Of a stretch of 64,000 nucleotides of DNA, positions 1-64,000 are shown in pieces. The stretch comes from Macrostomum lignano (Eukaryota). Below the pieces are notes generated by a model, which saw only the letters and a program-made list of their open reading frames with translations, did not search any database and was not told where the DNA came from. The position numbers and the translations under genes were made by a program. Location: positions 76,095 to 140,094 of the forward strand of contig NIVC01000729.1 in assembly GCA_002269645.1 (NCBI GenBank). Reading direction: 5' to 3'. The stretch's first letter is position 1. Each line of letters opens with the position of its first letter.

Positions 1-198
1 GCTGCAGAACTCGAGCGACATGTCAATTGTTATTTATTAGCCGATATTTAGGATTAATGCGTAAGGCCCGAGATTTTTCAATCCTTTCAGCGCGGTCAAG
101 TCTCTGTCAGAGTTGCCACCGTCTTGGTAGCATCCGACGTACGAGATTTGAACAACCCTGCCTGCAGCACAGGCCAGTAGAGCGCACAGCAACAGTGA
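1..198 (-). pseudogene. Disrupted secreted WSC-domain protein fragment, runs off the left edge
   Basis: My minus-strand translation: SLLLCALLACAAG (signal-like) RVVQISYVGCYQDGGNSDRDL...GPYALILNIG**ITIDMSLEFCS. YxGCYxD..RDL and MxxExC are WSC hallmarks. Two in-frame TAA codons and no in-frame ATG. Confidence 0.55.
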
Positions 199-1344
199 CT
201 TTTATTTGTAATAAAACTCTGCAAAACCGGATGCAGGCTAATTTTGCGACAAGCAAATACGGCGACCAGTCTTTTATGTAGCTAAAGGTAAAGCAAATTA
301 CATTTGGATGTAAGGTTTTCTAAAAATGATCGTGAAAGTTTCATTCTCGGCCAAAATTTCGCTTTGCATGTCCTAATTCTTTAAGCATAAGAAGTGCAAA
401 GGAAGTGCATTGCTCATGTATATATAATAATGCTCATGACCTTAGATAGAAAAAATGCGTTCGATCGAAATATCGCGGATATCACACGGACCTTCGAGAA
501 TGAACGAACATTTCTAAGAAAGCACAATTTAATCAAGGCAATGAATAAATACGAGCGTAATGGATAAAACAGGCTCAATTAAAAGGAAAGTTTAATTATT
601 TATATTGACTATAATAGCTTGTACCAATCGTACTGGAAAAATTAATAAAACTATACACATTGGTCACGCCGCTCCGTACACATATATATGTCTTGAGTGC
701 TGTATACGCATGTCTGAATTGTAGCAGGAATAAAAAAATTACTACGCGGTCGTAGCATTATGAAGGTACTACAGAGCTTCAAAATATTTATACACTTGCA
801 GAACCTTGAATTTTGAATCCTTGCTTCCAAACATGTCAAATGAATAAATGACAGCAATACCTTGGAGAGGAGAATCTCGACCTGAAAACTTTCATCTTGA
901 AGTTGGCGAGAGAACCTCGTTGCATGCGAGAAACTTCCAGCAGGAAGCTGTTCTACTGGAATGTTATGCTAGTTTTTTTAAATCTTCCACAAAACCTTTT
1001 TTGTTTGTATGAACGTTTATGAGTCTTTTTTAAAAGATACTATCTACACACGGTTTGATGATGGACGCAAATTTTTGTTCTGTTACAAGTGAGCGGAAAA
1101 AAACAACATGCTTTTAGAAAGCTTTTCCAAGTGAGTAACTAAAGTTGCTTTAGCCAGACACTATTAGCTGGATATTTTTCGTTTGGCTTTCATTTTAAAG
1201 AATTTTTCTTCCATGCATGTAGCCTTTTAAAGTTTCCTCAACGATCCCAAAAATCTAAAATTAAAAAATAGCATCGAAACTTCAGTCTGATTCTTTTGCT
1301 GTTACAAACAAAATAAGTTGTCAGCATTTAAGTCGTGAGAGGCA

Positions 1345-1750
1345 AGACAGCGTCACACGGCGGTTTAGTACTGGGCGCGAAGGTAAGCCGCACCGCGCCC
1401 AGTGTCTGCATGGGCACCAGCATCAGCCAGCAGGCAGTCGATAAAACGCCGAGTGCTGGTAGGGTGCCTGCAGCGTCAGCAGTAGCACCACCTGCACCGT
1501 TGCAGCCCGTAGGGCTCTGCTCCGATGATATGGCTTGCCAGCTGGAGTCGCCGACTGCGCACAGTTCGCTAAAAACGGACAGGCAGATGTATTGGTGACG
1601 TGCTCGTAGCCGATCTTGAAGGTGCCATGCAGCAGGCCAGCGTGCATCGCATCGACCTGCTGTTCAAGTGAAGTGAATCTGTCAGCGTCGCAGGTCTCGG
1701 TGTTGTACAACAGACGGTCTCAAGCACCGCCTGGAACAGCGCCGCCTAGA
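1345..1750 (-). mobile_element. Degenerate 3' fragment of an RTE-type LINE (post-RT region)
   Basis: Across frameshifts reads LFQAVLET..LYNTET..SLEQQVDAMHAGLL..RRRLQLASHII..VQVVLLLTLQAPY..FIDCLLADAGA, typical of the C-terminal region of RTE-clade LINE ORFs. Confidence 0.7.
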
Positions 1751-1781
1751 ACAGCGTAACATTGTACGATATTGTCATGAA

Positions 1782-3500
1782 TGTGTTATTGTGACTTGAG
1801 TGCAGTATTCTACGCCGGGCCAGTCTGGCCGGCCTCTCCCAGTCCTCAGATATTTTCTGACTCACCCAGCTTCACTTCTGCGCGTGCGTACCCCCCCCCA
1901 ACCCCCTCTCTGCGTAGAGCCTTGTCTGTTTATTCAACCTCCCATTCTTTGCGTGCGACCCCGGCCCATTCTTTTGTAAGCCTGGCTGCCCCGCCCCTGT
2001 AGTTTGTGATTGGCTGCCAGTCCCAGTCTGCCGTGCTGCGCCCCGGCGATTGGCTGGTACGTCTCATGTTTGTCCCATGCTAAGCCCCATAAGGCCGCCT
2101 TAATCCCGCGCCCTCAACCCTCGTTTGCTGCCTATTTATTCGGACCCCCGTGAGACCCAACCCGTCGTCTTCGTGGCTCCCCGGTGATTTGTGCCAGCGT
2201 TGGTTGCTATTACACTAAATTGTCCTTAATTGTTCTAATTTTTCTAAATAAATAGAAATACAAATAAAGAATACTAAGAAGACTCCCACTGCTCTGTCGG
2301 CGCTGTTTCCGGGTTGAACGACTGAAATCGCGGCTGGTAAGCCTTCAACTCTGCTAGTCATTTGGGTCTGTATCTGTACTAGGCACATCAAGTGCGTCGT
2401 ACGCCGGTCCACAACAAGCAGCTCTGCGTCGTACGCTCGAGCAGCCTGGTACCGTCGGACACCGCGTCGTACGCGTGTCAGTGGAGGACCGCAGCCAGGG
2501 TCAGTGCGCGAACCCGGGTCTGGAAAGGGGCACGAAGGGACCGAGCCCTTGAGCCCATCACCACAATATCCGCTCCCTGGGATTGGGAGGGACTATAGTT
2601 CGGAAAGCAAGATTCTCAGTAGTGCATTTGCATATGACACTACCTAAATGGTTCACTGGGAGCTGATAATTCTCCACTCACTTCTGAGAATGACTGAAGC
2701 CTTCATTGCACTGGATAATAAAGTTTACAGAAAAAAATTTACGGTTTTTGGTGCAACTCTTCTATGATGAGTGTATTGCAACTCTTCAATATTTTCATTA
2801 ACATGCAAGTATATATATGCTCGCAATGGCGTATTCATGCAGCATGCCAGTGAAGTATGAAACAGATCAGGCCCAAGAGCTAAGGTCTGCGATGCTTCAC
2901 ACCTGCCCCCATTTTTAACAGGTACATGATAAAAGCCCAGTGGGAGGGTCTGTACCCTCTATTTGCCTCTGGCAGCCGCAGAACCCCCCCCCCCACGCTG
3001 CCTCGCAAGTCGACCCAGGGGTACCCATCCCGCGAGTCTTCAAGGCAGACCCTTGGGCTGCTAGACAGACTGGGCTCCGACGCTGGCTACCTATTCAGAG
3101 ACTTTTGCCGAACTTGGGAATCGGGTCTAGCTGACTCGCCAGACCGCAGGCCGTGGTACTGCTCAACGTACTCTCTAATGCCGATGGGCTGGAAGGAGAT
3201 GTCCGGTCGCTAGCCAGCCTGGTATCGGGCCAGCCTTAAGAGGGTTTTTTGGCCAGGTGGGTCGGGTGGGTACGGCACCCATTTGAGGGTAGCCAACCAA
3301 CCTTTATCATGGCCTTCGAGCCGACTATGGATAAGCAAACTATGGGACGGGACCCTTAGCTGCTGGCGAAACTGTGGGACCTCCCTGGGCGGCGCCAACC
3401 CATCGTCCATAGCAACGCGTCGGCCGTTCAGGGATTAGCGATATGGGCGTTCGCACCTTCCCGCTGTCTCTCCGGGACAGCCCTGCAGCTCAGTCAGTTC
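1782..3500. mobile_element. Possible retroelement relic (LTR/promoter-like block plus decayed ORF)
   Basis: GC-rich block with CCAAT boxes and AATAAA, short interrupted ORFs at 2926-3410, and a tail (about 3434-3492) shared with an insertion at 22389. No TSD, PBS or recognisable domain found. Confidence 0.3.
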
Positions 3501-4579
3501 AGCCAAGGCAAGTACAGATAATCATGTGTCTGTAACAATTCACACAAAGAGACTGAATGATGACTGCCTACCAAATTCCTGCTGTTCTCTACTCTTAAGC
3601 TATCTGTGTTTGAGCAGTGTAGTCTAGCTGAGTGGCTGAGCACTGCGTGTTCGAAATACCCCTCTAATATTCCTTAAGTATAAGCTTACATTTTGTAGTA
3701 CTGCAGCAGAGTTTGGTACCATGCCACCTTTTAGGTCCTACTCCTCGACTGGTAAATACGACATATGATTCAGTCAAACAGTCTATATTCCTGTGATACG
3801 GTCACAGTGACCGCGAACTTAAAATTACCGTATAAGCTCACATTATGTCGCAGAAATACTGCAGAGTCCCTTTATACTAGCCCCTATAGTTAGGTTTATC
3901 GAGAAATGTTATTTCTAGGAATATCAACTTGCTCTCAGTTGCGCTGTGAGCTCGCACAACGATGCGTTCTGCCTTCGCGTCTGAGTCTTCATCCACTATA
4001 CTATTACGCGTTTAATAGTAAAATCCGAGGTCCCTGGAGTCAATAAGAGAGTCTCAGAAGCATCACATGAGAGTCAGAGAATTGTCTAATAATATTAAAA
4101 CAAGTCAGGCTTTGGGCCAGCAGAGAGAAGAAAGCTATAGGAAACATAGAGATGAAAGAAGAGAGAAGAGGGGAGAGGCAAGTTTGGAGAGATTATGTGA
4201 GATAGAATGATCAGTTTAGGAAGAAAGGAAAGACGAGAGATGAGATAAGAGAAAATAAATAAGATGAAAGACGACAGGAGAGAAGTTAAATTTGCCGATA
4301 TTTCCAAATATTGTATAGATTCGGTAACGCAAGGGAGGAGAAATCGATAGAGAAGGAGAGGAATAAATATAAGCGCATATAACGCACTACGCGAGGGGAG
4401 TGCATGTACAGTATGATGAGTCAGAGACTATAAAAAACCGATTGGTGGCTAAGTAGAGTACTATAAAGATGATGTGTGAGATAGAATTATCAGTTAATAA
4501 GAGAGAAAAGAGAGAGGGGAGATTCATGTACGAGCGTAAGATGAGATAATAAGAAGAAAGACGAAAGGAGCGAAAAGAT

Positions 4580-4680
<101 letters not shown>

Positions 4681-5356
4681 AGAGATCGAGTAGTGTGAGT
4701 GAGAAGGTGTAATCCAGTGGCTAACCTGCAATCGACTTAAAATGACTTAGCCAAAGGATGCTATGCGCATAAGAGAGATATATAGAACTGAGAAATATAT
4801 ATAAAGTGAGCTCTGGCTAGAGCTTGAGCGTTAAAACATATTTTGGCGCTTGTCAGCATAATAATACAATAAACAACTGTTTAGTCTCTGTCATATCCAA
4901 CGAAAGGATCAGTAAGTGTTATATAATAAAAAATCGTGTTGACAGCATTACTGTCTTAGTCTCTTATTCTCTTATTTAATTCGTCAGCTACTAATCTCTG
5001 TAAAAATTATGATTGCAGAACTTTTGTCTTTTGTGTACGGAGCAATTATTTACTTGGTTATAATGTTGTATCTGTAGTAAACAAAAAAAATGGCTCAAAC
5101 TTAAACTTATACGGTAATAATATTTGTAAGAAATTGCATGTTTTTTACGAGAATTGAAAATATAACTAATCAAAACCGAGTTCGAAAAGTTCGTATCTTT
5201 AAAAACTGAGTGAAAAGTAGAGGTCATTTCTAAAGCTGTCGAGTCCCTCGACAAATGAGCTGCGATTTCAGTTGCATGTAGCTCACAAGATTGGTCTTGT
5301 ATTTCTTGATAAGAACAACTAGGCCTAACAACGTCAACATCTAACTTAATCGAAAA

Positions 5357-5453
5357 ATGTTTGAAAAACTTGTTGTTGATTTGATCAATAGGGCACTTGG
5401 TGATTATGTCGAAAACCTAGATGCATCTCAACTGAATCTGTCAATCTGGAGAG
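5357..5453 (+). CDS. VPS13: VPS13 (A/C-type) exon 1, chorein N-terminal domain
   Basis: MFEKLVVDLINRALGDYVENLDASQLNLSIWRG is the chorein N-terminus; donor G|GTAAGA, phase 1. Confidence 0.95.
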
Positions 5454-5720
5454 GTAAGACTTATAAGTTCTACCAACAAATCATATCATTTGCTTGGCAA
5501 ACTGTCTGGTTGTTCAATGACAATATTCACTGGTCAGGATAATTAATTTAATTTATTTTATATATTACAAAGCCTTATACCATTAAATATGCAATATATA
5601 TATGCAGCTAAATATGCAGTGATAGAAATACATTAATTGTAAATAGGCTTATAATACTGGTAGAACCGCACACTTGATAATGAGAAGTAAAAGAAAGGAG
5701 ATTGCGAGCATTTTCATTAG

Positions 5721-5760
5721 AATGACATGTTTTGCCTAACTTTAGGCATCATCGGGCAGA
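5721..5760 (-). ncRNA. Decayed Penelope-type minimal hammerhead ribozyme motif
   Basis: Minus strand CCGAUGA-U-GCCUA(AAGU)UAGGC-AAAAC-AUGUC: intact stem II and palindromic ACAUGU, but U4>C and G12>A in the core and no good stem I. Lies about 165 nt downstream of the Penelope ORF stop, same strand. Confidence 0.5.
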
Positions 5761-5923
5761 TTGGAGTTTATTTAATTTAAGTCAAAACGTAGAGTATAAA
5801 TACATTTTAGTGGCAGATAGTCAATGATGCACAAAATTGTAATAACAAAACATGGGGGAGTCAACAGATCAAAACTGAGATAGACAGAAAGAGAGAGAGA
5901 GAGAGCCGGGTAGTGGGTGTACG

Positions 5924-6960
5924 TTAGAACACTCTCAGGAGAGCACCGGCCCCAGAATAACCCAACTGTTTATTTAAAGTTGGTTGCCTGTTTTTAATGT
6001 ACATAGCTTCAATAATCTTAAGGCGATGATCGATATTGCAACTGTGTATGATGGTAAACCCATCCTTTTGTTCACTGTTGGCGCATTCACTACAGGCCAT
6101 AAGAGGTGTAGGACCAAGACTGCCACACACCAAGACTGCCATACTTGGGAGAGCTAGGCTAGGAGGGAGGAATTTGGCTTGCCATGTTATTGGATGGTGC
6201 TAAGATGGGGAGAGCCAGCAAGACAAAGCCACAAGAGAGGAACTGGTGAGCAGGCCAGCCTGGCTAGGTAGGTGAGTGAGCCAGGCTCCTTGTTTTTTTC
6301 ATTTAATTTGAATTGTTAAAATTGCCCTGGTTGACTTGAAATCATTTTGGGCCACTTATTTATCTTATTAGTGACCAATCTTGGGACACTTCTTCCTCAT
6401 CTAACTCCACAACCCATCATAACCAATAGCAATGCTAGAAGAAGATTGGTAACTTCCCCTCAATTCCAATAGTCAGTAAGAGCTGTGGCGGTCTTGGTAT
6501 ATGGCGGTCTTGGTCATGCGCCCCATAAGATGGTCTTGCACTACTGATGGCTTTAACCAGTGTTCTCTGCCCCTAACATACAAGTGCTGTTTTGATTTAC
6601 CTAGGTAGGTAACTCTCTGATCAACAGAGCACTGGAATTGGTAGACAACACCTGCATGTAGTTGCAGAGGCACTCTTGTAAAGCTTGTAAGCCTAGTTGG
6701 TACTACAAGCTTTCAATTTAATCATAGGATGTAAATCAAACTCGAGAGACTAAAAATTTTCTGTCTATGCTCGATATGTGTTGGCATTGCAGAGTTCAAT
6801 TTAATCCTGGGGGTATCAATTTGATCATTCTATGTTTTCAATACACATTTTCATTGTGTACTTGTTTTTCAATTGGCTTGTTTTAAGAGCAATTTGGATG
6901 AGCTACTTGAGTAGGATGGCAGTGAGTGAAATTTTGGAGCTGTAAATAACAATATCAACT
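5924..6960 (-). mobile_element. Penelope-like element fragment (GIY-YIG endonuclease region), interrupted by a MITE
   Basis: GVVYQFQCSVDQRVTYLGKSKQHLYVRGREH (GIY-YIG motif) and C-terminal LKIIEAMYIKNRQPTLNKQL. The 5' boundary is approximate. Confidence 0.85.
6103..6524. mobile_element. 422-bp non-autonomous TIR element (Sola2-like termini)
   Basis: Imperfect ~40-bp TIRs with ACCAAGACYGCCA subrepeats, GAG/GGG termini, 4-bp TSD ATAA (6099-6102 and 6525-6528). Confidence 0.8.
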
Positions 6961-7610
6961 ATGCAAATTATGACATTGACCATCCAGCACAAGTGCACCG
7001 CAGGTCAGTACAACCCATAGTCAGGAAGGTGTCTAGTGTATGCAGGAACTAATTCTGGGCAAAATTAAGCCTGTATGCCAATGTACGCCAATTTTTTTAG
7101 CTTCATTTCGAACATTACACTGTACGCTGAAGTCCTTTTTCCGTATCATTTTTCCATACTTCGGCATGTAGTGACATATTCACCCTCAAAGCGCACAAGT
7201 TTTTGTATTTAAAAAAAATCATGCATAAGTTTTATTTGAATGTATATGTTTTTGAAATTGGATTTTATGAAAGAATGGACTACTTTATTGCATGAGACAA
7301 TTTGAAAAAAATTGAAAACAGAAACAAATAAAACAATTCTTTTTTCACAAAAGTGCAAAATAACAATCTTTAGAAATAGTTTTCCACTAGCAATCTACGC
7401 CCCCCGTTGGGGAGCCAAAGAAATGCAATACACATTTTTTTAATAAGCTACATGTATCCTTGAAATCCTTAAAAATATCCTGTCAAACCTTGTAAGCCTT
7501 GACATGTCAGTAATCCCCCCCACAAGCTTTAACATATCAACTTCCCCCCCCCCTTGACATCTCAGCAATGCCCCCAATAAGCCTTGGAAATATAAAAATA
7601 TCTGTCAACC

Positions 7611-7690
7611 TTCTAACCCTAACGCTAGCCTAACCCTAACCCTATAGCCTAACCCTAACCCTAACCCTAACCCTAAACCAACCCTAAAGC
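7611..7690. repeat. Interstitial telomere-like (TAACCC)n tract
   Basis: Several perfect TAACCC units with degenerate neighbours. Confidence 0.75.
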
Positions 7691-8499
7691 ATTGAAATTT
7701 CAGTAATTCTCTCTAAGAGTCATCATAGCACTACTACAGCATTATAGCGATTATAAAATGAATATCTTAACTTCGACATGAAGCTTCTTTTATTTTTTAC
7801 ATTATGCTTTTTTTATCAGCAATCCCTCCCCTGAGGAGGCATCAAATAATTTAATAAAAAGTTTTCAATAAACTACATGTAGCTTCTGGCTTTAGCCTTG
7901 AAATCTTATTTATACCCCCGTGAGCCTTGACATCTCAGCTATTCCCCCCGTAAGCCTTGACATGTCAGCAATGGCCCCCATAAACCTTGAAATCTAAAAA
8001 ATCCCCTGTTAACCTTGAAACCCGATAAAATATAACCCTCAACCCACACCTGACCTAAACCTAACTTTAACCCAACCTAAAGCCTTGAAATCTCAGCAAT
8101 TCTTCTCCCCTAAGCCTTGACATTTTAGTGATTCCTTCTTTAAGAATCACAGCACTATAACGATTTCCACCAAGCTTTGACATCGTTGCAATTCCCAAAT
8201 AAATCTTTTAACTTTGACATGACTTTTATTTTATGTATACATAGTGCTACTTTTATTTTTTACATGACTCTTCTTCTATCAGCAACCCCCCCCCCCGTGG
8301 CGAGCCAACAAAGAATGCAATAAAAAAATGAGTAAAGTACATGAACTTTGAAGTAGCTTCTGACTTTTGCTTTGACATCTCAGAAACCCCCCCGTAATCT
8401 TAGTTATTCTCTGAGAGCCTTTACGTCTCAGTTTTTCTCCCCAGCACAGCATTATAGCTGCATTTAATTTTTACATGACACCCTTCATGTCTGACATGA

Positions 8500-9660
8500 C
8501 GCTTCTTTTATTCTACCATGATGCTTTTTGATTTTTTAGATGACACTTTCATTAGTTTTTAAATGAGGCTCCTATGATTTTTTATGACGCTTCTATGATT
8601 TTTACATGATGCTTCTATGATTTTTTATATGACGCTTCTATGATTGTTTATATGACGCTTCTATGCTTTTTACATGACGCTTCTATGATTTTTTACATGA
8701 CGCTTCTATGATTGTTTACATGACGCTTCTATGATTATTTCATGACGCTTCTACGATTTCTGCAGGACGCTTCAATGATTTTTACATGATGCTTCTATGA
8801 TTTTTACCTGACACTTCTATGATTTTTTATATGACGCTTCTATGATTGTTTATATGACGCTTCTATGATTGTTTACATGACGCTTCTATGATTGTTTCAT
8901 GACGCTTCTTTGATTGTTTACATGACGCTTCTATGATTGTTTACATGACGCTTCTATGATTGTTTATATGACGCTTCTATGATTGTTTATACGACGCTTC
9001 TATGATTTTTACATGACGCTTCTATGCTTTTTACATGACGCTTCTATGATTATTTCATGACACTTCTACGATTTCTACAGGACGCTTCAATGATTTTTAC
9101 ATGACGCTTCTATGATTTTTACATGACGCTTTGATGATTTTTTATATGACGCTTCTATGCTTTTTACATGACGCTTTTATGATTGTTTACATGACGCTTC
9201 TATGATTGTTTATATGACGCTTCTATGATTGTTTCATGACGCTCCTATGATTTTTTCATAGAAGTCATAGAAGCGTCATGTAAACAATCATAAAAGCATC
9301 ATGTAAAAAGCATAGAAGCATAGACGCTCCTATGATTTTTTCATGATGCTTCTATGACTTTTTAGATGACGCTTCGATGATTGCTTATATGACGCTTATA
9401 TGCTTCTTATATGACGCTTCTATGATTGTTTACATGACGCTTCTATGATTTTTTACATGACGCTTCTATGATTTTTTAGATGACGCTTCTATGATTTTTT
9501 ACATGACGCTTCTATGACTTTTTAGATGACGCTTCTATGATTGTTTACATGACGCTTCTAAGATTTTTTACATGACGCTTTTATGATTTTTTACATGACG
9601 CTTTTATGATTTTTTACATGACGCTTTTATGATTTTTTACATGACGCTTCCATGATTTTT
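8500..9660. repeat. Minisatellite, 21-23 bp unit ATGACGCTTCTATGATTTTTTAC
   Basis: Tandem array visible directly; contains an inverted block near 9257-9322. Confidence 0.95.
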
Positions 9661-10104
9661 TAGTTTTCTTGGCGTTAAAAAGCTTTAATTAAAAAACTCC
9701 ACTCTTTCAAAATTCGAACCATCGTCCCTGCATTTAGCAGTTCAGTCTGTTTACTCCAAGCATAGAGTAAATCACACGAGGCAGTTATGACATAATCAAT
9801 TTCTCAGTCAGTCAGTATCAGTTAACAATATGGTTACGCAATCTAAATCAAGTCTAGTGCTACGCTTCCACACTGCATTTTCAATACTGTGACGCAATTC
9901 AAGTGGAGTTACAATTCAGTTATGATGCAATCTATTTCAGAATCAGAATTCAACCAGTCAGTTTTTTCTCTAGCATTCTTACAATGCATTTCAAGTCGAA
10001 AAGTTTGCTTGACCTTTGCAAAAAAGCATGTTTTTCGAATATTTAATCACTTTAAAATGGAGCAATTTCTTAGCCAAGATGCATGTACCGTCACGGGAAA
10101 ATTT

Positions 10105-10200
10105 CTGATCGAACAGTGCAAGTTCGAACAAAATCGGTCCAGCCATTTTTTCTCTAATCGATTGCGTACAAACAAGCAACTCATTTTTAGTATATAGGAT
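10105..10200 (+). mobile_element. Helitron-like non-autonomous element 3' end (copy 1)
   Basis: AAAATCGGTCCAGCCATTTTT...CATTTTTAGTATATAGGA, matches a second copy at 61890-61975. Family call is from recalled Lep1-type ends. Confidence 0.5.
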
Positions 10201-10774
10201 TATCTGCTTACTTTTTATTATTCTTTAATTTTTTCAATGGCCATAAATCAGCAAAGACATATGATACAATGCAAATGAGATTGAATATGATTTGTAAAAA
10301 AGGTCACAGTGCTTGCTTACGTACACAGACAGTGGTTATGATGCTGCCAGTAAAATTGGTATGCCAATTTTGTTGTTCTGTTGTGTGTGTACACAGATAC
10401 GCAGATATACCAGTTTTCTAAAAATCTGTACGCCAAAACTGATTCTAATGGCCAAGTGTACGCGGGAATATTCCTGCGTACAGACACCTTCCTGACTATG
10501 TAGTAGAACAAGATTAGCAATGAGAAGTAAGGTCTGATTGTCACCACTTTATGGCGCGGCAATAGTCTGCTAAAGTTTTATTCTAGGAAAGTTTATGCTA
10601 AGGTTTATTCTAGCTTACATTGCCAAACAGCTAGTCAATCTAAAATTTTTTTGACTCAATGATATCCAGCGCTAAAGTGTTTATTTGTTTATTGTGTCAT
10701 TTTGTTTTTAGTTTTTCTCAACGATAAGTAAACAATTTTTGTAAAAGCACTGGATATCTAATGTTATATGAGTA

Positions 10775-10915
10775 GAATGATCAAATTGATGCCCCCAGGA
10801 TTAAATTAAACTGTGCTATGCCAACACATGTTGACCATCAACAAAAAAATTTCAGTCTCACAAGTCTGATTTCTGTATCTATGATTAAATTGAAAGCTTG
10901 CAGTACCAACTAGGC
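10775..10915 (+). mobile_element. Second Penelope fragment, inverted relative to 6690-6832
   Basis: Aligns by eye to the reverse complement of 6690-6832 (AGAATGATCAAATTGAT..CCCCAGGATTAAATT..GATTAAATTGAAAGCTTG.AGTACCAACTAGG). Confidence 0.7.
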
Positions 10916-10922
10916 CGCATAA

Positions 10923-11629
10923 CCCTATTGGAATAAGTTTCAAAAACCCGCGGATGCGCAACACGGGTGCCAAAATTGTGCCCTCAAAAGTGCGACGCCA
11001 CACCAAATTTGTTGACTGGGGGGCGGCAATGCAACGTCGATGTCTGATGACTGGGGGGGGGGGATGCCACAGCAGCAACGTTGCAATTGACAATTCCTGT
11101 TCTGCCATTCACTCGCGATACCGAGACCATGGGGCAAGGGACGAGAGTATTCCTTTCAATTTCGCAGAAAAATAAATAAAATTTAAAAACAATAAACAGT
11201 AAAACAACAAAGGTACAACACTTAGAAAAACAGTGCATGCATTGTAACTAACAAGTAACATTTCTAAAAATTATATTTGAAGTATTAGTTATTTTACCTC
11301 AAAATAAAAAAGAACAATTCAAGAGCTAGTTATTATCAAACATGTTTGAAACATTTAAATACTGAGAAACAACTGTGAACACATTACAATGAAACACAGT
11401 TTGCGAGATTTAGGCTACAGATCCAGGCTGCAACGGGACACATGACAATGCCAGCCACCAAATTGCCACACTGTCATGTTGCGCGACGCAATGCATGATA
11501 ACACCAGGTTTCCATTGTGTCGCACGACATGACACACCACTTGACACCACTGTCACGCAACGCGACACCAGGAGAATCCAAAAATGCGACAGACAGTTGT
11601 CTGTGTTTTGTCAACTTATTCCAATAGGG
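10923..11629. mobile_element. ~707-bp TIR element with CCC...GGG ends (piggyBac-like MITE)
   Basis: Perfect 17-bp TIR CCCTATTGGAATAAGTT / AACTTATTCCAATAGGG. TSD not intact. A third TIR-like copy follows TTAA near 11698. Confidence 0.55.
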
Positions 11630-12732
11630 CCACAAAAAGGAATATTTTGTTAAAATGATCAACTTGATAAAACCCATAGCATTTTAACAGTATTAATCCT
11701 ATTGGAATAAATATTGAAAACTTCTCTATGCTCACTTTAGAAAAAGAGTTGAAATTTTTTACTGTGCTTTAGGATTATTAGAAATCATTTTATATTAAAA
11801 TCAAAATTTGCTAACTTTCTGAAATTGTAATTGAAAAATTCTTTAAAATCAAAATTCAGAAAAACAAAGTTTGGTACAAGCTATGACCAAAACTCACCTT
11901 TTTACTCTTGATTTACTGCTTATGCAAAACAAAATACATGTATATGTAGCACAAATTAGTTTATTTTTAGCCACTCTTTTACATACTTCACTTCACCTAG
12001 GGAAGGATATAGGTTGTACGCTTCACTCTCTGCCTCATATTATTCATGACTTACCCTCTCGCCTAAACTTGTTCACCGATTCTTGACCAATCATGCATTG
12101 CTTCACCCCAGCCCCCAATATTAACTAATAAATATATTGAGCAAACAAAGCCACACAGAGGCCACCTTTCTCGTCACGCAAACCTAGACTTCATATAAAC
12201 CAAGTGTAAGAATATAGCATCATATAATATCACTATAGACAATACTATTCTATACTATGAAACTCAAATTCCAACATATCAAGGCATTGAAAGTAAACGT
12301 GTTTTTTGATTTGCAATTTGTTTGATTTTATGATCTAGTAATGATTGTTATTTTAAAATATTTTCCAGTGTGAGTATAAATATGTTTTTATAAATAAAAG
12401 CTAGTATTTAATTAATAAAACAAAATTATTCTTATAGTCTTCTTCTTAATAAATGCTATTATTGTTTGCAATTCTTTTAAAATTTAGACTTTAGACTAAA
12501 TTAGATTTAGACTTGCTACAAATATATACTCGAATTTACCATTTTCATTAAAAATGTATGATTATTTCAATTTCTAAAAGATAATAAAATGTTTCACTTT
12601 TTAACAAGGCATAAGATTAAGAACAAAATTTCGAATGTTCCTAAAGCAACACAAGTGACATAAATGTGTTTATGCATTGAATATATGCTTTAATAGAATA
12701 TTTTTATAAATAATTAATTCACTTGCACACAG

Positions 12733-12959
12733 GTGATGTCCGCCTTGAAAACCTTAACATCAAGCCAAACGCGCTTGAAGGTTTGGAAATTCCCATCGAG
12801 GTCAAGCAGGGCCACCTGGGCCGCCTGGTACTCAAAATTCCCTGGAAGAATTTGTACACGGAACCAACTGTGGCAGAAATTGACGGCCTCTACATCTTGG
12901 CTGTGCCAATCTTTGGAATGAAGTTCGATCCTGAGAAGGAGCGACAGTTTGACTTCGAG
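12733..12959 (+). CDS. VPS13: VPS13 exon 2
   Basis: CAG|GT GAT...; DVRLENLNIKPNALEGLEIPIEVKQGHLGRLVLKIPWKNLY; donor GAG|GTAATG; phase 1 to 0. Confidence 0.95.
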
Positions 12960-13015
12960 GTAATGCCGTGCCATGCAGAGTGGATGTGAAATCCTGGGTC
13001 TATTTCCCCGAAATT

Positions 13016-13680
13016 ATTAGTTTTTCTGAAGCATATTACTTTCTTTAAAGGATATTACCATTTTCATGAAGCAGATTACAGTTTCCCTGAATGGTATTAC
13101 AGTTTCCCTGGATGATATTACAGTTTCCCTGGATGATATTACAGTTTCCCTGGATGATATTACAGTTTCCCTGGATGATATTACAATTTCCCTGAATGGT
13201 ATTACAGTTTCCCTAAAGCATATATTACAGTTTCCCTGAAGCATATTACAGTTTCTCTGAAGTATATTACAGTTTCCCTGAAGCATATTACAGTTTCCCT
13301 GAAGGATATTACAGTTTCCCTGAAGCATATTACAGTTTCCCTGAAGGATATTACAGTTTCCCTGAAGCATATTACAGTTTCCCTGAAGGATATTACAGTT
13401 TCCCTGAAGGATATTACAGTTTCCATGAATCATATGACAGTTTCCATGAATTATATTGCAGTTTCTCTGAATGGTATTACAGTTTCCCTGAAGTATATTA
13501 CAAATTCCCTGAAGCATATTACAATGTCCCTAAAGCATATTACAGTTTCCCTAAAGCATATTACATTTTTCCTGAACGATATTGCAGTTTCCCTAAATGA
13601 TGTTACAGTTTCCCTGAAGTATATATCAATTTCCCTAACGGAATTTACAGCTTTCTAAAAGATATTCATAATACAGTTTC
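13016..13680. repeat. Minisatellite, 21 bp ATATTACAGTTTCCCTGAAGC (intron 2)
   Basis: Tandem array. Confidence 0.95.
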
Positions 13681-13788
13681 CCCAAAGCACACCAAAATAA
13701 ACTGTTAAATGCATTGCTAAATATGCAATGAGCAAAGTCTCACTCATGACATCCCATCGCCTGTCTCCGCAATCCTCGCCGTGCCCAG

Positions 13789-14079
13789 GCCAAGATGAAG
13801 AAGGTCCGCCAGTACGAGGACAACCGAGCGAGAGCCGCGCTGGCTGCCAACACCAAGGAGACCGTTGATCTTGGCTTCGCCGAGAAGATGGCCCTGCAGG
13901 TGATTAAAAATCTGCAGGTAAAAGTTCGCAACGTGCACATCCGGTACGAGGATCGGGTCACGTGCCCTGACTACCCCTTCACCACGGGAGTCTGTTTGGA
14001 GTCGTTCAGCTTTCAAACCACCACCGCCGAATGGAGACCGACAACTGTGCGCGAGAATGTCACCCAGCTGTTTCACAAG
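13789..14079 (+). CDS. VPS13: VPS13 exon 3
   Basis: GFAEKMALQVIKNLQVKVRNVHIRYED is a conserved VPS13 motif; CAG| and AAG|GTGAGT. Confidence 0.95.
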
Positions 14080-14129
14080 GTGAGTCTTCGGCGGACTAAG
14101 AGTCGTTTTTGTTTTGGAGGCTCGAATTC

Positions 14130-14362
14130 TATAACCCTATCCTAAACCCTACAACCCTAACCTAAATACTATAACCCTAACCTAAATCCTATAACCCTAA
14201 CCTAAATTCTGTAACCCTATCCTAAATTCTATAACCCTAACCTAAATACTATAACCTTAGCCTAAATCCTATAACACTAAACCTAAATCCTTAATCACTA
14301 AACCTAAATCATATAGCCCCTTAAACCTAAATCCTATAACGCTAAACTTAAATCCTATAACC
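14130..14362. repeat. Minisatellite, ~20 bp CCTAAATCCTATAACCCTAA (telomere-like, intron 3)
   Basis: Tandem degenerate units. Confidence 0.85.
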
Positions 14363-14660
14363 CAATAGTATTACTTTTTTACAGCTGCAATGTCCGTACT
14401 GTTTGAGTATTATTTTAACACAGCAGTGCGCATCGAACTAAGTTCTATCTGATCTTTATAAAGCTGTATGTATTGCCAGTTAATCCTCTTTGCAATTACG
14501 CATGCAACAACCGCCCTCGCTTGCTTCCTGTCGGTATATCAACTAAAATATATATTCCTATGGGAAAGCCGTATGAGAATGCTAAATGCAATCTACTACA
14601 TCTGATCTGTCTATATTCAAACTTGTTTATATTTATAAAGCTTTATCTTTTAATTTTCAG

Positions 14661-14795
14661 CTACTCGACCTGAAATGTCTGTCCGTGTACTACAACTCGC
14701 TGGCCAATATGACTGCCGCTGCGCTCAAAGAGGACTTTTATTCGGAGATATCCGTTAATGAGCATGATAGAATGCGGGTGAAACTGATGCTGGAG
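14661..14795 (+). CDS. VPS13: VPS13 exon 4
   Basis: TTTTCAG|LLDLKCLSVYYNS...MLE|GTGAGA; phase 0 to 0. Confidence 0.9.
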
Positions 14796-14865
14796 GTGAG
14801 ATCCGTTTATCTGGCTCTGATAGTATCGATTGAGTCTCAAAATTATTTTGATTTTTGTTGCAAAA

Positions 14866-15627
14866 CTACAGTCCCCAAGTTCAAACCAACAATCCTCAAA
14901 TTCAAAGCTGCAGTCTTCAAATTCAAAACTACAGTCCTCAAATTCAAACCTAACAGTCTTCAAATTCAAAACTACAATCCTCAAATTCAAAACTACAGTC
15001 CTCAAATTCAAAGCTACAGTCCTCAAATTCAAAGCTACAGTCCCCAGATTCAAAGCTACAGTCCTCAAATTCAAAGCTACAGTCCCCAGATTCAGAGCTA
15101 CAGTCCTCAAATTCAAAGCTACAGTCCCCAGATTCAAAGCTACAGTCCTCAAATTCAAAGCTACAGTCCTCAAATTCAAAGCTACAGTCCTCAAATTCAA
15201 AGCTACAGTCCCCAGATTCAAAACTACAGTCCTCAAATTCAAAGCTACAGTCCCCAGATTCAAAAAAACTACAGTCCTCAAATTCAAAGCTACAGTCCCC
15301 AGATTCAAAGCTACAGTCCTCAAATTCAAAGCTACAGTCCCCAAATTCAAAGCTACAGTCCTCAAATTCAAAGCTACAGTCCTCAAATTCAAAGCTACAG
15401 TCCTCAAATTCAAAGCTACAGTCCTCAAATTCAAAGCTACAGTCCTCAAATTCAAAGCTACAGTCCTCAAATTCAAAGCTACAGTCCTCAAATTCAAAGC
15501 TACAGTCACCAGATTCAAAGCTACAGTCCTCAAATTCAAAGCTACAGTCCCCAGATTCAAAGCTACAGTCCTCAAATTCAAAGCTACAGTCCCCAGATTC
15601 AAAGCTACAGTCCTCAAATTCAAAGCT
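14866..15627. repeat. Minisatellite, 21 bp AAAGCTACAGTCCTCAAATTC (intron 4)
   Basis: Tandem array; explains the QIQSYSP and FKATVLK repeat ORFs. Confidence 0.95.
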
Positions 15628-15650
15628 TCCACCCCCTCCCCCCCCTACAG

Positions 15651-15699
15651 GAGAAGATGTCTCAAGTGTTCTCAAATCGGAAGCCGAATCTGCAGTACA
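15651..15699 (+). CDS. VPS13: VPS13 exon 5 (49 nt)
   Basis: CCTACAG|EKMSQVFSNRKPNLQY(I)|GTAAGT; supplies the phase-1 link needed by exon 6. Confidence 0.85.
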
Positions 15700-15783
15700 G
15701 TAAGTTTTATCATTGAAACACTTTTGAATAGTTCAATACATAGAAGCCTGTGCTACACTGTACAATTTTCTGCCAAATTTCAG

Positions 15784-16250
15784 TTATCAAGCCTATCTCG
15801 GCCAGGGCCAGATTCCGTTATGAAGCTTTCCCTGAGCAGTCCGGCTATGTCAGACCTCAAATTTGGCTGGACTTAGATTTCAACGAGCTGAGCTTGCAGT
15901 TCTCCAAAAGCCAGTACACCACTCTGGTAGTGTTTGGGGATAGCATTGATCGGATTGTCACTATGAACAAGTACAGGAAGTACCGCATTAAGCCGGGTAC
16001 CGACCGGCTGACGGCGACAGAGAAGTGGCGCTTCGCCTACAAGGTGGTGTGCAGCGAGGTGGTGCGCCGGCGCCGCAACATGTGGTCCTGGGAGCGGATG
16101 AAGTCGCACAGGGCGGCCTGTCGGGCCTACACGAAGCTGTGCAAGAAACGGCTGAAGAAGGAGAAGTACGACTCTGCAGCGTTGGAGAGATACGAGATGG
16201 AGCTTGATGGATTCAATATTATCCTGTGCCGGCAGCTGGCTGAAGGCTTG
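15784..16250 (+). CDS. VPS13: VPS13 exon 6
   Basis: IKPISARARF...KYRKYR...KWRFAY...MWSWERMKSHR...LDGFNIILCRQLAEGL|GTGAGT. Confidence 0.95.
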
Positions 16251-16799
16251 GTGAGTTGTCCGTTGCACTAGCTCAAAATTGTCATCATGACGTTTTCTAA
16301 TCGGCAATATTTCTATTTGTTAATCAATTATCGATTATTAATCCTCTGTGCGGTTTGATGTCGGTTATTAAGATGAATTAATTTACTACCAACACACTTA
16401 CCTGTTTTCTATCTGTTCGAATTCCATTATTCCGTGTTAAAGGTGTCTTACGAGGTAAGAAGTGTTGAGGAATCAATTTATTTTTTGGACCGTCTGTCTC
16501 AGCTTTGAATGTTTTTTTATACCCGACAGTCTCCGATGAAGATCCTTTTAATGTTTTATATGAGTCATCAGTCTGCTATTGATGCTATGCAAACAATAGC
16601 GTATTATTGATTTTATGGAACAGAGAAATTAAAAATCAAGGAAGAGCTACCGACAAACAAGGTCACGAAAGAAGTCAAAGAGTCGAAGACAAGTGAAAAA
16701 GAAAATAACATACGAAAATCGATATACAAACTACGAAAAAACTAAGAATTAAAATAAGATTAAAAACTTCGATAAAATCAACAAGATAACAACCAACTA

Positions 16800-17460
16800 C
16801 AAAAGTATTAATAACAAGACGTCACAACCAACTACAAATCAGGAACAACAAGACGTCACATCCAACTACAAATCAGCAACAACAAAACGTCACAACCAAC
16901 TACAAATCAGCAACAACAAGACGTCACATTCAACTGCAAAATTAGCAACAAGACGTCACAACCAACTACAAATCAGCAACAACAAGACGTCACATTCAAC
17001 TAAAAAATCAGCAACAAGACGTCATAACCAGCTACAAATCAGCAACAACAAGACGTCACAACCAACTACAAAATCAGCAACAACAATACGTCACAACCAA
17101 CTACAAATCAGCAACAACAAGACGTCACAACCAACTACAAAATCAGCAGCAACAAGACGTCACATTCAACTACAAATCAGCAACAACAAGACGTCACAAC
17201 CAACTACAAATCAGCAACAACAAGACGTCACAACCAACTACAAAATCAGCAGCAACAAGACGTCACAACCAACTACAAATCAGCAACAACAAGAAGTCAC
17301 AACCAACTACAAATCAGCAACAACAAGAAGTCACAACCAACTACAAATCAGCAGCAACAAGGCGTCACATCCAACTACAAATCAGCAACAACAAGACGTC
17401 ACAACCAACTACAAATCAGCAACAACAAGAAGTCACAACCAACTACAAATCAGCACCAAA
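16800..17460. repeat. Minisatellite, ~34 bp ACAAGACGTCACAACCAACTACAAATCAGCAACA
   Basis: Tandem array. Confidence 0.95.
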
Positions 17461-18479
17461 ACCAACTATACACAAAATCAGTAACAGAAAAACACAACTA
17501 ACTGCAAAATCAGCTGAATCTCATACTGATGCAGGTTTTACACTGCAATACTCGTCAATATCAGCAATTTTAAACCGCTTTTAAAGTGTAGCCTTCTGTC
17601 CACTATTTTCCTGTTTCGTTTTTATCAGTTTCAACTTCAGTCAGTTTTGTCTGTTGTTATAATTAACGAATAATAAAATTATTTTGAAAACGCCAGGTTC
17701 TTACGGATGTTTAGTTGCAGCGACAAATCAGTTTAGTAAAGATGTCTGATATTTTAGAAATCGACCTAAATATTTGCTTTTAGATTCACTACTCACGCAA
17801 GCCAGTTAAACTTGTTAAGAAGCACGTGCTGCCAATGAAGGAGATGAAAGACAGTAAGGTAGTCACAGCGCAGGGCAAAGTGCTGCTGGTAAGCCGTCCC
17901 CTAAACATTCGGCACTAAACATTTTGTGTGTGTCTGTGTGCTCGTGCTCAAGCACAGGTCACTCACTGATCAGGTTTAATTCAACCTTATTATCATAATT
18001 ACCCTTTGGATAAAAATCAATAGTTTTACTATTTAGCAACAATAATATAATAGATTTTGTGACAGAGTTTTCGTTTCACTCTATAATTTTGAGTTGGAAG
18101 ACCTTCTAATTTTCGCCTAATGACTCACCCTATGTCTGTCGTATCGCGCGTTCCGGATCTTGGTCTCTATACTTTCATAATAATATCTGCATCTTGAAGA
18201 GAAACTCCATCAGGTGTTGTAGACGTGCAAATCAAATGTCTTTTTTTTTGAAATCGATGTTGTTGCCTCTTGAATCAGTCTTCATCATGCGTACATTGGA
18301 TTTGTATCTTTCACGCTGGGAATATTTGATACATTAATACTGAGTTTGCTGAGCGCTTAGGTGACTATGTGTGCTACCGGTATTAAGCTGATAAAGTGAT
18401 GCTAACTACTTAAAGTACACTTTGTACTCAGTTATCAGGCACAGGCTCGAGAGCCCCCCTCGGGATGAAATATCTTGTA

Positions 18480-18960
18480 TTCTACCTTATATCTCTTCTA
18501 CCTCTCTCATATCTCTCTCCTCTCTCGCTCCTCTCTCTCGTAGATAAGAATAGATGTATAAAGAACGGAAATTTGATATTTCTCCTATCTTTCCCATATC
18601 CCTCTCCTATCTCTCATATCTCTCTCCTATCTCTCTCCTATCTCTCTCATATCTATCTCCTATCTCTCTCCTATCTCTCTCATATCTATCTCCTATCTCT
18701 CTCCTATCTCTCTCATATCTATCTCCTATCTCTCTCCTATCTCTCTCATATCTATCTCCTATCTCTCTCCTATCTCTCTCCTATCTCTCTCCTATCTATC
18801 TCCTATCTCTCTCCGATCTCTCTCATATCTATCTTCTATCTCTCCCCGATCTCTCTCTTATCTCTCTCTATATCTCTCTCCTGTATCTCTCCTTTCTCTC
18901 TTCTATTTCTCCCAAATCTCCCATATTTCTCATATATTTTCTATCTCTATCATATTTCTA
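18480..18960. repeat. Pyrimidine-rich CTATCTCTCTC compound repeat
   Basis: Tandem low-complexity units. Confidence 0.9.
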
Positions 18961-19580
18961 TTGTATCTTGATCATCTGTGTACGATATAGATTGAAAAAA
19001 ATCAGTTTAAGTGCAAACGCCATTGTCACAACAAGTGCTATAATATGTATATATCTACACACGGACGCACACAAAAACAGAATTAGGTTAGGGGACGGTT
19101 GAGGTAATTGGGGTTTTTCTCTCGCGGGTCAGTTTTGATTTCCTATAATTCTCTAATGCGCAATGTGCAAAACTTTTTGCTAACAAATTTTTTTTTTAAC
19201 AGCAAAGCATATCTGCTACACCAGTTAAATATTATCCTTTCTGAACCTGGGCTGGGTGCATTTACATCCGCGCTGCTAAAAGGTGTTGAGTGTATATATA
19301 TTTTCTCTTGCATGAATATAATACGCTAGATTTGTCCCCGTAAGCGACATATTAAATCGGTAACGCCATTGTTATAGATTTGAGTATAACAAAACTACTA
19401 GTCTACTTTGCTAACCCCTTGTTCCTATCCCAAAACTTTTTACCGCATTCAACTAGAAGAAAGTACAATTCAAACTTGAATTTCTAGTTAAACAAATCGG
19501 CCGAGGTATGCCTTGATGTTGTCATGATAATCATTTCAATTTATTAATTAGTCATGTTTGTTTCGGCTGCTAATTTAGTG

Positions 19581-20276
19581 CAGGGGTCGGCGAACTCGTG
19601 GGCCATTGGGTCTTTTGAAACTTCAGGACCTCTGAAGGTTTGTGTCTCTTCTCAGCACTCTTCTCTCCCCTTCATGTCTCTTCATTAGCCTTTCATTAGC
19701 CTCTCATTACTCATTAGTCTCTTCACTAGCCTCCCGTTGCTCATTAGTCTCTTCATTAGCCTCTCATTAGTCTCTTCATCAGTCTCTCGTTAATCTTTTT
19801 CATTAGCCTCTCATTGCTCATTAGTCTCTTCACTAGCCTCCCGTTACTCATTAGTCTCTTCATTAGCCTCTCATTAGTCTCTTCATTAGCCTCTCATTAG
19901 TCTCTTCATTAGCCTCTCATTAGTCTCTTCATTAGCCTCTCATTAGTCTCTTTATTAGTCTCTCATTAATCTTTTTCATTAGCCTCTCATTACTCATTAG
20001 TCTCTTTATTAGCCTCTCATTAGTCTCTTCATTAGCCTCTCATTAGTCTCTCCATTAGCCTCTCATTAGTCTCTTTATTAGCCCCTCATTACTCATTAGA
20101 CTCTTCACTAGCCTCCTATTGCTCATTAGTTTCTTCATTGGCCTATTATTACTCACAAGTCTCTTCATTAGCTTCTCATTAGTCTCTTCATTAGCCTCTC
20201 ATTATTCTCTTCATTAGCCTCACATTACTTGATTCTTGACCAAGGCTCTCCACGGTAAAAAGTGTGCCGACCCCTG
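19581..20276. mobile_element. 696-bp hAT-type MITE with an internal minisatellite
   Basis: TIR CAGGGGTCGGC / GCCGACCCCTG and perfect 8-bp TSD ATTTAGTG (19573-19580, 20277-20284). Interior 19670-20225 is a CATTAGTCTCTTCATTAGCCTCT array. Confidence 0.9.
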
Positions 20277-20849
20277 ATTTAGTGGCAAAAAAATATTTCG
20301 CACACACTTTCGAAAGTTAGACAGATAGTTACACTAGATACTGACTGTATTAGCATTCCTTAATTTTATATTCCAACTTTGTTTTAAAAACCGCTACCTT
20401 ATTGTCATAGATTTATCGGAAGCCAAATAGTAAAAATATCACGTTTGACAAAAAACCAATCACGGCAAAGTGTCTCCATCATATACTAGCTCATGCATCA
20501 AAATTGCTTCATTTTATAGTCTACCTGTATGTAATATTGTGTCCAATGAATTTTTCATTGCACAAGCACCTTTGTCAAAATTAGTTTAAACAAAATAGTT
20601 TGGCAGACAGGTTTGTGCTGCTAGAAGACACTATGCACGAAAAAAGTAGATTTAAATAAAGAAGTTTAGTTTGACTTTTATTACTTTAGAGATGCTTTTA
20701 TTTTGATGCACGTTTCGCTTAATTATAATTATAAATTTTTAATTTCTTTTATCTGACGGAGATGGGCTGGGCAGTTAAGCTTAAAAATTTAATATTGTGT
20801 GTGGGAATCCTTCCAACCTGAACAGGTCCCGAATGGACTGTGTATATCC

Positions 20850-21630
20850 ATGTGACCCATTAGTCAGATCCCATTGACAAATTAGTCAGATCCCTATGAC
20901 TCATTAGTCAGATCCCTATGATTCATTAGTCAGATTCCATTAACAAATTAGTCAAATTCTCATGACCCGTTAGTCAGGTCCCCATGACCCATTAATCAGA
21001 TCCCATGACCCATTTGTTAGATTCCTATGACCCATTGGTCCGGTCCCCATGACCCGTTGGTCCGATCTCTATGACCCGTTAGTCAGGTCCCCATTACCTA
21101 TTAGTCAGGTCCCTATGACCCATTCGTCAGATCCCTATGACCCATTAGTCAGATCCCTATGACCCATTCGTCAGATCCCTATGACCCATTAGTCAGATCC
21201 CTATGACCCATTCGTCAGATCCCTATGACCTATTAGTCAGATCCCTATGACCCATTTGTCAGATCCCTATGACCCATTAGTCAGATCCCGTATGACCCAT
21301 TCGTCAGATCCCTATCTATGACCCATTAGTCAGATCCCTATGACCCATTTGTCAGATCCCCATGACCCCTTGGTCCGATCCCCATGACCCATTCGTCAGA
21401 TCCCTATGACCCATTCGTCAGATCCCTATGACCCATTAGTCAGATCCCTATGACCCATTAGTCAGATCCCTTTGACCCATTCGTCAGATCCCTATCTATG
21501 ACCCATTAGTCAGATCCCTATGACCCATTAGTCAGATCCCTATGACCAATTTGTCAGATCCCCATGACCCCTTGGTCCGATCCCCATGACCCATTAGTCC
21601 GATCCCTATGACCTATAAGTCATTTACCCG
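20850..21630. repeat. Minisatellite, ~22 bp ATGACCCATTAGTCAGATCCCT
   Basis: Tandem array; a related array lies at 22110-22610. Confidence 0.95.
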
Positions 21631-21755
21631 TGGCCCGCCAGACTAGCTTTCACCTGAATCACATCAAACAGATTCAATCCCGGAGTCGAGTCAGTGACTT
21701 ATTCAGCCAAATATTTATCTAACTCGGGAATTTTATCCCACTACTGCACATGCAG

Positions 21756-22057
21756 GTTAGGAAGGAGAAATACTCCAAGAAGAAGAAGGACAGCCCAGGA
21801 GGCAAGAGTGGCGGCTGGTTCAGCGGCTGGTTTGGCGGCTCCTCAAAAGAGGAATCTGCTCAGGCGGGCCAGAGCGACAGCATTATCGACTCAGTTCGAG
21901 CCGAGTTCGAGCGCATGAGCCCGGAGGAGCGGGCCCAGCTGTACACCGTGGTCAACTACAAGGAGGACGCGCCGCAGCTGTCTTCGTTTCCGCGAAACTA
22001 CGAGGCCAGATCGATGAAATTCAATCTGGGCGGGCTGAACTTCCTGCTGCACGATGG
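21756..22057 (+). CDS. VPS13: VPS13 exon 7
   Basis: GGWFSGWFGG and MSPEERAQLYTVVNY are conserved; donor GG|GTGAGA, phase 2. Confidence 0.95.
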
Positions 22058-22388
22058 GTGAGAGCTTTGACTTTTTTGACAGGTGGACAGAACTTTGACC
22101 CATCAGACAGATCTTCACGATTGTCTATGACCTGTTAGTCAAATCCCCATGACCCATCTGGCAAATCCACATGACTCTTTATGACCCGTTAGTCCAATCC
22201 CCATGACCCATCAGTCAGATCCACATGACTCTTTATGACCCGTTAGTCCCATCCCCATGACCCATCAGTCAGATCTACATGACTCTCTATGACCCGCTAG
22301 TCAAATCCCAATGATCCATCAGTCAGATCCATATGACTCTCTATGACCCGTTAGTCCCATCCCTATGACCCATAAGTCAGATCCACAT

Positions 22389-22451
22389 TTTAGCGGAATG
22401 GGCGCCCGCGCCTTCCCGCTGTGTCCCCTCCGGGACAGCCCTGCAACTAAG
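22389..22451. mobile_element. 63-bp insertion with 10-bp TSD inside a minisatellite
   Basis: AGATCCACAT at 22379-22388 and 22452-22461; insert homologous to about 3434-3492. Confidence 0.65.
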
Positions 22452-22714
22452 AGATCCACATGACTCTCTATAACCCGCTAGTCAAATCCCAATGACCCAT
22501 CAGTCAGATCCACATGACTCTCTATGACCCGTTAGTCCCATCCCCATGACCCATCAGGTCCATATGACTCTTTATGACCCGTTCGTCCCATCCCCATGAC
22601 CCATCCGGTAGATTCTTCTACATTGACCACGTTTTAATGCAAATTTTATGAAAAAATCAATCCTACACTTTATTACTTGTAGTTCTTCTAATGCCCCAAA
22701 ATTTCGGTTTGCAG

Positions 22715-22792
22715 TGGTCAGCAGGTTTTGAAGTTTCAACTTCAAGGAGTGACCGCCAATCTGGGGCAGTACCCCTCCTCTGACTGTCTCAA
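22715..22792 (+). CDS. VPS13: VPS13 exon 8
   Basis: TTTGCAG|T GGT CAG...; GQQVLKFQLQGVTANLGQYPSSDCLK; AA|GTGAGT; phase 2 to 2. Confidence 0.85.
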
Positions 22793-23099
22793 GTGAGTAC
22801 AATCAGTTGCGTAATCTGTTTTTGATATTACTATAAATGATGATTAAAATTGGTTGAATGGTTTATTTCTTTGATTGAATGTGCTATTTCTATAATTGAG
22901 TGTGCCATTTCTATGATTGAGTGTGCCATTTCTATAATTGAGTGTGCCATTTCTATAATTGAGTGTGTGTCATTTATATGAAAATGTGTGTGTCATTTCT
23001 ATGACTGAATGTGTCTCATTTCTATAATTGAGTGTGGTATTTAGTGCAGTGCCATATCCATGTCACTTTCGCCATTCATCACCCACCCCCCGCCCCCAG

Positions 23100-23448
23100 A
23101 GTCCAAGCCTTCATCAGCAGCGTCTCCCTCTGGGGCGCTGGCGCCGCCGGCTCCGCGCCCTGTATGATTCGCACCCTGGTGCAACAGCAGCAGCAGCGAG
23201 ATGTACAGCCTTTCACCGTCGGCCGTAGCAGCATCGAGTCGGCCTCTAGCTCTGACGACACTGGGGACCGTCTGTTCCAACTCAACTTCGACATGAACCC
23301 GTTCGATGCGACGGACAATGCGCAGACCGCCTCGTCCAGCTCGCCTTCGAGTGCCACGGCAACTAGTGAAGAGCAGAGCTCAGAGGCTCGCATTGTCAAT
23401 AACCGGATTAGATTGGTGGCCAATCCTGTGGAGATTATCTACGATGCG
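23100..23448 (+). CDS. VPS13: VPS13 exon 9
   Basis: LFQLNFDMNP...RIRLVANPVEIIYDA|GTAAGT. Confidence 0.93.
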
Positions 23449-23499
23449 GTAAGTGTAGGATGCCTGAGCTTCAAGCATTTGGGATTTCTATTATTCTAT

Positions 23500-23880
23500 T
23501 ATTCCCTCCAGGACCTTGTGATTCCCTCCAGGACCTTGTGATTTCTTCAAGGACCCTGTGATTCCCTCCAGGACATTGTGATTCCCTCCAGGACCCTGTG
23601 ATTCCCTCCAGGACCCTGTGATTCCCTCCAGGACATTGTGATTCCCTCCAGGACCCTGTGATTCCCTCCAGGACCCTGTGATTCCCTCCAGGACCCTGTG
23701 ATTCCCTCCAGGACCCTGTGATTCCCTTCAGAACATTGTGTTTCCTTCCAGGACCTTGTGATTCCCTCCAGAACATTGTGTTTCCTTCCAGGACATTTTG
23801 ATTCCCTCCAGGACCCTGTGATTCCCTCCAGGTTATTGTGATTCGTTCCAGGACATTGCGATTCCCTCCAGGACCTTATT
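23500..23880. repeat. Minisatellite, 20 bp ATTCCCTCCAGGACCCTGTG
   Basis: Tandem array. Confidence 0.95.
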
Positions 23881-24061
23881 ACTGTTCGGTTACTTAAGCT
23901 GGTACTCCAGAATTCAAGGCTCAAATCAAAATTTGTAACCCTTTACGCTCGTATATTAGCTCCTGAGCATTCAGATTCTAGATAGAGAAACTCTGATGAA
24001 AAGCATTGATTCGCCTTAAGTATGATTCCTTAATCTCGAATTCGAACGCCTCGCAACGCAG

Positions 24062-24597
24062 GAAACCGTAATAAAAATCGTGGACTTCCTCGAGCCCTCT
24101 GAGGAGATTCGATTCCGCGAGCTGTCAGCTGTGCTCAGCAACCAGCTTGAGTCCGTCAAAGGCATGACAGCCACGGGCCTGAAGCACATGATTGAGCAGA
24201 GGACTTACACGGATATCAGCGTTGACCTAAAGCCGAGCCATCTGATTCTGTCCGAGACTGGCCGGTATCAGCCTAGCGAAGGCAGCACCAAGCGCCTGCT
24301 GGTGTTCGACCTGGGTGAGCTGAGCATCCGGACTGAGCCGCCGCCGGATGTGTCCCTGCTGGACGCCACCGTCAGCACCGAGTCGCGCGTGTTGGACTTT
24401 GAAAAGATGAAGCACATCGCCTACGACTGCTTGAGAGTCCGGCTGTCCTCCATGCAGCTGCTGTTTGCTGACCGAGGCGACGACTGGCGTCAGTTTAGGA
24501 AGCAGGCAGCCGGCTCGCCCAATCACCTGCTGAAGCCGCTGGCTCTGGAGTTCGATCTGTACAAGTGCATGGTTACTACGGATCCCCGGCTGCCTAA
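24062..24597 (+). CDS. VPS13: VPS13 exon 10
   Basis: TATGLKHMIEQRTYTDISVDLKPSHLIL...LLVFDLGELSI...IAYDCLRVRLSSMQLL...DPRLPK; AA|GTGAGC. Confidence 0.95.
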
Positions 24598-24649
24598 GTG
24601 AGCTGGCGTGGGGAGATGGGCTGCGATTGTCTTGATGCTGAGATTGGAG

Positions 24650-25250
24650 AGCGGGGGAGGGAAAGAGTGGGAGAGGTGGAGGGAAAGAGTGGGAGGGGTA
24701 GAGGAAAAAAATGGGAGGGGTAGAGGGAAAGAGTGGGAGGGGTAGAGGGAAAGAGTGGGAGGGGTAGAGGGAAAGAGTGGGAGGGGTAGATGGAAAGAGT
24801 GGGAGGGGTAGAGGGAAAGAGTGGGAGGGGTAGAGGGAAAGAGTGGGAGGGGTAGAGGGAATGAGTGGGAGGGGTAGAGGGAAAGAGTGGATGAAGTGGA
24901 GGTAGAGAGCGAGAGAAGTGGAGGCAGAGAGCGGAAGAAGTGGAGGTAGAGAGCGGATGGATAGGTGGAGGGAAAGAGCGGATGAAGTGGAGGTAGAGAG
25001 CGAAAGAAGTGGAGGTAGAGAGCGGATGGATAGGTGGAGGGAAAGAGCGGATGAAGTGGAGAGAGAGAGCGGATGAAGTGGAGGTAGAGAGCGGAAGAAG
25101 TGGAGGTACAGAGCGGAAGAAGTGGAGGTAGAGAGCGGAAGAAGTGGAGGTAGAGAGCGGAAGAAGTGGAGGTAGAGAGCGGAAGAAGTGGAGGTAGAGA
25201 GCGGAAGAAGTGGAGGTAGAGAGCGGAAGAAGTGGAGGTAGAGAGCGGAA
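24650..25250. repeat. Purine-rich minisatellites (GAGGGAAAGAGTGGGAGGGGTA; GAGAGCGGAAGAAGTGGAGGTA)
   Basis: Two adjacent tandem arrays. Confidence 0.93.
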
Positions 25251-26469
25251 AGAGACTGGGCAATCGGAAGGAACAAATAAAATGTGGAGTGACATGTAGC
25301 TGAGAACAAGTACAATTGGTCTCATTTTTCAAATAACAGTTTAAAGCACAAAATGTACTTTTCGACTTTTCCTTTATTGTTTTTCTCCTATGGATCACAA
25401 CGAAAAAAAAATCAGTCAAAAATAGCGTTTAAGATTTTTGTAGTTTTGCCAACGAGAATAAAATTATATTTCACAGCTGTTTCACTGTTAGAATTAAAGC
25501 GTTGGAAATCGACTGCAAGTTGAGCATAAATTAAAAAAAATGAATAATTGTTATAAAGCCTGTTTGTAAGGGGTTTTAGACGCTCGTGTCCTGTGCAGTA
25601 TTGAACAGTATTAACATGCGGGTGTGGGTCTGGAAACCCCTGGAGCCTTGGCAACACTGTGTCAGCCCTCCCCCATGTGCTTTATATTGTTTTCTCTCTG
25701 CAGCTCATAGTCTACTCAGAGGAAAGAGATTAAACTGTGGCAAGGAATATTAGCTAGAAAAATAAAGGTCTGGGGGCAGAGAGAGGGAGAGAGAGAGATC
25801 AGAAAGTTATGGTAAATTTCCACACTGACACGCTTTCCATATTGTTTGACTGTCTTAGTATCATTTTTTGTTTACTAGAATGTTCGTCTCTGGCCCTCAC
25901 TACCTCTTACCGTCTGTGTATCAGTTTAACCTCAGTCTAAACCTATCTTACTCGTATATGGCTAACTAGGCCATTGTTTTGAAGTGTGCTGGGTCAGGTG
26001 TATGGCCTGAAATTGCTGCACAAATATTTTTATGAATTTTCTAGCCTATTTTTAAACTACTTTAAGTAGAGTTAGTGCGTTTTTAATGCAAATCCTGTTC
26101 ATGTGTTTGAAATTATTATTGATAAATGTTTAATGCTAATGACCTCTTCAATTTCACTGATCTGGTTTATCTACCAGATAGCACTCTGGAATCTAATCTC
26201 ACTCTCTGATTGGAGCCTAATCTCACTCTCTGATTGGAGTATAATCTCTCTCTCTGATTGGAGTCTAATCTCACTCTCTGATTGGACTCAATCTCACTCT
26301 CAAATTGTAGTTTAATCTCAGTCTCTGAAAGATACTTAGTCTCACCATCTGGGCGATACCTAATCTCACTCTGAAAGGTATCTAATCTCACTCTGAAAGG
26401 TATCTAATCTCACTCTGAAAGGTATCTAATCTCACTCTTTGATATCTAATCTCTCATATCCGCTCACAG

Positions 26470-26773
26470 GGTGAAGATTGTCGGCCAGCTGCCCTCGCTG
26501 ATGCTGGAGTTGAGCGAGTCGCGAGCTCGCCAGCTCATCGAGCTGTTCAACGGCATCCAGTTTCCCAAGCCGACCTCAAAGCAGCTGCATTCGGACGTTG
26601 TTGACACAGCCGCTGCGGCAACCGCCACCACTTCCAGCTCGACGTCGGGTTCTTCGCCGTCCGACCGATCTTCTAAAGTGCGCGACGTACTTGATCCGAA
26701 ATATCGACCATCTGACACGTTGGGCATCTCGGTGGCGGCCGACTCTGATGACGATGATGACGACGATTTTGAG
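26470..26773 (+). CDS. VPS13: VPS13 exon 11
   Basis: VKIVGQLPSLMLELSESRARQLIELFNGIQFPKP...DDDDDDDFE|GTAATT. Confidence 0.93.
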
Positions 26774-27129
26774 GTAATTTTTTTATGGTGATAATTGTTG
26801 CTGTCCTCAATTTTAGTTCTTTTGACATGCTTTAGATGACGAGGCATTTGCCTATTTAAATGTAGTTATAGTTACTCCCGCCGTTTACCTACGTTTAGCT
26901 ACATCAACGTCACTATTTAGTAAAGGTAACAAATACGGACCGTAGCGCTTTAGGTAACCCACTCAAAGACCCGCTTTATTGAACAGTGGAATACCTACTA
27001 GAGTACCCAATATAATACTTGCTAAAATAACCAGATTTATACCCACTAAAATACGCGATAGAATATCCACTGAAATAATTAAAGACTATCCGCTAGAATA
27101 GGCAGTAGAAAATCATCTAAAATATATCC

Positions 27130-27520
27130 TATGCTATATCTAACATACTTAACTCTACATGTATACCCAACATACCAAATTCTGTACCCAGCATACCCAG
27201 TTGTATACCAAAAATAACCAATTGTGTACCAAACATACCCAAATGTATACCCAACATACCCAATTTTATACCTAACACCCAATTTTATACCCAACATACA
27301 CAATTGTATACCCAACATACCTAATTGTATACCCAACATACCCAATTGTATACCCAATATACCCAATTGTATACCTAACATACCCAATTGTATACCTAAC
27401 ATACCCAATTGTATACCCAACATACCCAATTGTATACCCAATATACCCAATTGTATACCTAACATACCCAATTGTATACCTAACATACCCAATTGTATAC
27501 CCAACATACCCAATACCCAA
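27130..27520. repeat. Minisatellite, 21 bp TATACCCAACATACCCAATTG abutting the exon 12 acceptor
   Basis: Tandem array ending two bases before the AG. Confidence 0.95.
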
Positions 27521-27522
27521 AG

Positions 27523-28161
27523 GACGCGGTGGAGACTCAGTCCATCGGCAGTGGATCCGGTGTGGCACCCCAGTCTGGCTCAGAGAGTCGCCGGCAGGTG
27601 CAAGCGCAAGGCACCAAGAAGAAGGTGTTCAACCTTGTTGATGTTGAGATGCAATTTGAAATCTGCTCAGCTTCGGTCTCGCTAACTAAAGCAGTCGGCG
27701 CCGCTCAGTTCCTCGAGTTTCGAGCGACTTACCTGTCGCTTCGGTTGATCAAGCGAACATTCGATTTGCGAGTTCGGTTCTGCCTGGACTCGGTGGCCTT
27801 GCTGCATCACGAGTTCCGGGATCTGCACTGCCCAGATAAACCGCTGGAAATTTTAGCTAGCGAGCTGTCCAACGACCCTAGGGGCTCTGTGGGGTCCAGG
27901 AGTTCGAGTCTGGGATCGAAAAGTTTTAGCTCGAAACAGTTCGAGGATCAGGGCAGTCACCTGGTGCAGCTCAAGTACACCAATGTGGAGAGGAATTCGC
28001 CGTTCTTGGCTAGCGAATTCGGCAACATGCTGCAAGCTATGGACGTTGAGCTGCAGACTGTGAAAGTGAAGATGCACAAGGAGAGTCTGCTGGCTATCTT
28101 ACAGTTTGCTCAGACTCTGCTGCCGCTCATTGAGAGCATGACTGAGAATAGCGCGAGACAG
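27523..28161 (+). CDS. VPS13: VPS13 exon 12
   Basis: IKRTFDLRVRFCL...LVQLKYTNVERNSP...MHKESLLAILQFAQTL; donor CAG|GTGAGA. The 3' end is ambiguous because of repeat-borne donors. Confidence 0.88.
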
Positions 28162-29310
28162 GTGAGAGGGGGTGGGAGACAGATGAGAGTGGGTGGGAGA
28201 CAGGTGAGAGGGAGAGAGATGGTGAGAGGGAAAGGGGAGGCAGGTGAGAGAGGCGGAAGACAGATGAGAGGGAGTGGAAGACAGGTGAGAGGGTGTGGGA
28301 GGCAGGTGAGAGGGGCAGGAGACAGGTGAGAGGGTGTGGGAGGCAGGTGAGAGGGGCAGGAGACAGGTGAGTGGGGGCGGGAGACAGGTGTGAGAGGGGG
28401 GCGGTAGACAGGTGTGAGAGGGGGGCGGTAGACAGGTGTGAGAGGCGGGCGGGAGACAGGTGTGAGAAGGGGGCAGGAGACAGGTGTGAGAGGGGGGCAG
28501 GAGACAGGTGTGAAAAGGATGCTGGAGACAGGTGTGAGAGGGGGGCAGGAGACAGGTGTGAGAGGGGGCAGGAGACAGGTGTGAGAGGGATGCTGGAGAC
28601 AGGTGTGAGAGGGATGCTGGAGACAGGTGTGAGAGGGATGCTGGAGACAGGTGTGAGAGGGGGGCAGGAGACAGGTGTGAGAGGGATGCTGGAGACAGGT
28701 GTGAGAGGGGGCAGGAGACAGGTGTGAGAGGGATGCTGGAGACAGGTGTGAGAGGAGGGCAGGAGACAGGTGTGAGAGGGATGCTGGAGACAGGTGTGAG
28801 AGGGGGGCAGGAGACAGGTGTGAGAGGGATGCTGGAGACAGGTGTGAGACGGGGGCGGGAGCAGGTGAGGGGGTGGGAGGCAGGTGAGATGGGGTGGGAG
28901 GCAGGTGAGAAGGGCAGGAGACAGGTGAGAGGGAGAGAGATAGGTGAGAGGGAAAGGGGAGGCAGGTGAGAGGGGCGGAAGACAGGTGAGAGGGAGTGGG
29001 AGACAGGTAAGAGGGGCAGAAGACAGGTGAGAGGGAGAGAGACAAGTGAGAGGGGGCGGAAGACGGGAGAGGAGGGCGGGAGACAGGTGAGAGGGGGCGG
29101 GAGACAAGAGAGGGAGCGGGAGGCAGGTAATATGGGGCGAGAGACAGGTGAGAGGGAGTTGGGACACAGGTGAGAGGGGGTTGGCACACAGGTGAGAGGG
29201 GGTTGGGACACAGGTGAGAGGGGTTGGCACACAGGTAAGAGGGGGTTGGGACACAGGTGAGATGGGGTGGGAGACAGGTGAGAGGGGGCGGGGGATAGGT
29301 GAAAGGGGAT
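28155..29310. repeat. GAGACAGGTG(T)GAGAGGG compound minisatellite (intron 12)
   Basis: Tandem array starting at the exon 12 donor. Confidence 0.95.
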
Positions 29311-29411
29311 CAGATTACAAAATGGTAGACAGTGCAAGGGTAGACAGTGAGAACCCATGAGGTAAATGTGAGAACACACAGCTGCACAATGGCGCTCCCC
29401 TCCCTCCCCAG

Positions 29412-29903
29412 GAACCCGTGTCGGTGGCCAGAGGCCAAGTATCTGGACGGCCGGTGGTTTTGCCATCGCAGAAGCGGCTCAACCAATCCAGCAGCGGCGT
29501 CACCAAGTCGGTGGCGGCGCCGGGGCCGGGCAGCGGCTCAGACCTGATTGATCTGCAGTGCAACGTGCGCTGCGCCGCTGTCCAGCTGTTTGTCTGCCAG
29601 ACTGACAAAGAAATCATGCGGGCCAATGTCAGAGGCCTGAGCGCCGGGGCGAAGATGACCCGACAGGCAACCAGTCTGGATGTGGTGCTGCAGAAATTTG
29701 AGGTCACCACATCGCTGTGCGGTAGCTTATACGACACAGTAATCTGGGTCAGTCAGAAGCAGGTGTTCGAGCTTAACCTGACCGTGTTCAGCCTGCCGAA
29801 GCCTGCGGCACTGATGGACAGCGAATGCGTGGATATGGCTGTTAAAGCTAAACTAGCCAAGATTAACTGCGTGTTTTTGCACAGCTTTGTAGTGCAAATG
29901 CTG
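29412..29903 (+). CDS. VPS13: VPS13 exon 13
   Basis: CCCCAG|EP...CVDMAVKAKLAKINCVFLHSFVVQML|GTAGGT. Confidence 0.92.
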
Positions 29904-29998
29904 GTAGGTTTTGTACTTTTTTCTACTGTTAACTGGACTGAAAACATAAGCCGGTTTTTAATCTACTGTTTTTTTCTTCCTTCCTAATTATCTTGTAG

Positions 29999-30079
29999 CA
30001 CTTCTTCGATTCGTTCCAAGCTGCTAAAGCTCAGATTGCTGAGGGCGCTCAAAAATTGACTCAGTCGGCTAAGGAGAAG
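29999..30079 (+). CDS. VPS13: VPS13 exon 14
   Basis: HFFDSFQAAKAQIAEGAQKLTQSAKEK; 95-nt upstream intron; phase 0 to 0. Confidence 0.9.
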
Positions 30080-30169
30080 GTGTGTATTGTTTTGTTTGAT
30101 TTTTTTTTAACTTTTGTATGGACATATATGTGGAATTGGGTCATGAACTCCTAACCTCTACTGAAATTT

Positions 30170-31125
30170 ACTCAACCTAACCTCTACCCCAATGGAACTG
30201 ACCAGTATAGCTTAACTTCTCTACCCCGATGTACACTGAACACCCAAGCTTAACTTCTCTACCCCAATGTACACTGACCAGTCTAGCTTAAACTCAACCC
30301 CAATGTAGACTGGTCAGTCTAGCTTAACTTCTCTAACCCAATGTACACTGATCAGCCTAAGTTTAACTTTCTACCCCAATGTACACTGACCAGTCTAGCT
30401 TTGTTCTCTACCCCAATATACACTGGCCAGTCAAGCTTAATTTTTCTACCCTAATTTACACTGGCCAGTCAAGCTTAATTTCTCTACCCCAATTTACACT
30501 GGCCAGTCAAGCTTAATTTCTCTACCCCAATGTACACTGGCCAGCCTAGCTTAACTTCTCTACCCCAATGTACACTGACCAGTCTAGCTTTGTTCTCTAC
30601 CCCAATATACACTGACCAGTCGAGCTTAACTTCTCTACCCCAATGTACACTGAACAGCCTAGCTTATCATCCCTACCCCAATGCACACTGGTCAGCCTAG
30701 CTTATCATCCCTACCCCAATGCACACTGGTCAGCCTAGCTTATCATCCCTACCCCAATGCACACTGGTCAGCCTAGCTTATCATCCCTACCCCAATGTAC
30801 ACTGGTCAGCCTAGCTTATCATCCCTACCCCAATGTACACTGGTCAGCCTAGCTTATCATCCCTACCCCAATGCACACTGGTCAGCCTAGCTTATCATCC
30901 CTACCCCAATGCACACTGGTCAGCCTAGCTTATCATCCCTACCCCAATGCACACTTGTCAGCCTAGCTTATCATCCCTACCCCAATGCACACTGGTCAGC
31001 CTAGCTTATCATCCCTACCCCAATGTACACTGGTCAGCCTAGCTTATCATCCCTACCCCAATGCACACTGGTCAGCCTAGCTTATCATCCCTACCCCAAT
31101 GTACACTGGTCAGCCTAGTTTAAAG
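30170..31125. repeat. Minisatellite, 38 bp CAGCCTAGCTTATCATCCCTACCCCAATGCACACTGGT
   Basis: Tandem array. Confidence 0.95.
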
Positions 31126-31564
31126 TCTCTACCTTAATGTATACTCTGAATTTACTTTTAATATTATACGATGGCCTAAAACAGGTGTTGGTTGTACTTC
31201 TACATTGTAAATTTATTTGTATCAATCCATAATTAATGAAATATTTTAAAACCCAAATCTCAGCTATTTGGCGCAGACAGCGGTCGCGCCAACCTGCCCA
31301 GCATTATGGGCGATTTCCACAATTTCGTTCTGTCCGTACCGGGTGCAGACAGCGCACCTGTGACAGTACGACCGACTATTATTCAATTTTTTTATTTTAC
31401 TATATAAAAATTAATCATCCAATGGTTTAATTTTTTTGTAATAAAGTGAAGGATTTTTTCTTTATTTGCTAGCTTTTTTATTTACTACTGATTTAAAAAA
31501 ATCAAAAGTAGTATGCTGTTTTTTCATTTTTGCACTGACTATGATCCTCTGACCTTACTAACAG

Positions 31565-31939
31565 GCTGTGGAGTCCAGCAACTTGAAGATGCAGCTGGAC
31601 GTGGAGATCCAGGCACCCGTGGTACTGATTCCCCAATCCTCGCAGTCGGAGAACGTGCTCTGGGCCGATCTGGGCTGCATCCGGGTGTACAACAGTTTTA
31701 AGAGAGCCGAATCAGTTGATCAGGCCATGATGAGCGGCAAGAAACCGCTACCGGTCAGCCGGGAGTCGGTGCGGTTCCTCGACCAGTGGAACGCCGGTTT
31801 AGTGGCGTCGTCCGCTGTTCCGTCTACGGCAACTGAGAAGCCAACTGATGACGGTGGAGTCGACATGGAGGACATGCAGATTGAACTGTTCGATGTGAAA
31901 GTTCTTAGGAGCACCGTGTCTAAGGGTGCTAATGGACAG
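31565..31939 (+). CDS. VPS13: VPS13 exon 15
   Basis: LKMQLDVEIQAPVVLIPQSSQSENVLWADLGCIRVYNSF is a VPS13 repeat motif; CAG|GTGAGG. Confidence 0.95.
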
Positions 31940-31984
31940 GTGAGGAGTGTGATGCTGAGAGGCCATTCTTAATTATTAGTACCT

Positions 31985-32530
31985 AATCGCCTGACTCTAA
32001 TCTCTTGACTCTAATCCCCTGAATCTAATCCCCTGACTCTAATCCCCTGAATCTAATCCCCTGACTCTAATCCCCTGACTTTAATCCCCTGACTCTAATC
32101 CCCTGACTCTAATCCCCTGACTCTGATCCCCTGAATGTAATCCCCTGACACTAATCCCCTGACTCTGATCCCCTGACTCTAATCCCCTGACTCTAATCCC
32201 CTGACTCTAATCCCCTGACTCTGATCCCCTGACACTAATCCCCTGACTCTAATCCCCTGACTCTAATCCCCTGAATCTAATCCCCTGAATCTAATCCCCT
32301 GACTCTGATCCCCTGACTCTGATCCCCCGACACTAATCCCCTGACTCTGATCCCCTGACTCTGATCCCCTGACACTAATCCCCTAAATCTGATCCCCTGA
32401 CTGTAATCCTCTGACTAATCCCCAGACTCCGATCCCCGACTCTAATCCCTGACTGTAATCCTCTGACTCTAATACCTAACTCTAATCCCCTGAATATAAT
32501 CCCCTGAATCTAATTCCCTGCCTGTAATCC
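31985..32530. repeat. Minisatellite, 14 bp GACTCTAATCCCCT
   Basis: Tandem array. Confidence 0.95.
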
Positions 32531-32739
32531 CTGATTGTCTACGATACTCGATGCTAATTGATTGCCTTTTGCATAGCTTCTCTCTCAAATCTTCTCCCAG
32601 ATCCCATCACCTAATCCTGTCAAATCCCATCATCTTATCCCCTCAGATCCCATCACCTGATCCTCTCAGATCCCATCACCTAATCCTCCTCTGCGTCAGT
32701 CGCACAATCTTATCCCACATCATTCGATCCCAACTCCAG

Positions 32740-33377
32740 CTCACTGGCACCAACGAAGTCCAAGTGATGGAGCCGTTCGAGCTGAAGGCCCAGCTGCGCC
32801 GGCACTACAGCCGGCAGCCAGTCGACCTGCCCAGCCTCTCCATTGATGGCGCCATTCGTCGTATCGACCTTCGCCTGGCCAAAGCCGACTACCACGCCGT
32901 TGTTGGCATCTTTGTTCGCAATCTAGACGAAGGTCAGCGAGTGCAAAGTCAGCTGATGGCTGCCGACGCCGCCGCAGCCACTGTGGCGCCGCAAGGCATC
33001 GGCGCAGTTGCCGTCGAGAGGCAGAAGGCCACCTCAAAAAAGCTGCCATCGTCGCAGCTGCCCTACAAACCGGTGACCACCGCGGCCACCGTGGCGGCTG
33101 ACGCGTCGGCTACAAGCAGCAGCTCCGACAATTCAAAATCGGCGTCTGCGCCCACCTGTGCTGTACAATTCCAGTTCCGCATTGAGGCGATCTCCCTGGA
33201 GTTGTACAACGACGAGAAAGACGACGCGCTGGGCAAAGTTGCTCTGGGCAAGGCGCAGATCCAGCAGCTGCTGCTTGGCGGCCACATGATGTCCGATGGC
33301 ATCACCCGCCTGCTCATGCAGATTAGCGATCTCAAGCTGACTGACAAGCGACCGGGAGCTCAGCAGAAGATTAACAG
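32740..33377 (+). CDS. VPS13: VPS13 exon 16
   Basis: VMEPFELKAQLRR...IDLRLAKADYHAVVGIFVRNLDEG...FQFRIEAISLELY; AG|GTATGG, phase 2. Confidence 0.92.
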
Positions 33378-33434
33378 GTATGGGTTTTTGTCGGCTGGCC
33401 AGGGTTAGTGGTTGTGAGGCAATTTTTGTTTAGT

Positions 33435-34100
33435 GCTTACCATCCGCTGTCTACCATCCGCTGTCTACCATCCGCTGTCTACTATCCACTGTCTACCATC
33501 CGCTGTCTACTATCAACTGTCTACCATCCGCTGTCTACCATCCGCTGTCTACCATCCGCTGTCTACTATCCACTGTCTACCATCCGCTCTGTACCGTCCG
33601 CTGTCTACTATCCACTGTCTACCATCCGCTGTCTACCTCTAGCTATCTACCATCCGCTCCTAATCTCTGGCTATCTACCATCCGCTGTCTACCTCTAGCT
33701 ATCTACCATCCGCTCCTAATCTCTGGCTATCTACCATCCGCTATCTACCATCCGTTATCTACCTCTGGCTATCTACCATCCGCTATCTACCATCCGCTGT
33801 CTACCGTCCGCTGTCTACCATCCACTGTCTACTATCCGCTATCTACCATCCGCTGTCTACCGTCCGCTGTCTACCATCCACTGTCTACTATCCGCTGTCT
33901 ACCATCCGCTGTCTACCATCCACTGTCTACCTCTGGCTATCTACCATCCCCTTTCTATCTCTGGCTATCTACCATCCGCTATCTACATGCGTTATCTACC
34001 TCTGGCTATCTACCATCCGGCATCTACCATCCGCTATCTACCATCCGCTGTCTACCATCCGCTATCTACCTCTGGCTATCTACCATCCGCTCTCTACTAA
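33435..34100. repeat. Minisatellite, 14 bp CTACCATCCGCTGT
   Basis: Tandem array. Confidence 0.95.
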
Positions 34101-35899
34101 CAGCTCTCTACCTTTGGCTCTATACAGTGCACCAGCCGCTATCTACCTTATGGCTATCTGCCATTCACCCTCTACTATCGCCTTCAGCAATGCTTTCCTC
34201 TGTATCGTAGCAGCCAGTTTTATAATTGCTAACTTGCGCAATATTGTTTTCAAATTGGGTTTATCACAGGTATTTGATGTTTATTTGATTGTACTCTGTG
34301 CTTTGTTCTCTAGCAGTTCGCGTGGAACCGTTATGAAATTTTCAATATCGCAGGCACTCGCTTATATATTATAACCACCATATGCCTAATTACTTAGTTA
34401 ATATAATTGCAAGTAGTTATTGAAATAACTCACCAATGTGCAGGCGTTAGGCATTAGTAGTGCTCTGTGTACTTATACTTGAACTACAGAAATGGAATGG
34501 AATCTATCTAATTATCTATCTAATTGTACTGTTGAATCTTCCTCTAAAAAGTGTGAAACTCATTAGCGCGCCTTATTGATTTATTTTGTTTTACTTTTCA
34601 CTCACCATTCTAGCGGAGTTATAATGCGGTAGGTTTGCACTGCAGGTTTCTTAAATTCATAAACAATTCATACCAGTGTTAGTTGATAGGCCATGCATTT
34701 CGGAGATTGATCATATTTTAGTTCTTTATTAATTAACAATTAAGTCCTAATACTCGTTGCTTTTCTGTTTAATAGTTTCGTTATAATCACCTTAGCCCGT
34801 TTCTATCATAACCAAGTTTGCTTTGAATTTCTTTACACGTGCACATTGTTAATAGATTTGTATTAATACTTTCTGTTGTTTTCTTGTTGGTGAAAACATA
34901 TTACATATACTGTCTGCTAGCATGTGTGTGTATATACTACTAGCTAGTGTAATAGTAGTAGCTTAGTGGTTTCTTATGTCTGAATCCTAGTGCTTTTTCA
35001 ATAGTTTAGCTCAGTATGATAAGATAAAATGCAACACAAGGACCCACCATAGGGCCTACACAAAGACCTATCATGTGTCCCACACAAAGCGTCATTAATT
35101 AGAACCCACATAATGACCCATCATAGGACCCACATAAAGACCCACTATGGGACCCACACAAAGACCCATCATGGAACCCAGACAGAGACCCACATGCGAC
35201 CCAAAAAAACCCACCAAGCACCCACACAAAGACCCACCATAGGACCCACACAAAGACCCATCATGGAACCCAGACAGAGACCCACATGCGACCCACAAAA
35301 ACCCACCAAGCACCCACACAAAGACCCACCATAGGATCCACACAAAGACCCACCATAGGGCCCACACAAAGACCCATCATGGAACCCATTCAAAGACCTA
35401 TCAAATGATCCACTCAAAGACCCACTGAATGACTTACACTTACATAAAATCGATTTTTTTAAATAATGCAACTACTAATATTCTCATTTAGTAGTAGTAG
35501 AAAGAGACAACTGAAAGCCATTTCTAGACAGAATGAATTAAATAAGTGTTGTGCTATTTATTACTCGGTTGTTTTTTGTATCGGTTTTGTAATATAATAA
35601 TCCAAATATAGTTATAACAAAGTTTCAAGGTTTTAATTTTTTAGTGCCGATGGGTAAGTGAAACAAAAAATTCTATAATTGAGCTTTCTCTGTTCCATGA
35701 CGGGGGTTTTTTGAAATTTGTGTAATGGGTATTAAAGCCATCGCAAAATCAACAATGCGTTGACGTGGTTTTTCTCTGTTTTGAAAACTTAATGTGCATC
35801 TCATCGGTTCAATCCCTTTCTATTGTGTAATTTTTGCATGTTGGTGCTTAATTGGTACAAGTTATGACTTACGAGAAGTGGCTGTGAGGTGGGTATCAG

Positions 35900-36430
35900 T
35901 ATGCGGTCAGCTGAATTATCATATAGGGTAGCAGTGACCCATTAAATGATCATGGAGGGTAGCAGTGACCCATTGGATGATCATAGAGGGTAGAAGTGAC
36001 CCACTGGATGATCATATAGGGTAGCAGTGACCCATTGGATGATCATATAGGGTAGCAGTGACACATTGAATGACACATTGAATTGAATGATCATGGATGA
36101 TGTCAGTGACCGTTTGGGTGATCATAGAGGGTAGCAGTGACTCATTTTAGGATCATTTAGGGTAGCAGTGACCCATTGGGTGATCATAGAGGGTAGCAGT
36201 CACCCATTAAATGATCATAGAAGGTAGCAATGACCCATTGGATGATCATAGAGGGTAGCAGTGACACATTGAATGACACATTGAATTAAATGATCATAGA
36301 GGATAGCAGTGACCCATTAAATGATCATAGAGGGTAGCGGTGACCCATTGGATGATCATAGAGGGTAGCGGTGACCCATTGGGTGATCATAGAGGATAGC
36401 AGTCACCCATTAAATGATCATAGAGTGTAG
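35900..36430. repeat. Minisatellite, ~31 bp GATCATAGAGGGTAGCAGTGACCCATTGGAT
   Basis: Tandem array; a separate CACACAAAGACCCAC array lies at 35030-35420. Confidence 0.9.
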
Positions 36431-36569
36431 CAACCAAGCTCACTAAAGACGCAGTGGCCTATCAGATAATCGCAATTCTAAATATGTTTTCTACGTTAAA
36501 ATTCATCGACAACTCTTGCAAACTGATTACTAAATAAAAAAGTGACCGAAAATGTCTCCATTTTGCCAG

Positions 36570-36790
36570 AATCATGCACAAACGAAACGACACGGCTGCT
36601 CAAGAGGCTGCATCCGGTACATCCGGTCCGCCTTTGATGCTGCTGACCCTCACCTCCGAGTCCGCCGGTAACCAGGTGTGCGATATCAGCCTAGCCAGCG
36701 TGTACCTGTGCGTGGACATGGGCTACCTGAAAGAGTTGGCCGAGTTTTTCATGCCCTCCGATTTGGTGCAGACTGCCAGCTCAGCGGCGG
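36570..36790 (+). CDS. VPS13: VPS13 exon 17
   Basis: ISLASVYLCVDMGYLKELAEFF; G|GTGAGT; phase 2 to 1. Confidence 0.9.
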
Positions 36791-36839
36791 GTGAGTTGGG
36801 CCTCAAGGTTTTGTGCTAAGGCGTGCTTTTGGGGTTCTT

Positions 36840-37520
36840 ACAGTGTGCTATCTCAATTGAGGGATTGCCCAGGTGTGTTATCTTAATTGAGGGATTCTCC
36901 AGGTGTGTTATCTTACTTGAGGGATTCCCCGGGTGTGTTATCTTAATTGCGAGAATCCCTAGGTGTTTTATCTCAATTGAGGGATTCCCCAGGTGTCTTA
37001 TCTTAATTGAAGGATTCCCCTGGGGTGTTATCTTAATTGAGGGATTCCCCAGGTGTCTTATCTTAATTGAAGGATTCCCCTGGGGTGTTATCTTAATTGA
37101 GGGATTCCCCGGGTGTTTTATCTCAATTGAAGGATTCTCCAAGGGTGTTATCTTAATTGAAGGATTCCCCAGGTGTGTTATCTTAATTGAGAGATTCCCC
37201 AGGTGTCTTATCTTAATTGAAGGATTCCCCTGGGTGTTATCTTAATTGAGGGATTCCCCGGGTGTTTTATCTCAATTGAAGGATTCTCCAAGGGTGTTAT
37301 CTTAATTGAGAGATTCCCCAGGTGTCTTATCTTAATTGAAGGATTCCCCTGGGGTGTTATCTTAATTGAGGGATTCCCCAGGTGTCTTATCTCAATTGAA
37401 GGATTCTCCAAGGGTGTTATCTTAATTGAAGGATTCCCCAGGTGTGTTATCTCAATTGAGAGATTCCCCAGGTGTGTTATCTTATCGGAGGGATTTCCAA
37501 TGGGTCTTATCTCAATTAAG
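36840..37520. repeat. Minisatellite, 30 bp TATCTTAATTGA(G/A)GGATTCCCCAGGTGTGT
   Basis: Tandem array. Confidence 0.95.
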
Positions 37521-37909
37521 ATATTATCCAGAAATTTAAAGCTAAAAAATTTCTTGTGTCTTTCCATCCAAAGCCGTCACCTCAAAGATAATGCAGCATC
37601 TATCAATCTATACAGCTAATGCTGATCCTGTTACCACAGCTCGCTTTCAATATTATCAATGAATGATTAATAAATGGAGCAGTTTCTCTTTATTAAAATA
37701 GAAATTTTATTAGCTCTAGGAAAAAAAGTTAATCAATTATCCCCAGATGCTTCAGTGTTCTTAGTTTAATAAAGCCCGGCTAAATGACTTTTTGCAAATA
37801 ACTTTAGGCTTGAATTTGTTTATTTAATTAAGTTCCAAACAGAAACGTGCAGGGCATGTCTTTTGTCTGCTGCACGGAGCTGGGCTCGAATAAATCCACC
37901 TGATAGATC

Positions 37910-37975
37910 CAACTATCTCTACATCTATCTATATTTGTCTATTTATCTATCTATATATCTATCTATATTTGTCCA

Positions 37976-38028
<53 letters not shown>

Positions 38029-38029
38029 A

Positions 38030-38104
<75 letters not shown>

Positions 38105-38141
38105 CATCTATCTATCTATCTATCTATCTATATTTGTCTAT

Positions 38142-38210
<69 letters not shown>

Positions 38211-38239
38211 CATCTATCTATCTATCTATCTATCTATCC

Positions 38240-38294
<55 letters not shown>

Positions 38295-38295
38295 C

Positions 38296-38393
<98 letters not shown>

Positions 38394-38466
38394 GTATCTA
38401 TGTATCTATCTATCTATCTATGTATCTATCTATCTATATATCTATCTATCTATCTATGTATCTATG

Positions 38467-38540
<74 letters not shown>

Positions 38541-38541
38541 C

Positions 38542-38610
<69 letters not shown>

Positions 38611-38655
38611 CATCTATCTATCTATCTATCCAACTATCTATCTATATTTGTCTAT

Positions 38656-38738
<83 letters not shown>

Positions 38739-38830
38739 CGAGTATCTATATATCTATCTATGTATCTATCTATATTTGTCTATCTATCTATCCATCTATC
38801 TTTTTATCTCTCATCTTTTTATCCAATCTA
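37910..38830. repeat. (ATCT)n microsatellite, ~900 bp
   Basis: Direct observation. Confidence 0.97.
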
Positions 38831-39339
38831 ATCTAATTTAATCTAGTCTTGAAAGGAGTGAACACTAATTAAAGCGAAAACAGTGAGATGAATTTTGTGT
38901 CATGTCCATATGCTTTCAAATCAACAGGCTTATTATAAGTTATCTCGATGAAAATTAGCCGTTTATCAAGTTTCAGTTAAATGGGTGTCAATCATGTTTT
39001 TATATTTTGGATTTATTCTGTTGCTGTCTGTTGAAATGCCAATTACACTGTGTGAGAACAGCGCACCTGGTAGCGGGGTGGGTATTTAGAAAATTCACTT
39101 ATTGACTGACGGCTCAATGAACATTTTTTTGGTTTTTTTTCCTATTTGCAAGGGATTTCAGTTTTGTTTCCTATGAATATTTTTTAATCTGCCTGCCTTC
39201 AATATTGATTTTTTTTATCTTGCCAGTAAGGAGATGCCTTCCTTTTGAGCTTTGCTCGATCTATTGTACCGTATCAATATCCTCTTTGCCCATTAGCTTT
39301 CCCTGGTTTTTATCTGACTTCTCTCCCAGCAGTGTTGTA

Positions 39340-40215
39340 GCTCTCACTCACCCTCTCATCTCCGCCTCTCACTCCCCCCCTCACCCTCATCTCTGTCTCT
39401 CACCCTCCCTCTCACCCTCTCATCTCTGCCTCTCACTCTCCCCCTCACCCTCATCTCTGTCTTTCACTCTCCCTCTCACCCTCTCATCTCTGCCTCTCAC
39501 TCTCCCCCTCACCCTCATCTCTGTCTTTCACTCTCCCTCTCACCCTCTCATCTCTGCCTCTCACTCTCCTCCTCACCCTCTCATCTCTGCCTCTCACCCT
39601 CCCTCACCCTCTCATCTCTTCCTCTCCTCTCCCCCTCACCCTCTCATCTCTGCCTCTCACCCTCCCTCAGTCTCTCATCTCTGCCTCTCCTCTCCCCCTC
39701 ACCCTCTCATCTCTGCCTCTCACCCTCCCTCACCCTCTCATCTCTGCCTCTCACCATCCCTCACCCTCTCATCTCTGCCTCTCCTCTCCCCCTCACCCTC
39801 TCATCTCTGCCTCTCACCCTCCCTCAGTCTCTCATCTCTGCCTCTCACCCTCCCTCACCCTCTCATCTCTGCTTCTCACCCTCCCTCACCCTCTCATCTC
39901 TGCCTCTCCTCTCCCCCTCACCCTCTCATCTCTGCCTCTCACTCTCCATCAGTCTCTCATCTCTGCCTCTCACCCTCCCTCACCCTCTCACCCTCCCTCA
40001 GTCTTTCATCTCTGCCTCTCACCCTCCCTCACCCTCTCACCCTCCCTCAGTCTTTTATCTCTGCCTCCCACCCTCCCTCAGTCTCTCATCTCTGCCTCTC
40101 ACCCTCCCTCACCCTCTCACCCTCCCTCAGTCTTTCATCTCTGCCTCTCACCCTCCCTCAGTCTTTCATCTCTGCCTCTCACCCTCCCTCACCCTCTCAT
40201 CTCTCCGTCACCCTC
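39340..40215. repeat. Pyrimidine-rich CCCTCACCCTCTCATCTCTGCCTCT minisatellite
   Basis: Tandem array. Confidence 0.93.
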
Positions 40216-40644
40216 TCCGTGCAAAAACAGGCTGCGCCGCTTTTTAGCTCACGTGTGTGAGAAGAGATGCCCAAGCAGATGATCTGATAGTTCCCTTGTT
40301 AAATTTGCACTCCTTAAAGACACACAGCGAATTTTTGCACAGCAAAAACTGCATTTCTGTTCAAATATTTTGACAGCTCGATGTGCGCAGAGGAAGGCTT
40401 CTTGGCTTCCCCGACCTGCGCCTCCCGCCCCCCGCATTCTCCTTTTTTCTGGTCTGCCCTGCTTTTAGTCGCTTTTGCCTCTTTCTCCCTTCTAGACCTC
40501 GCTTTCCCCTGCCAATAACGGCATGCGTTGCTGGCCGCTGCGACCTTTTCTCCAGTACAGGTTTTCCTGCCGCTCTTGCTTTTAAGCGGGTGTTTGTTTC
40601 TTTGTGTCTTGTATAAAATCTGATTGAGCCTACTTTCTAAGCTG

Positions 40645-40787
40645 GCTTCTGTCTGTCTGTCAGTCTGTCTTTCTGTCTGTGTGTTTGTCTGTCTGCCTGC
40701 CTGTCTGTCTGTCTATCTGTCTGTCTGTCTGTGTCTGTCTGTGTCTGTCTGTCTGTCTCTCTTTATGTCTGTTTGCCTGTCTGTGCC

Positions 40788-40850
<63 letters not shown>

Positions 40851-40884
40851 GTGTTTGTCTGTCTGTCTGTCTGTCTTTCTGTCA

Positions 40885-40918
<34 letters not shown>

Positions 40919-40966
40919 ATTTCTGTCTCTGTCTGTCTGTCTGTCTGTCTTTTTGTCTGTCAGTCA

Positions 40967-41009
<43 letters not shown>

Positions 41010-41055
41010 AGTCAGTCTGTCTGTGTGTCTGTCTGTCTGTCTGTCTGTCTGTGTC
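40645..41055. repeat. (GTCT)n microsatellite
   Basis: Direct observation. Confidence 0.97.
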
Positions 41056-41769
41056 TGCTTTCTCATGCTTCTTCAGTTTAAAAGCAGAAGAAATCCCTAT
41101 TTACGGCAGCACGGGAAGTCATTCAGCGCCTGTTTACACTATCTCGGGAATTTCGTCAGGAACACGTGTGACAGATTGTCTGTTTCCACCCAATCAGCAC
41201 CTGGCGCTAGCGGGAAAGATGGCTATCTGCTCACTGAAGCCAGCAATCTGTGAGCGCTAAGCACCACTTTTTTAAACGGTTTACGATATTGCCCGTCGTG
41301 TTGTAAAGTCGCCACAAGTTCTTGCTTTCGGTTTGTAGGGAATCGGGAGGTAGTGGGCCGTTTTTTGGAAAGGAAAAAATGGTAAAAAAGTGACCGCTAA
41401 TTCGACTTGAAATGGGAATTCCTTGCCAGCTCTTCCAGCTCGGGCAACCGATTAGCTTGCTGGCGAGCTTTCGCTCTCTACCAGGCCTCATTAAGGAGGA
41501 TATGGGGCTGCGTTTTTTTGTCCATGGGATTTCTCCAGCTTGGGAAATATTATTGCTACTGACGAGCTGCTTTGTAGGAGGCAGCGAGTGAATGAACTGT
41601 CAGTAAATGATGGAGTGTGGCGACTGCTGGAAAATATGATTTAAACAGGTATTGTCTGTATTCTCTCAGTTTTTTGGTAGCCATCTGTTCTGACCCTCTG
41701 GATCCATGCAGGTACCTCGCTCCCTAATTATTCAATTTAGCTTGAAAACTACACCAATTTTCTGTGTTT

Positions 41770-43790
41770 GTTCCCGTGTCCTAATCCCCAGGTACCTGTC
41801 TCCGTGTCCTAATCCCCAGGTACCTGTCTCCGTGTCTTAATCCCCAGGTACCTGTCTCCGTGTCCTAATCTCCAGGTACCTGTATCCGTGTCTTAATCCC
41901 CAGGTACCTGTCCCCGTGTCCTAATCCCCAGGTACCTGTCCCCGTGTTCTAATCTCCAGGTACCTGTCTCCGTGTCCTAATCTCCAGGTACCTGTATCCG
42001 TGTCTTAATCCCCAGGTACCTGTCTCCGTGTCCTAATCTCCAGGTACCTGTCTCCGTGTCCTAATCTCCAGGTACCTGTCTCTGTGTCCTAATCTCCAGG
42101 TACCTGTCCCCGTGTCCTAATCTCCAGGTACCTGTCTCCGTGTCCTAATCTCCAGGTACCTGTCTCCGCGTCCTAATCTCCAGGTACCTGTCTCCGTGTC
42201 CTATTCTCCAGGTACCTGTCTACGTGTCCTAATCTCCAGGTACCTGTCTCCGTGTCCTATACTCCAGGTACCTGTCTCCGTGTCTTGATCCCCAGGTACC
42301 TGTCCCCGTGTCCTAATCCCCAGGTACCTGTCCCCGTGTCCTAATCCCCAGGTACCTGTCCCCGTGTCCTAATCCCCAGGTACCTGTCTCCGTGTCTTAA
42401 TCTCCAGGTACCTGTCTCCGTGTTTTAATCCCCAGGTACCTGTCTCCGTGTCCTAATCTCCAGGTACTGTCTGCGTGTCCCAATATACAGGTACCTGTCT
42501 CCGTGTCCTAATCTCCAGGTACCTGTCTTCGTGTCGTAATCCCCAGGTACCTGTCTCCGTGTCCTAATCTCCAGGTACCTGTCTCCGTGTCCTAATCTCC
42601 AGGTACCTGTCTCCGTGTCCTAATCTCCAGGTACCTGTCTCCGTTTCTTAATCCCCAGGTACCTGTCTCCGTGTCCTAATCTCCAGGTACCTGTCTCCGT
42701 GTCCTAATCTTTAGGTACCTGTCTCCGTGTCCTAATCCCCAGGTACCTGTCTCCGTTTCTTAATCCCCAGGTACCTGTCTCCGTGTCCTAATCTTTAGGT
42801 ACCTGTCTCCGTGTCCGAATCTCTAGGTACCTGTCTCCGTGTCTTAATCTCCAGGTACCTGTCTCCGTGTCCTAATCTCCAGGTACCTGTCTCCGTGTCC
42901 TAATCTCTAGGTGCCTGTCTCCGTGTCTTAATCTCCAGGTACCTGTCTCCGTGTCTTAATCTCCAGGTACCTGTCTCCGTGTCCTAATCTACAGGTACCT
43001 GTCTCCGTGTCCTAATCTCCAGGTACCTGTCTCCGTGTCCTAATCTCCAGACTCCAGGTACCTGTCTCCGTGTCCTAATCTCCAGGTACCTGTCTCCGTG
43101 TCCTAATCTCCAGGTACCTGTCTCCGTTTCTTAATCCCCAGGTACCTATCTCCGTGTCCTAATCTCCAGGTACCTGTCTCTGTGTCCTAATCTCCAGGTA
43201 CCTGTCTCCGTGTCCTAATCTCCAGGTACCTGTCTCCGTGTCCTAATCTCCAGGTACCTGTCTCCGTTTCTTAATCCCCAGGTACCTGTCTCCGTGTCCT
43301 AATCTCCAGGTACCTGTCTCCGTGTCCTAATCTTTAGGTACCTGTCTCCGTGTCCTAATCTCCAGGTACCTGTCTCCGTGTCCTAATCTTTAGGTACCTG
43401 TCTCCGTGTCCTAATCCCCAGGTACCTGTCTCCGTGTCCTAATCTTTAGGTACCTGTCTCCGTGTCCTAATCTCTAGGTACCTGTCTCCGTGTCCTAATC
43501 TCCAGGTACCTGTCTCCGTGTCCTAATCTCCAGGTACCTGTCTCCGTGTCCTAATCTACAGGTACCTGTCTCCGTGTCCTAATCTCCAGGTACCTGTCTC
43601 CGTGTCCTAATCTCCAGACTCCAGGTACCTGTCTCCGTGTCCTAATCTCCAGGTACCTGTCTCCGTGTCCTAATCTCCAGGTACCTGTCTCCGTGTCCTA
43701 ATCTCCAGGTACCTGTCTCCGTGTCTCAATATCCAGGTTACTGTCTCGGTGTCCTAATCCCCAGGTACCTGTCTTGTGTCCCTTATCCCA
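41770..43790. repeat. Minisatellite, 28 bp CCAGGTACCTGTCTCCGTGTCCTAATCT (roughly 70 units)
   Basis: Tandem array; 28-bp spacing checked. Confidence 0.97.
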
Positions 43791-44839
43791 GGATTCCCAT
43801 TCTCTGTTCCCAAAGTCCTGATTCCCTTTCCATGACTCCTCATCTCCCACTGCCACAATGAATTAAATATTGTATTTAAATCTCATATCTATTTTGTTTC
43901 TACGGGCTGCCTCGTAATCTTATCTCTTTATTTTCCAATCTTTATTAAAGCTTTTTCGCTAATTGCATTGGTGAAATTCAATATCCACATTTTCCGGCTT
44001 GCAATCGGTTTCCTACGTATAAAATGAAATGTAGTCAGTCTTGATAATTTAGAAATTTTAGACGAAGGGTATCCATTTTTTCCACAAAATGGTCATCAGT
44101 TTCCAGCTTTGTCGAAAAGCTTGAAATTTGTTTTTTTATTAGTGATTCAATTGATCTGGCTGGGGTGGGGGAACCCTGGCGAAACACTCATACACACGCT
44201 TACACAGGGTGTTCAGTGGCCTTACCGTCAAACATGTGGCTCAATAAGCGCCTGTCAGTTTTAACTTGAATTCAGAATTTTAACTTCGACTGACTTCTCT
44301 CTTCTTTTTTTAAAGAAATTCGCCATCATCTTTTTCTTTTCTTTCGCTTCTTGTGTGCGCGCGAATAGAGAGACACAGGTGAGGGGTGTAGGTTAATTAG
44401 TTCGAGCCCCGTGTCTTCTCGTGGGACAAGTGGTCGCTGACCCCAGTGGACTGCACGCGACAGTGTTAAGCATAGTTCGGTCAGCTCCCTTTTCTCATCG
44501 TTGCTTTTAATCCGCTAGTACTATTTCATTGCTGCTCGAAATGCAGCTTTAGTTTTCAAAACTCGGACGCCGTATTCTTTCCTGTGTTACTATATTTAGT
44601 CCCTAAGCACCTATGAATCCTAAATCTTTCATTGATCACAAATCTTTCATTAATCTCAAATCCTAAATGAATCCTAAATATTTCATTAATCCCAAACCTT
44701 AAATTATTCCCAAATCTTAAATTAATACTAAATCTTTCATTCATCCCAATTCTTTCATTTATCCCAATTCTTTCATTAATCCCAATTCTTTCATTAATCC
44801 CAATTCTTTCATTAATCCCAAATCTTTCATTGCTCTCAA

Positions 44840-46370
44840 ATCTGTTCTATCTCAAATCCAGGGCCCTATTCTATCCCCTGTCCTATCTCAAATCCAGGGC
44901 CCTATTCTATCCCCTGTTCTATCTCAAATCCAGGGCCCTATTCTATCCCCTGTCCTATCTCAAATCCAGGGCCCTATTCTACCCCCTGTTCTATCTCAAA
45001 TCCAGGGCCCTATTCTACCCCCTGTTCTATCTCAAATCCAGGGCCCTATTCTATCCCCTGTTCTATCTCAAATCCAGGGCCCTATTCTATCCCCTGTTCT
45101 ATCTCAAATCCAGGGCCCTATTTTATCCACCGTTCTATCTCAAATCCAAGGCCCTATTCTACCCCCTGCTCTATCTCAAATCCAGGGCCCTATTCTATCC
45201 ACCGTTCTATCTCAAATCCAGGGCCCTATTCTACCCCCTGTTCTATCTCAAATCCAGGGCCCTATTCTATCCACCGTTCTATCTCAAATCCAGGGCCCTA
45301 TTCTACCCCCTGTTCTATCTCAAATCCAGGGCCCTATTCTATCCACCGTTCTATCTTAAATCCAGGGCCCTATTCTACCCCCTGTTCTATCTCAAATCCA
45401 GGGCCCTATTCTATTCACTGTTCTATCTCAAATCCAGGGCCCTATTCTACCCCCTGTTCTATCTCAAATCCAGGGCCCTATTCTATTCACTGTTCTATCT
45501 CAAATCCAGGGCTCTATTCTATCCACTGTTCTATCTCAAATCCAGGGCCCTATTCTATCCACCGTTCTATCTCAAATCCAGGGCCCTATTCTACCCCCTG
45601 TTCTATCTCAAATCCAGGGCCCTATTCTATTCACTGTTCTATCTCAAATCCAGGGCCCTATTCTATCCACTGTTCTATCTCAAATCCAGGGCCCTATTCT
45701 ATCCACCGTTCTATCTTAAATCCAGGGCCCTATTCTACCCCCTGTTCTATCTCAAATCCAGGGCCCTATTCTATTCACTGTTCTATCTCAAATCCAGGGC
45801 CCTATTCTATCCACCGTTCTATCTCAAATCCAGGGCCCTATTCTATCCCCTGTTCTATCTCAAATCCAGGGCCCTATTCTATCCACCGTTCTATCTCAAA
45901 TCCAGGGCCCTATTCTACCCCCTGTTCTATCTCAAATCCAGGGCCCTATTCTATTCACTGTTCTATCTCAAATCCAGGGCCCTATTCTACCCCCTGTTCT
46001 ATCTCAAATCTAGGGCTCTATTCTATCCACTGTTCTATCTCAAATCCAGGGCCCTATTCTATCCACTGTTCTATCTCAAATCCAGGGCCCTATTCTACCC
46101 CTTGTTCTATCTCAAATCCAAGGCCCTATTCTACCCCCTGTTCTATCTCAAATCCAGGGCCCTATTCTACCCCCTGTTCTATCTCAAATCCAGGGCCCTA
46201 TTCTATCCCCTGTTCTATCTCAAATCCAGGGCCCTATTCTATTCACTGTTCTATCTCAAATCCAGGGCCCTATTCTATCCACTGTTCTATCTCAAATCCA
46301 GGGCCCTATTCTATCCACTGTTCTATCTCAGATCCAGGGCCCTATTCTATCCACTGTTCTATCTCAATAT
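44840..46370. repeat. Minisatellite, 36 bp TATCTCAAATCCAGGGCCCTATTCTATCCCCTGTTC
   Basis: Tandem array; explains the 584-aa YLKSRALFYPLF ORF. Confidence 0.97.
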
Positions 46371-46416
46371 GTTCAAACTCTTACTGCAATCTGCATTCAA
46401 CCGCCCCCTTATCCAG

Positions 46417-46667
46417 GTGCTCCGGAAACGAAGCAGTCACAGGACTCACAACCGGCCCAGTCGCAGGGCGCCCGGCCCAGCGTCGCCTCGGACGGCTCGC
46501 CATTATCGGACGACGCCGAAGGCAGCGAAACCGGCGGCAGCGCACGCGGCAGCATCGGAATGGAGTCCAGCTCCAGCCTGCTGAAAATGAGGGTGCAGAT
46601 GTCCGAGCCTCAGCTGCTGCTTGTTGAGGACCTCTCCGATCCCAATTGCAACGCTGTTGTGCTTAAT
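46417..46667 (+). CDS. VPS13: VPS13 exon 18
   Basis: My translation: GAPETKQSQ...LKMRVQMSEPQLLLVEDLSDPNCNAVVLN|GTGAGT; phase 1 to 0. Confidence 0.9.
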
Positions 46668-46689
46668 GTGAGTATCTGATCTGCCTCTG

Positions 46690-47560
46690 GTTACCGGTAT
46701 CTCTCACCTGTTCTCTCACGGTATCTCTCACCGGTATCTCTCACATGTTCTCTCACCTGTTCTCTCACCTGTTCTCTCACCTGTTCTCTCACCGGTATCT
46801 CTCACCTGTTCTCTCACCGGTATCTCTCACCTGTTCTCTCACCGGTATCTCTCAACGGTATCTCTCACCTGTTCTCTCAACTGTTCTCTCACCGGTATCT
46901 CTCACCTGTTCTCTCACCGGTATCTAAAACCGGTATATCTCACCTGTTCTCTCACCTGTTCTCTCACCGGTATCTCACCCGTATCTCTCACCTGTTCTCT
47001 CACATGTTCTCTCACCGGTATCTCTCACCTGTTCTCTCACCTGTTCTCTCACATGTTCTCTCACCGGTATCTCTCACCTGTTCTCTCACCGGTATCTCTC
47101 ACCTGTTCTCTCACATGTTCTCTCACCTGTTCTCTCACCGGTATCTCTCACTGGTATCCCTCACCTGTTCTCTCACCGGTATCTCACCGGTATCTCTCAC
47201 CTGTTCTCTCACCTGTTCTCTCACATGTTCTCTCACCGGTATCTCTCACCTGTTCTCTCACCGGTATCTCTCACCTGTTCTCTCACATGTTCTCTCACCT
47301 GTTCTCTCACCGGTATCTCTCACTGGTATCCCTCATCTGTTCTCTCACCGGTATCTCACCGGTATCTCTCACCTGTGTCTCTCACATGTATCTCTCACCT
47401 GTATATCTCTCTTATCTTTCTCACTTGTCAATCCCATCTTTTCATTTCACTTGTATATCTGACCTTCTCACTTGTCTTACATTCTCACTGTCTGTCTCAT
47501 CTGTATCTCTCACCTGTCTCTCTCTCACCTGTATATCTCACTAGTCTCCCCTATGTGTGC
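46690..47560. repeat. Compound minisatellite CTCTCACCTGTT / CTCTCACCGGTAT
   Basis: Tandem array. Confidence 0.95.
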
Positions 47561-47984
47561 CTAACCTGTCTCAAATGCCTCAAATTTTATATTTTTGATG
47601 AGTTTTTTATCCTCAATGTTACACTTTAGACTTGTGTTATGGCAGGAAAATAGTTATAAGGACTTATGTTCCCGTACGCAGGACAATCATTTATTTGTCT
47701 TTGTATTGGTGGCGTTTACAATTTAACTGCTCAGGTTCACTAGAATGATACTGACTTTGGATAGGCGCGGTATTTAGTGTTGCGATTTTTGCTAGACAAA
47801 GCGGGCTTGCTGAGGATTTTAACTATGAGATATTCGGTTGGAAAAGCAAATAAAATGCAGTCTTTAGTCTTTTCTCCATTTCTCTGGGTGTAGTATTTCG
47901 ATTTATTAAAATTGCATAGTGTTAGGACGATTCCCTGATGTGAATGGAGAGAATTCCTGTTTAGAATCATTTTCGTTTTACATA

Positions 47985-48640
47985 GGAATTCCCCCATTCG
48001 AGGTATTCCCAGTTAAAGGGAATTCCCATTTAAGGTATTTCCAAGTTATAGCCGGGAATTCCATTTTAGGTATTTCCCAGTTGTAGGGAATTCCCATTTG
48101 ACGTATTTCCCAGTAATATGGAATTCCTATTTGGATGATTTACCAGTTATAGGGAATTCCCATATGAGGTATTTCCCAGTTATAAGGAATTCCCATTTGA
48201 GGTATTTCCCAGTTGGAGGAACCTCTATTTGAGATATTTCATAGTTTAGGGAATTCCTATTTGTATTATTTCCCGGTTGTAGGGAATTCCAATTTGACGT
48301 ACTTCCCAGTATTGAAGTATTTCCCAGTAATATGGAATTCCCATTTGGATGATTTACCAGTTATAGGGAATTCCCATATGAGGTATTTCCCAGTTATAGG
48401 GAATTCCCATTTTGAGGTATTTCCCAGTTGGAGGAACCTCTATTTGAGGTATTTCCCAGTTTAGGGAATTCCCATTTGTATTATTTCCCGGTTGTAGGGA
48501 ATTCCCATTTGAGGTATTTCCCAGTTGGAGGAACCTCTATTTGAGGTATTTCCCAGTTTAGGGAATTCCCATTTGTATTATTTCCCGGTTGTAGGGAATT
48601 CCCATTTGAGGTATTCCCCAGTCGAATGAATTTCCGCTTG
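47985..48640. repeat. Minisatellite, ~33 bp, containing palindromic GGGAATTCCC
   Basis: Tandem array; about 9 perfect GGGAATTCCC counted by eye. Confidence 0.93.
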
Positions 48641-49541
48641 GTTCCAGGGCATTCCGAGTTGGTTATTTCGCAGTTAGGGGAATTTCTAAGCACTTAAGGA
48701 AGTCACTGTGAGCTCTCAGCTGCTGCCTTTGAAATGTTCACACCGTTAAGATTTTTTTAATTCTCTATTTTCCCTCCACTTTTCCTAAATCCTCACTTAT
48801 TCCTTATCTTCCTTTCGTTGGGAAACGCGTGAGGAGAATTCTCCCATGCCTCTATAAAAGAGGAATATGTAAGCATGCTCAAATTTCTTATAGGCAGAAA
48901 ATTGCTGCAGAAATTCTGCCTCCAGCCTCCTCTGATGTTTGCTCAGCAGCTCCTCATCACAGATAAATGTGCGCTGGCTTCTCTCCCAGTTCTATTGTAC
49001 TGGCGTATATTTGCTGCTCTTCACAAGTTAAAGATTTCTGTGGGCATACTTACGAGTTTGAGTATGAGTTCAATAATTTATTTATTAAAGCTGGATTGCC
49101 TATTAAAATATGCGATATAATTGCTTGAAAATTCTCTGGCAAATGACAATTTGTTCAGCTTCTTAGTAATTTGATATATAAGTTTAGCATTTGTATGTTC
49201 AATGCAATCAATCTTGTTGAAAATAACGTTGGTCTCATAAACGTGAACTGGTAGAAGCGTGCAATGAGAAATTGAATTGTGACACATGCGCAGTTATAAA
49301 CTACGAGTGTGACACATGCGCGCAATTATAAACTACAGGTGTGATACATGTGCGCAGTTATAAGCTACGGGTGTGACACATGACAGTAGAAAATTCACAT
49401 GCACGTTAAAGCCAGTGCGCGCTTATTCGTGTCTTTCAGTTGTGTCATTCGCGATTTCGAGTATTGGATTTTAATTAGGCACTCCCATATTTGGTTACTA
49501 TACGATAATGCTCATTTTATTCCGATTCCATTTTACTGCAG

Positions 49542-49664
49542 CTAAAATCGTCAGTGGATTATCGAAGGAACAGCAGCATTGAGCACTGCAAAATTGACGT
49601 CTCCAAGCTGCAGCTGTTTTGCTGTCCGTTCAACGAGGAGAAACGGCAGAATTCCTATATTGAG
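49542..49664 (+). CDS. VPS13: VPS13 exon 19
   Basis: LKSSVDYRRNSSIEHCKIDVSKLQLFCCPFNEEKRQNSYIE|GTGATT. Confidence 0.9.
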
Positions 49665-49729
49665 GTGATTTTTATCGATTTTTTAATCGTTTTGCTTGTA
49701 TTTGGGGATTTACTGACACTGTACGTTTT

Positions 49730-50510
49730 TGGATTTTCCCAGGGCTGTGTACATTGGGGTGGGTAGGGATTCCCCTGGAACTGTACATTGTGGTAGGTAG
49801 GGATTTCCCTGGAACTGTACATTGTGGTGGGTAGGGATTTCCCTGGACCTGTAATTGGGGTGGGTAGGGATTCCTCTGGGACTTAAAGTAAAAATTAGTC
49901 AGGGATTTCCCGTTGACTGTGACCATTATGATAGGTTAAGGTACCCTCCGAAACTATGTACATTGAGATTTTTTAGTTGTTTGTATAATAAATCTATTTT
50001 CCGGGTACGTTGGGATTTCCCCGAGACATTGCACAGTGGGATTTCCCTAAGACCGTGTTAAATTGGATTTCCGCAAGACCGTGTTAAATGGGATTTCCCT
50101 GAGACTGTTCACAGTGGGAGTTCCTTGTGCCTGTATAAAATGTTATTTTCCTGTGTCTGTATACAAAGGGATTTCCCTGTGCCTGTATACAAAGGGATTT
50201 CCCTGTGCCTGTATACAATGGGATTTCCCTGAGACTGTATACAATGGGATTTCCCCGTGGCTGTATACAAAGGGATTTCCCTGTGTCTGTATACAATGGG
50301 ATTTCCCTGTGCCTGTACACAATGGAATTTCCCTTGATTTCCCGAGACCTTTAGGACGGGATTTCCTTGTGTCTGTACACAATGGGATTTCCTTGTGTCT
50401 GTACACAATGGGATTTCCTTGTGCCTGTATACAATGGGATTTCCCTGTGCCTGTATACAATGGAATTTCCCTTGATTTCCCCAGACCTTTAGGATAGGAT
50501 TTCCCCAAGA
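49730..50510. repeat. Minisatellite, ~26 bp TGTATACAATGGGATTTCCCTGTGCC
   Basis: Tandem array; about a dozen GGGATTTCCC. Confidence 0.93.
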
Positions 50511-50581
50511 CCCAAAGAGTTAGGGAAAAGTTTTTGGATGAGAGATTTCAAGCTACTCGCTTCGCTCACTACCTGCCGCAG

Positions 50582-50761
50582 GTGATCTCCCCGTGCGACA
50601 TGTCGGTGGTTTATCATTCCGAGATTGATCCGAACTCTGCAAACGTGCCGCAAAAGCAGAAGATGGCCGTAATCTGCGAAAGCATATTTGTTAATATTAG
50701 TCCGCCAGTGATTCAGACTCTGGTGAAGATTTCTTCTGTGCTGACTAATGCTCAAGCTCTG
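50582..50761 (+). CDS. VPS13: VPS13 exon 20
   Basis: VISPCDMSV...IFVNISPPVIQTLVKISSVL|GTGAGT. Confidence 0.92.
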
Positions 50762-51175
50762 GTGAGTGTTAATTGCTTCAGTTGTCTACCTGTGTTATTC
50801 AAATTGCTATACAGAATCTGCTTTTAAACTAAACTAAATTTGGCGCGTATAATTATAATTTTGTTAACAAAATCGATTATAAAAATTTATGTCTGTTTGT
50901 CTGAACTAGGACGGGATTGAAGGAATTGACGATCAGAGTGTTGAGGTATTCTTTTATTTTAGAGCTCAAGAAAGTTGCTTTTTTCTTCAACTGATTTTTT
51001 ACATAATTTCTTTGGCCAAGGTGAATTTTCCATGTTTTTTCCTCTGTCCAACATTTTTTTGGTCAAACATTATTTATTATTTTTTTCGATCCAGGCCCTC
51101 AAGGTTTCAATATTTTTCTAGGTTTAAGTATAAATTTTAACAATTAACGAATAATTTTCAACTTGCCTGTGCCAG

Positions 51176-51278
51176 GAAACCGCGGACAATGACAAACCGG
51201 CCGAGCCGAAACTCTATGAGAACGGCCTGTGGCAGGTGCGACCGATTGAGTCTGAGAATCTGCCTTTCCTTAGCACCG
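51176..51278 (+). CDS. VPS13: VPS13 exon 21
   Basis: ETADNDKPAEPKLYENGLWQVRPIESENLPFLST; G|GTGAGT. Confidence 0.88.
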
Positions 51279-51369
51279 GTGAGTGTACAGCAGGGGGGTG
51301 GTTAAATCTACTGCTTTATCTGAGGCTTTCTTGGCTTCGTGTTATTGTGTCACTGTCATTATATCAGTC

Positions 51370-51950
51370 CTATGTCACTCTCTTTCCTAATGTCACTCTC
51401 CTATCACTCCCAGTGTCACTCTCCTCACTCCCAATGTCACTCTCCTCTGGCTCCCAATGTCCAATGTCACTCTCCTCTGGCTCCCAATGTCACTCTCCTC
51501 TGGCTCCCAATGTCCAATGTCACTCTCTGGCTCCCAATGTCCCATGTCACTCTCCTCTGGCTCCCATTGTCACTCTCCTCTGGCTCTCAATGTCACTCTC
51601 CTCTGGCTCCCAATGTCACTCTCCTCTGGCTCTCAATGTCACTCTCCTCTGGCTCTCAATGTCACTCTCCTCTGGCTCCCAATGTCACTCTCCTCTGGCT
51701 CTCAATGTCACTCTCCTCTGGCTCTCAATGTCCAATGTCACTCTCCTCACTCTTAATGTCACTCTCCTCACTTCTAATGTCACTCTCCTCACTTCTAATG
51801 TCACTCTCCTCACTCCCAATGTCACTCGTCACTTCTAATGTCACTCTCCTCACTCCCAATGTCACTCTACTCACTCCAAATGTCACCCTCCTCACTCCAA
51901 ATGTCACTCTCCTCACTCCTAATTTCACTCGCCTCTCTCTCCTAATGTAA
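51370..51950. repeat. Minisatellite, ~23 bp CAATGTCACTCTCCTCTGGCTCC
   Basis: Tandem array. Confidence 0.93.
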
Positions 51951-52844
51951 CTTCTGTCTTCTTATTATTGGCCTCTCTCCTACGTCAACTCTTTTCCTCA
52001 CGTGTTACTCTCTTCTCTCCTCTGTCACTTTCTCCCTATCACACTGTCATTTCATATACCATTCTTATTCACCACTCTATGTTTTATTAATGCCAGTGTT
52101 TTCAAGGCTTACGGCTATCAACTGTAGTTCTCTAATCAGTTCTCTAGAACCAAACCAGTACGGTACATTGTCTAGTGCATGTAAAAATACATTTATGCAT
52201 TTATATTACTGTCCATGCTGGGAGTCCAGACGCACAGGCAGACAGACAATCACAGGCTATAAGAGCTCGTGAAAGCGTGCTCAAAACTAATAACACCCGG
52301 CCGCGTTGCGCGTGCTGTGGACTTAAAAGCATGCACTACTGACCGACACTTATTGATTGAGAAGGGGGGGAGTGTTCTTCTAGTAGCACTCAATGCTGCA
52401 ACCAGATTTTGTTGCCGGTGTTACAATTGTGCCGAAAGGGAACAGAAAGTTTCGCTTGACTCTTCCGTGAGTCCGCCAGTCGTGAGTTTTAAGCTTTCTT
52501 TGAGCAGAAACTTTTTTTCCTAACTGGTAGTTATAGTTAGTTTCTGCCCTTGCCAGTGCCGCGGCCGACTGCTTTTTATTTGGTTCAAAATGCAGCGCCA
52601 CTGCTGCCTCTCTCCGTCTGTCTGTCTCGCTCATTTCCTGCACACGTGCGGACTCTGGCTTCACATTGCACCCCTATATTTCTCTCTGTGTGCGCCTCTT
52701 CGCTCATTTTCGAGGCTATACGTTTATATATTGGAATGCCAATTGAATTTGGCTCCGAAGTTTGACCAGAGTTCGTCAAATAAAATTAATTTGTTGACAG
52801 TGGGTGTTTAAATTTTTTGGCAAATTGTATGCGAAAAGAGATGC

Positions 52845-52848
<4 letters not shown>

Positions 52849-52915
<67 letters not shown>

Positions 52916-52930
52916 AAAAGAGAGAGAGAG
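52849..52930. repeat. (GA)n microsatellite
   Basis: Direct observation. Confidence 0.95.
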
Positions 52931-53113
52931 ATGGACAACACTTGAACTGCTGGTGCGTACACAGTACATTACACACGATCGCAAAAAGTCCGCACTGTGG
53001 AGCAGTCATATAATTTATTCAGTTGTCTATGGTAAAATTCCGCGAGCCCCGAGACTCTCGCGCGACCAACCCCCCATCCAAGGCACATAGAGTTTACAAT
53101 GCCTAACGATTAA

Positions 53114-53346
53114 GGGGGGCTCTAGCCTAGTGGTTAGGGCGTCGGAGTCACGACTTGAAAGGTCGTCATTATGCGTCATTGGTCAAGACTCTTACCAACA
53201 TAAGCTGGGGTAATTGAGAGTGTGTTTGTGTGTATGTGTGGCGACCCCCCAGTCCTTGGACTGAGCAGCCGTACGCAACCTTCCGATGCGCCGCGCGATA
53301 GCTGCGACTGAGCTGTCGGTTGTACATGTGCCGATTAGGGCACTGG
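53114..53346 (+). mobile_element. tRNA-derived SINE (A box present, B box lost)
   Basis: GGGGGGCTCTAGCCTAGTGGTTAGGGCGTCGG tRNA-like head; body shared with 62920-63043. Confidence 0.7.
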
Positions 53347-53750
53347 TTTTTTTACACTTCAGGCTCTGGGTTTGGGTCTTGTTGAATCAGCGCTGTTGGT
53401 AGTTGAAAGTGCAACCTTTTTGAGTCATCCGCTATCATGGTTATCTGAATATGCATAGGTTACTTCTATGGGCCTCGAGCGAACTGGTTGGACCCAGTGT
53501 CCAGAAGAATTGTACCCTATCTGCAACATCTCAGTGCGTCTTTGTTTAAGTTCTCGATTCATGTGTTATCGAAAAGTTGGCAAACCTTTTTATTTGGCGT
53601 TACAATTTTGTAGTTTAAAAATTGAGCAAAGAACAATTTTTTTGCATTGTTCTGTTCAAACCTGTTTAAAAACTTAACTGCTCACTTTTTGTTGTGATAA
53701 AACTGACACTTGTATAGAATGATTTTTTTATATTGCTTCCTCATGCGCAG

Positions 53751-53842
53751 ACGCAACTTCTCCCGATGGTACAGCCATGGCTGAGCAAGGCTTCGATGTT
53801 GGGGCCGCCTTGGACGAGATTGAACAGCGCCGAAAGCAGGAG
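53751..53842 (+). CDS. VPS13: VPS13 exon 22 (last exon found in the window)
   Basis: GCGCAG|AC GCA...; DATSPDGTAMAEQGFDVGAALDEIEQRRKQE|GTAGGT; phase 1 to 0. Weakly conserved, supported mainly by phase and splice sites. Confidence 0.75.
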
Positions 53843-53889
53843 GTAGGTTTCTGTCTTGCTTAAATTAGAATGGCAGTTTTATTGATATT

Positions 53890-54545
53890 ATTGTTTAGTG
53901 CACTTTTAGGGAGAGAGGCGGGCGGAGTGGGGTGGGGCACTTTATGGGAGAGAGACGGGCGGAGTGAGGTGGGGCACTTTTAGGGAGAGAGGCGGGCGGA
54001 GTGAGGTGGGGCACTTTAAGGGAGAGAGGCGGGCAGAGTGAGGTGGGGCACTTTAAGGGAGAGAGACGGGCAGAGTGAGGCGGGGCACTTTTAGGGAGAG
54101 AGGCGGGCGGAGTGGGGTGGGGCACTTTAAGGGAGAGAGGTGGGCGGAGTGGGGTGGGGCACTTTTAGGGAGAGAGGTGGGCGGAGTGGGGTGGGGCACT
54201 TTTAGGGAGAGAGGCGGGCGGAGTGAGTTGGGGCACTTTAAGGGAGAGAGGCGGGCAGAGTGAGGTGGGGCACTTTAAGGGAGAGAGACGGGCAGAGTGA
54301 GGCGGGGCACTTTTAGGGAGAGAGGCGGGCGGAGTGGGGTGGGGCACTTTAAGGGAGAGAGGTGGGCGGAGTGGGGTGGGGCACTTTTAGGGAGAGAGGT
54401 GGGCGGAGTGGGGTGGGGCACTTTTAGGGAGAGAGGCGGGCGGAGTGGGGTGGGGCACTTTATGGGAGAGAGACGGGCGGAGTGAGGTGGGGCACTTTTG
54501 GGAGAGAAGCGGTCGGAGTGGGGTGGGGCACTCTATGTAGAGAGG
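53890..54545. repeat. G-rich minisatellite, 37 bp GAGAGAGGCGGGCGGAGTGGGGTGGGGCACTTTTAGG
   Basis: Tandem array. Confidence 0.95.
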
Positions 54546-56303
54546 CGAGCGTAAAAATTCATTTATATTGGGAAAATTAGAAATGTTTGGGTTGTTATAG
54601 AGGCTCAGTAAGGCCAAGATTAAGAAACAAAAAATACCTATATAACCAGACGTGTTTATTAGCTTCATAATATCTTAATTGGTTGTATCTTGCTCACGAT
54701 TTTGCTATCATTGTCAAGGACAGCCGGACCCTATAGTTGACCTCAATTTACTCAAGTCAGTGTATTTTGTATTCGTGAATCAGTCTCAGACACGTGTGTA
54801 ACACAAGTCAGGCGGTTATTGTGTATAATTACTAAGTCTTTTTTTAACAATGGGTCTCTCGTCGGTAACTTTGCCCTGCCTCAAAGGCACTGCGGGATGC
54901 CAAGCCTTAAGCGGCGCATTGCCGACTGAGAGAAAAAGGGAATTGTGCGCTTTTTTTAAAAAAAAAGATCCTACCCCTGTTCAGGAAGAGTTATGGGAGC
55001 TAGGCTAAGGTATTTTCCCCATCTTCTCCTTTACGACTGGGCAAGTAAAGTCTGCTTCGCCTAAGATGAATTGTTTTGTTGTTTAGAAATAAATACAACT
55101 CATACTGCCATGCTATAGAAATCGATCAAATTTATTGGCGATCCCCATTATTAAAGTTTAGATTTCGCACGATTTTACAAGTTGTCACACTGAGCGCAGT
55201 AAGCTGATTGATTGAATGTCTTGCCGTCACCCTTTCATCGCTCGCTTCTTACTTTGCTTAACGCCTCCTGTGCCCAGTTCTACGAGTTTAAGTTCTCACT
55301 CAGCCCCGCGTACCACAAATCTCGTCTCTTCCCACTCGCCGTGACCCTCCATGCAGCTCTCGGACCCGCTAACTGTTCCCCCCTATAGTCGTACTTGTAG
55401 GAATTTGATTAGCATAAGTGGACTTCGGGAAGTGAGGTCGTCTGCTGCTACTGTTTCTGCCTTCTGCTGCTTTTGGAGGTCGAACCCCCTCCCCCATATG
55501 TCCCTCATCGCTCTCTCTCTCCCCCTCTCTCTCTCATCTGACGAAAGGCCACTCATGCATTCCAATAGCTGGAGACTGGGCTATGAAACGCTTGTGTGAG
55601 CCCGCGTTTGTGTGTATGTGTGCGCGCGCGCGTGTGTGTGACTTGGCTTAAAATTGTGCTGACTGCTTCTGGGTTCGATTTAAAGCCAGGGCTTAAGACC
55701 TCTGGCCTGAGTCGGGTCAGAAATGCGATATGATTTGCTCTCTTTCCCCTGCTTCCCTTATCTGGCACTGTCTCAAATAAAGCATCTTAGACGATTGAAC
55801 ACTGTTGACTCTCGCTTGTGAGTCTCAGTTAAAAAAGTCAACTCTATATGCATCAGTATATAAGTTTGCGGTTCATCATACCATCAACTAAATAATCATT
55901 GTATTTGTCTCTCTGATTAAAATCTTAGCATCAACGTTAGCTTTGATTATTGAGGCATCAATTCTTTGAAACTGGCTTTCTATCGAGAAAATCGTAGCTA
56001 ATTTAACACCATATTATATAACGAAGACACAATGTAAAACAACATTTGAAGTGTGTTTCATTGTCTTGCAAAAATTAATGCAATGCTTTAGTAATAATAC
56101 ATGCATGCGATAAATATACATAATTCATATACAACAGTTTCAAATTTAAAAGTTTTGTAACAAATACGCTCAAGTATATTGAAAAATATCTACTAGGACA
56201 AGAAAAACTGAATGAAATACGACGCAATGTGTGTCCGATCAGTTGGTTCTTTGTTTAAAAAACCCGTCATTGGTTAATTGGACCCTGACTCACACCCACG
56301 CGT

Positions 56304-58946
56304 TTAGAGCGTGGCTTCGTTGTAACTCACCGCCGACTCATCGTCTTCTGGCGATCGGAATGTTGACATGCGCGAAGTCCTTGGGAATGTGACCACGCTA
56401 GGGTAGAGGCTCAGGCTGCTGACGCTTGGTACCCGACTGTTTGATAGGGCCACCTGACTGCCCTGCTGATGCCGAGTGCACTGGTGCTGCTGGCTATTCA
56501 ACAGCTGCAGCTGATGTTGATGCTGAAGCTGTTGCTGAAGCTGCCGTTCAGCCGATGTGTCGTAGACGTTGGAGTAGCTCACGCACTCTTGCGGGGTTTT
56601 GTTCAATAAGCCGCCTCGTTGGTCTTCGTTAAGAGTTTGAAAGCTGGACGAATAGTCTCGCGTGTTACTCGATGCCGTCTTCGACGCCGCCAGCTGGTCC
56701 ACTGTTCTCAGCGGCATTCTGTACAGGACCTGCTTCCAGAAGTTCTTCTTGCCGTAGCGAACTATTGACTTACTGGCTGCCGCATTGCGTCTAACCAAAT
56801 TCTGCGGCAGGTGCTTAATGTTTGGAAACAAAATATGAATCAGCCTATTGGCCTGACGGGGCTGAGTTCTGGTTAGAAAGGTGACAGTCAGTTGATAATC
56901 TGTACACACGTCCACGTCTGAGATGAAGCTCTCTGTAATCACCGCTATGACCCGTTTGCTATTCTCTACCGCGTGGCACACGGCGCTATACGTTAGTAGG
57001 CCCGGAATGCAGGCTCTGTCATGTGTGCAGAGGACGTAGGGACTCTTCCTGTTAGTTAGCTTTTCTAGTAGCACGGATATAACCCAGTCGCTGTCGCTTG
57101 GATGGAACAACACAAAAGCGTCACAGCGCTTCAGCTCACCGTTGCACTCGTCGCGATCAAACGGATGAAAGCCGAACCTAGTAAATAGGCTCACCCTTGC
57201 GCAGAAAAGCAAGAAAAAGGCCAGCGTTATCAGCGCTAAGACGCCGCTGACAGCTGACGAGCTGAGCGCCAGCTGATCGTAGCTTCGATTTGAAGACCTT
57301 GGATCGGGCCGATCGCAGAAGTCCTTCAGTCTCATTTCGAGCAGCGGCCTGTTAAATAGCCACGTTGGCTCAGCGCAGCGTATCTCGTTTTCGTGTCTCA
57401 GGTAGGGTCGCATCTTATGCAGCCATTCGCTCATCCAGCTGTTGTTACAGTGGCAGGACCAGGGATTATGATCCAATCGCATCTCTTTCAAGTGCGGAAA
57501 CATCAGCTCGACAATCTGCCTGTCCAGCGCGGTGAACAGATTGTGATTGAGGTTGATTACCTCCAGGCGTCTTAGCTTGTTAAAAAACTTTACAGGCATT
57601 GTTTCAATGCCGGTGCCTCGCAGATCCAACGTTTGCGCGTCTTTGTAGACGCTTGGCATACCTGGCAGGCTTCTTGACAGGCGGCTGGCGCTAAAGTTAA
57701 ATCGGTACACGTATTGATCTGGCAAGTCTGTCATTTCTCTTCTGTGCAGCAGGCGGCCTAGGTTCACACCAAAGCAATCGACTGATATAGTCTTACGCCA
57801 AGGCTCTTCGGTACATGTACACTGTTCGTTGTTGCACTTGTCCCGGCATACGAGGTCTTCTCGCTTCAGTAGTAGTTTGAATGCTGAGTTGAATACTGAC
57901 TGATAGTTTAGACTCAATGGCTTCACGCAGTACGGTAGAGCCATCGGATCCGGTAAGAAATGAGAAATGTTACTTGCTGATACGTACATGTTGTAGTCCA
58001 AACAGTCGCACTCCAGGGGGTTCTGATGCAAACTGATGATGGTGATTGCATGCCGGGCGCCCAGCACTCTGATTGTCTTGTCGTCCATGTTCCATCCTCT
58101 AATCAGATCTATCAGGTGTCTCACCCTGTTGTTAGTCAGGCTCAGGACTAGGTTGATTCTAGTGACAAGTTCTTTTGTCCAGCGAATGTGAGTCGCAAAA
58201 TTCTGTCTTGGGTCTGGACTGCCTTCCGTGTCATCAAAGCGTTGAATTCGATTGTGATCGAGCAATATACGCAGCTTCTCCTCGCTGTGCATTGCTCGAA
58301 TCTTAAGTGGCCAGTTGGCAAGAGCTTCCAATTTGTTGTACGATAAATCGATGTAGTTTAAGTAGTTGGCAGACGATTCAAATGCCTTTGAAGAGACATA
58401 GCGTATTTGATTGTGTATGATGCTGAGCTTCTGCAAGGACGGTGTAGCTAGACAGTAGTCTGTCAGATTCACTAACAAATTTCTGTCTAGTACGATCTCT
58501 TTGAGCTCTTTGAACGGACTAAACATCCTTGGTGGAAGCTGTCTGATTCTATTGTCGGTCAGGTTGAGATGGGTCAGCTTGGTGAGCAGTGCTAGCTTGG
58601 GTAGAACGTCCTGCATTCGCTCCACCCCAGACATGACTAGCACGTTGAGATCGACCAGAGCTGGGCATTCGATCAGCCTGGCAACCAGCTCGCCGCTGCC
58701 CTGTGCGTAGCCGCAGTCCAGGCTGAGATGGTACTGCGCATAAGCGTAGCGAAACTCGCACTGTCTGCACTGCGTTGGGCAATAGCGCCTGCACTGCACC
58801 AGCCGGTCCTTCAGACTGGCTGACCCCGTTGCGCTGCCTACAATGGCAGATTGTAGCGACGGCAGATGCAGTGACAGCAGCTGCAACACTAGCAATAGTA
58901 GCTTCCCCGATTGCAGCCGTTCCATGTTCTGTTGAAGATCAGTCAT
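56304..58946 (-). CDS. Toll-like receptor, multiple-cysteine-cluster (protostome) type, single coding exon, 880 aa
   Basis: Hydrophobic signal (LLLLVLQLLSL), Cys-rich LRRNT, LxxLxLxxN repeats, LRRCT NPLECDC, second LRRNT (C..C.C....VDC), more LRRs, LRRCT NPWSCHC, TM (SAVSGVLALITLAFFLLFCA), HPFDRDEC linker, TIR box1 CDAFVLF, box2 LCTHDRACIPG, box3 FWKQ. Start at 58946 or 58925. Confidence 0.93.
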   Translation of the reverse strand: MTDLQQNMERLQSGKLLLLVLQLLSLHLPSLQSAIVGSATGSASLKDRLVQCRRYCPTQCRQCEFRYAYAQYHLSLDCGYAQGSGELVARLIECPALVDLNVLVMSGVERMQDVLPKLALLTKLTHLNLTDNRIRQLPPRMFSPFKELKEIVLDRNLLVNLTDYCLATPSLQKLSIIHNQIRYVSSKAFESSANYLNYIDLSYNKLEALANWPLKIRAMHSEEKLRILLDHNRIQRFDDTEGSPDPRQNFATHIRWTKELVTRINLVLSLTNNRVRHLIDLIRGWNMDDKTIRVLGARHAITIISLHQNPLECDCLDYNMYVSASNISHFLPDPMALPYCVKPLSLNYQSVFNSAFKLLLKREDLVCRDKCNNEQCTCTEEPWRKTISVDCFGVNLGRLLHRREMTDLPDQYVYRFNFSASRLSRSLPGMPSVYKDAQTLDLRGTGIETMPVKFFNKLRRLEVINLNHNLFTALDRQIVELMFPHLKEMRLDHNPWSCHCNNSWMSEWLHKMRPYLRHENEIRCAEPTWLFNRPLLEMRLKDFCDRPDPRSSNRSYDQLALSSSAVSGVLALITLAFFLLFCARVSLFTRFGFHPFDRDECNGELKRCDAFVLFHPSDSDWVISVLLEKLTNRKSPYVLCTHDRACIPGLLTYSAVCHAVENSKRVIAVITESFISDVDVCTDYQLTVTFLTRTQPRQANRLIHILFPNIKHLPQNLVRRNAAASKSIVRYGKKNFWKQVLYRMPLRTVDQLAASKTASSNTRDYSSSFQTLNEDQRGGLLNKTPQECVSYSNVYDTSAERQLQQQLQHQHQLQLLNSQQHQCTRHQQGSQVALSNSRVPSVSSLSLYPSVVTFPRTSRMSTFRSPEDDESAVSYNEATL

Positions 58947-60189
58947 TCACCGACGTCTAGGACTTCGAATTGCCGGGCGATTCGTTCATTTCGCAGTTTC
59001 CTTGGAGACCTGTGTGTGTGCGTTTCTGTGCGTTGCTTCGTTCTCGATCTCCGGTGTTTTTTTTAATTATACGCTTCAATGGCTTCTGTAACTGTCGCAG
59101 TAGGAATTGACTTCGAAGTCTCAATATTGACTTAGCTCTTCAATTTTTTGCCGGAGCTGTCTCTTTTTCCTAAGACCTCTCGCAACCTGAAGTGTCACCT
59201 GCTTTTAAAAGCTGATTTTTTCCCAAAATCGGGCCAAGTCTGAGCGGTGGCTCCCACTCCCTGCCGTCCATCCCCAATCCTTCTCCTCCCTCTCTGTCCC
59301 TGCCTCCCCAGTGCAGGTTTTGCAATGCTTCGCTTCACTGGTTTGATTGGACTTCCATGCGCCTGTCCAATCAAGCTTTAGTCTCTTTCTATTGCCACGC
59401 CACGAGAAACTCTTGGCCGCCTGCTGCACACTTTCTCGGACTCGGGGGGAGCGAGAGTTCTTTCGTGCTTTTAAAATTTTTTAGGAAGTTTTTTTTCTTC
59501 TATCAACTTTAAGCAGCGTCCCGGTTGCATTGTTTGGGTCAGCTGGAATGTGTTTGACCGCGCAACTTTCACTTTGTATTGAATAGCCACGTCCGCTAGC
59601 TCAAGATGCCTGTCGCTTTACATTCACTCGCTAGAGCTACACGCACTTTCAGGATCCCTATTTTAACTTTCTATAGTTTATAATTTGAGGTTAACCGTTA
59701 ATAAAAGATCTTTATTGGCTATACATGTAGACTTTTCTCTGAGCGGCAAGGCATCGGATTTTATTGTCGCGCACATCGGTACAGTCGTCTCTCTGGCGGG
59801 ACTCGTGTATCTCACAGTCGCCAGCGCATTTCCGTGACTGCTGATGCAGAATTTCTCAATGCGGATTCTTGCCACCGCGAGTCTATTACTTGTTATAATG
59901 TCTCTCACTTCCGTATTCCATGTCTGTTAAGCATCAGGCTACATGACTAAACCAAGTTTAACTGCTGTAACAGCCCTTCTCTCTGTTGTCATTGTCATTC
60001 ATTCTCAATGCCGTTTTAGGAAGAACTTTATTGACTTTAACGCCAAAAAGTGTATTTTTGGTACCTATTGTACAAAACAGGTAAGAAAAGAGTAGAGAAA
60101 AGAAGAGAGAGAGAGAAAACGAAATGAGAAAAGGGTAGCCAGTTGAGACAGAATGAAGGAGACTGGTGAGAGAAAGGGTGAGAGAGGAT

Positions 60190-60480
60190 CAGATAAGAGA
60201 GACAGGTGAGATCGAGAGATGGAGACAGGTGGGATCGAGAGGGGAGACAGATGAGATCGAGAGGGGGAGACAGGTGAGATCGAGAGATGGAGACAGGTGG
60301 GATCGAGAGGGGAGACAGATGAGATCGAGAGGGGGAGACAGGTGGGATCAATAGGGAGAGACAGGTGGGATCGAGAGGGGAAGACAGGTAGGAGCTAGAG
60401 GGGGAGACAGGTGGGATCGAGAAGGAGAGACAGGTGGGATCGAGAGGGGAGACAGGTAGAAGCGAGATGGGGGAGACAAG
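60190..60480. repeat. Minisatellite GAGACAGGTG(A/G)GATCGAGAGGG
   Basis: Tandem array. Confidence 0.9.
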
Positions 60481-61489
60481 TGGAAGAAAATGGGAGTCAG
60501 TTAAAATAAATCCAATGTAGGGCTCAAATTAGGGAGCAGAGCTATAGTTTAAAAAATGGATAAATGATGAGTTGCTTTTATGAAGCAGTATCATATATTT
60601 TAGATTCTAGTCAAATCATAATATTATTATAATATTAATCATATACTTAAATTCTATACAAATACTTAAATCTGAAATAAAAGGTGTTCAACTTCATATG
60701 TATGCAAGCTTATTCATTTGGCAAGTGCGTTTTGCCCCCCCCCTCCTCATCGCTAATAGCTGGTGCTAATAGTTAAGCACTGTTTGATTTTCTCATCTGC
60801 GATATTTGACTACTCCAATTCAGGAGAGGGGGGGGTTAACTTGCCGCTGTGCAGCCCGGGTCGATAATGCATAATTGGCATAATTTGCCAACCAAACCTG
60901 GCCGATGTAATGTGCACTTTAATGAGTAGCACCCTGGGAGTTTGGCAGGTGCACCGCGTGTGTGTGTGCCGTACGGATAAATTTAGAGGAGAATAATAAA
61001 ATAAAAATAACTATGAATTATCATTATTGGTCCGTACGCGCGGGAGTGTCCGGTGGTCCGGGTTGGCCACTGGATCTGCGTATATATTAGCTCCATATTA
61101 TAAAATATAAAAAACTCTTAAATAGCTTCGTAGTGCCCGAGGAATATAGTTAAACGGGATAATTTATGGACTTCCTGGCAAGGCGAGACTCGCCCTTCTT
61201 CCCACAGTATTAGCCTTCTTCTTCTTGGCTATCCCTGACTGTCTCTCTTTAGACTGGATATCTTAATTTCCAATAAAACCAAGAAAACGTACCATTTCTT
61301 TTGTAAGAGTTCTCTTTGTGTACATGTGCTTGGTTTTTAGTTTCGTTCACTGTTTTTGAACCAAGTTTGATTGTAACCATATTTTCAAATATGACAACAG
61401 ACCTCAAGAAGGACCTCCGAAGACTGTATGTCGTTGAAACAGCTTCTCGGGTTATAATTATCTTATATGTTGAAGCAAGCATCAAATAA

Positions 61490-62050
61490 GTGCTGCAATA
61501 TTATTTGTTGCGATCACAGATAATTAGCACATCATAAATGACGTTAGATGTTGTTGCAATCGCGGATAACTAGCACACCATAAATGACGTTAGATTTTTT
61601 TTGCAATTACGGATAATTAGCACACCATAAATGACGTCAGATGTTGTTGCAATCGCGGATTATTAGCACATTATAAATGATGTAAGATTTTGTTGCAATC
61701 GCGGATAATTAGCACCCCATAAATGACGTAAAGATATTATTGCAATCGCGGATAATTAGCACACCATAAATGACGTCAGATGTTGCAATTAAGGATAATT
61801 AGCACATTATAAATGATGTAAGATTTTGTTGCAATCGCGGATAATTAGCACCCCATAAATGACGTCAAATGTTGTTGCAATTATCGGTCGCAAGAAAATC
61901 GGTCCAGCCGTTTTTGCTAAAATCGATCACATACCCACATACCTACCGACAGACCATTTTTAGTATATGGAGATAACTGACGTCAGATGTTGTTGCAATC
62001 GCGGATAATTAGCACATTATAAATGATGTAAGATGTTGCATTCGCGGACA
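61490..62050. repeat. Minisatellite, 46-47 bp GCAATCGCGGATAATTAGCACACCATAAATGACGTCAGATGTTGTT
   Basis: Tandem array interrupted by a Helitron-like end. Confidence 0.9.
61890..61975 (+). mobile_element. Helitron-like non-autonomous element 3' end (copy 2)
   Basis: AAAATCGGTCCAGCCGTTTTT...ACATAC...CATTTTTAGTATATGGA, matches 10105-10200. Confidence 0.5.
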
Positions 62051-62919
62051 AGCAAAACATTACACGGAACTCAGTAGTTGAAGCATACGTCAGATAAAGA
62101 AGCACAATAACTACACCGGATGCTGTTGCAATCTCTCAAATTGACACTAGATAGACCGACCTAGCGCTAAGTACCATCATATAACAACTCAGTTTGTTGA
62201 AAAAAATTACTGAAACATCACATACTGCCGAGACAGTCCAGACGCTTATGGCCTATGATAACTTGGCAATAACTTCGATCGCAGCTTTGTGGACTGTTGC
62301 AACGACACAGATATTTTTATGCTGATAACTTCGGCTCGGCAGAACTTTGAAACTCTATCCGACACACATTGTCGAGAGTCTGTCCCGCCGTGTTCTAACA
62401 CACTTGCGCTTCTGCTGCTAGCCCGGTCTGGGCTATATCAGTGTGCCTTCCCTCATCCTTGACCCGGGGCCCGCCTCTACTTTCATTATTCATGCTAAAT
62501 TTGTTCCTCTTTTGCCCCGGCTCCAGCCTTCAGTGGTCTGTCTCGATTATTTTCCTACACATCGCGGCAATAGCAGAAACAACAACAGCTAGCTGGCGTC
62601 CACCATTCGCCCCCTCCCACTGTATCCTGCTGTTAAATATTTAATTTGACAGAATAATTTTATCTATATAATATTACTTACATGTGAAAGGCTTTTCTGG
62701 AATTCATTCTGTTATGCTTTCAGCTTTGACTGTCGAGCGCACCCCTATTCTTTCATGCTGTCTGCTTGCTTTTCTATCTTCTGGCGGTACATTTCTGAGA
62801 AAAGTGCAGCTTTTTTTCGGGTTCGATTCTTGACTCAATCAGAACAATTTGTGCCCTTAAGAAAGATTCTTAACTCTGCATTGCTTCAGTTCAACCAGTT
62901 GTAAAATGGGTGCCAGCGT

Positions 62920-63043
62920 TAGCTGGGGTAATTTAGGGTATGTGTGGCGATCCATCAGTCCTTGGACTGAACAGCTTTCAGATGCGCCGCGCAATAGCTG
63001 CGGCTGAGCTGTCGGTTGCACATCTGGCCCAATTGAGGCAGGT
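62920..63043 (+). mobile_element. 5'-truncated second copy of the SINE at 53114
   Basis: AGCTGGGGTAATT..GTGTGGCGA..CAGTCCTTGGACTGA..GATGCGCCGCGC.ATAGCTGCG.CTGAGCTGTCGGTTG shared. Confidence 0.75.
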
Positions 63044-64000
63044 GTAATCAATTATTATTTAGCGAAGAAGTCACACTGTTTCCCGCCAATGTCTAATTTA
63101 ACGCCCAAACCCTAACTTGATGTCTCATACCTGAATCTAATGCTCTAATTTCCTAATTTTGCCCTTCAACTCTTCATAGTTAATGCGCCAACCCCACTGT
63201 AAATGTGACGTTGAAATCCTCAATTTAAATGTGCCTCTTGTCTCTTCCTAACGGACTCAAAAAGGGTTTCACATCTTGCAAAATGTGTGAAAATCCAAAA
63301 GGAAATTGGATTTTCCGTTGTCTTTTAAAGAAACAGCAAGCATTGCCCAGGTATTTTGAGCGGGGATGATCTGAGTGGCCTTTGATTAGCTAGTGGATAA
63401 TTGGATCTCAAATTTGAGCAGTTTAATGAGTCCCTTGGTCATAATAACTTCTACTAGGCGTTGAAACTAGCTAATTCGAAAAAGTAAACAGTTGGAATAT
63501 TGTTGCGCATATTTGTATTCTACGAAGGCTCCGATTCCAAACATGGAATTTGGATGTGAATTATGATGCAGCAGCCACCTTCCGTGCAGCTGTGTTGCGA
63601 GGTCCCTATGGGAGTCGGACGCACACTGAATGGGCGTTTTATATTGTGCCAAAATTAGACAAATTAGCTGGTGTTGCACACACATGCATACAAGCCTGCC
63701 ATTCTGCACTAATGTTGTTTTATGCGTTCCTATTTGTATCGCAGCTCCACTGGAAATAATATAATCATATTTTATTCTAATTAATAATTTATTAGCCTGA
63801 AAAGAAGTCGCAACCACCTGATGTTCGCTCGCATTGTATGGTTCTGTTGGACAAGCCTCTCTTGGGTAGTTGCTATGGGAGAGCGGAAAAGTCTCAAAGA
63901 TCTTTGGTAGTTTGTTCAAATATCGATAACTTGTGTGACCTTTCCATCAACTAGTCCTAGGTGAATAAGATAGATAACTAGATGTATAAATTTCTGTATC

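What the first reader, a model, noticed from the sequence alone, without database searches (positions are those of the whole stretch)
56304..58946. A complete LRR-TM-TIR receptor in what may be a flatworm genome
Seen: full multiple-cysteine-cluster TLR architecture with the HPFDRDEC juxtamembrane motif, which I associate with lophotrochozoan TLRs. Recalled, not verified: surveys have generally described canonical TLRs as absent from Platyhelminthes. If the host is macrostomid, this is either retention in an early-branching flatworm or horizontal acquisition. Its position inside a host-type intron argues against simple contamination.
Basis: inference. Interest (0 to 1): 0.8.

Follow-up and report, generated by a model that had tools for sequence, protein, structure and literature searches.

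The report
Unannotated Toll-like receptor in Macrostomum lignano
The flatworm Macrostomum lignano, published as lacking Toll-like receptors like all other flatworms, carries an intact and evolutionarily constrained Toll-like receptor gene that gene annotation missed because it lies backwards inside an intron of another gene.

Summary
Window 56304-58946 (-) is one 880-codon ORF encoding signal peptide, LRRNT, LRRs, internal LRRCT+LRRNT, LRRs, LRRCT, TM helix, FHPFDRDEC motif, TIR domain and a Q-rich tail.

The host is Macrostomum lignano. The window is 100% identical to Mlig_3_7 contig NIVC01000729.1. The ORF lies antisense in a ~15-kb intron of VPS13 (PAA77695.1).

No gene is called there in any of three duplicated loci, and the protein is absent from a 15-billion-protein collection. 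All three loci keep the ORF intact. Differences are 15 synonymous to 3 nonsynonymous (dN/dS 0.058, P = 9e-8), matching the VPS13 exons (0.05). Codon usage is host-like. This rules out chance ORF, pseudogene, contamination and recent transfer.

Surveys from 2021 and 2023 state that flatworms, M. lignano included, have no TLRs. The 2021 survey screened predicted proteins only.

The receptor is collinear, cysteine for cysteine and with an identical FHPFDRDEC motif, with a large family of short multi-cluster TLRs found in metagenome contigs (25-30% identity).

Verdict: a new member of a known kind that corrects a published absence. Expression, ligand, adaptors and clade placement were not tested.

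The parts
56304..58946 (-). Complete single-exon TLR coding sequence (880 codons plus TAA stop)
   Evidence: ORF list and translation. In-frame TGA directly upstream of the ATG. Intact in three paralogous loci with dN/dS 0.058.
58848..58946 (-). N-terminal signal-peptide-like segment (residues 1 to about 33; hydrophobic core LLLLVLQLLSL)
   Evidence: Hydropathy peak at residues 17-36. The cleavage site is inferred, not predicted by a dedicated tool.
58713..58793 (-). N-terminal LRRNT-like cysteine cluster (C52, C56, C60, C63, C78)
   Evidence: Read from the sequence. Aligns with the CxxC-xC...VDC cap of the FHPFDRDE-family TLRs.
58017..58664 (-). First LRR block (residues about 95-310)
   Evidence: Pfam LRR_4 and LRR_8. 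LxxLxLxxNxL units at residues 124, 148, 171, 196 and 301. PDB matches to TLR3, LGR, LRIG and other LRR proteins.
57846..58022 (-). Internal LRRCT (NPLECDC...C340...C367)
   Evidence: Cysteines align column for column with insect-type mcc Tolls and with the metagenome TLR family. The Pfam LRRCT model did not score.
57774..57848 (-). Internal LRRNT (C367/C371, C376-x-C378, VDC391)
   Evidence: Alignment columns shared with insect-type Tolls and with the FHPFDRDE family. A PDB match to mosquito Toll5A residues 585-740 starts here.
57465..57773 (-). Second, membrane-proximal LRR block (residues about 392-494)
   Evidence: Pfam LRR_8 best stretch at residues 438-494. LRR units at residues 413, 437 and 461.
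57315..57464 (-). Membrane-proximal LRRCT (NPWSCHC...C524...C544)
   Evidence: C498, C500 and C524 are invariant in alignment A1. Aligns to the TLR3 LRRCT.
57186..57254 (-). Transmembrane helix (residues 565-587)
   Evidence: Kyte-Doolittle maximum of 2.5. Helix 556-590 in the AlphaFold model.
57144..57170 (-). Juxtamembrane motif FHPFDRDEC (residues 593-601)
   Evidence: Read from the sequence. The exact octapeptide FHPFDRDE is present in all 80 retrieved metagenome TLR loci. It is absent from the insect Tolls and bat TLR13 in alignment A1.
56712..57128 (-). TIR domain (residues about 607-745): box 1 DAFVLF, box 2 LCTHDRACIPG, box 3 FWKQVLYRMP
   Evidence: Pfam TIR above the gathering cut-off. 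TLR2 TIR E = 1.7e-9. Foldseek top hits are IL-1RAcP, MyD88, TRR-2 and TLR2 TIR domains.
56307..56711 (-). C-terminal Ser/Gln-rich tail (residues 746-880), low complexity, no domain found
   Evidence: No Pfam hit. pLDDT below 50. Still under constraint: 1 nonsynonymous against 2 synonymous differences.
58947..59846 (-). About 900 nt of 5' flank, more conserved between the three paralogous loci than the distal intron (candidate promoter or 5' UTR; inferred)
   Evidence: 0-1.35% divergence within 900 nt of the ATG against 2.0-2.7% at 900-1500 nt. Alignment shown.
53750..53842 (+). Last VPS13 exon upstream of the TLR (aa about 1980-2010 of PAA77695.1); the host intron starts after it
   Evidence: tblastn of P0011.
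53843..64000 (+). Window part of the ~15-kb VPS13 intron that contains the TLR on the opposite strand (next exon at window-equivalent position ~68805, outside the window)
   Evidence: VPS13 gene range L001 10001-98318.
5357..5455 (+). First coding exon of the host gene VPS13 (MFEKLVVDLINRALGDYVENLDASQLNLSIWRG)
   Evidence: tblastn of P0011, 100% identity. Pfam VPS13_N on downstream exons.

Best explanation
This is a real, functional, nuclear gene of Macrostomum lignano that encodes a canonical type-I Toll-like receptor of the multiple-cysteine-cluster (protostome) type. It is a single-exon gene nested antisense in a ~15-kb intron of VPS13. It is present in at least three near-identical copies, produced by the recent duplication of this genome region. 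The public annotation missed it, and that is why protein-based surveys scored the species, and so the phylum, as TLR-free.

Shown here: the architecture, the host, the nesting, the missing annotation and the purifying selection.

Inferred mechanism, from established knowledge of TLR and Toll signalling. The two-block LRR ectodomain binds a ligand, either a microbial pattern directly or a Spaetzle-like cystine-knot protein as in insects. Binding dimerises the receptor. The paired TIR domains, which keep the BB-loop Pro-Gly, then recruit a TIR adaptor such as MyD88 and activate TRAF/TAK1/MAPK and possibly Rel signalling. The biological role could be immunity, development or neural wiring, and remains open.

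Inferred history: vertical retention of a spiralian short-mcc TLR carrying the FHPFDRDEC juxtamembrane signature. Under this reading TLR loss in flatworms happened after Macrostomorpha branched off, not at the base of the phylum.
For: Architecture.

Host and position: VPS13 97% identical to PAA77695.1. Window 100% identical to NIVC01000729.1. Flanking exons mapped.

Not annotated: no gene is called at the site in L001, L002 or L003, although other nested genes are listed there. Exact look-ups of 6 sequence variants found nothing. No encoding contig is on record. A search with the TM-TIR segment found nothing.

Function: three intact 880-codon copies. dN/dS is 0.058 in every pair, with 3 nonsynonymous out of 18 variable sites against a neutral expectation of 77% (P = 9e-8). 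dS of 0.008-0.025 is similar to flank divergence. The VPS13 control gives dN/dS 0.049-0.054 at dS 0.024-0.032.

Native origin: RSCU correlation with VPS13 exons is r = 0.68, against 0.10 with non-coding DNA. GC3 is 0.62 (TLR) and 0.71 (VPS13), and non-coding GC is 0.39.

Family kinship: the exact FHPFDRDEC motif and collinear cysteine modules are shared with 80 of 80 metagenome TLR loci. The ectodomain scores about 150 bits against them and 43-59 bits against insect Tolls and TLR13.

Why it was missed: the 2021 survey ran hmmsearch against predicted proteins.
Against: There is no expression evidence. The gene is missing from a transcriptome-guided annotation, which could mean very low or conditional expression.

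Box 2 of the TIR domain reads RACIPG where the consensus is RDxxPG, and the Pfam TIR score is modest (27.4 bits). Signalling competence is therefore assumed, not shown.

Downstream partners (MyD88, IRAK/Pelle, Rel) and any Spaetzle-like ligand were not searched for in M. lignano.

The nearest relatives are only 25-30% identical and their source organisms are unverified. Neither the clade placement nor vertical descent has been demonstrated by a phylogeny.

The paralog comparison covers only about 1-3% of synonymous divergence, so it shows recent constraint only.
Confidence: 0.78

Rival explanations
1. Horizontal acquisition. The TLR entered the Macrostomum lineage from another animal, for example an annelid or mollusc carrying the FHPFDRDEC family, and is not a retained ancestral flatworm gene.
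For: Every other flatworm surveyed lacks TLRs (PMC8609888, PMC10279657). The gene is intronless and sits in an intron, as an inserted or retroposed sequence might. Its nearest relatives were found in metagenome contigs of non-flatworm origin.
Against: The best relatives are only 25-30% identical. Codon usage and GC3 match the host. No transposon or retroposition hallmarks were noticed in the flanks. TLR genes are commonly intronless in invertebrates, which is general knowledge and is also seen in the metagenome loci. Macrostomorpha is an early branch, so one later loss explains the distribution as well. An ancient transfer cannot be excluded.
Confidence: 0.07
2. The gene is functional but does not work as a microbial pattern-recognition receptor. 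It acts in development, cell adhesion, or neuronal or stem-cell signalling, as several Drosophila Tolls do.
For: In insects, mcc-type Tolls mostly have developmental or neurotrophic roles and bind endogenous ligands (established knowledge). Orus-Alcalde et al. report developmental expression of protostome TLRs (PMC8609888). There is a single TLR type here and not an expanded, diversifying repertoire. Purifying selection is strong, with no sign of diversifying selection.
Against: Nothing here separates the two roles. The related FHPFDRDE family is hugely expanded in its host or hosts (500 hits), a pattern usually linked to immune recognition.
Confidence: 0.3
3. Non-functional relic or chance ORF: a decaying pseudogene, or a long ORF arising in repeat-rich intronic DNA.
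For: The window produces many long spurious ORFs in minisatellites. The gene is unannotated.
Against: The sequence is non-repetitive and high-entropy. It has a full domain architecture. Three copies are intact with dN/dS 0.058, P = 9e-8, equal to the essential host gene. It shows coding-type codon bias.
Confidence: 0.02
4. Contamination or misassembly: the TLR belongs to another organism, such as food diatoms, a co-cultured animal or a sequencing contaminant, and was joined to flatworm DNA by mistake.
For: The species is reported to lack TLRs. No close homolog was found in protein databases.
Against: The ORF lies in the middle of a 203-kb contig, between exons of one M. lignano gene. The same arrangement is found on two more contigs of 784 kb and 315 kb, with flanks alignable for kilobases on both sides. 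Codon usage is host-like.
Confidence: 0.01

Closest known systems
Short multiple-cysteine-cluster TLRs carrying the juxtamembrane FHPFDRDEC motif, seen here as an expanded intronless family in JGI metagenome contigs (L004-L083). They probably correspond to the short protostome-type TLRs described in molluscs and annelids; that link is my recollection and is not verified.
   Same: The module order is identical: LRRNT, LRRs, LRRCT, LRRNT, about 4 LRRs, LRRCT, TM, (W/F)(K/G)FHPFDRDEC, TIR. Cysteines align column for column. Local motifs are shared (CDCxDYxxY; NPWxCxCxNxWMxxWL). Both are single-exon genes.
   Different: Overall identity is only 25-30%, and 35-38% across TM and juxtamembrane. The TIR core is no closer to them than to insect or vertebrate TIRs. 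M. lignano has one type in 3 recent copies and not hundreds of variants. It has a 135-residue Ser/Gln-rich C-terminal tail. Box 1 and box 2 deviate (FHPSD; RACIPG). The source organism of the family is unverified.
Insect Toll and Toll-6/7/8-type receptors (P-type/mcc TLRs), for example Aedes Toll5A (PDB 7B1B), Drosophila Toll, and the moth protein P0001
   Same: An mcc ectodomain with an internal LRRCT-LRRNT junction whose cysteines align. Single TM. TIR with boxes 1-3. PDB match to Toll5A residues 585-740.
   Different: Identity is 21-24%. The insect proteins are much longer (1270-1410 aa, many more LRRs). They have no FHPFDRDEC motif. The ectodomain scores only 43-59 bits.
Vertebrate TLRs (TLR3 full-length structures; TLR2, TLR1, TLR6 and TLR10 TIR domains)
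   Same: The best PDB sequence hits run through LRRCT, TM and TIR. The TIR sequence match to TLR2 has E = 1.7e-9, and TIR folds match with TM-scores of 0.65-0.77. The BB-loop Pro-Gly is conserved.
   Different: Vertebrate TLRs have a single cysteine cluster (V-type). Here there is an internal cluster. Identity is about 20-25%.
TIR-only and LRR-only 'TLR-like' proteins of flatworms and Hydra (for example Hydra TRR-2; the 20 Smed-TIR proteins of Schmidtea)
   Same: The TIR fold is similar to Hydra TRR-2 (TM 0.71-0.75). Until now these were the only Toll-related receptors credited to flatworms (PMC7958881).
   Different: This protein has LRRs, a TM helix and a TIR domain in one chain, which is the defining TLR combination reported absent from Schmidtea TIR proteins (PMC7958881).

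Membership tests
Toll-like receptor (definition used in PMC8609888: at least one LRR, a TM region and a TIR domain in one protein) | Extracellular leucine-rich repeats | tested here: met
   Pfam LRR_8 E = 1.7e-18 and LRR_4 E = 4.4e-12. Many PDB LRR matches.
Toll-like receptor | A single transmembrane segment between the ectodomain and the TIR domain, with an N-terminal signal peptide (type-I topology) | tested here: met
   One strong hydropathy peak at residues 565-587 and an N-terminal hydrophobic segment. Helix 556-590 in the model. No dedicated topology or signal-peptide predictor was available.
Toll-like receptor | Cytoplasmic TIR domain | tested here: met
   Pfam PF01582 27.4 bits against a cut-off of 21.3. 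TLR2 TIR E = 1.7e-9 and MyD88 E = 3.5e-6. The Foldseek top 30 hits are all animal TIR domains.
Toll-like receptor | TIR signalling motifs: box 1 (F/Y)DAF, box 2 RDxxPG with the BB-loop proline, box 3 FW | tested here: inconclusive
   Box 1 (CDAFVLF) and box 3 (NFWKQVLYRMP) are present. Box 2 is LCTHDRACIPG: Arg, Pro and Gly are kept, and Asp is replaced by Ala. The functional consequence is unknown.
P-type / multiple-cysteine-cluster TLR | More than one LRRCT, usually with an internal LRRCT-LRRNT junction | tested here: met
   Internal cysteines C313, C315, C367, C371, C376, C378 and C391 align with those of four mcc Tolls and are gapped in scc TLR13. The same holds against the metagenome family. 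Pfam LRRNT and LRRCT HMMs gave no hit on the isolated modules, so support comes from alignment and not from a profile.
FHPFDRDEC short-mcc TLR family (metagenome loci L004-L083) | Exact juxtamembrane FHPFDRDEC directly after the TM helix, together with collinear cap modules | tested here: met
   80 of 80 loci carry the octapeptide. Full-length collinear alignment. Ectodomain about 150 bits.
TLR clades alpha, beta and gamma of Orus-Alcalde et al. 2021 | Phylogenetic placement of the LRR-TM-TIR fragment | not tested
   The reference sequences held as a supplement are cut to about 400 N-terminal residues and lack the TIR domain.
Functional Toll pathway | Presence of MyD88, IRAK/Pelle/Tube, TRAF6, Rel/NF-kB and a Spaetzle-like ligand in the same genome | not testable with these tools
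   No collection of M. lignano genome or transcriptome sequence can be searched here beyond the three loci fetched. Planarians are reported to have MyD88, TRAF, TAK1 and p38 components (PMC7958881).
Expressed gene | A transcript from the minus strand of this intron | not testable with these tools
   No RNA-seq access. Indirect evidence only: purifying selection, coding-type codon bias and a conserved 5' flank.

The most novel reading that the evidence does not exclude
Flatworms did not lose Toll-like receptors at the base of the phylum. An ancestral spiralian short-mcc TLR survives, under strong constraint, in Macrostomorpha. The loss then becomes a later event, in the lineage leading to planarians and the parasitic flatworms. 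It also gives a transgenesis-capable, regenerating flatworm model a complete Toll receptor for testing links between innate immunity, stem cells and regeneration.
Probability: 0.65. Interest if true: 0.7.

Novelty: new member of a known kind. Interest (0 to 1): 0.62.

Why it matters
Two independent pan-metazoan surveys (2021 and 2023) and reviews of flatworm immunity treat Platyhelminthes as a TLR-free phylum. The 2021 paper uses M. lignano specifically to argue that the loss happened early in flatworm evolution.

An intact TLR gene in that species, as constrained as its essential host gene, removes the key data point behind that inference. It moves the loss to a later branch. It also weakens the suggested link between TLR loss and parasitism, because free-living planarians lack TLRs while this free-living basal flatworm keeps one.

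It is a worked example of an absence call caused by annotation. A single-exon gene nested antisense in an intron is invisible to surveys that run HMMs on predicted proteins. Other reported losses (gastrotrichs, rotifers, bryozoans, xenacoelomorphs) may deserve six-frame re-screening.

In practice, M. lignano has transgenesis and RNAi, so receptor function can be tested directly.

The exactly conserved FHPFDRDEC juxtamembrane motif, shared across proteins that are only 25-30% identical, marks a functionally important and so far unexplained element of this TLR subfamily.

Tried and rejected
(1) Word-indexed protein searches. The full TLR gave only 9 distant hits. VPS13 exons gave one bird hit. 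The TM-TIR segment gave none. One search missed a 97%-identical M. lignano protein that the exhaustive HMMER search found at once. I therefore did not treat these negatives as evidence on their own. I backed the 'unannotated' claim with the gene tables of three loci and with exact look-ups.

(2) Rfam and tRNA scans of the window, tried as taxonomic markers, found nothing.

(3) The full-length AlphaFold model from a 7-sequence alignment was poor (pLDDT 50) and was not used for fold search. A TIR-only model was used instead.

(4) Pfam LRRNT and LRRCT models on the isolated cysteine-cluster modules gave no hits. The mcc call rests on alignments.

(5) A TIR phylogeny using the published TLR set was not possible. 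The stored supplementary table truncates sequences to about 400 N-terminal residues, and the alignment PDF holds no searchable motif.

(6) Literature searches for the motif string and for the IMG dataset identifiers returned nothing. The organismal source of the related metagenome TLRs stays unverified.

(7) There is no canonical AATAAA within 900 nt downstream of the stop, only the variants AATATA (+127) and AATACA (+402). I draw no conclusion about the 3' end.

(8) The GIY-YIG/Penelope-like reading of ORFs near 6 kb got no Pfam support.
Full report
**Observation.** Window 56304-58946 on the minus strand is one open reading frame of 880 codons plus a stop. An in-frame TGA lies directly upstream of the first ATG. 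In a window where almost every other long ORF is an artefact of minisatellite arrays, this is the longest non-repetitive ORF.

Pfam finds LRR_8 (E = 1.7e-18), LRR_4 and TIR, with PF01582 at 27.4 bits against a gathering cut-off of 21.3. The best PDB sequence matches are full-length TLR3 chains, aligned from the last LRRs through LRRCT and the transmembrane segment into the TIR domain.

Hydropathy shows an N-terminal signal-like segment and a single strong transmembrane peak at residues 565-587.

The TM-TIR segment alone matches the TIR domains of human TLR2 (E = 1.7e-9), MyD88, IL-1RAcP, TLR6, TLR1 and Hydra TRR-2. A TIR-only AlphaFold model (pLDDT 71, pTM 0.71) retrieves only animal signalling TIR domains at the top of a Foldseek search of the PDB, with target-normalised TM-scores up to 0.77. 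Boxes 1 and 3 are canonical. Box 2 reads LCTHDRACIPG: the arginine and the BB-loop Pro-Gly are kept and the aspartate is replaced.

**Multiple cysteine clusters.** There are four cysteine clusters:
- N-terminal LRRNT: C52-C78.
- Internal LRRCT: NPLECDC...C340...C367.
- Internal LRRNT: C371, C376-x-C378, VDC391.
- Membrane-proximal LRRCT: NPWSCHC...C524...C544.

In a MAFFT alignment with the six TIR-bearing homologs, the internal cysteines fall in the same columns as those of four long insect-type Tolls. Two TLR13-type, single-cluster proteins are gapped across the whole region. A PDB match to mosquito Toll5A begins exactly at the internal LRRNT. Pfam's LRRNT and LRRCT models did not score on the isolated modules, so this classification rests on alignments.

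**Host.** The plus strand carries a VPS13-family gene. Its first exon is at 5357-5455, and its exons score on Pfam VPS13_N and VPS13_M. A 718-residue spliced model was searched exhaustively against 1.84 billion representative proteins. It hit one protein at 97% identity (E = 0), and the next best hit was 43%. That protein is PAA77695.1, BOX15_Mlig010693g5 of Macrostomum lignano, with two further full-length copies, g1 and g3.

Fetching the encoding contig showed that the window is 100% identical over all 64,000 bases to NIVC01000729.1 of assembly GCA_002269645.1.

**Genomic context.** VPS13 spans 88 kb. Mapping PAA77695.1 back onto the contig places exons at window 51176-51277 and 53750-53842 (aa about 1946-2010). 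The next exon is at the window-equivalent position ~68805, beyond the window's end. The TLR therefore sits antisense in a ~15-kb VPS13 intron.

The gene tables for this locus and for the two paralogous loci list VPS13, a nested Intu_longin gene, an ankyrin gene and, in one locus, a nested minus-strand integrase. No gene is listed at the TLR position.

The exact protein, its two paralog variants and the Met8-start versions of all three are absent from a 15-billion-sequence collection. No encoding contig is on record. A word search with the TM-TIR segment found nothing.

One caution applies. The word-indexed search tool missed the 97%-identical VPS13 protein. I therefore rely mainly on the gene tables and the exact look-ups for the statement that the gene is unannotated.

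**Is it a working gene?** All three loci carry an intact 880-codon ORF. The copies differ at 18 codons, 15 synonymous and 3 nonsynonymous. Nei-Gojobori dN/dS is 0.058 for every pair. The probability of seeing 3 or fewer nonsynonymous changes out of 18 under neutrality (77% nonsynonymous sites) is 9e-8.

Synonymous divergence (0.8-2.5%) is in the range of the flanking intron divergence (about 1-3%). As a control, 5.1 kb of VPS13 exons compared between the same loci give dS 0.024-0.032 and dN/dS 0.049-0.054. The TLR is therefore as constrained as its essential host gene.

Relative synonymous codon usage correlates with the VPS13 exons (r = 0.68) and not with non-coding DNA read in frame (r = 0.10). 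GC3 is 0.62 for the TLR and 0.71 for VPS13, against 0.39 GC in non-coding sequence.

The 900 nt upstream of the ATG are more conserved between copies than sequence 900-1500 nt upstream. This hints at a conserved promoter or 5' UTR.

Together these results exclude a chance ORF, a pseudogene, contamination, misassembly and a recent foreign insertion.

**Relatives.** Database homologs with names are only 22-24% identical: a moth Toll-like protein, a bat TLR13 and others.

A scan of JGI metagenome contigs with back-translated peptides from the query was unexpectedly informative. There were 570 pattern matches, and 500 of them encode LRR-TM-TIR relatives at 25-30% identity over residues ~56-681. 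All 80 retained loci were found through a single peptide, the juxtamembrane FHPFDRDE. They carry it exactly, in the context (R/K)(W/F)K-FHPFDRDEC-xGED directly after the TM helix.

These intronless ORFs are collinear with the M. lignano protein, module by module and cysteine by cysteine. Shared local signatures include CDCxDYxxY, FVC..HC-PPxCxC...LHVxC and NPWxCxCxNxWMxxWL.

The M. lignano ectodomain scores about 150 bits against them but only 43-59 bits against insect Tolls and TLR13. The TIR core is about equally distant from all of them.

The receptor is therefore a divergent member of a specific short-mcc TLR family defined by this motif. The dataset identifiers and the motif string are not in the searchable literature.

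**Literature.** Orus-Alcalde et al. 2021 list M. lignano with 0 TLRs. [quoted passage not shown] Their method was hmmsearch of a TIR profile against predicted protein sets, which cannot detect an unannotated gene.

Saco et al. [quoted passage not shown] A 2021 review of planarian immunity says the same and notes that none of 20 Schmidtea TIR proteins carries LRRs.

Five literature searches found no report of a TLR in Macrostomum or any other flatworm. Subscription-only papers are not covered.

**Mechanism.**
- Shown: a type-I membrane protein with a two-block LRR ectodomain and a TIR domain that keeps the BB-loop Pro-Gly.
- Inferred from established TLR and Toll biology: ligand-driven dimerisation brings the TIR domains together. 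They recruit a TIR adaptor (MyD88-like) and activate TRAF/TAK1/MAPK and possibly Rel signalling.
- Open: whether the ligand is microbial or an endogenous Spaetzle-like protein, and whether the role is immune or developmental. The single, strongly conserved receptor type argues mildly for an endogenous or narrow ligand. The expansion of the related family elsewhere argues for immune use.

**History.** Vertical retention is favoured. The supporting points are host-like composition, low identity to every sampled relative, no insertion hallmarks, and an early-branching host that requires only one later loss. An ancient horizontal acquisition cannot be excluded without orthologs from other basal flatworms and a proper phylogeny.

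**Verdict.** This is a new member of a known kind, not a new kind of system. It contradicts explicit published statements about this species and phylum, it explains why they were made, and it is directly testable in a tractable model. Interest 0.62.

Noticed in passing
L004-L083 (JGI metagenome contigs; datasets Ga0056xxx, Ga0209xxx, Ga0049xxx, Ga0066192): A very large family (500 confirmed stretches) of intronless short-mcc TLR genes. All carry the exact juxtamembrane sequence FHPFDRDEC, with many near-identical variants per dataset and GC about 0.46. This looks like host-animal DNA in host-associated metagenomes. The source organism is not given by the tools. The motif's function is unknown.
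   Followed up: partly
window 58947-59846 (-): The 900 nt upstream of the TLR start codon diverge by only 0-1.35% between the three paralogous loci, against 2.0-2.7% at 900-1500 nt upstream. This may be a conserved promoter or 5' UTR.
   Followed up: partly
window 8494-54551 and 60199-61883 (many arrays): Nearly every VPS13 intron contains its own long minisatellite array (periods 11-50 bp, up to 71 copies; 76 TRF rows with score of 200 or more). These arrays create many long spurious ORFs in several frames. This is an unusually dense repeat load for a single gene.
   Followed up: no
window 5927-6199 and 6476-6712 (-): Two short ORF fragments in the first VPS13 intron resemble, by eye, the GIY-YIG endonuclease module of Penelope-like retroelements (VYQFQC...YLGKSK...REH; IEAMYIKNRQPTLNKQ). 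Pfam gave no hit.
   Followed up: partly
L001 93753-95558 (+), L002 98150-99952 (+), L003 95514-97316 (+); L002 81054-82613 (-): VPS13 hosts other nested genes outside the window. An Intu_longin_1-domain gene lies on the sense strand in all three loci. A retroelement integrase (rve) lies on the antisense strand in one locus only. Annotated nested genes can therefore appear in these gene tables, which makes the absence of the TLR meaningful.
   Followed up: partly
L001, L002, L003 (contigs NIVC01000729.1, NIVC01000217.1, NIVC01000622.1): The whole ~90-kb VPS13 region exists in at least three copies that differ by about 1-3% at silent sites (dS 0.008-0.032). This is consistent with the recent large-scale duplication known for the M. 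lignano genome. L002 and L003 are closer to each other than either is to L001.
   Followed up: partly
(tool behaviour): The word-indexed protein search did not return M. lignano VPS13, although it is 97% identical to the query and is a cluster representative. The exhaustive HMMER search returned it as the top hit. Negative results from the indexed search should not be read as absence.
   Followed up: yes

What the first reader, a model, noticed from the sequence alone, without database searches (positions are those of the whole stretch)
56304..58946. Intronless Toll-like receptor nested antisense inside a VPS13 intron
Seen: VPS13 has an open donor at 53843 after about 2010 codons and I found no further exon in the window; the TLR ORF is intact, single-exon and free of the repeats that fill the host introns. 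Established: VPS13 proteins exceed 3000 aa, so the gene must continue past the TLR. Inference: the TLR was inserted (retroposition or duplication) and is under purifying selection. Convergent transcription could couple an immune receptor to a lipid-transfer gene.
Basis: partly seen in the sequence, partly recalled or inferred. Interest (0 to 1): 0.75.

Follow-up and report, generated by a model that had tools for sequence, protein, structure and literature searches.

The report
Unannotated Toll-like receptor in a flatworm
The window comes from the flatworm Macrostomum lignano and holds an intact, selectively constrained Toll-like receptor gene inside an intron of VPS13; the nesting is ordinary, but published surveys say flatworms, and this species by name, have no Toll-like receptors.

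Summary
The 880-codon ORF at 56304-58946 (-) encodes signal peptide, LRRNT, LRRs, an internal LRRCT-LRRNT pair, more LRRs, LRRCT, one TM helix, a TIR domain and a disordered tail. That is a canonical P-type (multiple-cysteine-cluster) Toll/TLR.

The window is Macrostomum lignano contig NIVC01000729.1. The annotated 3541-aa VPS13 (PAA77695.1) matches the window through residue 2010, and its next exon lies 4.8 kb past the window end. The TLR therefore sits antisense in a 14,965-bp intron, the largest of the gene, with no assembly gap.

Two further VPS13 copies on other contigs carry the same intact ORF in the same intron. The three copies differ at 15 synonymous and 3 conservative non-synonymous codons (dN/dS about 0.06, P = 9e-8) with no indels, while flanking intron DNA is 95-98% identical with many indels. 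Purifying selection is thus shown.

There are no retroposition hallmarks and no evidence for regulatory coupling with VPS13. The gene is not called in the assembly's annotation. Two pan-metazoan surveys report zero TLRs in Platyhelminthes, one naming M. lignano. That contradiction is the interesting part, not the nesting.

The parts
56304..58946 (-). Complete single-exon CDS (880 codons + TAA) of a P-type/mcc Toll-like receptor. It is not called as a gene in GCA_002269645.1.
   Evidence: ORF. Pfam LRR_8 1.7e-18, LRR_4 4.4e-12, TIR 27.4 bits against a cut-off of 21.3. PDB TLR3 E=1e-20. Absent from the called genes of L001, L002 and L003 and from the protein collection.
58848..58946 (-). N-terminal signal-peptide region (residues 1-33, hydrophobic core 15-27, ...SLQS|A). 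A second ATG (Met8, 58923-58925) has the better Kozak context AACATGG and is preceded by the acceptor-like cttcaacag.
   Evidence: Hydropathy and sequence. The cleavage site and true start codon are inferred.
57282..58847 (-). Ectodomain (residues 34-555): LRRNT-like Cys cluster (C52-C94), about 8 LRRs (about 100-305), internal LRRCT (NPLECDC, C313/315/340), internal LRRNT (C367-C391), about 4 LRRs (413-495), membrane-proximal LRRCT (NPWSCHC, C498/500/524/544), and 6 N-glycosylation sequons.
   Evidence: Motif scan. Collinear BLASTP alignment with the moth Toll-type receptor P0001, E=2e-20. TLR3 LRRCT alignment. AF2 LRR block pLDDT 70-87. Foldseek hits to TLR5, Toll5A and TLR3/7/8/9.
57774..58022 (-). 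Internal LRRCT-LRRNT junction (residues 309-391), which defines the multiple-cysteine-cluster (P-type) architecture.
   Evidence: HQNPLECDC aligns with GGNPLECDC, and QCTCTEEPWRKTISVDC aligns with NCTCYHDPSWSANVVDC in P0001. Pfam's capping models did not fire.
57198..57272 (-). Single transmembrane helix (residues about 559-583).
   Evidence: Highest Kyte-Doolittle window, 2.53 at residue 565. AF2 helix 556-590.
56712..57134 (-). TIR domain (residues about 605-745) with box 1 (CDAFVLF), box 2/BB loop (HDRACIPG, proline kept) and box 3 (FWKQV).
   Evidence: Pfam TIR above gathering score. PDB TIR domains of TLR2 (1.5e-9), MyD88, IL-1RAcP (covers residues 14-145 of 146), TLR6 and TLR1. AF2 gives five beta-alpha units, pLDDT about 65-83.
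56307..56711 (-). C-terminal Q/S-rich tail (residues 746-880), predicted disordered.
   Evidence: pLDDT below 50 for residues 748-880; composition.
53750..53842 (+). VPS13 exon 22 (residues 1980-2010, DATSPDG...EIEQRRKQE), the last host exon before the nested gene.
   Evidence: 100% match to P0080 up to residue 2010. Splice donor context.
53843..64000 (+). First 10.2 kb of VPS13 intron 22 (full length 14,965 bp, L001 58487-73451, window-equivalent 53843-68807). It is the largest intron of the gene and holds the TLR plus three minisatellite arrays.
   Evidence: Donor GTAGGT and acceptor TTGGCAG|ATG, phase 0. Exon 23 at L001 73452-73571. Only one N run in L001, at 3247-4644. Intron size list.
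5357..53842 (+). VPS13 (A/C-like) exons 1-22, encoding residues 1-2010 of 3541 (VPS13_N and most of VPS13_M). VAB and VPS13_C are encoded downstream of the window.
   Evidence: tblastn of P0080. Pfam on P0080 and on exon pieces. PDB VPS13C alignment.

Best explanation
The ORF is a real, functional, single-exon gene of Macrostomum lignano encoding a canonical type I Toll-like receptor of the protostome (multiple-cysteine-cluster) type.

Shown: the architecture is signal peptide, LRRNT, about 8 LRRs, LRRCT, LRRNT, about 4 LRRs, LRRCT, one TM helix, a TIR domain with all three boxes and the BB-loop proline, then a 135-residue disordered tail. The gene lies on the opposite strand inside the 15-kb intron 22 of the VPS13 (A/C-like) lipid-transfer gene. 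This arrangement predates the duplication that gave the species its three copies of the locus, and the protein sequence has been held constant by purifying selection since then.

Inferred from the family: ligand-driven dimerisation of the ectodomain brings two TIR domains together and recruits a TIR adaptor such as MyD88. As in insect P-type Tolls, the ligand may be an endogenous cytokine-like protein rather than a microbial molecule.

Also inferred: the nesting is a neutral result of a compact gene sitting in a very long intron. The gene has its own promoter and poly(A) site and has no functional tie to VPS13. It escaped annotation, and so the published TLR surveys of predicted proteins, probably because it is a lowly or conditionally expressed single-exon antisense unit inside another gene.
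For: Gene and family:
- 880-codon ORF.
- Pfam LRR_8, LRR_4 and TIR above cut-offs.
- PDB TLR3 match spanning LRRCT-TM-TIR.
- TIR-only query hits TLR2, MyD88, IL-1RAcP, TLR6 and TLR1 crystal structures.
- TM peak.
- AF2 shows a TM helix and a five-unit beta-alpha TIR fold.
- Foldseek top hits are TLR5, Aedes Toll5A, TLR7/8/9/3, Drosophila Toll and C. elegans TOL-1.
- Collinear alignment with a moth Toll through every module.

Organism and nesting:
- P0080 = PAA77695.1, M. lignano.
- Window = L001 4645-68644 at 100% identity.
- Exon 23 at L001 73452, with no gap in between.
- Same arrangement in L002 and L003.

Selection:
- 15 synonymous versus 3 non-synonymous changes, dN/dS 0.058, P = 9e-8, and 0 indels.
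- dS (0.008-0.025) is of the same order as flank mismatch rates, and flanks are 95-98% identical with 6-43 gap positions.
- Codon usage correlates with VPS13 exons (r = 0.66, against 0.30 for the antisense control).

Not annotated.
Against: - There is no expression evidence of any kind. The gene is missing from the assembly's annotation and from a 5.8-billion-protein collection that includes transcriptome-derived sequences.
- The nearest homologues are only 20-24% identical, so orthology to a particular TLR clade is untested.
- The Pfam TIR score is modest (27 bits) and Pfam's LRRNT and LRRCT models do not fire.
- The AF2 model is poor overall (mean pLDDT 50).
- The three copies are very close (18 differences), so the selection test covers only recent history.
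- Downstream pathway components in M. lignano were not examined.
Confidence: 0.82

Rival explanations
1. The gene is real and constrained but is not an immune sensor. It would act in development, cell adhesion or neuronal wiring, as several insect Tolls and C. elegans TOL-1 do, or signal without the MyD88/NF-kB route.
For: The architecture is P-type/mcc. P-type TLRs are thought not to bind microbial patterns directly (PMC6043800). The ectodomain is short (about 12 LRRs). The best structural and sequence relatives include Toll5A, Drosophila Toll and TOL-1.
Against: Nothing here separates immune from developmental roles, and many Tolls do both. The TIR boxes and BB-loop proline needed for adaptor binding are intact.
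Confidence: 0.35
2. It is a young processed retrocopy or DNA-level duplicate that landed in the intron. It would still be intact mainly because it is recent.
For: It is single-exon and sits in the largest intron of the host. Nested genes often arise by insertion of short duplicates into long introns (PMC5174743).
Against: There is no poly(A) remnant and no credible target-site duplication. No related protein above 24% identity appeared in a collection that holds M. lignano proteins, so no parental copy is known. Single-exon structure is the norm for invertebrate TLRs (PMC10279657). The 15:3 synonymous to non-synonymous ratio shows selection, not mere youth. The insertion predates the triplication of the locus.
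Confidence: 0.1
3. It is an assembly artefact, a contaminant or foreign DNA joined to a flatworm contig.
For: The ORF is unannotated and has no close relative in any database searched. A 1398-bp N run lies just before the window.
Against: Three independent contigs (NIVC01000729.1, NIVC01000217.1, NIVC01000622.1) carry it between the same two VPS13 exons, with no N in the intron. The flanks carry the same kind of minisatellites as the other host introns. Codon usage resembles the host gene. The N run is 50 kb away, upstream of VPS13 exon 1.
Confidence: 0.02
4. It is an unexpressed relic: an ORF that still looks intact but is transcriptionally dead.
For: It is absent from the annotation and from all protein sets.
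Against: dN/dS of 0.06 and zero indels across three copies, while the neighbouring intron accumulates indels and 2-5% mismatches, is not expected of a dead sequence.
Confidence: 0.06

Closest known systems
P-type / multiple-cysteine-cluster Toll receptors of protostomes (Drosophila Toll, Aedes Toll5A, lepidopteran Tolls; TLR clade alpha of Orus-Alcalde et al. 2021)
   Same: The module order is the same: LRRNT, LRRs, internal LRRCT-LRRNT, LRRs, LRRCT, TM, TIR. The alignment is collinear through all modules (E=2e-20). Foldseek hits include Toll5A and Drosophila Toll.
   Different: Identity is only 22%. The ectodomain is about half as long (about 525 aa and about 12 LRRs, against about 750-1000 aa). 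There is a long Q/S-rich disordered C-terminal tail. Clade membership has not been tested by phylogeny.
Vertebrate TLR3 / TLR2 (solved structures)
   Same: These are the best PDB sequence matches. TLR3 matches across LRRCT-TM-TIR (E=1e-20) and the TLR2 TIR domain matches at E=1.5e-9. Boxes 1-3 and the BB-loop proline are conserved.
   Different: Vertebrate TLRs have a single cysteine cluster (V-type), whereas this protein has an internal LRRCT-LRRNT pair.
TLR-like (TIR-only and LRR-only) proteins of planarians and other flatworms
   Same: Same phylum, and they share the TIR or LRR building blocks.
   Different: In S. mediterranea no LRR was found linked to a TIR domain (PMC7958881; PMC6043800). 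Here LRR, TM and TIR are in one ORF.
Intronic nested genes on the opposite strand (for example Drosophila 2mit in tim2, vertebrate LRRTM genes in alpha-catenin introns)
   Same: A compact gene, often LRR-encoding, lies wholly inside a long intron of a large host gene on the opposite strand (PMC3786989, PMC3933685, PMC3814207).
   Different: Nothing unusual. This host also harbours a second nested gene (Intu_longin_1 family) in another intron.

Membership tests
Canonical Toll-like receptor (criteria of PMC8609888: TIR + TM + at least one LRR in one protein) | Extracellular leucine-rich repeats | tested here: met
   Pfam LRR_8 1.7e-18 and LRR_4 4.4e-12. About 12 LxxLxLxxN motifs. AF2 LRR block pLDDT 70-87. 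Foldseek hits to TLR ectodomains.
Canonical Toll-like receptor | Single transmembrane segment between the LRRs and the TIR | tested here: met
   The only strong internal hydropathy peak is at residues 559-583. AF2 helix 556-590. This segment aligns with the TM of TLR3 and of moth Toll.
Canonical Toll-like receptor | Cytoplasmic TIR domain with boxes 1-3 | tested here: met
   Pfam PF01582 27.4 bits against a cut-off of 21.3. PDB TIR domains of TLR2, MyD88, IL-1RAcP, TLR6 and TLR1. Five beta-alpha units in the model. DAFV.., RACIPG and FW motifs present.
Canonical Toll-like receptor | N-terminal signal peptide (type I topology) | tested here: met
   Hydrophobic core at residues 15-27 followed by SLQS|A. 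This is by inspection only; no dedicated predictor was available.
Canonical Toll-like receptor | Transcribed, and signals through a TIR adaptor | not testable with these tools
   No RNA-seq or pathway data are accessible. The gene is missing from the annotation.
P-type / mcc TLR | More than one LRRCT, with an internal LRRNT | tested here: met
   NPLECDC (residue 309) and NPWSCHC (residue 494) LRRCT motifs, plus an internal C-x3-C-x4-C-x-C...VDC LRRNT, align column for column with a moth Toll. Caveat: Pfam's LRRCT and LRRNT models gave no hit.
TLR clade alpha / beta / gamma (PMC8609888) | Placement in a TIR or full-length phylogeny | not tested
Nested intronic gene | Whole gene lies between two consecutive exons of a host gene on one contiguous sequence | tested here: met
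   Exon 22 ends at L001 58486, the TLR is at 60948-63590 (-), and exon 23 starts at 73452, with no N in between. The same holds in L002 and L003.
Processed retrogene | Poly(A) remnant at the 3' end and flanking target-site duplication | tested here: not met
   No A-tract lies within 1 kb downstream of the stop on the gene strand. The only flanking repeat is 12/13 nt, at chance level, with no adjacent tract.
Processed retrogene | Intron-containing parental paralogue elsewhere in the genome | not testable with these tools
   The whole M. lignano genome is not searchable here. No related protein above 24% identity was found, in a collection that holds M. lignano proteins.
VPS13 bridge-like lipid-transfer protein (host gene) | VPS13_N (chorein), VPS13_M, VAB and VPS13_C regions in order | tested here: met
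   Pfam on P0080: 619, 220, 78 and 55 bits. Exons 1-22 in the window are 100% identical.

The most novel reading that the evidence does not exclude
This is the first canonical Toll-like receptor found in Platyhelminthes. TLRs were then not lost at the base of the phylum, as argued from their reported absence in M. lignano. They persist in the early-branching Macrostomorpha and were lost later, in the lineage leading to triclads and the parasitic Neodermata. The published zero is an annotation artefact, caused by a single-exon gene hidden antisense in an intron.
Probability: 0.6. Interest if true: 0.7.

Novelty: new member of a known kind. Interest (0 to 1): 0.6.

Why it matters
Two pan-metazoan surveys report no TLRs in Platyhelminthes. 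One lists M. lignano with 0 TLRs and uses that to place the loss early in flatworm evolution (PMC8609888). The other ascribes the phylum's loss possibly to parasitism (PMC10279657). Reviews of planarian immunity repeat that flatworms have only TIR-only and LRR-only proteins (PMC7958881, PMC6043800).

An intact, constrained LRR-TM-TIR gene in M. lignano would move the inferred loss to a later node. It would show that surveys of predicted proteins can miss nested single-exon genes. It would also give an experimentally tractable flatworm (RNAi and transgenesis are, to my knowledge, established in M. lignano) a receptor with which to ask whether Toll signalling operates in flatworm immunity or regeneration.

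The nesting in VPS13 is by itself of little consequence.

Tried and rejected
- Exact look-up of the TLR protein found nothing on record. I first read that as the genome not being in the collection. That was wrong: the genome is there and only this gene is unannotated.
- Pfam scans of all open + strand segments flanking the TLR found no hidden VPS13 exon in the window. tblastn with 65 full-length VPS13 proteins agreed.
- Rfam and tRNA scans of the window were empty.
- Poly(A)-signal search: the nearest canonical minus-strand hexamer downstream of the stop is AATAAA at 55131-55136, about 1.2 kb away, which is not informative.
- Pfam on the isolated cysteine-cluster segments gave no LRRNT or LRRCT hit. 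The mcc call therefore rests on alignment.
- AF2 with a 7-sequence alignment gave a weak global model (pLDDT 50), so I used only local features and family-level Foldseek hits.
- I considered and rejected contamination or misjoin, pseudogene, and retrocopy readings (see rivals).
- A literature search for any reported Macrostomum or planarian canonical TLR found none.
Full report
OBSERVATION. The minus strand of the window carries one 880-codon ATG-to-TAA ORF at 56304-58946. An in-frame TGA lies directly upstream of its ATG. The next longest ORFs in 54-64 kb are only 150 and 104 aa. Minisatellite arrays lie on both sides (53900-54551, 60199-60483, 61505-61881) but none inside the ORF. On the plus strand, VPS13-type exons run from 5357 to 53842. 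The last one ends ...CAG GAG|GTAGGT, so the donor GT is at 53843, phase 0.

WHAT THE ORF ENCODES. Pfam finds LRR_8 (1.7e-18), LRR_4 (4.4e-12) and TIR (27.4 bits, cut-off 21.3). The best solved-structure match is TLR3 (E=1e-20), with one alignment running through the membrane-proximal LRRCT, the membrane region and the TIR domain. The cytoplasmic part alone hits the crystal structures of the TIR domains of TLR2 (1.5e-9), MyD88, IL-1RAcP (nearly full-length), TLR6 and TLR1.

Sequence inspection gives the following layout:
- a hydrophobic signal-peptide core at residues 15-27;
- an N-terminal Cys cluster;
- about 8 LRRs, then NPLECDC...C (LRRCT);
- C-x3-C-x4-C-x-C...VDC (LRRNT), then about 4 LRRs;
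- NPWSCHC...C...C (LRRCT);
- one strong TM peak at residues 559-583;
- TIR box 1 (DAFVLF), box 2 (RACIPG, proline retained) and box 3 (FW);
- a Q/S-rich tail.

A BLASTP alignment with the best full-length relative, a moth Toll-type receptor, is collinear through every one of these modules (E=2e-20, 22% identity). That makes it a P-type/multiple-cysteine-cluster receptor under the criteria quoted in PMC8609888. Pfam's short LRRNT and LRRCT models did not fire on the isolated segments.

An AlphaFold model from a 7-sequence alignment is weak overall (mean pLDDT 50). It still shows a confident LRR block, a single helix at 556-590 and a five-unit beta-alpha TIR fold at 605-745. Foldseek's best PDB matches are full-length TLR5, Aedes Toll5A, TLR7/8/9/3, Drosophila Toll and C. 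elegans TOL-1. All three defining features of a canonical TLR are therefore met.

ORGANISM AND HOST GENE. The N-terminal VPS13 exons hit VPS13A/C-like proteins, best in molluscs at about 30% identity. An exhaustive search seeded with one of these returned 65 full-length VPS13 proteins. One of them, P0080 (3541 aa), matches the window's 22 exons at 100% identity through residue 2010 and then continues MQVTVSQIKL... with no counterpart in the window. P0080 is PAA77695.1 (BOX15_Mlig010693g5) of the flatworm Macrostomum lignano. Its gene lies on contig NIVC01000729.1 of GCA_002269645.1 (locus L001). The window is L001 4645-68644 at 100% identity. Pfam on P0080 shows VPS13_N, VPS13_M, VAB and VPS13_C in order.

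NESTING. Exon 23 (residues 2011-2050) is at L001 73452-73571, which is 4.8 kb beyond the window end. It is preceded by TTGGCAG| and is in phase with exon 22. The only N run in L001 is at 3247-4644, upstream of VPS13. Intron 22 is thus 14,965 bp, the largest in the gene (the next largest gaps between exons are 9.6 and 7.3 kb). The TLR ORF (L001 60948-63590, minus strand) is the only non-repeat ORF of 120 aa or more in it, apart from one unremarkable 150-aa TTG-start ORF.

M. lignano has two more copies of this VPS13, on contigs NIVC01000217.1 (L002) and NIVC01000622.1 (L003). Both carry the same 2643-nt ORF, intact, on the minus strand, between the same two exons, in introns of 15.9 and 15.1 kb without gaps. 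A misjoin is excluded, and the arrangement predates the multiplication of the locus.

SELECTION. The three ORF copies differ at 18 sites with no indel. Fifteen differences are synonymous and three are conservative replacements (I279V, M482T, A799V). Nei-Gojobori gives dN/dS = 0.058 for each pair. The binomial probability of so few replacements under neutrality is 9e-8 for the most divergent pair. dS (0.008-0.025) is of the same order as the mismatch rate of the flanking intron DNA, which is 95-98% identical and carries 6-43 gap positions per alignment. So the coding sequence, and only it, is constrained. Codon usage correlates with the VPS13 exons (r = 0.66, against 0.30 for the antisense control).

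ORIGIN. There is no poly(A) remnant within 1 kb downstream of the stop. The only direct repeat flanking the gene is a 12/13-nt match of the kind expected by chance, with no adjacent tract. Invertebrate TLRs are typically single-exon (PMC10279657). No protein more than 24% identical appeared in a collection that holds M. lignano proteins. Retroposition is thus unsupported, though a whole-genome search could not be run. Genes nested in long introns are commonplace (PMC3814207, PMC5174743). The same VPS13 hosts a second nested gene. Nothing suggests functional coupling with VPS13.

WHY IT IS INTERESTING AFTER ALL. The ORF is not among the genes called on any of the three contigs. It is also absent from the 5.8-billion-protein collection.
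- Orus-Alcalde et al. 2021 list M. lignano with 0 TLRs. They argue that this absence in an early-branching lineage supports loss of TLRs early in platyhelminth evolution (PMC8609888). Their method was a TIR-profile search of protein sets, which cannot see an unannotated gene.
- Saco et al. [quoted passage not shown]
- Reviews say flatworms have only TIR-only and LRR-only proteins.
- I found no paper reporting a canonical flatworm TLR.

MECHANISM.
- Shown: a type I membrane protein with a two-block LRR ectodomain and an intact TIR, kept by selection.
- Inferred from the family: ligand-induced dimerisation, TIR-TIR recruitment of an adaptor, and possibly an endogenous ligand as in insect P-type Tolls (PMC6043800).
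- Unknown: expression, ligand, pathway, and whether the role is immune or developmental.

VERDICT. The core observation and the 'nested antisense TLR under purifying selection' reading are confirmed. The retroposition and transcriptional-coupling ideas are not supported. The nesting is ordinary. The notable result is a canonical, hitherto unannotated TLR in a phylum, and a species, reported to lack them.

Noticed in passing
L001 93753-95558 (+); also L002 103150-104952 and L003 100514-102316: A second nested gene lies in the same host. It gives a 600/601-aa product with Pfam Intu_longin_1, on the same strand as VPS13, inside the intron between the exons ending at L001 92679 and starting at 97054. 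It is present in all three copies.
   Followed up: partly
L002 86054-87613 (-): A retroelement integrase ORF (Integrase_H2C2 + rve, 519 aa) sits inside the VPS13 gene range. It is listed among the called genes of L002 but not of L001 or L003, so it may be a copy-specific insertion.
   Followed up: no
window 13.2-13.6, 14.8-15.7, 16.7-17.5, 18.4-19.1, 27.2-27.6, 28.3-29.0, 33.4-34.4, 36.8-37.6, 37.9-38.8, 39.1-40.3, 40.6-41.1, 41.8-43.8, 44.7-46.4, 46.7-47.5, 48.0-48.6, 50.1-50.5, 51.4-52.0 and 53.9-54.55 kb: Nearly every VPS13 intron is filled with long, strand-asymmetric minisatellite arrays (periods about 12-50 bp). They create long spurious ORFs in several frames. One region (41.8-43.8 kb) aligns to itself at about 92% identity over 1.9 kb in many registers.
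   Followed up: partly
window 58923-58946 (-): The second in-frame ATG (Met8) has a stronger Kozak context (AACATGG) than the first. It is immediately preceded by a branch-point-like ctgat and an acceptor-like cttcaacag. This could be a cis- or spliced-leader trans-splice acceptor, which would make Met8 the true start.
   Followed up: no
window 53843-53860 (+): If intron 22 were retained, the VPS13 frame would read through the donor for only 5 codons (VGFCL A*) before a stop. A truncated 2016-aa isoform lacking VAB, APT1 and the C-terminus is conceivable but unsupported.
   Followed up: no
L001 3247-4644 (ends one base before window position 1): A 1398-bp run of N (scaffold gap) ends exactly where the window starts, about 5.3 kb upstream of VPS13 exon 1.
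   Followed up: yes
P0080 / UniRef100_A0A267FV54: UniRef names the host protein 'UBA domain-containing protein', which would be a VPS13D-like feature. Pfam here reports only VPS13_N, VPS13_M, VAB and VPS13_C, and the N-terminus is closest to VPS13A/C-like proteins. The paralogue assignment of this flatworm VPS13 is unsettled.
   Followed up: partly
P0080, P0183, P0184 (L001, L002, L003): The three 3541-aa VPS13 copies differ at only 4-7 residues. Gene names g1, g3 and g5 imply further copies, which fits (from my own knowledge) the recent genome duplication described for M. lignano.
   Followed up: partly
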